From Ginglymostoma cirratum (Eukaryota), in the NCBI GenBank assembly GCA_024137785.1, contig JAHRHZ010000070.1:10774117-10838116 (forward strand): DNA of 64,000 bases, read 5' to 3'. Both the position numbers and the translations under genes were made by a program. The stretch's first letter is position 1. Every line of letters begins with the position of its first letter. The notes below the pieces were generated by a model that searched no databases, had not been told where the DNA came from, and worked only from the letters and a program-made list of their open reading frames with translations. Shown one piece after another: positions 1-64,000 of this stretch.

Positions 1-313
1 TAGATACATAGAATCCCTACAGAGAGGAAGCAGGCCATTCAGCCTATCGGGTCCAAGCTGATCATCCAAAGGGCCCTAGCCAGACCCACCTCCTACCCTA
101 TCCACCCTAGACTCTATTGCAATTTAGCATAGCCAATCCACCTAACCTGCACATTCTCAGACTGTGGAAGGAAACTGGAGCACCCAGAGGAAACCCACAC
201 AAACATAGGGAGAATCTGCAAACTCCACACAGACATTCGCCCAAAGCTGGACTCGAATCCGGGTCCCTGGTGCTGTGAGGAAGCAGTGCTAGCCGCTGAG
301 CAACCACGCTGCC
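1..313 (-). mobile_element. tRNA-derived V-SINE (HE1-like) with CR1-type tail
   Basis: Reverse strand: A-box GTGGTTGCTCAGCGG, B-box GGATTCGAGTCC, V-domain TGTGTGGAGTTTGCAGATTCTCCCTATGTTTGTGTGGGTTTCCTCTGGGTGCTCCAGTTTC, and a tail ending GGATTCTATGTATCTA. Confidence 0.85.
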
Positions 314-783
314 AGTTGCCAATTCTTGATGATGAGAAGTTGGGTGAATAGAAATTCAGATAATGTCAATAAATTTCACCTCTTACAAAGCATGATTGAA
401 AATGGCGCCTCATGGTGATCAGCTATTTCAACCTCAGTCATGGAGAATGCAAGTTCACTTTGTTGACAGAGAGGCCTGCTGCTGGCACCTGGTTCTACTA
501 GGGTCTTCTCTGGGTAGGTTTGCTGCCATCAACCCTTTTCTCAAAGCAAGTCGACAAAACTTAGTAGTATTAAGTGGTGAAGGATTAACTCCAATAAATC
601 TTCAGTCACACATACTTAAATTAACAAGAAGTTGTTTATTACTTAATAGTAAGGTAACAGGTAGTGTTAATGTAAAACTGGCTACATTAACATTAGATAA
701 GTAACACTGGTGACTCATGCAAGATAACAATTTCATCTATGCCACATGGCTGTTGACTGAGGAATGGACTAATCACTAACAAC

Positions 784-1397
784 TGTGATGTAAGGCATGT
801 GATTTATCTACATTTTAATATCATTTATTTTGAGTTTGGATTTGAGATGGTGGCATGTGGAGCTTGCTGTGTGTGTGAATGATTAACATGTAGGTATTTC
901 TTATTGAAGCTTAGAAAGTCTAAGGTCTATTGAATGAATGGTTAAAGGGGAGTCTATCAAATTCTCAAGAGGGGGGATTTGAAGCCACAGCCAATTTATG
1001 ATAGAGATGGCTTAAAAGGGTTAACTTGAAAGACTTGAAATAGTTCTGCCCAATGATTTATAAATGACAGTCTCTGGGAGGAGCTCGTCTGTTCTATCTG
1101 GCTAACTGGATAGCGAAAGGAATTCTCTCTCTGAGGTGAAGGAGTATTTGTGGGATTAATGGATATGCTGCATGTTTCAAATCTTCAAACTTGTGTTATG
1201 TAACTAATTTGGTTTATTCCATTTATCTTGAGTTCTTTTACATAATAAACTTCTGTTGTTAAGACCAAATTATTTATTGCTTGTGTCACAACAAAAACAC
1301 ACCTCATCAAAACAAAATAATCAAAACATGATCTATTAAACCAGGTTTCATTCTGGGATTTGATTGTCCAGGATTAACATTAACTAGGATTATAACT
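784..1397 (+). repeat. Possible decayed solo LTR
   Basis: Begins TGTGAT and ends ...ATTATAAC, with an internal AATAAA at about 1244. No TSD seen. Confidence 0.25.
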
Positions 1398-1750
1398 CAA
1401 CAAACTGAACAGACAGTTAGAACAGACTAATTCCTCCGAGAGACTGCCATTTATAAATCATTGGGCAGAACTATTTCAAGACTTTCAAGTTAACTCTTTA
1501 AGCAATCTCCCATCAACTCGACCGACCACCCCTCCCCACTTATTTGCCCATTTTCCAAATACTTAAACAAGAAAATCAAGTTTGCCACCCCACTTCTGCA
1601 CCAATTAAATACATGGTCCAACTCCTGAGTAACTATTAAACTGACCCTATACTTAGCTCACACACCACCAATTACACCAAACCCAGACCTGGTTCTGATT
1701 GATTTAAGATTTTAAGAAAGGCTGCTGTGCTGCTGGAGATTTTCCAGTCC

Positions 1751-2371
1751 AAACTGACTGTTCAGAAATGATATGATAAACCTGTGGTGCAGATGGAACT
1801 TGAACCAAAGTTTCCTGACCCAGAGGTAGGGAAATGACCTTTGCGCCATAACAGTTCACCCACTCACTGTATGTTGGTTCTTTGCAGATTTTTTTCCTAA
1901 TCAACCTGTTCAGAGGTGGTATTGCCTCTGGATCAGATACACCTTGAACCCAGACCTTCTGGTGCAGGGATAAAGACATTACCACTGCATCACAAGAGCC
2001 CTAAATCGGAAAGTCTCATTGTCGTCTGGCTTGCTGATCTTTATTTAAAACTGCCGTATTCTTAAATAATAGCTCATTAGTTTTCAAGATTTTTCTTTCC
2101 TCTTCTCTTCAGATGGCTGTGGATTCTTTGTCCCAATAACAATTTCCTCACATTCAAAGATTGTGCATGATGGTGTAGTGGTGCCTTCAGCTGGCACCTA
2201 GTTCTAGGATGATCTTTGGGTACATTTGCTGCCAACAAAGTCCTCCTTGTAGATATTTTTAATCTACTTGTTCTCAGATATATTATGACACACCTGCCAG
2301 AACAAGTGGGGCTTGAACCTAGACCACCTACTTCAGACATACGAACATTACCACAGCACCACAAGAGCCCT
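1751..2371 (-). mobile_element. Cluster of three ~110-120 bp tRNA-head SINE copies (about 1751-1855, 1886-2002, 2251-2371)
   Basis: Copies share the consensus AGGGCTCTTGTGGTGCAGTGGT...GGTTCAAG...CTGAACAGGTTGATTAG. The same family occurs at 44110-44704 on the + strand. Confidence 0.7.
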
Positions 2372-3869
2372 CAAACCCTTCTGTAATACCAGTCTGCGGG
2401 GGTGGCTAGTATTAAGTGGTTAAGGACTAACCATTAAGGCGGGGCGAGGGGGGTGTGTTTTAACACTACTACACAAGGTAAATTTCAACAATGGATCTAT
2501 TGCATAATAAAGGAATTAGCATAACTCATTCAATAATTGTGATATCTTAGGTGCTTAATCAAAAGAACAAAAATATAATTAATGGGCAAATAAAATGTTG
2601 AGATTTTTCTCAACTAAATCCCAACGGTATTTGGGTTACGTGCGAATTGTCTTGCAAAGCAATCATGGAAGTTAAGCAAAGAAAAATATACCCATTTAAT
2701 GTACTGTAATTTGACACAGTCTTATGGATCAAGGAAACTTCTTGAGTCCAGAATACAAAATATGTACCCAATTTGTACGAATTCACTACAAACAATTCTT
2801 TCTAATTTAATACCCATAGTTATAAAAGTTGAACGGGTCCGGGGCAGATGACAGATTTCCATGAAGAACCCAAGGAAGGCCCTACAGACTTTAGGAAAAT
2901 ACAAACAGGAGGTCTGTGACCGAGGTGACAAGAACTATGTCACTTTTTTTTCTGAAAAGCAACGGAATGAAACACATACAGATACTTTCTGCCCAGAAGC
3001 AATTTGGTTTCCATTGCTATGATGTTAGTCCCTGGTACTGAGAGAAAATCTCTCGTTAAAATTGCCTTATTTTCAGATCATGCCTCTAAATAGGTTGATT
3101 GCTTCCATGGATACTTATGTGCTTAATATGAAATTCTTATTATGAAAATATCAGATGGATATGAACATACAAACAGGATGGTGGCAAATTTACTGACTGA
3201 CTTCCATGTATCCAAGTTGCATTGTGCATCCCAGTGGATTTCAGATTTCACATATGATAATGTCAAGAGCAGTGTTCTGAATTTAAGGAGACTTCAATGG
3301 TATTCTAACAATGAATAATCATGACATATTCCTAGTTAACGCCACAACTAATCTACCACTTACAGAAAGAAGATGAGTTCAATTAATATCTGGAAAATCA
3401 AAAATCAATCTTTTGCAATCTATGTATAACTGAAAAAGCTGCTGTGATTCCCAGCTGACGATGATCTTTGAGAGACATTACAAAGAGTTGATATAACTTG
3501 CAGGTAAGCTAGAAAATATCTTGGAAGAATGTTTACATATCGCTAAGGATGTAAAGTCATTAATCATTGATATTCTTATGCTCACGGTGGATAACATCCT
3601 AAAAACATGGGTAGGATGCAACTTCGGAATTTTGAAATAATGGTGGCATCGGTCCTCTTGTAAAACTCCACTGTATTACTAAGATTGTAAACCAGTCAGT
3701 ATTAGTTAACAAAGCAACTAGCCTTTATCAGTTTCTCCAGAAAAACAAAAGGTGGCAAAGTTAACCTGTAGGTTAAAAAGGAGCTCATAAAATTACGATT
3801 ATTCTGAGAAATGCACTGAGAAATACTGTTTTTGTTCATCCATTATATTCTTAAAACTGTGGTGGTCAG

Positions 3870-5140
3870 AGACCAATCAAAAGAGAGCCATGAAGTTTGT
3901 CGCCATCCTTCACCTGCTCCATGATGACGTGGGAGTTGTGGTAATGACAAAAGGCGCCATCACAGACACATTTCCAATTTGGATCAGTGTCAAGCAGAGA
4001 TGCAACATCACCCCAACACTGTTCTTGAACTACCTCACTGCAGTGCTTCACCGCACCGCCAACAAGCCCCCCGTTGGAGTGGAACTAACTTAAAGAACCG
4101 GCGGGATATTATTCAACCTCCACCACCTTCAAGCCAAAACCAGAGTCACCCCAACCAGTGTCAGTGTCAGTGAGGTGTAGTCCGCAGATGATGCTTGCAT
4201 ATGTGCAATCTCAGAGGATGCATTCCAGACCACCTTTACGGAGGCATACAAGAGCACACCCTGAGCATCTGCAAGACGGAGGTCCTCTAACAACCTGGCC
4301 TGGCATTGTGGAGCGAGCACTTAATCATCGAGGTCCACAGAGAAGCCTTAGAGAACCTCTGCCCTATCGGCTAAACCAGCCATTTGATGAAGAGAGATCC
4401 AGCACCACCTCCGGTGTGCTAGCACAGCCTTTGGCTGCCTGAGAAAAAGGATGTTCAAGGACAACATCAGATCTGACACCAAGACCATGGTTTACAGAGC
4501 TGTGCTGGTTCCCACCCTCCTACATGTCTCTGAGACGTTGACTGTCTACAGCAGACATCACAAGGAGTTGCAGCAGTACCAGCACCGCTACCTGAGCGAG
4601 ATCCCGTGAATCGGCTGGGATGAAAGACGCACCAACACCAGGGTCCTTCACCAGGCCAACATCCCCAATATTGAGGCAGTGACCACCCTCATCACCCACA
4701 ATGGGTTCAGCACAACGTCCGCATGACTGACACGAGACTCCTCAAGCAGGTGCTCTACTCCCAGCTTCGAGAAGGCAGGCAAGCCCAAGGTGGACAGAGG
4801 AAGTGCTTCAGTGATACCTTTAAGGTCTCACTAGCGAACTGTGGCATTCCTACAGACACCTAGGAATCACTGGCCCAAGTCTGTCCAAAATGGGGGAACA
4901 GCATCTGGGAAGGCACCGAGCACCTCAAGACTTGCCATCAGGAAAATGCGGAAGCCAGGCGAAAATAGCAAAAGAAGCACGCTGCCACACCAATGCTCCA
5001 TCTACCCTTTCCTGCAACCACCTTCTGCCCCAAGTGCAACAGAGCCTGCGGAAGCTGCATCGATCTGTACAGCCACCTACAAACTCACTCTGAGAGCGGA
5101 AGAGAGTCATCCTAGTCTGTGAAGGACTGCCAATGAAAAG
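3870..5140 (+). mobile_element. RTE-clade LINE, decayed 3' portion
   Basis: Frameshifted RT remnants KFVAILHLLHDD...VKQRCNITPTLFLNYL and SADDA, a C-terminal CPKCNRAC...YSHLQTH zinc-finger-like motif, and a short 3' UTR ending GAAGGACTGCCAATGA. Confidence 0.8.
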
Positions 5141-7689
5141 ACAGCCCAAAAATAATGCTTTGTGACAGCAAAAGTAGTATCATCTAAATTAAACGCCTCA
5201 TAACTAATGTAAGGTTCAGACAACTATTGTGTCAAGAAAAAAACACAGTACTGAAGTGCATTATCAACTGGTTCATCTCCAAATATCTTTGATGACTTAA
5301 TTATTTATAATGGAACCAACAAGACCTATTCCATTAGACACCATAGGGTCCCAAAGGCTCAAACTGCCCTAACATAGGCCATCAATAACGGTACACATTT
5401 TAGAAATATTCTTGACTTCTATGATTACACTAGATACGAGTATGATCAGCATTTTATCACTTCCTCCTTTCTTATGCCCAGAACTCCTGCATGAAGATCA
5501 AGTACAAGTGCATATTAAACCTGGGCAAATGTATAATACAACAGTTTTACCAAAGAGATGTTTTTGGATGCTAGAGTAACATGCCATCCCCACTTTTTAA
5601 ATTGCTATTTGCCATCTTTTTTGCATTTCTCTACATTACTATGGCTCCATGTCATCTAAAACTAGCTACAATCTACGCAAGAGACAAATCTGCTCATTTT
5701 CTGTTTCCCCATTTTCATCCCACAATGCCAAAGGCAGCTGCAAACAAGTAATGTCTTTATAGGTGCCAAACAAGTTAGACTTGGAAATGATTAACCAGAG
5801 CTACAGAGAAAGTGATTAGTCACTGTGACCAGGCAAACAGAAATGATAATTTTTCTCATTTGATCTATGCAGAGATCGGCTTTACACTGATTTGGTTTGA
5901 TTATTCTGAAATTGCCAGCTGTAGGAGGTGGGAAAGAAAGACAGCATAAACTTGCAAGTTCTCACCAGCTCAATGCTATGAATGAGTGGAGACTGCAGTT
6001 GAGTTTCATGCAATTGTTACAGTTCATAAAAGCTCTGAGCTGGGATAACATCTCTAAGATTTTTTTCAAAAAGGCATGTGACTCATGAGCTCAATATAAC
6101 ATGCCACCCCCTCTACGCATGATAGACCGTATCAATTAATGAAGCCTCATGTCAATTCCCTAACAAACTGGCAGTAGTATCTTCAGTATTAAATAAAACC
6201 ATCAGCTCTGAACAGCCCTGTTCATTGATCTGATATTTATTCAAATGACTGCTAAAACCCAAACTTTCAATTAGTTTTCATGAATTAAAAAGAAAATAAT
6301 CAGTGTTTTGGATGAAGATTAGTTAGGTACCTGTAGTAAATCACTCTAATTTATCTAGTATACAATGCAGATGGTAGCAATGGAGTCAAAGTGGTAGAAT
6401 ACCATTACCTCTTCGACAAATAAAATATGGGCTAAAATTTCCCAGCCTCATAGTATAAAGGCTTGATGTATAGCTGCTGATGGGAACTTTCCCGGGTGGG
6501 CTGGATAACAGATCGGCTGCCTGCTCGTTCGAAGCAAGTAACCAAATAACATTGTTAAAGAAACAGTTCAGGGGCAATTTTATGGCCCCTGCCATTTTCC
6601 TGACAGCAAGAATATAGGTAGCATCTTGTCAGCTCAATGGAGGTTGCCTCTGTGGCATGCTAGGGTGGAGCGATGGTAGCAGCAGCTATCAGAACTGGCA
6701 ACTCAATGTCACAAGGAAGAAGTTGCATTTAGGAAAGGTTGTAATCATGTCCAACACTGATCCAAAGAAGGTGTTCTTCTCCAACTCAACTACCTTATGG
6801 ATCTAAATGCCACCTTTTCAACGCTCGATGTACAGCCCAGAGAGAGGTGCCTAATGTTGAGATGTCTTTGCAGTCCCCAATTTGCCTTAGCAGCATTCAG
6901 CACTCCCCGCAGGGCTACCGGGGCTATAGAGCATCTGGCTTCTGTTTGGGCTATCTGCCTAATGTATGTTATGACTAGTTGGCCTGAGTTCTAGATGATA
7001 TTTAAACAATCCTAGAGACTCAGCCAATAGTTATGAGGTCCTCAAGTAAAGTTGCAATACTTTACAAATCAACACAGACATTTATTGAAAAATAAGTAGT
7101 ATCTGTGGCTAAAATAAGTAGAATAGTTTAGAACTATGACACTGATTTGAGAAGAATATAGTATACAACTGCAAATTAAGTTGAAATACATATATACACA
7201 GAGCTGTTTTTGAACAACGAGAAGTCTTGTCTTGCATTAACGAAACTCAACATGTAGCAAGTTGCTTGCAAGGTGAAACCAGTATTTTTCAGAACAGATT
7301 ATCCTGGCGTCAGAAATATAAGAACAGATGAACACTGAGCACCCAGCTCCTTGCTGTAGTAACAGTGATTGTTCATCTTCTCAGAATTTGTCAAAAGTAT
7401 CACATTCTGAATGTCAAGTGCAGCACTTAAACATACTGTCCTTTTGAGACTTGAGCTTTAAATAAATAGTTACCAAATCAGTCATATCCAAAGAAACTTA
7501 TCCTAAAAAAGTTGTTACAGAAGCATATTTAACAGTAGTGCTAGATGCCGTGGTAGGATTCCAATAACATCATACAAGCTAACATTGGGTCTGGTCCTAT
7601 TGGGACACCAATAAGATTGATGAATCCTGAAATCCATGGTATAGCTATGATCAGCTATCTTGCAGCAACATTATAAATAAGAGATAACA

Positions 7690-8212
7690 TATAGACCATT
7701 CAGCCCTTCAAGACTGCTCCGCCACTCAATATCTTCGCGACTGACCATCCAATTCACTACCTGTTCCTGCTTTCTGTCCATATTCTTTGATCAGTTTGGT
7801 CCTAAGAACTAACATCTACACCTTTCTTGAAAGCCTTCAATGTTTTGGCCTTAACAGTACCCTGTGGCAGAGAATTCCACAGACTCACCATTCTCTGGGT
7901 GAACAAATTTCTCCTCATCTCCGTCCTAAAAGGCCTACTCCATATCCTTAGAGTGTGACCCCTGGTTCTGGATTCCCTAGTCATCGGGAACATCCTTCCT
8001 GCATCGACCCCGTCTAATCCTGTTAGAACTTTATAAATTTCCATAAGATCCTCACTCATTCTTCTAAACTCTAGTGAATAGAGTCCTAATCGATCCAGTC
8101 CTTCCCTGTACATCAGTCCCACCATCCCAGGAATCAGTCTGGTAAACCTTCTTTGCATTCCCTCAATAGCCAGAACATCCTTCCTCAGATCGGAAAACAA
8201 AACTGCACACAA
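7690..8212 (-). mobile_element. CR1 LINE 3' fragment
   Basis: ORF 7802..8257 contains RKDVLAIEGMQRRFTRLIPGM...LGLYSLEFRRM...FTQRMVSLWNSLP, the CR1 ORF2 C-terminus. Confidence 0.9.
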
Positions 8213-8771
8213 TGAATATTTGTAGTTAGTATAAATGCAATTAACAATAGAGCACATATAAATATTTTCCTCCCAGTGTAAAATCTAGACTACTTGATTT
8301 CTCCCTTTGTTAAGAACCTTCCTTGGAGCCAATGGGAAATTTTGATGGGAAAATGCAACTTCTCCCTGAGTCAAAAATAATTTATTCTATATTTACTCCC
8401 AACTTTACCTTTTAAAAATTAAAGCTGGATTGAGAGCGCTTGACCAGGTGCATGGCTGAGCTTTAAAGATGGCGCCGGTGCCAGGAATCCCAGGAGGTCC
8501 TGGCAGTGGCCAGTACGTCTGCCTGCAGTGAGTAGGAGAATATGATGAGTGGGGTGCATAGAAATGTAGTGCACAGTTAATGAAGTGAGTGGGGGAAGAT
8601 AGTGCAAGAAAACTGGCTGCAGGTCTGAGAGAGAAACACCCATGAAACTCGCCAAAAGTGATACTTAGCTGAATTCTGTTAAGATTCAGCCTGATGCGTC
8701 TTTTTTCAGCAATACTCAAGGTCTGTACTACTAAATGACTGTGTGAACAAAGTTGAGTATATTATAAATTT

Positions 8772-8793
8772 TATATATATATATATATATATA
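8772..8793. repeat. (TA)n microsatellite
   Basis: About 11 TA units read directly. Confidence 0.9.
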
Positions 8794-9830
8794 GTTCATT
8801 TCACATTTAAACTTTCTAGTAGTTTTCTTTACGTATGTCTCAGATACAACTTAAGAGTACAAACATCCAGAAAAGTATACTTCAAACCATTCAGAGGGAG
8901 TCTAAAGATGAGTAGAAGTTAATAGAGTCACAGAAGTTAGTTCACTTTCATCTTCCACATTCTATGTTATTTTAACAGTCCTTAAATAAAATATTTTGTT
9001 CCAAGTCCGGTTCTGGTTCTGCCCTCGTCATCTGTTTAATCGTGAACATTCACTAATATGGCATACTGAGATGGCAACATACACAGATCCAGAAAATCCG
9101 ATGAGTTAGGAATAAAGAGAATAAATCATCTTTTATGGTACAGCACAGTGATATATTGTATATCCAGAACACGAGAGAGTCATTTTTATCTCAAATGAAG
9201 TTTAAACCTTATATAGAGTTATGCAATGTTTTAAACATTTTTGTAAATTGAAACAAAATATAATGTTATTATTTCACATATACAACAGTTCAAGATATAT
9301 GCTGTATTCATAAGAACACACCATCTATTTTAAAATTGAACTACGTTTATCCCGATTCATTTCATACTCAGACATCAAAAAATGGTTAGCACTTAGTTTA
9401 TGTGCAGTCTTAGATTTTCCAACTGTATCAGAGTTGAAAATAAATTTAAATTATTGTAAATATAAGTACATTTAAGTCTTTCATTGTGCTAATCTTTTAG
9501 AATATACCCTTGTTATAATTCTGACTTTGTAACACAAGAATGAAGACAATTACTTTCACACGCCTATAGTTCAGACATATTAAACGTTTTAATTTTTTTA
9601 TACCAGTTAAACTTTTGTTTTGCTTGTTGCTGACTCTTGAACGTTTTTGTGTCATAAACATTACCAGCTAATATGCATAACAGAATATAACAATAGGCAA
9701 GAAATTCTGTATGCTGAATTTCATCATGAAACTAATTTTAAAGCATACGGTTACGTGAATCCACATGTGCAATTTGCAACACTGGTCACTGTTCTAGAAT
9801 TCATTTCATTAATCAAATGAAATACCTCAC

Positions 9831-9955
9831 CTGGAGTGAAAGATCCCGTGCTTGTCTGAACATTTCTAAGTCCTCCTCTGTCACATTGTCCTGGTGGAAA
9901 GCTACACCTCCATCTGCACTATCCTTTTTGATACTTTTCATAAGTTCTTCATTGT
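9831..9955 (-). CDS. kat6b: kat6b coding exon (125 bp): (D)NEELMKSIKKDSADGGVAFHQDNVTEEDLEMFRQARDLSLQ; not in the ORF track
   Basis: Acceptor ctgcag|AC and donor CAG|gtgagg. VTEEDLEMFRQA matches the helix just before the MYST domain (human VTEEDLDVFKQA, from memory); phases 1 to 0. Confidence 0.9.
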
Positions 9956-10668
9956 CTGCAGTTCACCAAAGCAACACAGGAAGAATATTCATGTCCATGA
10001 GCAAGTTTGACTATCATATGAATGCTCCATTAAAAGGTCCATAACATGACCGCAACTTATTCTGCTGCTTTATTACTTGGGGGAGGTAAATTAGCATTCT
10101 TCATCTAACAATTTAAATACTAATAGTCACATGCAATGAAGGCAGGTAACCGGCACAAAGTAATTCAACAACAGTATTTACTTTGTCCAGCATGGTTGAT
10201 ATTAGTGTATGCAAAGAAATAAAGGAGGAAAAGAATGGAGTAAAATGTAGAATAGAAATATCTACAGCTAACACATCTGCCAGTTCTCACTGTCAACACT
10301 GGAAGCAAACGAACAATCACAATGGTTGCGTCACAGTTCGAAAATGACTAGTAAGGTGAGAGAACAATGTGGCAATTTGGATGGCCATGCAATTCTACAA
10401 TGTTGTAATTAGTGCTATGCAGGCATTGGGACTTTTAGTACTACAACAGATGCAAATTAAACAAGATGTTTGATCTGTGATGCAAGTGTGTTTGAAAAAA
10501 AGTGTTAAGATATTTAGTTAGCATCAGAAAAGGGGACAAAATATTTTCTTTGTTTACATTCCTACACAGCAAAGGAGGATCAAGAGAAGAAGCTAAGGGC
10601 TATGTGATAAGTAGAGAAAACTTTCACTGTACAGGACGCAGGTTGGTTTGGTTTGGACCTTTGCTTAC

Positions 10669-11537
10669 CATTGTCCCGATCTTGTTTAATCCTTCCGTGT
10701 GCCATGCTCCCCATCCCTGCTGAGGGGGTCCCCATTTGAGGGGTCAATCTGCCTAATATTTTGTGCTTTACAAAGAAGGAAGTTTGTCTGAAATAAGTAA
10801 ATGATTTTAATGAGCGTGTCCTGGAAGCCCTCCATCGAGGAGAAAAGGCAGGGAACATGAAGTTACAATTACCTTTCTTTTGTCCAAAAGGAGGGTAGAT
10901 TTTTGATGTGGGAACCAATTCAGGCTTCTGCTGCATATGCCTAGGTATTGCATAATTGGAATTCCCCTTTTTACGAGACTTTCTGTGAATGGTATAAATA
11001 TGAGATAGCCCATCAAAGAGTCCCTTTATATGGTTGCTGTTAGGAAGTTTACTATGAGAGAGAACACTTGATTGGCTGTAAGAACTTTGAAAGGAATTAG
11101 CAGAAGTGGAGGTGCCAGATTTGAGAGAGTTGGAACTCTGACTAGAAAGTGAGTATTGACAGAATGGGGTTAACTTTTGAGCAATACCTGTAGACCATGT
11201 TCTGGAGTTACAAGTATGTGACTGATTCAAAGTGCAGTTTTTTTTCAACAAATAGCATTTTGAAAAGTCTATTATTTCACCTGGTGCCTTTCGACCATCA
11301 GGTGAAGGTGTAAAAAATTTAGTTAGGCCATCAATAAGGCCATAAGTTGTTTGGTTAACTGTGAGTTTGGTAGTACCAGCCATGGTTGGGTCTGTACGAA
11401 CCAATCTGCTGCTAGAATCTTTCAGAGCTGTAGCATGATGAGATGAAGGTGTGGTAGAGATTTTAGTCTTGTGACCCCTACCAGGTGACCCCCTTCCCGT
11501 GTCCATTGTCATAGATCCTTCATCATTGTCTGCAGAT
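10669..11537 (-). CDS. kat6b: kat6b large Ser-rich linker exon (869 bp): [19 protein letters not shown]...[18 protein letters not shown]...GRIKQDRDN
   Basis: Acceptor ttccacag|A and donor G|gtaagc, open throughout (within ORF 10580..11686). Phases 2 to 1. Contains the [17 protein letters not shown] motif of KAT6A/B. Confidence 0.92.
11182..11190 (-). promoter_or_regulatory. Candidate internal alternative 5' splice donor 2 in the large kat6b exon (CAG|GTATTG, cut 11188/11187)
   Basis: Phase-1 GT at WST-G. Position corresponds to the breakpoint of the intermediate human isoform (LAT-G) as I recall it. Confidence 0.6.
11476..11484 (-). promoter_or_regulatory. Candidate internal alternative 5' splice donor 1 in the large kat6b exon (CTG|GTAGGG, cut 11482/11481)
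   Basis: Phase-1 GT at GSP-G, the same phase as the terminal donor. Position corresponds to the breakpoint of the shortest human MORF isoform as I recall it. Confidence 0.6.
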
Positions 11538-12299
11538 CTGTGGAAAAGGACAAAACATAACATTACTACTAAAGAAAGAATATACAACATTTCTAGGGGC
11601 ATTTCTGAAATTGGAAATACATATAGAAGAGAAAAACAAATGGGAAGGAAAATCGGATGCCCAAGTGAAGAATTCACAACCTTCATTGTATGATTGCATT
11701 TCTACTTGCTCCATGTCAGTTGGGGTTATTTCCACCATAATCATTTATATTCCCACATCTCATACCATTCTCCATTAAAAGGGGTAAAGCAACTAAATTG
11801 GTTCTAGGTCACTGCTGGTGTAATTAAACACTACAAAATGAGTAAGGTTTTTAGATAGACATATCCTCCCTCAAGGAAATGCCCTTCACTAATCATGTAA
11901 CCCCTCCAAACAGGTTGGCAAAAATTTAGAAATCATGGAACTTATAAATGCAAAACTGCGTTCTACTTTGTGACAGTGTGCACCGACTTAACAATAAGCA
12001 ATGTTACTAAAAACAAGCTACAATGTGGGCTATGTTACCATCTGTCATCAGCAGATAATTTATTCAACAAATATAAAAGGAAACCTTTAACAAGTTATCT
12101 AAATTGATATCTTTACAATTGTTCTTTCGTTCCTTGTGGAACTATCTTTTGAGCATTTTACATTAAATCACCCAAGAGCCTTTGGAATACACAACTTAAT
12201 TTCAGTACGATTTACAAATGCCAGTATTATGTTATGAAGTTAATCAAGTGCCTCGTACAATTAATTACTTATGATAACATGACTGTGCTGATGGATATT

Positions 12300-12690
12300 G
12301 GCAGATATCTATTACATATTCTTCATACAAACATTTGAACAAGTGCCTCATGAGGGACTGTACTGAAACAGTCAGCTCCTGTAAGTAGAAGTGAAGTAGG
12401 AATATTAACTGAAAAAGAAATAGTGAATAAAATCCTAAATATAGTTAATTATTCAAACTGACAGAATTAATCACATGCTTTGAAGTACATACCCTTAGAT
12501 TACACTTAAAACCAGATACAACAGATAATTATTAAACTAAATTTACATGCCACAAATACACAGAAGACGTGTGTCAAAAAAAGGGCATAATTTTCATAAA
12601 AATTTTGATAATCTTTACAAAGTCTGCAATTGCAACACTGAATTTAACACGCCTAAATGAAAAATGAAGTAGATTTGGGATAGCAAAACA
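12300..12690 (+). mobile_element. Highly decayed CR1-like RT remnant
   Basis: Residual similarity to the DVVYLDFQKAFDKVPH and QMEFN..KCEV.HFG coding regions of the other CR1 copies in this window. Confidence 0.35.
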
Positions 12691-15600
12691 AATTGTCACA
12701 TTTTGATAACAGTGGAACAGGGCAATGACTTGACAGCAGTCTAAACAGCTGCAGTGTCAGATGGAGATAAATTAAAGACAAACGAAATGGTCAGGCACTT
12801 TGGGAGGAGCAAAGAGTAGAAATCTGAAGTCATACGAGAATAGAATTCTGAGTTTGATCATCAGCCTTTCAAAGGAATATTGTGCAATTGGAAAGAATAC
12901 ATAGTATTGACACAAATGGCTCAGGCAAAGGTAGTAAGAGCAAATCAAGCTTGTTTTCTTGCACCAAATTAAGGTAAGTGAAAACGCCAGTATTAGTCAG
13001 TAACAATAAAGTATTTTGGAATGTAGCACATGAGGACATGTCTTTAAAATTAGAAGCCATTTGACTAAGTGGATTGTTATAAGAAATTACATGCACAATG
13101 CCTTAAAATTGTCAAATAATCACTACCCTGTTTAGTTCACTTCTACCACAGTATTTACCAGTTGATTGCAAACTCATATAATACCAGCAAGTGTAGAATA
13201 ATATGGTGATGGACAGGCTTGGGAATTAGAGACTCTCAAACAAGAGAAACATGTTCAGTATATCAATTCAATAAATGAATTGCTTCAACTTAAGTTAAAT
13301 AACCTTTTCACAATGCACAAACTACCTTCCCATAACTTCTATTATGTGATGCAAAGCATCAAAAATCAAAATCATATTGTCAAATTACAATTACCAATTA
13401 CAAATAATTACAAAGCAATCTTAACTGTTTTCCAAAAATAATAATTTTTTAAAAGCAACTTAGCAATGGGTGACATCAAGGTTAAACAGAAATATCATCA
13501 TAAACTGACACTGATAAAATAAATCAAAACCATGAGCTGATCTCTTTGCATAGGCATTGTCCCTCTCAGTTTCATATCCTTTTTTGCACCACATTGTGTT
13601 TGTCCACAGTAGCAGTTTTCAATGACATACATTTTTGACCTCTTCTTCAAATCCCTCATGACTTCAATCATTCAGCACAGGAATTTTATACAAAATGACA
13701 TCCTTAATACCACATTACTGGCAGAGCCTGCAGCCATTTTGGAATTTCCTTTGCCCCACCCACCCCTTGAAGAAATTTTGAAACCCACCTTCCCAATTAA
13801 TCAGTTAGTCACTTCACCTACATTTCCTCCAAAGTTCAGTCTTTGTTCTTTCATATTGTAGATAATTTATCCATACTGTCACATTAACTTGGGAATACAT
13901 GGGTAGCTCAATATTTCGATCTCTGAATCACGAGAACTGATCTCTCTGTTTGCCAAAAGAAGAACTTTGAAATTGGTTCTTCTCTAGGAATGCCAGGGCA
14001 CTCCTGCAAATGGCAACAGACGTTGTTCTCGTATCCAGATCATTACTCTGTTTGCTTGGATGACATTGCCTCAAAAAAAAGTGTTGGATGTGATTAAGTA
14101 CTCTTATAAGCAACACATTAGTGCCAGATATTTTACATAATGATGGGTTTCTTGTCATGGTTCACAGCACTTCGCTATGTGAACATGATGTGCTCTTTTG
14201 TTGCATTCAAAGAAATGTCTAGCTCAAAGACTGACTTTCTAACTTATGGGCAAACAATTCCAGACAAAATATGGAGCAATTTGCTCAACGCTCCTGGCAG
14301 TATTTGGATACTCAATTAGAAGATACGTTTCTGTCAGGCTGGTACACAGCACCACATTTCTCAAATTGATCATAATGAGTGGAGCTACAGAGCAACCAGC
14401 TGTGAAAGATTAACAAACACTTTTTTAAAAAGTTAAATGTAAGGAATTAAACATTTCAAGTAGAAATGGTAGGAAAGTGTGTGTATATGGAAATTCATTC
14501 TCTTTATTCTTGTATGACATCCAAAATAGAATGTCACCTTACATAAGTCATTTGTGTTGAACTCAAGAGTTCAGCTCAGTTGAAAGATGATGAACTTGCA
14601 ACAATTGTGGATGGGAATGACAGACTTCTTGCTGAAACTGTGTCATGAAGGAGAAGTGAACATTGGTACAGTATTTGTTTTAGCTACAAAAGGTCAACAT
14701 CCATCAAATTTGACATGAATGTACGTTTTTTACGTCTCCTTACCCAGTTTGACAGTTGAAGATTGAAAGGAACTGTACTCAATTACTTTACTGACAAGGC
14801 AGCAATGAAAATTTTGAGGGCAGTTACCACTAAATAGACCTTTCACTACAATATAACTGCAAGGTTTGCTGAACCTCTAAATAAAAGCAAAATCTTTTTA
14901 AAGGACTGGATACTTGTTTTAGAATTAAAAATACAAACCAGGATCAATTTTCCTCTGCAGATTTTTAAGTTTGGAACTACATTAATAATTCAGAATTAAA
15001 GGGAAACACTACGGATCTTTATTTCATTGGCCCTCATCTGTTTGATTTAGCATAAGAATATCCCCATCACTACGAAAAAAAGCAATCCGTTCTTCACAAG
15101 ACCATGAGCAACTGAAAAGAATTTGCAGCTCCTCTGTAACTGTGAATAAATACACTACTCAATGTGGTACTGAACCAAAAAAAAAGGATTGTCCTAATTT
15201 TAATCCTTGGCATATGCTGAGTTATCAAGATAGAGAATAACAGGGGTGTAAAAATTGGTTTTGCATACTTGGGATAGAAAGAAACAAAAACATCTACTAG
15301 AATTCCTACTCTTTTTTGGTCAGCAACACTCTGTTGGACTGTACAGGTAAATGAATATTAAGGTTGTGCTCAGTTCCAAATCAAATGATAATGATTACAA
15401 ATGACTAATTTATTGATTGAGAAGATGAGTTTCCAATTTTTATTTTTTGAACAAAGGTGGTGACGGAGAGGACATTTCAAATAGCTCAAAAACTCTGTTC
15501 CCAAATGGTGGTATGAAGGAGATGGTGATGTATAAAATGCTGAAGGCCTGAAGTCATGGAGGATTTGAAGAGGAGGGCAAAAATACATATCAGTGACGAC

Positions 15601-16829
15601 AGTATACTGGACAAACAGAAACTAGCGCAAAACAAACATGAAGATCGAAGAGTATTATGAAGATCTGGCCGAATACGAAAAGGGCAAAAATGTACATCAT
15701 TGTTTTTTCAAGGATAAAAGGAAGTACAAGTTTAGATGAAAGTAAAGGCAAAGGAACCAATGGAAATGGAATTTCAATGGAATATTACAATGGAAAGAGC
15801 AGATTGGTGTGGGTTAAGTTCCAAGATTAGGAGCCACATTTAAAAATAGTTGTAGATTTCTAACTTAGGAGCATGACATATATTTAAGAGCTTTGAGTTA
15901 AACAGGAGAGTGAATACAGAACTTATAAACTTTCATAAAATAACAAGCTGAAAATTTTACTTTAAAAAAGCATGAAATAATTACAGCTAAATTCCACTGG
16001 TTGATGTGAAAATAATTTAAAAAGTCAAGTACCAAGCTGAGTGGCTACCCAATTTCATATAAGATTGAAGAACACAAATGTTTTGGAACAGTGCACCACA
16101 GTTATGACAGCCCATATAGTGTTTGCTCTGTGTGTAGGCACTGTAATGAAATTTATACATGACAATTTGTGCTTTAGTTATAAAGAAAATCCCCATGTAT
16201 TGATAATTTTCAACAAGCTAGCATTACATAAGAACATAAGAAATTAAGAGCAGGAGCTTATTTTTAAAAACCATTCTTTGAGCCTAATATGATGTTCAAT
16301 TATAGCTGAACTTCTACCTCAATTACACCTTCCTGCACAATCCTCATATTGCTTAATTTCTTTTGTGCCAAAAGCATAATTTAGCCTCACAGGCACACTC
16401 ATTGAAAACAGCAAAGTGACAAAGTTTATTAAGAATGATGGATACATGATGAGTGTCTCAAAATACATTTCCTGGGTATTTATCTAATTTTGTATGTCCA
16501 AAATCTGCCATCAGTCAATATTCTAACTTCAACTGAGGAAATATGATATGAGAGGTTGCAATAATGATGTAGACAATTTAATTTTTGTCATTGTTTAATA
16601 TTTATTGATAATTTAAATTTTAAAAAATGGAGCATCAATTTTCAAAAGCTACACTATTAGTTTAAACAACTTTGTGTCTAGTCTGCCTTTCAATCTAGGA
16701 GACAGCATTTGGGTTAGAAGGCATAGTAATTAGAAGGAAACTTATCTAGCTTATTTCCACTTTTTAAAAAAAATTGCATTGCAAATATCTTTAAACATTT
16801 CTTATATTTGTTTCAAATAGTAAACATAC

Positions 16830-16962
16830 ATGGTTCTTTGCTTTAGTTTGTTTTTGGGACGTCCTACTGGTTTCGCATAACGACGTTTAATCTGTGCAGC
16901 TTTCTCATGTAGTAACTTTCTTCCCTTTTTCTTTGGTCTGCAGATTTGACAGATCCACATTC
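16830..16962 (-). CDS. kat6b: kat6b coding exon (133 bp): (G)[43 protein letters not shown](I)
   Basis: Acceptor caatag|GA and donor AT|gtatgt. End of PHD2 (WxCxxC) followed by a basic region; phases 1 to 2. Confidence 0.95.
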
Positions 16963-18479
16963 CTATTGCAAACAAAACAGTCATTAGCTTCCCTCAACAA
17001 AATTTCCAATCTGCACCATATATCTCCATATATCTATTTATGTTTATATTAGAACCTACAAATCATGTGAAAGTTTAAATCCACTCCTGCAACTGAAGTA
17101 TCGAAGTTAGAAAACATTAGAGGAAATGTGCATTTTGTTAAATTTGCATATTAGATAGTTCACAAAAAGAAACAAATTTCAGAAGCATTAATTTAATAAT
17201 GCTGGTGGCACACTTACAAAAGGGGTTCCACATTATATTCAGAACTCAGAAGGTCCCTTCTCCAACAAATACCACTTCACAGCCACGAAACTCAAATCAA
17301 AGGAAGTTATTTTTAAACCCACTTGATGAATAGAAGATCTCTTTAACTAGAACAAGAATTAGTTTTCACTGATTTATGGGAAATAAATTTCATCGAATAA
17401 TATGGAAATTGTGAGTGAATCAGAGAGCAGTCCAGAAAGAATACCAAAAAACAATGGGACTGGAGATTAAAAGACAACAATGATTTAATTGCAAGCTAAT
17501 GAGCTGTAGTTTGAAATGATCACACATTACGGTAGAAGGTGATAATTTTTTCTCTTTCAACTCTAAAGCATAATCACAATTTACTAGTATGCTAGAGATT
17601 TAGACATTTCCTCTGTTTCCCCTGACCCTCATGAATCTCTAGAAAAAACATAATAAAAAACTATAAAATGGTTACAAGTCATGTAGAAAATTTGTTCACA
17701 AAAACACATAAGCCACTTTTATAACTATGAGGCTCTGAATATATGTTGGAACTAAAATTATAGGACATTTTACCAGAATAGACATGTGAAGGAAGGTTGA
17801 GGAATGGCATTAACTTGAAAAAGGTGTAAATAAGAGAATAAGTAGAGAGGACAGAAGCAATCAGGGTGGAAATGAGCAATATATGACAGTAGCAACAACA
17901 CAGTAATTTGAACGGATATCCACCAACAGCTCAAGCATAGGTCAGTAGATACTGATTTGAGCCAAAAAAAAAGCAAGAATTCAGAATGTGACAACTGAAG
18001 GATTTCAATGTTTCAGAAGTAAAGTGGTTAGATGAGAGATGACAGAAAGGAGTTGTGAATGAAAAGGCAATTTCACAGAAATATTACGTGTAGGAAAATT
18101 CTAAGTAGATTAGGTGCTTAACATTTCACTAGAATTGATTATGTCGAAGTAGTGTAGAAATAGAGTTAGGAGTTGGGCGATGGACTATATAGTTAAGTTC
18201 AAAAAACTATTTAAAGGGTGAGGTTCATGATGGCTCAGCTGGGTAAGCCAGTCAGCAGCTGTCAGGATAGTTCAAAGATTTGGAATGGGGGAATACGTAG
18301 TTTTCAAAGGGGTTTACAAAGTAAAAGGGTAAGACAGTTTTGCAGGGCAATTATTTTGATAATGATACACAGCGTGGGACAGGAAAGGAGAGAGTGGACA
18401 GTATTTTAAAAAAAGCAGCAAAAAGGATCAAAAGGGAATAAAAAACAAAGGTAAATAGGCAAAACTAATGGCTCTTTGC

Positions 18480-19926
18480 TTAAATGTGCAGAGATCTATT
18501 AATACAAATAAATGTATTAGTGCAAATAGAGATTAATGGGCAGGAAAAGAAGGGATGCAGAGTAGCTGTGTTAGCATTACATGGAATAAGTACGATGGCA
18601 AGAAATGATCTTGGATCAGACTATGTACAATCCATGCAGGTGGAGGTAAGAAATAAGAAGTGGAAGAAGACCTAAGAGCAGTGTATAGTCCCCCGAACAG
18701 CAGCTGCTCTGTAGGACATAGACTAAGTGAGAAGGTAATGAGGGCATTTAAAAAAGGCAGTACACTAATCACGGGTGACTTTTAATCTTCACATAGATTG
18801 GACAAATCAACTTGGCAATCAAAACGACGAGAAAGAATTTATGAAGTGCATTCAGGACAGTTTGCGAAAATATGTTGCGGAGGCAACCAGCATGAAAGCT
18901 ATTCTGGATCTTCATCTGGCTTAATGAATTCTCTCAGAGTAAATTATCCTCTAGCAAACAGTGACCATAATGTGATAGAATAGAGTGTTCTGTTTAAGAG
19001 TGAGAAAATTGGGTCAGATGCAAAAGTGCTAAACACAAATAAACTTAACTAAGGATGAAGTTGGCCAGAGTTGTCAGGTATAGACTTGGAAAAGAGATTC
19101 ATAGAAAAAAAAAACACCTGAGGAAAAATGGCAGACATTTGAGAAAGCTCATGACCTGCAGCAAAAATATATCCTAGTGAGGGAAAAAGATGCCAGGGAG
19201 GGGAGAGCTGACATTGTTAACCAAGAAAGTTAAAGATAGTATCAAATTTAAAGAGAAACATACAATTTAGAAGGATTAATGGTAAACCAAGGATTGTGAA
19301 AATTTTAAAAGCCAACAAAAGACAACCACAAAAAAAAGTAAATAAACTATGAGGGTAAATAACAAGTAATATAAAAACAGACAGTAAGACCTTTTTTACA
19401 TATATAAAAAGACCAAAGTAAACAACGTTCCCTTTAAACTGCACAGCTGCACGGAAGTTACTCTGAGGCTCTGCAACACGGACTGGTATGCCTGTACATT
19501 GACATCCTATTTCAGAATGCACAAAACAAAAAAAAATTAAAAGGAGCATTAAAAGTAAACACGTCCCTGAACAAAGCTGAGAGAAGGGATTGCGAGGGTG
19601 GGGAACAGAAGAATAAACACAATAACTATCATAAGAGAAAACGTAATACGTATAGTAATGGGGCGAAACTGGGTTGGATCCTGGGATTTTATAGGAACAA
19701 GTCATAGAGTTGCACTGGGAATATTATTCCCAAGAATCCTTAGATTCTGGAAAAGTCCCAGAGGACTGGAAAACTGTCACTGTAACATGCTTATTCAAAA
19801 AAGGGGAAGAGAGATTAATATAAAGGATCTACAGGCCACTCAGTTTAATATCTGTAATTGGAGTTAGAGTCTATTATAAAGGATATAACAACACAGCATT
19901 TAGAAATATATAATACAATCAGGCAG
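18480..19926 (+). mobile_element. CR1 LINE, endonuclease-to-RT portion, 5' segment; resumes at about 21480
   Basis: Remnants VYSPPNSS, GDF, SDHNVIE, then ...SGKVPEDWKTV...LFKKG...YRPLSLISVIG. Confidence 0.75.
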
Positions 19927-20566
19927 GTGTGTTTGACTGCAGAAATTTAAGTAACATCGTCAGTGCACCTCCAGTGAAGTGTTGGTGTTCTGTCCCACTT
20001 GTTATTTATATGCCTCGGTTTGCTGGGGTGGTTGGCATTACTTTTGCTTCTGTTGTTCAGTGGTTTGTATACTGGGTCCAGTTCAATGTGTTTGTTAATG
20101 GTGTTCGGGTTGGAATGCCAGGCCTCCAGGAATTCCTTGGCATTGCTGTTTGGCTTGTGCTATTATGGATGTGTTGTCCCTGTTGAATTTGTGCCCTTCG
20201 TTATCCACGTGTATTGAGACCAGTGAGAATTGGTCGTGTCTCTTGTTGGCTAGTTGGTGTTCGTGTATCCTTATTGTCGGTTTTCTTCCAGTTTGGCCTA
20301 TGTACTGCTCCTCACAGTCCTTGCACGGTATTTTGTATATTACGTTAGTTTAATTGGTTGTGGTAATGCGATTCTTTATGATCGTCAGCTGCGACGGCTG
20401 AAGTGAGAAAGTGATGCCAACCACAAAAGCAAACCAAGGCATATAAATAACAAGTGGGACAGAACACCAATACTTCACTGGAAATGCACTGACGATGTTA
20501 CCTAGCAGGGTGACAAAACGTCTGCAACCAAACACACCGGCTTAGTGAGCAAGTCTACAACCTCAA
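19927..20566 (-). mobile_element. Penelope-like element family C (Poseidon-like GIY-YIG C-terminus) with inverted terminal pseudo-LTR
   Basis: Reverse strand about 20350 to 20060 reads TNVIYKIPCKDCEEQYIGQTGRKPTIRIHEHQLANKRHDQFSLVSIHVDNEGHKFN...EFLEAWHSNPNTINKHIELDPVYKPL. About 19929-20045 and 20410-20535 are inverted copies of each other. Confidence 0.85.
20485..20526 (+). ncRNA. Degenerate hammerhead core (PLE family C)
   Basis: TGCA-CTGACGA-TGTTACCTAGCAGGGTGAC-AAAA-CGTC-TGCA. It has a 4-bp stem I and a stem II, but GAAA is mutated to AAAA. Confidence 0.5.
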
Positions 20567-21476
20567 CCATGACTATCTTCCTATGTGTCAGGTGTGACTC
20601 CAACCAGTACAGAGTTTGCACCCATTACCCATTGATTCCAGTTTTGCTAGGGCTCCTTGATGTCACACTCGGTGAAATGCAGCCTTGATGTCAAGGGCTG
20701 TCACACTCCACTCTCTTCTGGAATTCAGCTGTTATGTCCACGTTTGAAACAAGACTGTAATGAGGTCAGGAGTTGAGTGGTCCTGGCAGAACCCAAACTG
20801 TGTGTCACTAAGCAGGTTATTGCTGAGCGTGTGTTGCTTGATAGCACTGTTAATGACATCTTCCATCACTTTACTGATGATCAAAAGCACATTGATGGGG
20901 TGGTAATTGGCTGGGTTGGATCTGTCCTGGGTTTTATGTACAGGACATACTTGGGCAAATTTCCACACGGTCGGGTGGATGCCAGTGTTCTAACTGTACT
21001 GGAACAGCTTGGCTAGGGGAGCGGCAAGTTCTGGAGCACAAGTCTTCAGTAAAATTTCCAGAATATCGTCCAGGCCCTTAGCCTTTGCAGTAGCCAGTGG
21101 CTCTAACCGTTTCTTGATATCACGTGGAGTGAACAGAATCGGCTGAAGGTTAGCATCTGTAATGTTGGGGACCATAAAAGAGGTCAAGATGGATCATCCA
21201 CTCGGCACTTCTGGCTGAAATTGCTGCGAAAGCTTCAGCCTTATTTTTTGCATTGATGTGCTGTGCTCTTTCATCATTGAAGATGGGGATTTTTGTGGAG
21301 CGTCCTCCTCCAGTAAGTTGTTTAATCATCCACCACCAACCATTACTGGATGTGGCAGGACTGCAGAACTTAGATCTGATCCATGGTTATGGGATCGCTT
21401 AGGTCTGTATATCGCTTGCTGCTTTTGCGGTTTGGCATACAAGTAGTCCTGTTTGGTGGCTTCACCAGACTGACAG
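20567..21476 (-). mobile_element. Internal RT fragment of the SINE-headed LINE family (CR1/L2 superclade)
   Basis: ORFs LKTCAPELAAPLAKLFQYS and WKFAQVCPVHKTQDRSNPANYHPI...QFGF; collinear with about 35245-36105. Confidence 0.85.
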
Positions 21477-21479
21477 CTG

Positions 21480-22666
21480 ACAATCATACCAGACAAATTT
21501 ATTAGAGTTTCTGCAGAGGTAACAAACAGGCTGGATGGATGGCAACCAGTAGATGCAATATATTTGGATTTCCAAAAGGTATTTCACAAGGTACCACATG
21601 TAAAAGATACTTAATAAGAGCCCATGGTGTTGGGGATACTATATTAACATGGATAGAGGATTTGTTGACTAATTGGATGTGGTCAGTGGTGTAGTAAAAG
21701 TACCTGCGTTAGGGCCTCTTTATTATTTATTACGTTAGTTATTAATGACTGGATAATGGCATAGAAAGTCATGAATCCAATTTTTCTGATGACAAAGTTA
21801 GGCAAAATTATCGACAGTACAAATGATAGCATAAAATTACAAAGGGATATTGACAGACTATGTGAATGGGCAAAACTGGGGCAGATGGAGTTCAACATAA
21901 GCAAATGTGAGGTTATCCATTTCGAACCAAGTAAGGAAAGACTGGTGTACTTTCTAGATGGTATGAATACAATGGATGTCCAAAGAGACCTGGGGGCTCA
22001 GGTGCACAGATCTTTGAAATGCCAGAAACAGGTGCAGAGAACAATCAAAAAGGTTTAAGGAATGCTGACCTCTATATATAAGGGACTAGAGTATAACAGT
22101 GCAGAAGTTATGCTGAAGGTATACAAAACCTTAATTAAACACCATGTGGAGAACTGTGAACAGATCTGGGCACTACAAGTTACATATATTGGACTTGGAG
22201 GGAGTACAACCTAAGTTTACACGAATGATACCTGGACTTCACAGGTTAAGTGATGAGGGAAGATTAGACAAAATTGACATGTTTTCTCAAGATTTTAGAA
22301 GGTTAAGGGGTGAACTGATCACTGTCTTCAGGAAAGGACAGTGTAGATAAAGTTAAACCATACCACTCATTGGAGGTTCTAGAACGAGGGGGCATTGTCT
22401 GAAAATTATGGCTGGAGTGTTCAGGAGAGATGTTAGAAAGCACTTCTACAGACAAAGGATGGTGGAGGTTTGGAACTCGCTTCCACAAATGTAGATGATA
22501 CAAGATAATTTGTTAGTTTTAAATCTGAGATAGATTTATTTTTGTTAACCAAAGGTGTTAAGAGATATGGGCCAAAAGCAGACATATGGAGTTAGGCCAC
22601 AGATCAGCCTCAATCTCATTAAAAAGCAGAACAGGCTTGAGGGGCTACACGGTTTACTCCTGTTCC
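21480..22666 (+). mobile_element. CR1 LINE, RT and 3' end (continuation of 18480-19926)
   Basis: VDAIYLDFQKVFHKVPH and KLQRDIDRLCEWAKLGQMEFNISKCEVIHF, with a CR1 3' UTR ending TACTCCTGTTCCT. Confidence 0.85.
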
Positions 22667-22997
22667 TAATATGAGACAGACAGTTAGGATAAAAGCAACA
22701 ACTTCAAGATGGCAACTCATACCTCGTGGAATTGCACAGGGATCAGCGTGAGGCCACAAATATTTACAATATCTGTTAATGACTTTGTAGCATTGCCAAG
22801 TTTGCGATGACACAAAAATTGGTGGGAAGGCAAATAATAAGGACGATACAAGGATTCTATAGGATGTACACAGGCAGCTTAAGTCAGTGGGTAGATGGAA
22901 TACAATGTAGGGAAATAAGAGGTTGGGCACTTTGGCAGGACAAATAGAAGAGCTGAATATTATTTGAATCTGCAGCACAGAGGAATCTGGAGGTCAT

Positions 22998-25560
22998 GGC
23001 GTCATACAGCACAGAAACAGACTCTTCAGTCCAACCAGTCCATGCCAACTATAATCCCAAACTAAACTAGTCCCACCTGCTTGCGCTTGGCCCATATCAC
23101 TCCAAACATTTCTTATTCATGTACTTATCCAAATGTACCCACATCAACCACTTCCTCTGGAAGTTCATTCCACACACAAACCACTCTCTGTGTTTCCAAA
23201 AAAAAGCCTTTTGTATCTTTTTAAAATCTTTCTCCTCTCACCTTAAAAATATGTCCCCAGTGGTGAAATCCCCCACCCTAGGGAAAAGACACCTGCCATT
23301 CATCTTTTCCATATCCTTCGTGATTTTATAAACCTCTACACTTCAGCTAAAAAATTTCTTGCCCATCCAGCCTCCCTTTATTACTCAAAACCTTTATTCA
23401 GGCAATATCCTGGTAAATCTCTTCTGAACACTCTCCAGCTTAATAATATCCTTCCTATAACAGGGAGACCAGAACGGGACACAGTACTCCAGAAGAGACC
23501 TTGCCAATATCTGTACAACCTCAATATAACATTCCCAATTCCTATAGTCTGATCAGTGGAGGCAAGCGCGCTTAACGTCTTGTTAACCACCCTATCTATA
23601 TGTGACACAAACTTCAAAGAATCATGTACCAGAACCCCTCGGTCTCGCTGTTCTTCGGGTCTGGTGACCCATCCTCAGAACGTATTCTGAGGAAGGGTCA
23701 CCGGACCCGAAACATTAACACTGTTTTTTTCCTACACAGATGCTGCCAGACCTGCTGAGCTTTTCCAGCAACTTTGTTTTTGTTCCTGACTTACAGCATC
23801 TGCACTTCTTTCAGTTTTTATTTAAAAGTGGACTCAGCATTGATCCCTGCGGAACATCACTGGTCACAGGCCTCCAGACCAAAAACAAACCTCTGCCATT
23901 AATCTGTCTCCAGCCATTAAGACATTTTTGTATCCAATTGGCAAACTCACCCTGAATCCCATGTGACCTAACTTTAATAATTAGTCTACCATGCAGAACC
24001 TTGTTAAAGGCTTTACTAAAGTCCAAGTAAACAATACCTACTGCTCTGCCCCCACCAATCTTCTTGACTATTTCCTCAAAAAACTCTACCAAGTTTGCGA
24101 GGCACAATTTCCCTCGTGTAAATCCATGCTGACTTTCCCTAATCGTTCCTTGCCTCTCCAAATGCATATAAATCCAATCTTTCAGAACCACTTTCAACCC
24201 AACTTACCCACCACCAAAGTCAGACTCTACAGTTCCAAGCCTTCTACTTACTTGCCTCCTTCATCACATTAGCCACTCTCCAGTCATCTGACACCTCACC
24301 AGTTACAGATGATACAAATATTTCTGCAAGGGGCCCCGCAATTTCCTCCCTAACTTCCCACAACATCCTAGGATATGCTAGGTCAGGTCCTAGAGATTTA
24401 TCCACCTTTATATCGACCTTATTTTCTAAGGCCTCCAGGCAGATCCTCTTCTGTAATGTGAACTGTTTTCAAAATATCAATATTTCTGAGTTCTCTAGCC
24501 TACATTTCTTTCTCCACAATAAAAACCAGTGCAAAATATTCATTTAATATCTCTCTCATCTTCTGAGGTTCAACACAAAGATGACTTCTTTGATCTTTAA
24601 GCGACCCAACTCTCTCCCTAGTTGCTGTCTTGTTTTTAACGCATTTGCAGAATCTCTTTGGATTATCCTTAACTTTATTTGTTAAGGCTATCTCATATCC
24701 TCGCTTTGCCTTCCTGATCTCCCTCTTAAGAATTACCCCACACTCTTTATATTTTTCAAGAGATTCATTTGAACCTAGTTGTCTATATCAAATGTATGTT
24801 TTTTTATTCTTGACTTCAACGTCAATATTCTTATTCATTCATTGTTCTCTAATCCTACCAGCCTTGCCTTACCTTTCATTCTGATATGAACATAAAGACT
24901 CTGAACTCTCATTATCACACTTTTGAAAGTCTCCCACTCACCAGATGTCACTTTACCTGCGAACAGACTACTTCAATCAATTTTTGTACATTCTTGTCCC
25001 ATACCCGTTAAAGTTTGCCTTACTCCAATTAAAGATTTTAATTTTTACGGAGGCTTATCCTTTTCCATAGCTTTTTTGAAACAAATTATGATCACAAGTC
25101 CCAAAGTATTCCCTTACTATCACTTCAGTCACTTGCTGTGTCTTATTACCCAAGAGAAGATCAAGATTTGCTCCTTCTCTAGGAATATTTACATACTGAA
25201 AGAAAATGTTCTTGAACACATTAACAAATTCTTCACCATCCAAACTTTTAACACTATGGTAATCCCAGCCAATGTTGGAAAATTAAAATCACTATTACAA
25301 CCTTATTATTCTTGAATATTTGTTCCTTAATTTCCCTTTGACTACTGGAAGCTCAATGGGGCAGTTCCACCTAAGGTGATCATTTTTTAAAAATTTCTAA
25401 TTTCAACCCATATATTTTCACAGGACAATTTTTCAGAAATATCTCTCATTACAGCAAAAATGTTTTCCTTAATCAAAAAACACCACACCCCTCCTCTTCT
25501 GCCTATAGCATCTGACACCCTGAACATTGAAGTTGCCAGTCACATCCATCCCTCGGCCAA
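22998..25560 (-). mobile_element. CR1 LINE (antisense, nested), itself interrupted by a PLE terminus
   Basis: ORF 23811..24197 reads IRESQHGFTRGKLCLANLVEFFEE...VYLDFSKAFNKVLHGRL...DVPQGSMLSPLL. EN remnant PREGANLDLLLGN...DHN; 3' tail near 23000. Confidence 0.85.
23654..23825 (+). mobile_element. PLE family B terminus with back-to-back hammerhead-core palindrome
   Basis: TTCGGGTCTGGTGACCCATCCTCAGAA-CGTA-TTCTGAGGAAGGGTCACCGGACCCGAA, followed by a tail shared with 62165-62274 and 63435-63572. Confidence 0.8.
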
Positions 25561-26681
25561 CGTCCTCGTGCATGAATCACAAAAAGCTAGCATCCAAGCT
25601 CAATGGGCAACAGGGAAGCCCAAATTTCTATTGGCCCTTATTTCAAAGGGAATAGAGAATGAAAATAGGCAAGTCTTGCTAAAACTATACAGGATATTAA
25701 TCAGATCATATCTGGAATACTGTGAATAGTATCAGTCCCTTTATCTAAGGAAAACAATATTGGAGTTGGAGGCAGTCCAGAAAATATTCACTAGGCTAAT
25801 AACAGGTATGAAGGGATTTTCTTATGACAAGAGTTTGAGTAGGTTGGGCTTGTAGTCATTGGAATTTAAAAGAACGAGAATCGACCTCATTGAAACAGAA
25901 GATTGTCGGGGAGTTGACGGGGTAGATGTTGACAGGTTGTTTTCTCCTGTCAGAGTGTCTTGGACCACAGGCATAATCTAGGAATAAAAGATCACCCATT
26001 TATGACAGAGATAAGGAGGACTTTCTGCTCTCAAAGGGTCAGGAATCTATGGAATTATTTATTGCAGAGGGCTGTCAAGGCTCGGTCATTAGTACGTTGA
26101 AGGCTGAGATAGATAATTTTTTTAATCAGTAAGGGAATCAAAGGTTATAAACATGGAAAAGTAGAGTTGAGGATTATCAGTTCAATCATCGTCATCTTAT
26201 TGAATGGCTGAGCAAACTGATGAGGAAAAAGCCTAGTTCTGCTTCTATGTCTCAAGTACGTAGGTGGCACAGATGCACAACCTTTAAAAATATAGGTAAA
26301 TTGCAAAAACAGGATTGAATGAGAAACAATATTAGAACATTTAAAAAAAAAAGAAAAAAAATAACAAACCCAAAAATATCAGCGGCACATTCACAACAAT
26401 CTACCTGTACGGCCAAAGTGAAACACAAAGTAACTAATGGGGAGATCATGGCGTAGCGGCAACATCACTGGATCAATAATTCAGAAACCCAGATTAATGT
26501 TCTGGGGACATAGGCAGATGGTAAAATTTTAATTCAATAAAATCTGGAATTAAAAACAGGTGACCATTTGAACTGTCATAAAAATCCATCTAGTTAACTA
26601 AGGTCCTTTAAGGGAGGATATCTACAATCCTTAACAGGTATGATTTACACATGACTCAGAAAACAGCATCATTGACACCCT

Positions 26682-27354
26682 AGATAACACCATGTGGAGC
26701 TGGAGGAACACAGCAGGCCAGGCAGCATCAGAGGAACAGGCAAGTTGACGTTTCAGTTGGAACCCTTCTTCAGAAATGGGGGAAGGGGAATGGAGCTCTG
26801 AAATAAATAGCGAGAGCAGGGGTGGGGCTGGAGAAGATAGGTGACAGGTGAGTGCAGGTAGGCAGTGGTGAGGATTGGTCAGTGAGGTGGGAGAGAAAAT
26901 GGACAGGTTGTGTCAGGTCAAGGAGGTGAGGATGGGAGGGAGGGATGGTCATGGGATAAGGCTGGCGGTGGGGATATTTTGAAACTGGTAAAGTTCCCAT
27001 TGAGACCAATGGGTTGTAGGCTCCCAAGGCGGAATATGAGGTGCTGCTCCTCCGGTTTCCAGGTGGGGCCACTGTGACACTGGAGGAGGCCCAGGATGGA
27101 CATGTCGCCCAGGGAGTGGGAAGAGGAGTTGAAGTGGTTCGCGACTGGAAGGTGTTGTCATTTGTTGCGAACAGAGCGTAGGCGCTCTACAAAGTGGCCC
27201 CTGAGCCTCCGAGCTCCCTTCCCCTTCTGAAGAAGGGTCCCGACCTGAAACGTCAACTTTCCTGCTGCTCTCTTGCTGCCTGGCCTGCTGTGTTCCTCCA
27301 GCTCCACACTGTGTTATCTCTGACTTCAGCATCAGCAGTTCTTACTACCTCTAA
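26682..27354 (-). mobile_element. PLE family A (Neptune-like) 3' fragment with inverted terminal copy and ~12-bp TSD
   Basis: ORF MSILGLLQCHSGPTWKPEEQHLIFRLGSLQP (GIY-YIG C-terminus). Inverted arms about 26683-26790 and 27215-27320. Flanks are CATTGACACCCT (26670-26681) and CACTGACACCCT (27355-27366). Confidence 0.85.
27227..27254 (+). ncRNA. Minimal hammerhead ribozyme core (PLE family A variant)
   Basis: CTGAAGA-AGGGTCCCGACCT-GAAA-CGTC. Confidence 0.6.
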
Positions 27355-27814
27355 CACTGACACCCTTCCAAACAGAACTGTTGGTTTCCTACCCACCCAA
27401 CTGCTGCAGCAGTTCAAGTAGGAGCTCACCACTGCCTTCCCCAGGGAAATTAGCAATGGGCAAATACAAATTACTAGGTAAGGTAAAAAAGACGTGTAAT
27501 TGAGATTGCAAGAATTAATCAATGTATGGTTTCTAACATTTAAAGGGGGGGGGTAAGTCACAGAATAAAATAGATTGAATATGATCTGTGTCATGAACAA
27601 TTTGACAGAACAAGTGACCTTTTCTTGTTCAATGCCTTTTCTCATTTTTTTCAATTAACCTTCAGTGTGAGGAAGTAATTTTGGGTCCAAGCTGTCCTAT
27701 CACACGAGTTAATATTTCTTTGGGAGGAGAAAGACTTATTGAATGATCTGAAGTCTTTTTTTTAAAAGAAGTACATTACTTTTGCTTGGATGTGCAGATT
27801 TTTTAAACTAATAT

Positions 27815-28150
27815 TCATAGGATGGAAGTGTTACTGGCAAGGCAAGCATTTATTCCCCTACTATCCTTGACAAATTAGAGTTGAATAGTTTTCTTGACAA
27901 ATGAATGACTTGTTAAGACATCTCACAGGACAGTTAGGAATTAGGGGGTCTGACATCATATATGGGTCAGACCTGCAAAGGAGAACAAAATTCCTTCCCT
28001 CGACATTAGCAAACCAAATGGATTTCTACAACAATCCTCCAGAGTTAAATGATCAACATGGTTGATACTAGCCCTTTATTCCAGATTTATTTAATTCATT
28101 GAAATTAATCTCTCCAGTTGTCTAAACTTACATTTTTGTATCATTAGTCC
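27815..28150 (-). mobile_element. Decayed copy of the tRNA-headed SINE family carrying a longer LINE-derived tail
   Basis: Aligns with 52785-53126 but has an additional LINE 3' segment. Confidence 0.55.
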
Positions 28151-28192
28151 AAACTATTAGTCCAAAGCTACTATCCTCTCTATTTGTAATTA

Positions 28193-28333
<141 letters not shown>

Positions 28334-28699
28334 CTAGAGAGAGAAAAATTGCAAAATACTTAAATACATAAAGTCACTTGTGTGTTTAAATTGTACTAAG
28401 TCATAAGCAAATGTTAAAATTACTAAGTAATTAATATGAATCTGCTTCTGGTTTAATATACATTGATGACATTTATTATTCCATCCTGTTCTCACTTGTA
28501 TTGATCGATGTTCCTTTTCCAAACCTGCAAGCTGAAAAACTGACTTCATGTCTCCTTTTAGCATTGGTACAATTACTTCAATAGCAATAATTATTTCAGT
28601 ACAATAATTATTTCCTTTAAACACTGCTTCAAAGGTGGAAGGCAGAAAGGGAGAGTAATTTAGAGGATGCCCCACAAACTGAAGGCACAGCAAACAATG

Positions 28700-29390
28700 G
28701 TAGAGTGTTAAAAGTTGCGCATGGGGCCAAATTAGAGGAACAAACATATATGCCTTAGAGGACTGTGGAATTGGAGGAGATTAGGAAGGTGGTATTGGCA
28801 GGGATTTGAAACAAAGACGAAAATATTTCTCTCAAGATGCTGTTTGAGAGAACAAGCTGATGTCGGTTAGGGAGGATAATTGAACAAAACTTGCAGTGAG
28901 TTAAGAGACAAGCAGAGATTTTGCTGAGCTCAAGTTTTACAGATGGTAGAATTTGGGAGATAAGCCACGAATGCACTGAAATGATCAAGTCTAGAGGTAA
29001 TGGAAAGCATGAATCAAAGTTTCAGCAACAGATGGGCAGAGACTGGAGTAAGTTGAATGATATTGAGCAAGTAGAAGTATGTTGTCAGTAATTCCAAAGT
29101 ATAAGTTTGGAAACTCATGCAGAGTCAAACACGATGCCAACACGGCTAAATCTCAAACTATTGTCAGGAGAGGGATGGCATTGTTAGCTATGGATTGAAA
29201 ACAAAGGCATCCGTCTTCCTAATAGTTAAATGGAGGAAATTTCTGCTCACCCAGTACTGGGATGTTGAATAAGCATTATGATAATTTAGCAAAAATGGAG
29301 GAGTTGAGAGAGGCAGTGGATGAGGAAGGGCTGGTTGTCACCCGATACATATGAAATTTAATTCTTTTCTTTCAGATGATGTCATGTAGA
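28700..29390 (-). mobile_element. L2-like LINE fragment
   Basis: Reverse strand TTACCTCTAGACTTGAT (TSRLD of the L2 ORF2 C-terminal region). Similar to 60740-61550. Confidence 0.55.
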
Positions 29391-29439
29391 GGCAAAATCA
29401 CTTCTTCTCAAAATACCAGGAAGACATATGGTCTAGAAA

Positions 29440-30005
29440 TGTAACTGAACCAGCCACAGCAGTTACAAGAGCAGGTTAGAGGCTGGATATTCTGCAGTGA
29501 CTAACTCATCTACTGACTCCTCAAAGCTTTTTCATCATCTGCAAGACACAAGTCAGGAGTGTGGGGAATATTCTCCACTTACCAGGATAGGCACAACAAC
29601 AAAACTATCTCATGCTGGCAAAAGCACCTCACTCAATTAGCATCCCATGCATCATCCTAAACATACACTCCCTCCACCTTCAGTACACTGTGATTGAAAC
29701 GCATACCATTTTTTTTTGAGATTCATTGCAGCAACTCAGTAAAGTTCTTCACTAGAGCTGAATAGAACAAGAGTGCATGCGCATACCAACACCAGCACCT
29801 GCAAATTTCAAGTCACGCACTGTCCTGACTTGGAACAATGTCAGTGTTCCTTCATCATTACAAGGTCAATATCTTGGACTTTACAACTTGAAGTTCTCTG
29901 CATGCAACACTGGCCACAGAGATTGAAGCAGGCAGCTCACAAACACCTTTTCAAGAGCATCTGGCGTGTGCCTCATCAACCTTGATTTCACATAAACAAA
30001 TTAAA
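29440..30005 (+). mobile_element. 3' fragment of the SINE-headed LINE family
   Basis: ...CAAGACACAAGTCAGGAGTGTGGGGAATATTCTCCACTT...GAAGCAGGCAGCTCAC is the reverse-orientation counterpart of about 34420-34870 and 58450-58910. Confidence 0.7.
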
Positions 30006-30279
30006 AACCCTTATGCTTCACAAATAGCTCCATTTTAAAATTCACTATTCACTATTCTAGAATAAACTAGAATAAACTAGACTGTCTCCAGAAATGGTCT
30101 GGTCACTTGGCAACAAGTTTCATTACCTCAAATACACAAAAGTACATGCACTTACTCTTGCAGAAAGCAAGTACTAATTTTGCCAATTGCACTTCTGATG
30201 ATTGATTCACAAATAAGAAAAGCAAACTGAAAACTCTGCAGAGACTAAAACCAATAGTGAGCAGATTGAGGGTGCGAAG

Positions 30280-30495
30280 AACAGCAGAGGAAGAAAAAAA
30301 AAGCAGGGGAAGGGAAGGAACAAGGGAAGGGAAGAGGGGAATCAGAAATTAAAGAATGGAAAGAACAAAGAAATAGAGAGAAAAGGGAAGGAGAGAAAGA
30401 GGAAGGGGAAGGGAGAGTGAGGAGGGGAGAGATTAACAGGGGGACAGAAAAGGATGGGAAAGGAGGAATGAGAAGTAGGTGAGAGAGAAAAGGTT
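30280..30495 (+). repeat. Polypurine low-complexity tract (GGAA/GGGA-rich)
   Basis: About 210 bp that are almost entirely A/G on the + strand, immediately downstream of the 116-bp exon donor. Confidence 0.85.
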
Positions 30496-30512
30496 AGTGA
30501 ACAAATACTTAC

Positions 30513-30628
30513 AGCATTTTTTCCTTGGTCTCGACAAGCACTGCAGGTCTTGCACTCGATACACTGCCATCTTAAAGTTTTCACGTGGGCAGTTAACTCA
30601 GGAGAGAACTTTAAACATGATGGATGCC
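30513..30628 (-). CDS. kat6b: kat6b coding exon (116 bp): (G)[38 protein letters not shown]
   Basis: Acceptor tttgaag|GG and donor GCT|gtaagt. Completes PHD1 and starts PHD2; phases 1 to 0. Confidence 0.95.
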
Positions 30629-30979
30629 CTTCAAACAAGAAAAACAATTTCAATTTCTGATCTTAATGCAGCAGTTTCTGTAGTCAGTGTTATCATAACT
30701 ACCTTCCTCTAATGGTTCATTCTGTAAATGCACCAAAGGATATAGCATTAAATTATCGAAAATGTTCCCAAATTCAATGCCTCATCTCCACTGTCTCAGC
30801 TACAGCAGTATGACACAAGTAGCCGGTAAAGAAAAGAAAATCTGGGAAGATTCACTTTTTATGTGCCTTTGCTCATGTGCTGATGCCTGAACAGGACTCG
30901 TGTTTACTTACAATCCTGTTAGCATCCCATGACCAATTTTGCCAGTCAACAGCCATTTAGACAAAATACTAAAGGACTA

Positions 30980-33822
30980 TTGGTGAACAAAAGAATCGCA
31001 ATTGTGGTTGACTGGAATTAGCAGGTGGTGAGAATTTAGACACTTGGCAAAAGCCAGTAGACGAAGCAAAAGAACAGGAATGAAAGTAAAAACAATCATC
31101 CTTTCATAAAGATCTAATGAGAAAGCACTATTGTTAGAATAAAAAGAAAATTTAGATTGAAAGAAAGAGAGAATGCGTTGTGTGTGAGAGATGGAGACAG
31201 ACCTAGAAGCACAACAATTGGATGCTGAAGATTTGGAAAATCTATCAATATGGTCAAATTTAAAGAAAGATAACCTCAAATGCATAGGAGGCATGTTTAA
31301 GCTATAAGTTTGGAAAGCAGGATGGAAATTCTATGGAAGAATATATAATGGATTTTAACAGACTATATTCAAAATTGTAAAAACTTTATTTAAGGATTCC
31401 TAATTCAGTGCTTACCTTTAAATTGTTGGAATATGTCAAGATTGTCCAAGATGACATACTCCCTATATTAACTGGAGGTAGAGTTTCAGAAAGAAACACA
31501 CTTTTGGAGCAGGTGTCAGAAGCCTTAAAAAAAATTCCTGAAAAAATATTCATTCCCAGTGGCTTTCATAGCTCAAACAGCGCATTCAGCAATAACGTAA
31601 ATAACAAACAAGCCAATAGTAGCAGAAACAAAAGATAGCCCAAATACAGGCTGACAGCATCAATATGAAACAAGAATCATAATTAAAATGATAAGAGGTA
31701 GAGATGCATCCTGCAATTATAACAGACAACAGCAACTGGGGAACTATAATAGATGAACGAACCCCAGGAATTGCAGAGGCACAGTTAACAAGTATTTTAG
31801 ATGTGATACAAGATATCATAATGCCTTGAATTGTCCTAAGCATCAGTTAAGTTGTCATTGTCTTACCAAAGCATAGAGCTGCTCTCTCATTAGAGAGAGA
31901 CGACTGATGGTGATTTAACCTGAGCGTCAGCATACTTCAGGTGAGGGAAGAGGTTGAGAAAGAGAATCCTTCAATGGTAACATCAGCCAGTGTGGGGATA
32001 CTGTTGGCATCATATTGCTTCGCAAATCAATCATCCAGCAAAGTGAGCTAAACCGACAAGTATTTCAAATTGCCTGCCACACAGAAGGCTTGCAAGGAGA
32101 AAACAATGATATTGATCATATAGAAAGTGTACAGTTATAAGAAGCAGCAGCCTTTTTGCTAATATTTTATGTCCAGAGTTAATTCAGCTGCATTGTGTTG
32201 GATAGTCGTTGCACAGTGTGTGGAGCAGATTGATTAAAACATTAACTAGATTCTTTAGAGAACAAGAACTGGAAGTAAAAGTTAACAAATTTGAGAGTTC
32301 TACTAACTCTAGGTTTGGGGAGGGAATCATGCTGGAATCACTAAAAAGAGTTATGACTCCCTGTAATATAGCTGGCCTAAACCATTTTCTCAACACCCAG
32401 CATCAGATGAAATACTTTCACTGTTGAGCAGACAGCCTAAGGAAAAACCACAAATGAAACTGAATATAAATCACTACGAGGTAATTGTTATTAGGAAGTC
32501 AACGGATTCATTCTTTACACAATCTGGATATTATTGTATTCATTTAATGAGACCCAACTTCTCTAATCAAAATATTAAACAAATGTTAGATGAAAAGAGT
32601 TTAAAAGAAAAAAAAAGTTAACTATCTTAAAACGAAAACAGATGTTTGCTCATCAATATTCTCAAAGATTAAAATCCTTCCAAAGGACACAGGAGTAATG
32701 GATGGGAGTAATAAAAGGGATCAATGGTAAGTGTGACGTTTTTAAGAAAAATACAGAGGATATCAGAGGCCGTCTAAACAGACTTTAACAAAGTTGCAGC
32801 AATGGGCTTACAAGTATGGGATAAGCAGAAAAACATTTTCATCGTGCATTTCATAGTCTTGGCAACTAGATTTAAGCAGTATGCAATAATATATAAAGAG
32901 AAAGGAGGAAAAGTGGACAAGGTAATAGTGAAATGGGTAGGAATTGGATTGGGATACAAGCTAAATTCCTAATGGCTAATTAAGGGGGCGGTGGTGGGGG
33001 GAAACAGACAAAATTTGCCAATGATGAATTTAGGGATAAATGGGGAAAATATAAATGTTATGGTAACGAATATGGAGCCAGCAACACCTTATAGTAATGG
33101 TGTGTGAGAAAGAAATCATGCAGTAATACATGAGATGCTTTACAAACCACTAGTCGAGCAACCGAATTTTACATTAAAATCTGCCCTGCCATGGGCAGTC
33201 ATTGCAAGCATTTCACTGCAATAGTTAGGGACTACAGTGCACATCAATTGGTTTTTGGAAGAAATCCAAAAATTGCTTCAATAACAAGTAACCACCACCT
33301 GGCTTGGGAAGGGACTATAATTATCTCTACTTTTTCTGCGACTTGAAAACCTTGCATGTAGGCAGAAGAGCCTTCAATAAGGCTGAGGCTTCAAAGAAAA
33401 TTTTACAAGCCTTACAGCATCGTATAGGACCATCAGAAACAAATTTTAATCCAGGTTTAAGAGAAGGATAGGACGTTCGAGAAGGTACTGATAAAAAAAA
33501 CAGTAATTTTACAGCATGACAACCAAACTATTGGAGAGCATTACTAGGGTTTAAGTTCCAACAATTACACATTTACATGTCATAGAAAGTAATGAGAAAA
33601 CATACTTCAAATACACATGTTGGAAAATTATGGAGGAGACCAGATTAAGGCTGACTCCATACAGACAAAGTGATATAATGATACAGGACAAGGTATTTGC
33701 CCGAAGGACAACAACACCAAGTTAGCACTAAAGTACTATATTTGCCAGAGAAGGCCTGTAAATAGAGGATGCCACCATTACAGGGAGAATAGGGAAAACT
33801 GCTGGCAAATACAAACACTGGA
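30980..33822 (+). mobile_element. Ty1/copia (GalEa-like) retrotransposon relic: gag, zinc knuckle, protease, integrase
   Basis: Hand translation: gag SMEEYIMDFNRLYSKL...VLTFKLLEY; knuckle (Y)FRCDTRYHNALNC at 31793-31834; protease CIVLDSRCT at about 32189; integrase DFNKVAAMGLQVWD...SNGV*ERNHAVIHEML...QLVFGRNPK at 32780-33270. Integrase follows protease directly, which is the copia order. Confidence 0.8.
31845..32057 (-). mobile_element. tRNA-derived SINE inserted in the copia relic
   Basis: Reverse strand begins GTCGGTTTAGCTCACTTTGCTGG, with a CTCTCTCTAATGAGAGAG hairpin near the 3' end. It interrupts the copia sequence between knuckle and protease. Confidence 0.65.
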
Positions 33823-33892
33823 AGATGAGATAACAGGGTGTAGAGCTGGATGAACACAGCAGGCCAAGCAGCATCATAGGAGCAGGAAAGCT

Positions 33893-33920
33893 GACGTTTC
33901 GGGCCTAGACCCTTCTTCAG
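33893..33920 (-). ncRNA. Minimal hammerhead ribozyme core (PLE family A), on the kat6b sense strand
   Basis: Reverse strand CTGAAGA-AGGGTCTAGGCCC-GAAA-CGTC: CUGANGA, stem II, GAAA and a palindromic ACGU with GUC cleavage triplet. Confidence 0.65.
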
Positions 33921-33932
33921 AAAAAATTTTTT

Positions 33933-34332
33933 NNNNNNNNNNNNNNNNNNNNNNNNNNNNNNNNNNNNNNNNNNNNNNNNNNNNNNNNNNNNNNNNNNNN
34001 NNNNNNNNNNNNNNNNNNNNNNNNNNNNNNNNNNNNNNNNNNNNNNNNNNNNNNNNNNNNNNNNNNNNNNNNNNNNNNNNNNNNNNNNNNNNNNNNNNNN
34101 NNNNNNNNNNNNNNNNNNNNNNNNNNNNNNNNNNNNNNNNNNNNNNNNNNNNNNNNNNNNNNNNNNNNNNNNNNNNNNNNNNNNNNNNNNNNNNNNNNNN
34201 NNNNNNNNNNNNNNNNNNNNNNNNNNNNNNNNNNNNNNNNNNNNNNNNNNNNNNNNNNNNNNNNNNNNNNNNNNNNNNNNNNNNNNNNNNNNNNNNNNNN
34301 NNNNNNNNNNNNNNNNNNNNNNNNNNNNNNNN
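33933..34332. other. Assembly gap (400 N)
   Basis: Run of N read directly. Confidence 1.
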
Positions 34333-34391
34333 TGTTATCTCAGATTCTCCAGCATCTGCAGTTCCTACTATCTCTAGCAGGCATCTTCCCT

Positions 34392-37300
34392 TCTTATTCA
34401 AGCATGGAATGTGGGAATTACTGGTTGGGCAACTTCATGAACTGCTGCAGTCCATTTGGTGTAGCAACAGCAAGCCAATAGTTCCAGGATTTTGCCCGAG
34501 TGACACTGAAGGAACCACGATGCATGTCCAAGTCAGGATGTTGTGTGGCTTGAAGAGGAGTGTGCAGATGATGATGTTTCTGTGTATCTGCTATCCTTGT
34601 CCTTCTAGTTGGTAGTGATCCTGGGTTTGTAAGTTGCTGTCTAAGGAAATCTGGTGAATTTCTGCAGTGAATCTTGTAAATGAAACACATTGCTGCTATT
34701 GATCATCAGTGGTGGAAGGACCAAATGTTTGTGGATGTGGTGCCAATTAAGTGGGCTGCTTTATCCTGGATAATGCCAAGCATCGAGTTTTGTTGGAGAA
34801 GGACTTATCCAGCACACTTCTGAATTGTGCCTTGTAGGAGATGCGTTACTCATTCCAGGATTCCTAGCCTCTGCCCTGTTCTTCTAGCAATGGTATTTAT
34901 AGGGATAGTTCAGTTTCTGGTTAATAACAACCCCAGAATGTTGATAGTTGGGTATTCAAGGATAGCAATACCATTTTATGTCAAGGGTAGATGGTTAGAT
35001 GGTCTCTTGTTGGAGATGGTCAATGTCTGGCACTTGTGTGGCACAAATGTTCCTTGCCACCTGTCCAAATGTGGATATTGTCCAGTCTTGCTGCATTTAG
35101 ACATGGAATGCTTCAGTATCTAAAGAGTCATAAATGTTGCTGAACTTTTGAACTTAGGTTGGAGGAAAAGTTATTGACAAAGCAGTTGAAGATGGTTAGG
35201 CATAGGATACTCCCCTGCATAGAGCTGAGATTACCGTCCTCCAATGACCACAATCATCTTCCTTTGTGCCAGGTATGACTGTAATAGCAGAGTTAACTCC
35301 CTTTTTTGCTAGGGCTCCTTGATACCATACTAGGTCAACCGTGAAGTCAAGGCATTCACACTGTTCTCACTGCTGGAATTCAATATTTTGTCCATATTTG
35401 GACCAACGCTGTAATGAAGTCTGGAGCTTAGTGGCTGTGCCAAATTCAAACTGAGTATCAGTGATAATGTTATTGTTAAGCAAGTGCTGTTTGGCAGCAC
35501 TGTTAATGGCACCTTCATCAATTTACTGATGTTTGAAAGTAGATTGACGGGGTAGTAACTGGTCTAGTTGGATTTTTCCTACTTTTTCTGTACAGGACAT
35601 ACCTAGGCAATTTGCCACATTATTGGATATATTGCAGTGTCGTAGCTGTAACAGAACAGCTTTGGTTAGGGGCTCAATTAGGTCGGGACCATGTCTTCAG
35701 TATTATGGCCAGAATATTGTCAGGGTCCATACCCTTTGCAGGATTCAATGATTACCGTCCTTTCTGGATTGCACATTAAGTGAAATTTGTTGAAGATTGG
35801 CATCTGTGATACTAGGGACCTCAGAGGAGTGCAAGATGGATCATCCAATCATCACCTGTGGCTGAAGATCATTGCAAGTTCTTCAGCCTTAATTTTTGCA
35901 TTGATGTGCTGATTTTCCCCCATTATTGAGGATGGGAGCATTCATTAAGGCTACACCTCCTTTTAGTTGTTTAGTTGTCCACCACCGTTCATGACTGGAT
36001 GCGGCTAGACTGCACAGCTTAGATCTGTTGCGGAATCGCTTAGTCCTATCGGTCAGGTGCTGTTTGGCATGCAGGTAGTCCTGTTTTGTAGCTTCACCAG
36101 GTTGACATCACATTTTTTGGTATACCTGGTGCCTTACACACCCTCTTGCATGCTTCACTGAGCCAAGCTTGATTCCCTAGCTTTACAATAGTGACAGAGT
36201 GGAAATTATATCAAACCATACGGTTACAGGTTGTGCTTGAGTACAATCTGCTGCTGCTGGTCGTGGCCCACTGCATCCCATGGACAGCCAGTTTTAAGTT
36301 GCTAGATCTGTTCAAAGTCTATCCCATTTGTCACGGTGATAGTGCCACACATGATGGAAAATATGCTCAATGTGAAAATGGGACTTCATGTCCACAAGGA
36401 ATGTGCGGTGGTTACTCTTACTAAAGCTGTCATTGACAGATGCATCTGAGGCAGGAATATTGGTGAGGGTGAGGTCAAATGTGTCTTTCTGGGCTTGTTG
36501 GTTCCCTTGCCATCAGCTGCTTGAATAGCTACAGCAGTGTCCTTTAGGTCTTGGCCAGCTCTGTCAGTACTTACGCAGCCAAGTCATTCTTTGTGAAAGA
36601 TATTGAAGTCATTCATCTGAACTACAGTCTTGTGCCCTTGTTACTCTCAGTGCTTTCTTTGTCTGTGGTGTTCAACATGGAGGATACTCTAGGTGGAACT
36701 GAGGGGAAGAGTCATGGTAACTGGCAGGAGGTTTCCTTCTCCACGTTTCAGATGTACAAGGGTGTTGCCAAGGTTGGAGGGTTTGAGCAATGGGGAGAGG
36801 CTGAATAGGCTGGGGCTATTTTCCCTGGAGCATCGGTGGTTGAGGGGTGACCTTTTAGAGGTTTATAAAATCATCAGGGGCATGGATAGGGTAAACAGGC
36901 AAAGTCCTATCCATGGGGTGGGGGAGTCCAGATCTAGAGGGCATAGGTTTTAGGTGAGAGGGGAAAGACATAAGAGGGACATAAGGGGCAACTTTTTCAC
37001 GCAGAGGATGGTACGTGAATGGAATGAACTGCTAGAGGAAGTGGTGGAGGCTGGTACAATTATACATTTAAAAGGCATCTGTATGGGTAAATGAACAAGA
37101 AGGGTTTAAAGTATCATGTGACAAATGCAGGCAAATGGGACTAGATTTATACTGGATATCTGGTCAGCATAGGTGAATTGGACCGCAGGATCTGTTTCCG
37201 CGCTATATATCTCTATGACTCTATGATGCTTTAGGGCTTACTGAGGCCTGAAGTCAATGTTAAAGGCTGCCAGGCTAAGTACCTCCAGAGTTTATATTAC

Positions 37301-37802
37301 TGTGCAGCCACCTCTGCTGGGTTTTGTCCTGACAGGATGTACCCAAGGTTGATGGTGTTATTCTCTGGCACATTGCGTGTAAGATATTATTTCATGAGTA
37401 TGACTATGTCAGGCTGTTGTTAGACTAGACTGTGAAATAGCTCTCCCAATCTCGGCAATACCTTCAGATATCAGTAAGAAATATTTTGCAGGGTCAACAA
37501 GCTCGAGATTCCTGTTGTTGTTTCTGGTGCCTTAGTCAACGCTATGTGGTTTATCCAGTTACAGTCCATTTCTCCTTTCCAAAGGCTGATATAACTGAAT
37601 GGCTTGCTAGGCTATATTAGAGAGCAGTTAAGAGTAAACCACATTGCAATGTATCTAGAGTCAAACATATCCCAGACCAGGAAAGGATAGCAGTTTTCCT
37701 TTCCTAAAAGCCATCATTGAGTGAGCTGGGTTTTTACAAATTTAGCCAATGATTTAATGGTCATCATTAGGACTTTTAATTCCAGACTTCTATTGAACTC
37801 AA
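34392..37802 (-). mobile_element. Near-full-length decayed EN-RT LINE (~2.9 kb excluding the nested CR1) whose 5' end is the SINE body; no room for an ORF1
   Basis: 5' region 37620-37802 aligns with the SINE body at about 52850-53035. APE motifs QQPDIVIL, DFN and SNH(SDH) follow, then an RT region collinear with 20567-21476 and a 3' tail matching the SINE tail. Confidence 0.8.
36753..37226 (+). mobile_element. CR1 3' fragment nested in the LINE above
   Basis: ERLNRLGLFSLEHRWLRGDLLEVYKIIRGMDRV and tail CTCTATGACTCTATGA. Confidence 0.9.
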
Positions 37803-38160
37803 CGTCAAAGATTTTCTGTGGGACCGCTTTACAATTTGAGCAATGTGTATTTAAGATTTGAGGTCAGGCTGCAAGAACCTTTAGTGCTATAAATGAATTA
37901 GGGCTGGACATTAAACAGTCTAAGTCAGGAGTGTCTTTGGATCAACAGTTTCATATGGCAAACATAAACTGCATCCCAATAAGTCACCTGTCCTTTGCAT
38001 CAAGGAGCAGACATTTGATTGAACAGTTATACTCATCAAGCTCACGGAGTGCACAATCAATCATAATGTATTGGAACAGAATACTGTGATCAAACAGGCA
38101 AGAAGTCTTGACAGAAAGTTTTAAAATTACGAAATTAAATTCAGAACAATACACTGTCAA
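37801..38160 (+). mobile_element. Copia relic, RT segment
   Basis: NVKDFLW (decayed HVDDFLW) then LGLDIKQSKSGVSLDQQFHMANINCIPISH. The preceding LAGIF lies at 34374-34388 on the other side of the LINE insertion. Confidence 0.7.
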
Positions 38161-38629
38161 GTTTTCAGGCTGCAGTAAGCCAGATGATATTATAAAGACA
38201 GCATATTTTATTTCTCTGCATTTTTAGTTGTAGACGGAAATGGGAAAAGGACTGTTTCAAAACCTTGAGGATTGTCGATTGGATTACTGCACTTCTTAAA
38301 AGCAAGTTATCTGACTTTCATTGCATGTGCTGTCTGCATTGAACAAACAGCAACGAGTGGGGGAGGTTACTGCAGACCAGCTGGAGATAACACAGTGTGG
38401 AGCTGGAGGACGACAGTAGGCCAGGCAGCATCAGAGGAGCAGGAAAGTTGACGTTACGGGTCAGGACCCTTCTTCACAAATGGGGAGTGGGAAGGGAGCT
38501 CAGAAATAAATACAGAGAGGAGGGGTGGGGCTGGGGAAGGGAGATGGGATGGTGATAGGTGAGTGCAGGTAGGGAGTGGTGGGGATTGGTCAGTGAGGTA
38601 GGAGGAGCGGATAGGTGGGAGAGAAGATG

Positions 38630-40330
38630 CATCATAGGAGCAGGAAAGCTTCACGTTTCGGGCCTAGACCCTGCATCAGAAATGGGGGAGGGGAAGAGGG
38701 TTCTGAAATAAATAGGGAGAGGGGGGAGGCGGATAGAAGATGGATAGAGGAGTGGATAGGTGGAGAGGAGGCAGACAAGTCGAAGAGGCGGCGATGGAGC
38801 CAGTAAAGGTGAGCGTAGGTGGGGAGTTAGGGAGGAGATAGTTCAGTCCAGGGAGGATGGACAGGTCTAGGGGGCGGGATGAGATTAGTAGGTAGGAGAT
38901 GGGGGTGGGGCTTGAGGTGGGAGGAGGGGATAGGTGAGAGGAAGGATAGGTTAGGGAGGCGGAGATGAGCTGGGCTGGTTTTGGGACGCGGTTGGGGGAG
39001 GGGAGATTTTGAAGCTTGTGAAATCCACATTGATACCATTGGGCTGCAGGGTTCCCAGGCTGAATATGATTTGCTGTTCCTGCAGCCTTCGGGTGGCATC
39101 ACTTGTGGCATTGCAGGAGGCCAAGGATGGACATGTCGTCTGAGGAATGGGAGGGGGAGTTGAAATGGTTCGCGACTGGGAGGTGCAGTCGACCGTGTCT
39201 CCCGCATTTCCCGTAACTCATCCCTCACACCCCGTCCCCGCAATAATAACCAAAAAAGAAACCCCCTCATCCTCACCTACCACCCCACCAACCTCCGGAT
39301 CCAACGCATCATCCTCCGACACTTCCGCCATCTGCAATCTGACCCCACCACAAAAGACATTTTTCCCTCCCCACCCTTATCTGCTTTCCGGAGGGACCAC
39401 TCCCTCCACGACTCCCTTGTCCGCTCCACACTCCCCTCCAGCCCCACCACACCCGGCACTTCTCCCTGCGACCGCAGGAAGTGCTACACTTGCCCCCACA
39501 CCTCCTCCCTCACCCCAATCCCAGGCCCCAAGAAGACTTTCCGCATCAGGCAGATGTTCACCTGCACATCTGCCAATGTGGTATATTGCATCCGCTGTAC
39601 CCGTTGTGACTTCCTCTACATTGGGGAAACCAAGCGGAGGCTTGGGGACCGCTTTGCAGAACACCTGCGCTCAGTTCGCAACAAACAACTGCACCTCCCA
39701 GTCGCAAACCATTTCAACTCCCCCTCCCATTCCTCAGACGACATGTCTATCCTTGGCCTCCTGCAATGCCACAAGTGATGCCACCCGAAGGCTGCAGGAA
39801 CAGCAAGTCATATTCAGCCTGGGAACCCTGCAGCCCAATGGTATCAATGTGGATTTCACAAGCTTCAAAATCTCCCCTCCCCCAACCGCATCCCAAAACC
39901 AGCCCAGCTCATCTCCGCCTCCCTAACCTGTCCTTCCTCTCACCTATCCCCTCCTCCCACCTCAAGACCCACCCCCATCTCCTATCTACTAACCTCATCC
40001 CGCCCCCTTGACCTGTCCGTCCTCCCTGGACTGACCTAACTCCTCCCTACCCCCCCCCCCACCTACGCTCACCTTTACTGGTTCCATCCCCGCCTCTTCA
40101 ACTTGTCTGCCTCCCCTCCACCTATCCTCTCCTCTATCCATCTTCTATCCGCCTCCCCCTCTCTCCCTATTTATTTCAGAACCCTCTTCCCCTCCCCCAT
40201 TTCTGATGAAGGGACTAGGCCCGAAACGTCAAGCTTTCCTGCTCCTATGATGCTGCTTGGCCTGCTGTGTTCATCCAGCCCCACACCTTGTTATCTCGGA
40301 TTCTTCAGCATCTGCAGTATCTTTTATCTC
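38630..40330 (+). mobile_element. Young Neptune-like PLE: Cys-rich linker and GIY-YIG endonuclease, ~560-bp inverted arms, 14-bp TSD
   Basis: PCDRRKCYTC...FTCTSANVVYCIRCTRCDFLYIGETKRRLGDRFAEHLRSV. Arms 38630-39189 and 39688-40252. TGGGAGAGAAGATG at both 38616-38629 and 40331-40344. Confidence 0.92.
40203..40230 (+). ncRNA. Minimal hammerhead ribozyme core (PLE family A)
   Basis: CTGATGA-AGGGACTAGGCCC-GAAA-CGTC. Confidence 0.65.
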
Positions 40331-40832
40331 TGGGAGAGAAGATGGACAGTTTGTGTCAAGTCAAGGAAGCGGAGGGCTGGTTATGGGATGAGGCCGGGGT
40401 GAGGAGATTTTAAAACTGATGAAATCCATGTTTAGGTCATTGGACTGTAGGCTCCCGAGGCAGAATATGCCAAAAGGTGCTCTCGTTTGTCGCGAACAGA
40501 GCGCAGATGCTCTAAAAAACGGTCTCCGAGTCTCCGCTTGGTCTCACCAATGTAGAGGAGGCCTCATTGAGAGCAGCGGATGCAGGAGAGCAAGTTGACA
40601 GATGAGCAGGTGAACTCCTGTCTAATGTGGAGGGCTTGTTTTATGCCTTGAATGGAGGTGAGGGGGGAGGTGTAGGGGCAGGTGTAACACTTCCTGCGGT
40701 TGCAGGGAAAAGTGCCGGAGTAGTGGGGAGTGTGGAGCAGACGAAAAAGTCATGGAGAGCACGGTCCCTACGAAAGGCAACTAGGGATGGGGAGGAAATT
40801 TTTGATTAGAACCTGCTGGGAGGTCTGAAATA

Positions 40833-41479
40833 GAAAGTGCTGTCCAGGTTGATAGGGTTGTTAGGACGGCGTATGGTGTGTTAGGTTTTATTGGTAGACG
40901 GATTGAGTTTCGGAGCCATGAGGTCATGTTGCAGCTGTACAAAACTCTGGTGCGGCCGCACTTGGAGTATTGCGTACAATTCTGGGCGCTGCATTATAGG
41001 AAGGACGTGGAAGCATTGGAAAGGGTGCAGAGGAGATTTACCAGGATGTTGCCTGGTATGGAGGGAAGGTCTTATGAGGAAAGGCTGAGGGACTTGAGGT
41101 TGTTTTCGTTAGACAGAAGGTGGTTAAGAGGTGACTTAATAGAGACATACAAGATGATCAGAGGATTAGATAGGGTGGACAGTGAGAGCCTTTTTCCTCG
41201 GATGGTGACGGCTAGCACGGGGGTACATAGCTTTAAATTGAGGGGTGATAGATATAGGACAGATGTCAGAGGTAGGTTCTTTACTCAGAGAGTAGTAAGG
41301 GCGTGGAATGCCCTGCCTGCAACAGTAGTAGACTCTCCAACTTTAAGGGGATTTAAACGGTCAGTGGATAAACATATGGACAATAATGGAATAGTGTAGG
41401 TTAGATGGGCTTCAGGTTGGTTTCACAGGTCGGCGCAACATCGAGGGCCGAAGGGCCTGTGCTGCTCTATGTTCTATGT
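40833..41479 (+). mobile_element. Young CR1 3' fragment with uninterrupted ORF2 C-terminus
   Basis: ORF 40878..41399 reads LQLYKTLVRPHLEYCVQFW...FFTQRVVRAWNALP; tail CTCTATGTTCTATGT. Confidence 0.92.
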
Positions 41480-41656
41480 CCTTTTGTCTACAGTTTAAAA
41501 AAAAGACCTTAACCTTGAAGAAAGCAATTTTATTTCCATCATCAGTGGCAGTAAACTATGGCTTTTAACCAATAAGTCAGAGATTTTATAATTGTGAATC
41601 AGCTGTCCTGGTTGTCTCCTGCAAGAATGTAAAAGTGCATGGAGAAAAAATGATCA

Positions 41657-42800
41657 CAGAGTCATGAGGCATCATAGAATCAGAGATATACAGCATGAAA
41701 CAGACCCTTCGGTTCAACTCATCCATGCTGACAAGATTTCCCAAACTAAACTAGCCCCATTTGCCTGTGTTCCCTCTAGACGTTTCTTATGCATGTACAT
41801 GTCCAAATGTCTCTTAAATATTAACTGTATCTGCATCTATCACTTTGGTAGCTCATTCCAGATATGAACCTCCTTCTGTGTGAGAAAGTTGCCTCTCAGG
41901 TCCTTTTCAAATCTACCACCTCTCATCCTAAAAATATGCCCCTTAGTTTTGAACTCCACCACGATAAGGAAAAGACCTTGGCTATTCACCTTATCTATGC
42001 CCCTCATGATTTTATAAACCTCTATAAAGGTTACTCCTCAACCTCCTATGCTCCAACGAAAAAGGTCCCAGCTTATCCAGCCTCTTCTTATAACTCAAAC
42101 CCTCTAGTTCTGGTAATACCCTTGTAAATCTTTTCTGCTCCCTGTCAAACTTAATAGTATACTTCCTATAGCAGGGCAACCAGAACTATACACAATACTC
42201 CAAAAGTGGCCTCACCAATGTCCTGTATAGGCATAACATGACATCCCAACTCTTAGACTCAACGCTCTTTCCCATGAAGCAAGCATGCCAAACACTTTCT
42301 TCACCACCCTGTCTACCTGTGACACCACTTTCAAGGAACTATATACCTGAACCCCCAGGTCTTTGTTCACCAATAACATAACTGCGCAAGTCCTGCCTGG
42401 GTTTGTCTTATCAAAATGCAACAGCCACATCTATCTAAATTAAACTCCATCTCAACGGCAATCTTCAGCCCATTAGCCAGCCGATTAAGATCCCGTTATA
42501 CTCTTAGATATCTACTTTCACTATCCACGGTGCCACCAATGTCAGTGTCATCCACAAACTTATTAATCATGTTTCATATATTCTCACTCAAATCGTTTAC
42601 ATAAATGACAAAGAACACTGAGCCAGCACCAATCCTTGCAGAACATGGCTGGTCACAGGCCTCCAGTCCAAAAAACAATCTTCTATCACCATCCTTGTCT
42701 CCTACCATCAAGCCAATTCTGTATTCAACTGGCTAGATCTTTCTGGATCCCATGTGATCTAAGTTAAACTGGAATCAGTGGGTATCAGGGACAGACTCTC
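41657..42800 (-). mobile_element. CR1 3' fragment
   Basis: DLGVQVYSSLKVVSQVDRVVKKVFGML; same family as 22998-23650. Confidence 0.85.
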
Positions 42801-43169
42801 CCATTAGTCAGACAAGGAGCAGCAGGTCCTAACAAGCCAAACAGATGATCTCAGCGAATTACATGGACAGATACCACTGAACTGCCTTCTTAGCCTTTCC
42901 CTTACCTATAACACCAATATTTTTGGTGTGTCTTTCTAGGAAGTATTTTATAAAAAGCTTAGAGTTTTCATTAGTAGAGTGATATATCAATGATTCATAA
43001 TTGTTTACCTGGAGCTAGAAACTATTCATTTGCAATAAATAGTAATTCTTGCTAAGTACTGGCCTGTGTTTCCTGTCAACTTGGGTCTAACAGGCGGGTA
43101 AATTGTAGATTTTAAGCATACTTTTGTAAAATCTTTAACTTCTGTGATAACTCTGTGAATTGCTGGCCT

Positions 43170-43690
43170 CGTTTTCTACCTGCTAATGCAGTACGATGTA
43201 ACAATACGAAGCTCATCCTTATTAGTGGTGATTCATATGCTAATATTCAGGATCTATTTGAGTACAACAGGGTTTATGAGACTTATTGGGACAGGATAAT
43301 AAATATTGTCCAACGGCCTGGGAAACCACAAAAATAAACAGTTTAGTTAAAAGCTTCTGGAACATTGGTGCTAGCAGATGCTACAAATACCGGTGTGTAT
43401 TTATCAAATATTCTCAAGGAAATCCAATACAAAGAACAATCCAATAAAAGTTTGCTCATGGAGTGTTATGTGGATAACTGTTCTCTTTGGGTCAATGTAT
43501 ATTTGACTGGTGTCACTGGGAAATTATTAAGAACTGAACGTCGTAGCTGAACAAAATTAGAAAGAAAAGACTTTCCGCAGAAACCAAGTGCCTTAAAACA
43601 ACTCAGCAATTGTCAGAAATTTTCATAATAGAAAGATACTTGCACCAAGTGGAGATATTCAAACAATGACACCTGATGGCATGAGGGAGC
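43170..43690 (+). mobile_element. Copia relic, RNase H segment
   Basis: KLILISGDSYANI, GQDNKYCPTAWETTKINSLVKS and LADATNTGVYLSNILKEI...ECYVDNCSLW resemble the copia/GalEa RNase H pattern (FSDAS.AN, WxxKK...VKS, E..A, DN.SL). Confidence 0.7.
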
Positions 43691-44109
43691 AATCATAAGA
43701 ACAGCTTAAAAATCAATTTTTGTTTGGGTCACTGTAATTAAATTATAATTTTTTGTTTAAAGAAAGAAAGAGTATTAATGTCAAGTTGTATATTATCAAA
43801 CATCGAAAATAAATGTTGTTCGTGATCAGTTGTATTATAAAGCAGGTACAAAATGGAAAATAATGGTTTTGTTTAGTTTTTATTAATTTTGTTCAAAGAT
43901 ATTTGTATGTCTTCTCTTATTTAAAGAGGAGAATCTGTTAACACACAAATTGGTTAAGGCCTTAATGATTGGGATCAATTAATTATTTGTTTGAATGAGT
44001 AGATATAATGGGGGAAACAAGTGGGACTGCTGTGAGTAAGCAGCTAAAAACCTGAGTAATCTGTTAAATGGCTTTAGATATAAATTAATCAATTGGAATA
44101 CACTGATTT

Positions 44110-44704
44110 AGAGCTGGCGGTTCAAGACCTACCAATGCCAAAGGTGTCTAACAACAGCTCTAATCTGGTTGATTATAAAATACAGAAAGCCCGTGTAATG
44201 GGGGGCTCTTGTGATACAGTGGTGATGTCACTACCTCTGAGCCAGGACATCTAGGGTCAAGTCCCACTTGCTCCAAAGGAACACCCCTGAACAGGCTGAT
44301 CCACATCAATAAATATATGTCAGTTACAGGTGTAATATTTTGCTTGTGTTCACGTTTGCACAAAACAAAGTATTACATTTAAAAATGTTATATTCTTTAC
44401 GATTCCACTGACTGTGATTTCTAATTCCTGTTTCCTTCTTTCTGTTCCACCATTTGTGGCAATACCAACGGTCACTGCTGCCCCACATTGTGGAATTTCC
44501 TCCCTAAACCTCACCCATTTCTTAATCATTCCTTTTCTTTGTTGAAGGTCCTCCTTAAAATACACCTCTTCTACTCAGATATAGTCATCCATGCTCTTGT
44601 TGTGCAGTGGTAACCATAGTTCTGAGCCAGGATGCCAGGGTTCAAGACCCACCTGCTCTAGAAGTGTGCAATGACAGCTCTGAACAGGATGATTAGAAAA
44701 TATC
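44110..44704 (+). mobile_element. Second cluster of three short tRNA-head SINE copies (about 44110-44182 partial, 44203-44300, 44593-44704) with an L2-like fragment between the last two
   Basis: GCTCTTGT(G/T)(A/G)T(A/G)CAGTGGT...TCAAG(T/A)CCCAC...CTGAACAGG is the reverse complement of the 1751-2371 copies. Confidence 0.7.
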
Positions 44705-47700
44705 TATGTGGCATTAAATAAGGAATTAAGTGTTGCAAATGATTCCTATAAATCAAACCTCAAGTTTCAGATATTTGTAAAAATATACACCCATTCAGTT
44801 GAGTACTTAACTTTTTGTCAAAACAATAAAAAAAGAAACAAATTTAAACCCTATGCTTTATGTAGAATACACTGCCAAAAAATCTTAATAAGAGGTAGTT
44901 AGTTCTGCACCAAAGAAAATCAAGCACATTTGAATTCACAGTTCACCTTGTTGAGAAATACAGGTTTATCTGCCTCTCAGGGGTGAGGCACGAGCAGAGG
45001 TCAAGAACTTCAATTCCTGATGTGTCCTGGTAGTCCCAAGGCACAAACAAAACATGACAGGCAGCAGATGCTCAGTCCAGTGTTCCAGGTTGTTTAGTGG
45101 CTGTTGTATAGATTGTAGTGCACCTGCATGATAATGGTGGAATAAAAACCTGATCACTGTATACAGAATGGCAGGAAAAGGTAAACAATTTGACTGCACG
45201 GTGGTTTAAAAGAAGCAAGTAGCTCAAGGTAGTGAGGTGTTGGGATGGCAGACCTAAGGTAGTCAGGGCTCAGGAAAAGTCCTGAGATGAGTTAGTGGTC
45301 AAAGCTTGCTGGCTTTATGTTGGAGAAAGAACAGCAGCCAAAGAAGGAGGCTTCATATAGCCAAAGCATTGCAGTGGCCTCTAAAGAGATCAAGGACTCA
45401 TTGTAGTCGCAGGAGGTATTTGATAGCCAAGAATCGGGGTGAAGTAAGCCCACAAGGAGTGCTTGTTTGGTGCAGAAATATTGGAGCACAGAGAAACCTA
45501 GGGCAGTGCAAACTCAGTGAAGGTAGACGTCTGTAAAAGAGCTGGAACTTAGCTGTAGTCTCAGGAATTCAGTGGAAAGCAGCCTTACTTGGAGATGAAG
45601 TACTAAGGTATAGGCATTGAGACAGTCCACGATGGAAGTAGCTGCAGAGCGAGTTCCAGGACTAGATCTTTGAAAGTCAAGAATTGGAAAACAAAATAGA
45701 CAAAAACTGTACAGAGATTTGGCGACCTAGTTCATTAAGTCCTGTAGGAGGGTGTGGGTTGCTGACAATCTGTGGGATCTGTCCTGACCTCATCAACAAT
45801 TAGACGTATGCTGTGGGATTTTTCACCACAGTTCAATGACTCATATTTACCTTATGTTTGCCAAGGAACCTTGTGACTCCATTCTCTTAGTAATTACCTG
45901 GGGTCTCAATTTCCTCTATCTTAAACAAAACAATGTTCCAGGTGCCTAACCAGACTGTAACATAATTTGCAGTCTCGCGAGGGATCATAACATAAAAATA
46001 TAACGGACTTAGTACTGAAATCCCAAAAAGGTATGTAATTACAAGTAGCAAAGAAAACTGATGCTGATTTTTTGAAATGAGGGATAAAGAAACAACTGAT
46101 ACACTACTCAGATTTTCAGAGAGAGGAGCCAACTGTCATTAAAGTATGCATTGTCATGCCTTTTTTTGATGTTAGTAAGTATTTTGTGGCAATGAAAAAA
46201 AGTCGAAAACTGGAGTTATATATGAGTGTATTACGTTTTGGCCAAATTTTAACCAAATATTTTTGACAATTAGGAATCGGACTTCATGGTAGTTTTAAAT
46301 GTCAAACTAAAATATGCTTATTTCATGTCTACATGCATAACACTGTAACAGATAAACCCATCAACAAAATTTCCAGTCCATGAAACACAATATTGTACTA
46401 TGCATACAGATAAAATGCATTGTACATTAAAAATAACAAAATGATCATACAGTTCTGCATAAACCACCTCCACTTCCTGCCTTGTGAAGAATTTTATTAA
46501 TACTTTGTAACAGCTGAACCATAACTATTAAACTTCATTAAATCTCTCCTTTACTGAGAAAAGCTATTATTGGAAAAAACATGCACAAGTTCTAGTAGTC
46601 AGTTATAATAGATTACCATGTCATATCAATGATGCTAAGTATGCACCTTCACATTTCAGTATTCTTGCAGAAAACACAGCATCACTCAATACATCTGTGC
46701 AGCTAATTAAAGATAATTTGATCCTAATGAGGCAGAACAAGTATCACCATTAATTCAAATATAAGTCAATCCATGGAAGTCATATAAAGATTTGCTTACA
46801 AAAATCTCCGATCTTCTCTCATAACTGCTAGAGATCTATGTTATAATTAATACTCAACTCCAGCTCATGTGTTTACAACTTTATAGAAATATACTGAGAC
46901 TCAAGACTTGCCCTTTTGGTTATGAGCAATAAATAAAAAAGAAGTCAAACAAAGACCTTAACATTAACGATTATCATAAAGACATTTTCTTTCAAGTTCC
47001 ATTAGTATATTGGACTACAAACAACTGACATGATTGTTTGATTGAGTCTAACTGAAGTTCTATGATAAGATCACAGGAAAATATGAAATATAAATTCCTT
47101 ATGCTTGTTTCTATTTGTTTTAATATTATGAAAAACTGCAGCCTTTAATCCTCATTTCCAACAAGAATATTCGTCTTTTGTATTTCCTAATTTTGATCAG
47201 CCACCAATCTCACACGTCATTAAATTCATACAGATGGAAAAATTTATATCATGGAGGAATCAGCTCCATAAAACATTGAGCAGATAAAATATATTAAAAC
47301 ATCTATGAAATTAACACCTGCAGCAACACATTTATGAATTTCTAACAATATCAAAGAGAGCAGTTTCTGCAAGACACTGCCAATATCATTTTTGTTATGC
47401 CAATAGGAAGTGTGGAATAGCAGTTGTAATGACCCACTGTCTGAAAAAACCCTCTGAGGAAGTATTTCACTTGCAATGTATTTTTGACTACAAAGCTAGA
47501 ATTAAAAGTAGGCCAACAAATCTTACTGGTTTATGCATATTAAATCATCAAGTTTATCACTGTCACACTATGTAATTATTTCATTTTTGGCTTAATTTTT
47601 CATTTATTTGCTATGTTTGTGAAATGGTTAATGTAAAAAAATTAATTTATTTTTCAGATTGTTTTACAATTAATTGCTTTGTTATTCTGTATGTTTATTT

Positions 47701-49359
47701 ATCCTCTCCAGCTTCTCAGACAAACTGTAAAAATACATTACATAAGTTTCCAGCATCATTTTGATTATAGCAATTTCAAGTTAATTATACGACAAATTTC
47801 ATAACTTATCAACATTATCTTAAGGTAAATCGATTTGCTGAAGCTAATAGCAAAAAAATTATTTGTCAGAAACTAGGCAGCTTTTCCCCCTCACCTCACC
47901 TCACCTATTATTTCCTGAAAGACATGTAAAACTCTCCAAAGTGCACACGCCTGTTAAACCAAACTTGTTTTGGAAAGAGTACACATTACAATATACTTCA
48001 ATATACATCCACAACATCTGTCAAATAAAACCTCTAGTAATCGTATTTACATATTCCAGTTACAAAGTGGAACTCAACACAACGGAAACCACTTCTCTCA
48101 AATGCAAAATCTTGAGGACAGTTCAGAGCACACCAAAATGGCTGCATGGAATTTTACCCTGATAAATTTACAAAGGTTGGGATTTTGAGCCACATTTCTT
48201 CCTACAGTTCCAATGATAACCACCACTTGCCAGATTGTTTAATTTTGACATTGAATATCAGGATTAAACTTCGTCACAAATCTTTGCCTGTCTTCTATGA
48301 TACTTCCATATAGAATTAGACAGTCAATGAATGTTAATGAATAGATAGTTGTGTTTTTGAGTCATGCTCATTAAATATTAGACCAAGGCTGATAAAACCT
48401 TTGGGACTCTTTCAGAGGACTGGAGACTATAATCCCTTTATTTTATATTGGATATGAATCTATAAAGTTCCAAAACATTTCATATGATGAAACAGATAAC
48501 AAGTAATGACAATCAGAGGAACTATAAAGCATTAAGCTGGGGTGAATTTTGTTGACAGCGGGTGTCAGGGAAAGAATTTTAGTCTGTGGGGTTGAGAAAA
48601 CAGGTGTTATTCCTGCTGAGGGTTAACAAATACTTGCAAAAAAAGAGGTCGAATGACAAAAGTTTTGTGCTGTAGAAAACAAAAACAGAAAATAAGCTTT
48701 CCAGACAAACCAACCTAATTTACTGTTCTTTTTCTGTTTTGTACATCATTTACTTTATCTTCTGGTTCTCACCTATGATCCTTTGTAAATATGCCACAAT
48801 TTAACCAGGTCATTTTTATATATACACATATTTTAAAAAATAACTTCCTTATCTCAATGAACATTTACTTCGTATGAAGTATTTCTGGCATTCACAGCTT
48901 GCAACGTTATTTGAGCCATTCTTAGATGATTCAACAATTTTAATTCTTCCCAGAGAATGGAGAATCTAGCAGACAGGATCGTACTCTACTAAAATTATTC
49001 TGATTTTATTTCCACAAAACTTAGTGCAAGGAAAACCAGACATATATTTTTCAAGGGACAAGAAATCCTCCTGTCAGATCTTACTTCTGCACTTTACCCA
49101 GACTTTGGTTAATCCAGAGTCAATTGCTTAGATGTATTTGAGATAGATAGACACACGTTAAGTGACTCCAGTTGTTAAAATCATTTCTTACCATGAGATG
49201 ACATGAGTTTCAACTTGAACGGACAACCATGAATTTATTTCTAAGCACTTTGTTCCAAGTACTTCCCTCATCAATTAGTCTACATGCTCACATTTGTTTT
49301 TATTTTTCATCTGGGGAACTTTTTACACGGTGCTTGGTCAGTTTCATCCTCCTTAGCAG

Positions 49360-49450
49360 CCAAAACGTCAGCTTTCCTGCTCCTCTGATGCTGCTTGGCC
49401 TGCTGTGTTCATCCAGCTCTACACCTTGTTATCTCAAACTCCAGCATCTT
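49360..49450 (+). mobile_element. Short PLE family A terminus
   Basis: AAAACGTCAGCTTTCCTGCTCCTCTGATGCTGCTTGGCCTGCTGTGTTCATCCAGC...TTGTTATCTC. Confidence 0.8.
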
Positions 49451-49467
49451 GCTTGATTCCCACATCT

Positions 49468-49745
49468 CAGAGTCACGGAGTCATACAGCACTGAAACAGA
49501 CCCTTTGGTGTAACCAATCCATGCCAAACATAATCCCAAACTAAACTAGTCCCATCTCCCTACTCCTGGCCCATACCCCTCCAAACCTTTTCTATTCATG
49601 TACTTATCCAACTGACTTATAAACGTTGTAATTATGCCCACATCCATACTTCCTCAAAGTTCATTCCACACACAAACCACCCTCCGTGTAAAAAAAATTG
49701 CCCCCATGTCTTTTTTAAAGCTCTCACCTCTCACCTTAAAACTCT
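49468..49745 (-). mobile_element. CR1 3' tail fragment
   Basis: Matches about 23000-23250 (GTCATACAGCAC...CCCAAACTAAACTAGTCCCA). Confidence 0.8.
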
Positions 49746-50212
49746 GCTCCATCTACCACATTCCAGGACTGCTGACTTCCAACTCAGCTAAAATTACCTC
49801 AAATTCCCATTGCTGAATATGGTCATACCCTCATCAACATCTTCACCATCTCCAACCTTGATTTCCCAATAAAGTTTCCTCACTAACATATCTTTGCCTA
49901 AACCCCTCCGTTCTTTCTATATCTCCCTCCATGATTCAATTTCAATACTGCATTTGTCTGACAGCACCTTCTGTCATTTCCCTCAACTTCCCACATATGG
50001 CCTGCTCAGGCTCCCTGATCTTCTCTATAAGGATGTCTTCCCAAATGAAAAGCTGCAAGTATTGTTGTATCTAGTAGGACTCTAAGGCCACTGTTTTATT
50101 ACTTTAAATATAGTTCCTAAGTCTGTAGCTTTTACACATTGACACAGATGTGGATTGTTAATACTTAATAATTGTAGATATGGAAAACTGACGCTAACTT
50201 AGATACAACTAG

Positions 50213-50440
50213 TCGATACAATGTGAGGTGGAGGAACACAGTAGGTCAGGCAGCATCAGAGGAGCAGGAAAGTCAATGTTTCGGGTCGGGATCCTTCACA
50301 GAGTCCTGATGAAGGGTCCCAACCCAAAGTGTTGAGTGACCTGCTCCTCCGGTGTTGCCTGACCTGCTGTGTTCCTCCAGCTCCACGCTGTTTTGGCTCT
50401 TGGCTTCCAGCATCTGCAATATGCAGCTCTTGCTTCTACA
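50213..50440. mobile_element. 228-bp palindromic PLE-derived element with 10-bp TSD
   Basis: Arms about 50222-50301 and 50306-50386 are reverse complements centred on two degenerate hammerhead cores. ATACAACTAG at both 50203-50212 and 50441-50450. Confidence 0.85.
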
Positions 50441-50857
50441 ATACAACTAGGGCAAGAACAATAATTAATATTAATATATTTATTTTAAGATGCACAATTT
50501 GGTTCTGGAATGATTCTAGTACAAGCCTGGCAGTGTAAAGGAGGGATAGGGAGTCAAATTTCTTGTTTGTCTCTTCCGCCAACCTAGCTCTTAATTGAGT
50601 CTACTTTCATGAATTCTTTCAAACCACCACACAAAACCAGAATGAAAAGAATTGCATTAAGGAAGGCTTCCAAGCCTGAAATGAAGCAAATGCCTGCTGC
50701 GCATCACAACAGGTTGCCTATCTGAACAGTGCTTAAAATTCTACATGTTAATGTGGAAAAGAAATCTTAAAATGAATGCTGCTGGATAATGAAATTGTTG
50801 AACGTAAAAGTCCTATTTTATTTGTTCCATTACTGATGTATAAATGATGCAACTTAC

Positions 50858-50966
50858 CACTGCTACCACAGTCTGCGCAGGAGATGAGATCTTCTGGGTT
50901 CTTTTCACGATTGTATTCCTTTGTCCCCAAGCAGAAACTGCAGATTGGAAAGGGATTTGCACGGGG
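50858..50966 (-). CDS. kat6b: kat6b coding exon (109 bp), start of PHD1: [36 protein letters not shown](G)
   Basis: Acceptor ttctag|CCC at 50967/50966 and donor G|gtaagt at 50858/50857. Contains CxxC...CxxC of the PHD finger; phases 0 to 1. Confidence 0.95.
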
Positions 50967-51464
50967 CTAGAAACAAGAAGTTTACTTCATTTAGTTTTTT
51001 TTTTAAAGTGTACAAATGTGACTATCAATCTAATGTAGAAATGTTAAAATATGAGTACACAAAGTGTTTTTATTACAAATCATAAAGTATGAACATTCAA
51101 TCATTATACAACACACATTTTCAAATGAATCTTATAACTAATTGATTTAACTCATTCATTTTGATGCACTAAAAAATAACTTGGTTCAATTTTTTTTTAA
51201 TCCTATTGTTCTCAGTAATGAACAGTGTTCAATATTTTGTATTGCATAGTTCAGTCAGGCTGCAATATAATTTCATCAACCCAAGTTACACTTAAAATTA
51301 TTCTTCTACATGATTTAAAAGTGTGCTCAATTTCTCAAACTGAAATATCAGTATTTCCATCTACAAACACAGTATAAAAGGTAATTTACAGGACGATGCC
51401 AGTGAAGAAATTTAGTTAGATATGCAGAATTGATTACCCCATTTTGAATGATAAAAATGTAAAA

Positions 51465-51830
51465 CATAGGGGTAGGAATAGGGTGTATGGCTGTAAAACA
51501 AGATGAGAATAGATATTCTACCTCAGCAACACTTCCCCATTATCTCCATTCACTCAGCATTTAAAGTTCTAACAGTCTTCAATTTCAATACACTCAATGA
51601 TCATATATCTAGTTTTCTACACTAGAGAATTCCAAGACTTCACAGACCTTTGAGTGAAAAAATTCCCTTAATCTCAATCCTAAATTTATAGCGTTTTTTA
51701 AAAAAAGCAATGATTCTAAGCTACCCAGTCAGAGGAATCCTAGCGTCCACTCTACAAAGATCCTTAAGAAATTTATAGGTAATAATACGATCATCCCTCA
51801 TTCTTCTAACTTCAGGGAATAGGGGCCAAA
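51465..51830 (-). mobile_element. Decayed CR1 3' fragment
   Basis: AGAGAATTCCAAGACTTCACAGACCTTTGAGTGAAAAAATTCC...CCCTCATTCTTCTAA parallels about 7870-8070. Confidence 0.65.
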
Positions 51831-52784
51831 GTCTAAACTACAGTCACAGGCATGGTGCTGCTTGCCGAGCTGCCTGGTTGCAGATGAGCTTGGAAGGAGA
51901 TATCAGTTTTAGGTGACAGTATCCTTAGTCATGCAAGCACATCTCCAGCACAGCCTTTCATTCATCTCCAGGCAGCTGCAATGCCTTTGGTGCATCCTCT
52001 CTTGGTACACTGCTCAATGGTGCTGAAGACCCTGGTTCCCCTTCTCAAGTGTTTTGTGTTTGTCTCCCACTGAAGCCGGCTGAGCCTCTGTCAGTGATAC
52101 TGTTGGTAACAGGTAATTCTCTTTTCTCTCCTCATCAATTTCAGCAATGCTAGTATAGCTGATGGGTTAAATTAGTCAAACATCTGGCAAAAACGTACTA
52201 TTCTGTGAAGAAATATCAGGACTGAAATGTTTGGTTTTCATATGAGACGTTCACACAATCAAACCAATCTTTCAGCCTTTATCTGGCTGCTCATGTGAAG
52301 TAAAAGACTTCCCAAATCCTCTACATAGTGGTCATACATCCACCATGTCTAATTTTTATCAGTTTCCTTCTGCTATGTGCCAGAACTTTGTAACTTGATT
52401 TTTGTATTGCTTTCCAAGCCTGTGATTATAAGCTCAACCTTGACTCTTGGTGGCCTTCATTACCCTCTCTAATGCATCCCTACCACCTAGGAGTCTGCAG
52501 CCTGCAGCACAATGGTTTAATCCCCATGACTTTTCCCTTTAGATACACAAGCCTACGAATGCTCTTGCATATAGCTGCATGTGGAACCCTTCCCACCACT
52601 ATTATCATTGTGGTCAATTGTGACATCGGTGTTGAGAATTGAACGAGGTTTTTCACCTTTATTCCAGAGTGAATGTTTCCCTTCAGAGTTAAGGCCTGAT
52701 CTGATTGTATTTATCAGTTTCTGTTTTGATGTGTTTGGTTGGGTGTGGTTTCACAAAGCAACATGTGCAAAAAGATCTTTTTTT

Positions 52785-53126
52785 ATTCATTCATGGGATG
52801 AGGGATGTTGCTGGCTAGGCCAGCATTTATTACGCATCCCTACTTGCCCAGATGGCAGTTAAAAGTTAACCACATTGCTGTGGGTCTGGAGTCACATGTA
52901 GGCCAGAGCAGGTAAAGATGGCCATTTCTTCCTTAAAGTACATTAGTGAACCAGACAGTTTTTTTCCCTGACAATCCACAATAGTTTCATGGTCATCATT
53001 AGACTCCTAATTCCAGATTTTCATTGAATTAAAATACCTCCACCTGCCCTGGCAGAATTTGAACCCTGGTCCCCAGAATATTACCTGGGTCTCTGGATTA
53101 ACAGTCCAGTGATAATACCACTAGGC
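52785..53126 (-). mobile_element. tRNA-headed SINE (~340 bp) with conserved central body (possibly Nin-domain type) and LINE-shared tail
   Basis: A-box GGCCTAGTGG, B-box GGTTCAAATT, body CTGGTTCACTAATGTACTTTAAGGAAG...GGCCTACATGTGACTCCAGACCCACAGCAATGTGG, tail ...CATCCCATGAATGAAT. Confidence 0.8.
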
Positions 53127-53994
53127 CTCCTCACGATCTTAATCTCCTCCCATTGGTACCGTGCGTTGTCTGTGTGACCTTGTTTTGTAAGTTGAGTTAG
53201 CAGAGAGATGGTGATTGTAAACTTTTCATTTAATTCACTCATCTATCCTCTCTCTCCTTTCCTTTGGCGTTCCCTTCACCTTTCTTCAATGTCCCCCTGT
53301 GACTACTGTCCTTTCACTATCCCCCTTGATATTCCTGCTCTTCTCCAGTCCTAAACCTGTCCAGATCCCCATATCCAGTGTTAGGTTTATGCTGCACCTT
53401 ATTCAAATCATATCTTTGTTCCTCCACAGCACTCTACACCATTGTATTCCCCATCCTAAATGTGCATTTCCCCACTCTTCCTTGTCTCCCTTCCTCCTAG
53501 CACAGTGATTCTCCCGTCTGCATTCAAGATTCCTTCCAGTATCCTGCCAACTACGTCCATTAAACTCCATTCCTTTCTACCTAAACCACCCTTATTTGAA
53601 CCTTTCAAGTTGAGCCCCCTTTTCAATTAAGTATTGTTCGCCAGCCCAAGTCAGGCTTAATGGCATTAGCTATATGGCTGCTTCATTTGGGAAAGCTTTT
53701 TGAGTCAGTCAGGCTTCACAGCTTACACTGAAAATGCTTTAAGAACTACAAGTGAGACTATACATGATTGAGCTGGTTGACCTGATGAAGCTTCACTCCC
53801 TACACTATGTGTTTGTGTAAAGAAGTGGCACGGTTATGAAGGAACCAAGTCAGTGACAAAGTTAGCACTCATTAGAGCTTGGAGGAACAAGTCTACCCTA
53901 CTAGTCACATGCCTCACATAGTCAGGTTTGTGAAGTGTTCTCCGATTTTGCCTTACAAGACTGCAAACATGAACACAATTCCTGTTCTTTTTTA

Positions 53995-54338
53995 ATTCAT
54001 TCACAGGATGAAGGCATCGCTGGCCAGGCAGCATTTCTTGCCCATCCCTAATTACCAGAAGGCAGTTAAGAGTCAACCACATTGCTGAGAGTCTGGAGTC
54101 ACATCTAGGCCAATCCAGGTAAGGACGGCAGTTTCCTCCTCTAAAGGACATTAGCGAACCAGATGAGTTTTTCCTCGACAATCGACAAATTCATGGTCAT
54201 CATCAGACTCACCAGACTCTAATTCCAAATATTTACTGAATTCAAATTCCACCATCTGCTGTGGCAGGATTTGAACCTTGGACCCCAGAACACTATATAA
54301 GTCTCTGGATTAACAGTCCAGCGATAATACCACTAAGC
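53995..54338 (-). mobile_element. Second full copy of the same tRNA-headed SINE
   Basis: Collinear with 52785-53126 over its whole length. Confidence 0.8.
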
Positions 54339-54892
54339 TGAGTGTGAACGAGTTTTCATGGCCAGTTGCTGAATGCAAAAAGAGATTTCCTACCGTCAAG
54401 GTCAGCAAGCTGACCCACTTGAAAGCTTCAGATGATTTCATTACAGAATTTTAACCCAAAGACAGGAAACTGAATTTGTGCCACCTGCTCAATTAATTTC
54501 TCCCCCAACCTCTTTCCAGGTGGACCTGCAAGATTCTGCCATTGAGAACATGACAATAGAGGGTTAACTTTGCTCTTATCTCAGTATCAGTGCAACTTTA
54601 GAGTCATTTGTATCTACAATTGGCTCATTTAACTTTCTTTAGTGCCTCCCCAGCAGTCAACTGTAGGGGATTACCTGTAGTCCTTTCTGTTGAGTTATTT
54701 CCTTCCCAGAGTGTTTACGGCACCACTGGAATACCCTGGGAAGAATACCCAAGGCATTAGCCCTGACCGTACCAAAAGATACTGTTGCAGATAATGAAGT
54801 TTAAAGTCCAGGTGACACCTCAGTACAGTGAAGTGCTAGAATGTCGATGTAATCTTTCAAAGAGACATGAAATAAGAAAAAAGTATGTTACA

Positions 54893-55260
54893 GGGAGATA
54901 GTGGCATGGTGGCAATGTCACTGGATTTGCAATTGGCTGCCTTCTGAAACAGCCATTCAGTAGCATCAACCACTAAAAATTGTCGAGAAATAAACAAACT
55001 GTTGGGCCACTCGGCATTGACTAAGGCAATGGAAAAGACAATGGCAAAGTCCTCCCTGCCAATATTACGGGAAAACTGCCAAAATTGGGAGAGTTGTTTC
55101 ACAGGTTAATCAAGTCTGACATAATCATAATAATACTCATGGAATCATACTTGACATACATTATCTAAAACATCAACACCATCCCTGGGTATGTCCTATC
55201 CTATCAGCACAAATACTGCCCCAGCCAGTGTTGCCCACATTCTTTCCCAATGAACAAAAA
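54893..55260 (+). mobile_element. Tripartite derivative: SINE head, LINE endonuclease start, shared tail
   Basis: GGGAGATAGTGGCATGGTGGCAATGTCACTGG, then LPKLGELFHRL...ILMESYL...TIPGYVL (matching about 37330-37560 reverse), then AAATACTGCCCCAGCCAGTGTTGCCCACAT. Confidence 0.7.
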
Positions 55261-55261
55261 C

Positions 55262-56060
55262 ACAGAATATCAAGAACAGAAAATGGCATTCAACCCAACT
55301 AATCCATGTCAGTAGTTTGCATTCCTTCCAACTTTCCTCACCTAAATCACAACCATCAGCCACAATCTTTCCTTATCACACCATCTGTTCCCTTCTCTGT
55401 CATATGTTTGTCTAGCTTCCTTTTAAATGCACCTAGTCACTTCAACTATGCCCCTTGTTAGCAGGTTCCATGATCTTACCACATGCAGGATAAACATGCT
55501 TTTTCTGTATCCCCTTTTAAAAATCTTATATCTTATTTGATGGCCTCTGGATATGCCTTTGCCTACAAGAGGAGACACACTCTCCGTACTCGTTCTATTG
55601 AAACCTGTCATAATTTTAAATACCTCTGAAACGTCAACAATGGCTTTCTTTCATCAAGATAGTTAGCCTGTCAATCCTTTCCTGAAACATATAATCGCAC
55701 ATTTCTGATATTATCCATATAAATCTTCAGTTTCTATGCAGTGTCCATGCTTCCTTTTCATAATATGACAACCAGGACTTTGTGGTCCAACCAAGGTTTG
55801 ATATAGGTTTAGTGCGATTACTTTTCAATTCTCCCCCTCTAGAAATAAAATCTAATGTTTGTTTTGCTATTCTTATGGCCTTATTAATCTGTGACTCAAC
55901 TAAATGATCCATGTATTTCTGCTGATGCCTTTGCTCCTCTACCTCATCTAGATTGCATCTTCCAATTATAATCAATGACTCTACCCTTCCAACTGAAATA
56001 TGAAATGTTAGCCAAAGTACAACAATCATCTCCAAATGATCTAATAGCATCACCTTTCAT
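55262..56060 (-). mobile_element. Decayed CR1 3' fragment
   Basis: Remnants INKAIRIAKQTLDFISRG and HVVRSWNLL. Confidence 0.65.
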
Positions 56061-57149
56061 TGTTTGCATAGGTTCCCCAAGGCTGTCAGAGGAAGACTAC
56101 ATGATCAGCATGCAGAACAATCTTATAAACTAACTTAACAAGCTAATATACCATCCATTCTACCCTCACTTTTATGGATATTGTAATTCATCTACCTTAG
56201 TGAGATAAGCCCTTTACCTCAGCCTGGGCCAATTGCCTCTAACATCCTCTTAACACTCAGGCCTTCCATCAGGGTATTTGCCAACTTCCCAGGAGGAACT
56301 GATGAATCTGATGGTTAACTGAACACTGCACAAATGAATTCAGATAAACCTTTGTAGAGGATGTTGGCTCAAATGGCCCAAGCCCCTTGAATTTGTAGGA
56401 AAAGTGCTAAGCAACAAAACCTGTATTCATGTTTGTCCTCATATTTGCCCTCAAGGTAATGATTTCAGCCACACTCTCAAAAACCCATAAGTCTCTTCAA
56501 CAACTTCAGAATCTTCAACATAGCAAAAAAGCCTTAACAAGACAGTGTCAATATGTCCACTAGCTTGATCTTTTAGTATCCCAAGCCCAATGCTATAATC
56601 ATTAACTGTTGAATGTGAATTTCCAGTAAGGACTTTTCAGGAGAGATATGCCTGCTGTGAGTCTGACTCTCCAATCAATACACGAAGTAGAAGTTAATGT
56701 CAGTCAGCACTTTCCTCCTTGCAATAATTTCAGTCTTTTGCCATCATAAATACATTTCAAAGTTTTTGCCAAGGCTCATTCATGGTTCTAAATGAATCAG
56801 CTCAAAGTCTTGATTACAAATGAAAGCTCTGTATACGGATTTGCCCTCAAAAACGGGGCAAAATCCGTGCACACCACACAGCACAAAGTACATCCTTTTT
56901 TTATGATTAGAAATCAGGTATCTAGCACACTGCATCTTCAAATAATCATATACTTTTTTAAAAAAAACTATCTTGAGAGTAATGCATGAATGAAACTGTT
57001 GAACAGTTTATGAAAAGAGTTGAAGCAGTGAAAGGGCCAGTCCCAGTTTAGCATGGTGCAGAGGACTTTGCTGGATGTTAGGTAAAAGATGACAGATGTA
57101 GGTTTGCTGACTTTAGTCTAAGAAGGCAAGTTACATTGGCTGAATTATA

Positions 57150-57820
57150 TTTATAAACATACAAATTAGAGCAGGTGTACTCCATCTGACCTCTCAAGCC
57201 TATTCTGCCATTTGATAAGATCTTGGCTGATTTGGCCTCAATTCCACTTTCTTGCCTACCCACTATACTCTTTGACCAGCTGGTCAATCGAGAATCTCTT
57301 TGGCTCTGTTTTAAAAAAAAATGACTGCACCTCAGTTTAAAATGGGAGACCCCTTACGTTTAAACTGTAAATCCTAGTTGTAATTTCTACATAAATGGAA
57401 AACATTCCATAGCAACTACCCTGTCAATTCTCCCAAAATCTTATGTTTCAATAAGATCACCTCTCATTCTTCTAAATTCTAATGGATACAGACCAACTTG
57501 TGCAACTGTTCTTCATAATGCCTTCATTCCAGGAATTAATTGAGTGAGCTGTCTTTGAACTGCTTCTAATACTATTATATCCCTTCTCGAGTAATGAGAC
57601 TCAAACTAGACAGTACTTCAGAAGTCGTCTCACCAGTGCCCTACACGTTTGTCCCAAAACTCTCCTTCCATTACATTCTATTCCATTACAATACACAATA
57701 ATACTTCATTTTCTGTACCTGCATACTAACTTTTTGCCATTAACGACACCGAGACCTCTCTCCGCCATGGAGCTTTTTGCAATCTTTCTCCACTTAATAA
57801 CCTACTGCTTTCCATTCTTC
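57150..57820 (-). mobile_element. Decayed CR1 3' fragment
   Basis: TAAGATCACCTCTCATTCTTCTAAATTC and a 3' UTR resembling the other CR1 copies. Confidence 0.65.
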
Positions 57821-58387
57821 CAGATTCCGGTCTTAGTCTACATAATGAGGAACAGGACCAAAAGTTTAATTTGTTAAAAAAAAGATTGACGAGGATAAGA
57901 TTACAGTGCTAAAACAATATGACAGTTACAGATAACTAAAATATTCTTCTGGATGTTTTAGAGAGAAATGGGCAAGGGGAGAAAAAGACTAGGTATTAAA
58001 AGAAATACTGGCATGCCACATTGTTTTAGGATGCCAAATAATGACCAAGTTCAGAACAATCTCTAATAAAGTTAGTTATCACAACAGGACCATCACTAGC
58101 TGGAAGACTAAAATCAAGATAATTCACAACTGGTTATTACAGCTAACATAATTCTAGGGTCACATTGTGGATAGAGGTGCAGTCTCACAGCTTATAAAGG
58201 GTGAACGATACCTTTGCTCTTCTAACTGAGCTCCTGCAAAACGAGTATGACGGTAATTTAAGATCTCATGGAACCAGAGCCCAAATCTTTATTCCCATTC
58301 ATTGCAAATAATTATATTTAGTAAAGCCTGTTCATATTTGTCCATAAGAGTATGGACCTCACTATTTTCTAATTAATTTAGGCCTGA

Positions 58388-59195
58388 GAGATTTGCTGGC
58401 TGTGCCAGGATTTATTGCCCATTCTGGAAAAGGTAACAGTGGGATGCCTTCTTGAACTACTACAGTCCATTCAATGTAGCTACACTCATAATGCTGTTAG
58501 GAGCAAAGTTCCAGCGACAGCTATATTTCCAAATCAAGACTATTAAGTGGTTTGGAGGTGAATCTCTAAGTGATGGTGTTCCCATGTACCCTATCCCTTG
58601 TCCTTCTAAAGGTAGTGGTTGTAGGTTTGGAAGATGCTATCTAAGAAGCATTAGTGAATTTCTGCAGTGCATCTTGGAGATGATATGCAATGCTGCTTCT
58701 GAGCGTCAGTGTTGGAGGGAGTGAATATTTGCAGATGTTGTGCCAATTAAGTGGCCAGCTGTGTCCTGAACAGTTTCAAACATTTTGAGTGTTTTTAGAG
58801 CAATCATTCAGATAAGTGGTGAGTGTTACATCACACTGCAGATCTGCACATTATAGATGGTAGGCGGGCTTTGTCAGGGGGTGAGTTACTTGCTACAGGA
58901 TTCCTAGCCTCTGACCTGCTCTTGTTGCCAAAGTATTTATCTGGCCTGTCCAGTTTATGGTCAATGGTAATCCCGAGGATGTTGACAGAAGTGGAGTCAA
59001 GGGTAAATGGTTAGATTCTCTCTTGTTGAAGATAGTCTTTGCCTTGCACTTGTGTGGCATGAATGTCACCTGCCTAGGTCTAGATATTTGTCCAAGTTTT
59101 GCTCCATTTGGACATGGACTGCTTCAGTATCCAAGGAGTCAGAATGTGCAATACCAGCATCAGTCATCAGTCAACATCCCCTATTCTAACTACAC
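58388..59195 (-). mobile_element. 3' fragment of the SINE-headed LINE family, including its terminal tail
   Basis: Collinear with about 34400-35130. Terminal TTGCTGGCTGTGCCAGGATTTATTGCCCAT matches the SINE tail TTGCTGGCTAGGCCAGCATTTATTACGCAT. Confidence 0.8.
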
Positions 59196-59363
59196 CGCCC
59201 ATGAAACTCAATCCCTTTTTTGATAAGTTAGAAGTGGGGATACTGTTCAAAGAATCCACACACAAAACTAAAACAAAAAATAAACTGCAGAAGGTAGTTA
59301 ATGGAGTGTTTATTCCTAATGTCAATGATAACAAATTTTGCAGTGTCTCAAATAACAGGAACC

Positions 59364-59412
59364 TATGATGCTGCTGGACCTGCTGTGTTCATCCAGCCCC
59401 ATGCTTGTTATC
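59364..59412 (+). mobile_element. Very short PLE family A terminus
   Basis: TATGATGCTGCTGGACCTGCTGTGTTCATCCAGCCCCATGCTTGTTATCT matches about 40246-40296. Confidence 0.7.
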
Positions 59413-60117
59413 TAGGAAGCTATACAATGTTTGATCACAGGACTTTTACAATGCCAATCATTACATTGCATGTCTCTGATATGGTGTCCAGCTTTGAATG
59501 TTTTTTTTGGTGCAGGTGGAAAAGTGATCAATGGGGTCAAATGCCATGTCAGTTTCCCTGGTTAATATGACCAGCAGGATAGGGTGAAATATATCTGAAC
59601 TGTCAGCAAAACCAAATATTTGATTTGATTTTGCAAACAATACATCAAGGTTGTTTCAACAGTTGAATTCGTATTGATCAATGGAATTTTACAATTTATC
59701 TTAACTCTTTTACGCTCAAGATACTCAAGACAACAAACTGTGTGTACTAAAAAATATCACCTATTATTCTATTTGCATTTGAAACCTTATTAAATAATTT
59801 AATGGATATCCAAGCTTGGTGCTCCTAAGATGCAAGTAGCCAGTTGCCAGTGGCAACAGATAGTAGTAGTATTAGCAAACATTTCAGGGAATGCATCTAA
59901 ACACCTGTAGCTGTATAACCTAATTTGAATGGAACTAATTGATAAAACAAGGTTTGAGAGCCTACTGTTTCTCAGTTGAGAGTTTTTAACAAACAGTTCC
60001 TTAAATCTTAAAGCTCAAATTTTAGATGAAATGTGACTACTTTGAAGTCCTACATCAAATAAGTTAGAAGGGCCTAGTTTAGGTGACAGATATTGCTAAA
60101 CTTTCCTTGAATATCAA

Positions 60118-60487
60118 CTTAGCTCAGTTCGTAGCATTCTACCTTCTGAGTCACAAGACTGTATATCTAAATTTATGCCAGGAACTCATCACTTAACTCA
60201 GGCTAATGCCTAGGAGACCCCAACAGCTTATTAAGGTGGATGTAAAAGATCCTGTGGCATTATTCGAGGAACAGGGATTCGCCCAGTTTCATTCTTCAAC
60301 AAACACCATTGGGACATGTTTCTAGTTGATATTCTCATTTGCTCTTTGTAGACTCAGCTACATATAAACTGACAGACTTGTTTCTTTATAAAGGAAAAAT
60401 AGCTATCCAACAACATAATAAATTGGCTGTAAAGTGCTTTGGTGATTCCAGTGGTCATGACAAGCGCCACATAAATCCAAGTCCTTC
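60118..60487 (+). mobile_element. DeuSINE-like element (SacSINE1/AmnSINE1 type) with L2-like tail
   Basis: tRNA-like head AGCTCAGTTCGTAGCA..TCTGAGTCA, Deu-like AGGTGGATGTAAAAGATCCTGTGGCATTATTCGA, tail TTGGCTGTAAAGTGCTTTGG...ATAAATCCAAGT. Confidence 0.6.
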
Positions 60488-60739
60488 CCACCTTTCTTTC
60501 TTATTGGTTAAATGGGATTTGCTACAATGTACAAACAATATTTGCATACAAAACCATTTCAGAATCCACTGGGCACAGAAATACAAAATCAATACGCCAT
60601 TAGACCACTTAATTTGATAGTGTAAAACAATATTTAGTAGGATTGAAAACCCAAATAATGAATCGAGTACAATAAATCCTTGGTATCATGGCATGAGTAG
60701 ATACCAAGGATTAACTCTACTTGTAATGGAACACAGATA

Positions 60740-61550
60740 AACATTACATTTAATGTTTATAGTACCTTAATTTAATATAGTACCTTTAAAGTAGTAAAAC
60801 ATCTCAAAAGAATTCAGAAGAATGAAATTTAAACACAAAACCACATCAGGCAACACATAAAGGCAGGTGGTGAAAAACTTGGTTAAAGAGGGATTAAAAA
60901 AAAAAGAGAGACGAGAGATGAATTGGGGTGGAATTCCAGAGCGTACGGCTTTGGACTGCTGAATGCATAGCTACCAACCAGATCTCCCAGAAGCCAGAAA
61001 CAGACAAACAACAAACAATCTTAGAAGATTGACAGATTAAACAAAATTAGAGATAGGGTGAGGGGCAAGTTCGCAAAGGGATCTAAAAGCAAGGATTTGA
61101 AATCTTAAAATCAAGCATTCCTTGACAAAGAACTACTGTAACTCAGCAAGCACATGTGTGATGTATAATGTATTTTGGGGTGAGTAAGGATACAGGCAGT
61201 GGAGTTTTGGACAAGCTGTTTTGGACAAGCTCAAGATTAGAGGGTAGAAGGGTAAAATGTGACAGGACAGCAAGGAATAGGCAAGTTCAGAGATAATGGG
61301 GGCACGAATGTGGGTTTCAGCTGAGGCATGGGCAAATTGGTTGATGCTATGGAAATGAAAAAGGCATTCTCAATGATAACACAGATGTGCAGCTGGAAAC
61401 TGATCTTGCTGTGAAACATAACCCTGATGTTATGGACTGTCTGGTTTAATCTCAGACTGTTACCAGGAAAAGAAATGGAGTCAGTAGCTGGTGAACAAAG
61501 TTGGGAACAGACATTAAGGAAAAACGTTTCAGCCTACCAAAAATTTAATC
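60740..61550 (-). mobile_element. L2-like LINE 3' fragment
   Basis: Similar to 28700-29390, plus an L2-type terminal segment. Confidence 0.55.
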
Positions 61551-62164
61551 GGGAAAAAAAAAACACAGTATCTTCAAAAATTCAGAACATCACAAATGCT
61601 GTGGCTTTAATTCTTGGTAACAATACGATATTGCAATCAAGATAATTTAAATGATCCAATTTAATATCAGCCAAATCAAAAATGTAGTGATTCATGAATA
61701 TTTTTCCTTAAAAAAAGCTTTACAAAATAAGTTAGTATGTTGTTAACAAGATTCCCTTATGGTCACTCTCTATGGCCATGCTAATTTTTATTATTTATAA
61801 TATGGCAGGATTCAAAATATAGCTCTTAAAAAGCCTAATGGCAGGAAAAGCATCTTACTGAGCTAATCAGATAAAATTCATAGCTAATCCAACAAAATAT
61901 TAGGAAGAACCACAGGTAACAATGCCAAAGGTATGCATTTTAAAAGGAGGGTCTTAAAAGAAGCAGTGATTTATGGAGGGAATTCAACAGTTTGGGGTCC
62001 AAAAGTGATTGAAGTGACAGCAGCAGGTGGTATGGCAGAGAGTGGGGAAATTGCACGTTGTAAGAGTCAGAGTTGCGTGGGATTCTCGCAAGGGTAGCAG
62101 GGCTGGATAAGGGTACAACAATAGAGAAGGTTAAGGCTATGAAGGGATTGCAACATAATACCAG

Positions 62165-62274
62165 GGGACAAAAACAGAAGTTGCTTAAAAAGCCCAGCAG
62201 ATCTGGCAGCATCTGTGAAGAAAATTCAGATTTAACATTTCAGGTCCGGTGACCCTTCCTCAGAACTCTGTTCT
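62165..62274 (-). mobile_element. PLE family B terminus with hammerhead core
   Basis: Reverse strand CTGAGGA-AGGGTCACCGGACCT-GAAA-TGTT; matches about 23687-23790. Confidence 0.8.
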
Positions 62275-63434
62275 TTCAGCTTTTATAATGTCAGGGGAGG
62301 TCCATTTGTCGACAGCACGCCACTTCCAACAGAGTAACCAAAGAAGCGTACTCCACTTATTTATTTTTTCCATTTCCCATATGGACACAACTAAAATTTA
62401 AAGCATGCACATGGCAGACACTCACAATCATGCAGCATGAGTTGCTTTTTGCTGCTGAAACTTAACAGTTAACAATGTTGAAGCCACAAGTGGGCTATAA
62501 AGTGGCTTCCTACTCAAAACAACGTAGCTTCGCAAACAAAAACTATCCTGGCCGACTTCATTGTCCTAATATAAAACTGGAAGGCACAAAGGTGACACAT
62601 CAGTGTTTTTCATATTTAAATTTTACTTATAAACATTTCACATTACATTGGTTTCACTTTTTCATATGTACATCTACACAACTGAACTTGCAAGCTCAGT
62701 TAGCCCTCCCTCCTATGCATTCTCAAGGACTGGCCTGTTTGCTCTAAACCTCTCCTCATCACACAGGACCCCAAGTCCTCTCAATTCATCCCTCCATATC
62801 ACCGACACCACCATCTGTCCTTATCTGAAGCAATCTTTCACTTTTCCACTCTCTCACCACTGACTTATCCTTGACAGTTCCAAGCATCCATGCAAGCTGT
62901 CGTTATGCTGCTCCTTTCCCTTGTGCCAAAGAGTTAAACAAGGAGACACAATGCTTTTACACATAACTGCACAATGCCAAGAGTGGTGCATGGCATCATT
63001 AAATAAACATGAACTTGGTGCCCCAAGCTTTTCGAGCACTACAGACTTTACCTTGAAGGCAAGGCATAATTTAAAAAATTTATGTTAATATGTATTCATG
63101 GCACACAATGTATTACAAGTACGAACCCACAACAAGCCAGCATGAGGCTTGACATGCCTCTGACTTTATCTATATCTCTCAACATGCTGTCAGGAACTCA
63201 TGACTTTGTCCTGTCAAAGCCACTTCACATGCCACATTTCCTGGACTTGCAGGCTGCATAAAATCACCCAATCATGTAATTCAAATCTGGGCCATCGAAG
63301 GACATGGAAGCAACATAGGTCAGTGAGCACACGTCAAATAGATGAATGGCACATACTGAAGGATAAAAATGTTAGATAAATTAAAATTTATCAAGAGGAT
63401 GAGACACTGGTCAGCAAAACATTTGAAGTGTCAT

Positions 63435-64000
63435 AAAAACCAAAAGAACTGTGGATGCTGTAAATCAGGAACAAAAACAGGAGTTGCTAGAAAAGCTCAG
63501 CAGATCTAGCAGCATCTGTGAAGAAAAATAATCAGGGTTAACGTTTAGGGTCCAGTGGCCCTTCCTCAGAACACAGGGTTAGATCTAAGCGCACAGAGTG
63601 CTATCAGTTTGGCGGGAGGTAGTTTGAATTTGGTGAGGGGGGCAGAGAAATTGAGGCAACCAATATCACGTCGACAGTTCTCAATGAACAGATAGAGTGC
63701 AGGTAAAAGGCCAGACGGAGGGGTCCAGGTGGAGGGAGAGTGTTGGAACTGGGCAAAGGGGTCTGTGAGACAGGGAGAGGACTCTTATCCAAAGAAATGG
63801 TCACGGAGGCAAAGACGGCAGAAGAAGAGTTCGACATCCTATCATGCCCAAAATTTGTTAACATGAGGATGTACAGGGATAAAACTGAGACTCTTCCTGA
63901 GTACAGGACATTCAGTATCAGATAGCGGTAAGTTAGGTGGGATGGCGAATACCGGACAGGAGGTGGGGTTGGGAGAGGGATGAAGTCAGAGGGAACAGGA
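63435..64000 (-). mobile_element. PLE family B terminus plus probable element body running off the window
   Basis: 63435-63572 is the reverse complement of about 23685-23820. The adjoining GC-richer sequence is presumed to be element body. Confidence 0.65.

Follow-up and report, generated by a model that had tools for sequence, protein, structure and literature searches.

Anatomy of a decayed LINE with a SINE-like 5' end

The window, i.e. the whole stretch of 64,000 nucleotides from Ginglymostoma cirratum that was analysed, contains on its minus strand a long LINE copy at 34392-37806, which from 5' to 3' is built from the following parts:

37620..37806, minus strand: body as in the short copies, the 5' truncation lying directly after the B box (the nhmmer match reaches 37820)
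37488..37619, minus strand: linker from body to endonuclease, missing from the short copies S1 and S2, found in published consensus rows and in the copy 54893-55235
37230..37487, minus strand: APE endonuclease (EN), N-terminal part, with stops and frameshifts
36750..37229, plus strand: CR1-type 3' fragment of 480 nt, a later insertion into the endonuclease in opposite orientation
36250..36749, minus strand: APE endonuclease, C-terminal part (NDFN, SNH)
34480..36249, minus strand: tether, reverse transcriptase (RT) and C-terminal region, decayed
34392..34479, minus strand: frame end and 3' tail common to the short copies, the tail being partly deleted in the long copy

The inserted fragment 36750-37229, which by its motifs is probably CR1, had been missed in the original prediction for this DNA, as had the second head-linker-EN copy at 54893-55235; once the 480-nt insert is removed, the long copy measures 2935 nt. 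Its coding region carries many stops and frameshifts, and the endonuclease motifs lie in different frames (QQPDIVIL at 37419, NDFN at about 36610, SNH at about 36416); the long copy is a dead, 5'-truncated LINE. In frameshift-aware alignments with the full-length relative P0031 (Pfam RVT_1, Exo_endo_phos_2 and Exo_endo_phos) the downstream endonuclease piece scores 98, the best of 25 shuffles reaching 43, and the upstream piece scores only 45 with the best shuffle at 39. Homology in the RT is detected by tblastn (E 2e-16 to P0031, 1e-26 to P0002) and extends to about 34480, its nearest proteins being those of shark and ray. Pfam detected neither EN nor RT on 11 raw frames, and two of three word-based protein searches gave no match because the copy is decayed.

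The body aligns in the same orientation as in the short copies, i.e. 37797-37624 with 53028-52855 of S1 at 69.8% over 179 nt (E 1e-12), and with 54172-54062 of S2 at 72.3% over 112 nt, scores reached by 0 of 1000 shuffles each. This bears out the original prediction that 37802-37620 on the minus strand is the body of the short copies at 52785 and 53995. The run from body to endonuclease, which had been put at about 150 bp, does lead into EN; its length is smaller, the endonuclease beginning at about 37487 and leaving a linker of about 130 nt. The expected succession of EN motifs, RT and a tail shared with the SINEs held as well, with EN/RT homology to P0031 and with a tail (34392-34430) whose match to the S1 tail is equalled by 0 of 1000 shuffles and to the S2 tail by 4 of 1000. 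The long copy ends 3' in AATAAGAAGGG without a clear A-run, S1 and S2 ending in A-runs, and it shows no clear target duplication.

Upstream of 37806 nothing head-like rises above shuffle level (297 and 366 of 1000 shuffles score equally), by which a decayed head was rejected and the view that this copy is cut off before the tRNA head is confirmed. A relic SINE tail at the start of the linker was also rejected, the likeness to the tail being matched by 51-597 of 1000 shuffles. A contig from another organism covers 37194-38279 with 79 differences; the truncated copy is therefore old and no assembly artefact.

The surroundings are rich in other features. An assembly gap of 400 N (33933-34332) lies about 60 nt beyond the LINE 3' end within a Penelope-like repeat. 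In a Penelope-like region, 38629-39189 and 39688-40253 form a 566-bp inverted repeat with 95% identity, and the plus-strand frame 39164-39778 gives a GIY-YIG match at its cut-off. Short Penelope-like repeats contain CTGA.GA...GAAAC/T words at 23687, 26773, 27227, 33920, 40203 and 62263, which we take to resemble hammerhead ribozyme cores; Rfam detected no hammerhead ribozymes in the window at E 0.1. A 373-aa open frame without Pfam match (10580-11701, minus strand) shows a presumed similarity to a KAT6-type histone acetyltransferase exon, and the repeats of the window may lie in or near a KAT6-type gene.

Short copies with a tRNA-like head and varying junctions

The short copies, which share their 3' tail with the partner LINE, are found at the following positions:

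52785..53127, minus strand: short copy S1, with tRNA head containing A and B boxes, body, LINE tail and A-run; candidate 6-bp target duplication AAGATC
53995..54339, minus strand: short copy S2, junction identical to S1
26440..26680, plus strand: copy C3, head and body, 5' part, with a Penelope-like insertion after it
27357..27465, plus strand: LINE 3' end of about 110 nt, resuming past the Penelope-like insertion (0 of 1000 shuffles as good against two LINE ends)
27813..28116, minus strand: short copy C4, more diverged, with about 25 nt of linker retained before the tail

The pattern AGTGG-gap-GGTTCRAAT, representing A box, gap and B box, matches the window twice, once in S1 and once in S2, where 0.04 matches would be expected. 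Both heads can be aligned to the Rfam model of tRNA, the alignment including D, anticodon and T arms besides a long variable insert, at 16 bits and so below the 29-bit cut-off; ARAGORN found no tRNA and the whole-window Rfam scan was empty. The tail of S1 folds into a stem-loop with a z-score of -3.2, that of S2 reaching only -0.6. For the body, an identity with SacSINE1/Deu was rejected, the Deu core motif being absent at 3 mismatches and no likeness being seen by eye; the Meta domain motif is absent from it, and comparison by eye showed no resemblance to the UCON3 domain. A body motif had 0 matches in viral, prokaryote and metagenome collections, which hold few animal genomes, and four motifs had 0 occurrences in literature full texts.

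S1 and S2 pass from the body directly into the tail without linker. The two pieces 26440-26680 and 27357-27465 lie on either side of a Penelope-like insertion, which has a 10/11 direct repeat at its borders. They probably belong to a single short derivative whose breakpoint differs, and could alternatively be two adjacent fragments. Together with C4 this gives up to three junctions among four short copies, and these breakpoints lean toward repeated internal deletion of a long element. The reverse order would have the short element as an older parent SINE with a Zenon tail, the LINE capturing its head and body and the short copies being its direct descendants. We regard this as improbable, even though it is compatible with the model preferred below, template switching swaps modules among SINEs, one junction is common to S1 and S2 as within a SINE family, and headless Zenon elements outside elasmobranchs imply that the head came from elsewhere. 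It has to accommodate the different breakpoints, C4 retaining linker and C3 apparently retaining about 110 nt of the LINE coding end, and a homologue of the body outside elasmobranchs was not found in collections with few animal genomes. Of the two origins originally offered for the SINEs, the differing junctions incline to internal deletion.

The head-body-linker start is a trait of elasmobranch CR1-Zenon

Further copies of the same LINE family were identified in the window:

54893..55235, plus strand: second long-type 5' fragment with the first ~33 nt of the head, an internal deletion, the body end, linker and EN start
20565..21475, minus strand: internal RT fragment (RVT_1 E 8.5e-12)
58385..59177, minus strand: 5'-truncated copy with tail
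29429..29990, plus strand: 5'-truncated copy, more decayed

In the copy 54893-55235 three parts score at a level that 0 of 1000 shuffles reach in each case: head 26/33 (to C3), linker 81/129, EN start 112/173. A survey of the CR1 group reports, in its accessible parts, Zenon in elasmobranchs, coelacanth and hagfish, all Zenon surveyed being without ORF1 and with a poly(A) tail (PMC13343379, Genome Biol Evol 2026). Judged by its DNA identity with the first 400 nt of the published rows, the long copy is placed in this already catalogued elasmobranch CR1-Zenon LINE. With about 130 nt between body and EN there is no space for an ORF1, and EN and RT form a single frame by homology. The missing ORF1 had correctly been noticed and had been read as an oddity; since Zenon generally lacks ORF1, as in all elements in the accessible parts of the survey (PMC13343379), it is ordinary in this lineage.

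All seven elasmobranch Zenon consensus rows, representing five species and 2886-3314 nt in length, begin with head, body and linker (PMC13343379 Table S2, first 400 nt, by eye). These rows come from white shark, stingray, whale shark and catshark, with three from dogfish (CarCar, HypSab, RhiTyp, ScyCan and SquAca Zenon). An A box is followed in them by an anticodon-like stem, then by a B box that is degenerate in the ray, and by the body of S1/S2 and the linker; two rows reach the EN start. Judged in the same way on the first 400 nt, the hagfish and coelacanth Zenon rows have an unrelated start, none of the three showing head, body and linker. A 25-nt linker motif derived from the rows has a single match in the window (37588-37612, 1 mismatch, 0.00 expected); a second linker motif of 24 nt has no window match at 3 mismatches. 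Searching the first 400 nt of the 1,004-row CR1-group sheet with five exact B-box words matched six rows, all of them elasmobranch Zenon, and a body word recovered from this sheet the seven elasmobranch Zenon rows plus one unrelated lungfish row.

Assembled contigs of all four public runs pile up over 37399-37664, i.e. linker and EN start, at hundreds of times the unique flank, as summed depth and not as copy number: the summed contig depth is 1031-1192 versus 2-4 in X1 and 13068-14249 versus 41-59 in X8. The accessible part of the survey gives hundreds to thousands of long Zenon copies per genome, with denominators of 59-2313 in Table S3 (PMC13343379).

The seven rows and the second window copy share the junction, and the SINE-like 5' end is therefore a family trait. 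EN starts are not preceded by a different upstream sequence in the elasmobranch Zenon rows or in the second window copy, and the predicted master element, a unit of tRNA head, body, linker and EN-RT of about 3.3 kb, is found in all seven elasmobranch Zenon rows and reflected in the copy 54893-55235. The layout of head, body, linker, EN, RT and tail is constant across sharks and a ray, and we have hardly any doubt about this. A one-off or site-specific chimera, in which a SINE landed upstream of a truncated LINE or a LINE inserted into SINE copies, is very improbable. A chimera would fit the abundance of both SINE and LINE and the lack of a clear target duplication around the long copy; the junction recurs, however, in the second window copy and in seven rows of five species, the body of the long copy is not followed by a SINE tail, and no SINE remainder was found beyond the LINE 3' ends at 34392, 58385 and 29990. 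As a general explanation the chimera is refuted by the consensus rows, the contig pile-up and the copy 54893-55235.

The closest full-length non-shark locus compared, L001, has neither head nor body. L001, a relative with 43% to P0031, shows at 465-730 a short 5' region without tRNA head and without ORF1 and a basic lead-in before EN. In the shark element the EN frame opens by eye with a basic R/K-rich stretch (linker region 37488-37560 and published rows). A lost N-terminal extension was considered as proof of capture and set aside as weak, P0031 having about 115 aa before EN, and the lead-in of L001 being short and basic as it is in the shark element.

Transcription and translation of the long element

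Further CR1-like fragments of the window (40806-41399 and, on the minus strand, 41669-42720, 22993-24203, 49463-49747 and 7802-8284, the first being on the plus strand) were used for comparing T-runs. In eight pieces of the Zenon family, 6200 nt in all, there are 13 T4 and 2 T5 runs, compared with 26 T4 and 12 T5 in seven CR1-like pieces that total 4424 nt (p about 0.001 in a simple rate test). The Zenon counts are not below those of their own shuffles (for T5, 50 and 76 of 300 are as low), and T4 runs in non-shark relatives amount to 0-2.5 per kb in four of seven loci counted and 3-5 in the other three, these seven being drawn from 13 loci. T-runs that can be compared between Zenon copies are mostly private to one, with one T4 near the 3' end common to two. 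The proposed check for TTTT found none by eye in the first 400 nt of the seven elasmobranch Zenon rows, which are about 3300 nt long; as a sign of Pol III it loses its force, headless relatives being equally poor in T-runs. T-run depletion was accordingly rejected as proof of Pol III, the counts being compatible with Pol III without favouring it. Low-threshold ARAGORN hits from non-shark relative loci were treated as noise.

Use of Pol III by the long element would have slightly less than an even chance, and a Pol II or read-through route would be rather unlikely. The latter is part of an alternative which keeps the same fixed layout and has the long RNA made by Pol II, either by read-through or from a promoter in body or linker, the head being a passenger or serving as a structured RNA in processing, protection or translation, and Pol III acting on short copies only. 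We consider this alternative unlikely as well. It would fit Pol II being the general LINE polymerase, the U1/U2-headed Tx1 families as small-RNA heads without internal promoter, headless relatives that are equally poor in T-runs and the degenerate B box of the ray consensus. Shark rows of four orders retain both the A and the B box and begin at exactly the same 5' position, which is easier to understand if the promoter is used; this argument is weak, as activity of the short copies or RNA structure could conserve them too.

Pol III RNA is uncapped, so translation of EN-RT from it would need an unexplained route. By eye, six of the seven rows have an ATG in the linker; in the ray row it seems to be in another frame than EN, and in one dogfish row in the same frame. 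The most far-reaching reading, an autonomous coding LINE which captured a tRNA promoter and has been transcribed from it by Pol III for as long as sharks and rays have evolved, whose uncapped 3.3-kb RNA is translated and which gives birth to SINEs in one step by deletion, is put forward tentatively and would sooner be doubted than believed.

A model for the origin of head and short copies

We propose a model, to which we give even chances, according to which the long copy derives from a Zenon master element consisting of a tRNA-derived head, a body of about 200 nt, a linker of about 130 nt, a single EN-RT frame and a stem-loop/poly(A) tail, the head acting as internal promoter and the SINEs arising by deletion. 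An ORF1-less ancestral Zenon would have acquired head and body by template switch, displacing its own 5' UTR, before the shark/ray split about 270-300 million years ago; because the non-elasmobranch Zenon rows and L001 are headless, a single gain of the head among elasmobranchs is the simplest reading. With its A and B boxes every new full-length copy would then carry a promoter of its own inside the element, the most likely enzyme being RNA polymerase III. As is established for LINEs, the EN-RT protein would recognise the 3' tail and use target-primed reverse transcription to copy the RNA. Template jumps during copying would remove the interior, resulting in head-body-tail units of about 340 nt as ready-made SINEs that may be mobilised by the same enzyme.

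In the usual divide Pol III serves short non-coding elements and Pol II coding ones, and an abundant LINE with a fixed tRNA head would blur this divide. It makes testable whether a natural Pol III transcript serves as mRNA for a protein of about 1000 aa, and whether a SINE body is the 5' UTR of a living LINE, an open question of PMC5786205. For annotation, some shark sequence masked as "SINE" is the 5' end of a Zenon LINE.

Comparison with known systems

Compared with elasmobranch Zenon as described in the accessible parts of PMC13343379, the window element shows no structural difference, sharing body, linker, EN start, a single EN-RT frame and the absence of ORF1; an A-rich tail would be shared as well, and the master element is likewise about 3.3 kb long. 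Family and consensus are already published there, and the tRNA head is not mentioned in those parts: 'tRNA' and 'promoter' occur 0 times and 'SINE' once, in a reference title, the accessible preprint text having 0 occurrences of tRNA, promoter and Pol III. A clade-wide tRNA or Pol III head on Zenon was not found in the full-text literature, a scope outside which most subscription papers, Repbase Reports and Dfam notes lie. For a possible BovB/Bov-tA precedent the literature search gave no confirmation.

Among shark elements, SacSINE1 and the Deu-SINEs also combine a tRNA head with a LINE tail (PMC5499810, in its accessible parts). SacSINE1 uses the L2-2_CM tail, as given in these parts, and the Deu core is absent from the body in the window, the two being set apart by the core motif and not by the whole SacSINE1 sequence. 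RTE-1_DAn and relatives are mentioned as LINEs with a tRNA-like sequence, which was set aside as a nuisance hit, its position not being given, and bipartite SINEs derived from RTE/Vingi demonstrate that a SINE body can be a LINE 5' UTR (both PMC5786205). In the bipartite SINEs the head was added after deletion, whereas in shark Zenon it sits on the autonomous element, and shark Zenon belongs to the CR1 group, which is unlisted as a source of SINE bodies in that survey.

The crocodilian families Tx1-2_Crp, Tx1-4_AMi and Tx1-11_Crp carry U1 or U2 5' heads common to SINEs, according to the accessible text of Kojima 2015 (PMC4494074), and a small-RNA head on a LINE is therefore no new category. 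As far as this text describes them, the Tx1 heads differ from those of shark Zenon in having no internal promoter, in belonging to another clade and in being confined to a few crocodilian families, compared with all elasmobranch Zenon sampled. In Lepidoptera, Zenon repeatedly yields short internal-deletion elements composed of 5' and 3' ends, named Persaeus, with microhomology at the break (PMC6740152, accessible parts). Persaeus is described there as having neither tRNA homology nor a Pol III promoter, whereas the shark derivative would be tRNA-headed because its parent is.
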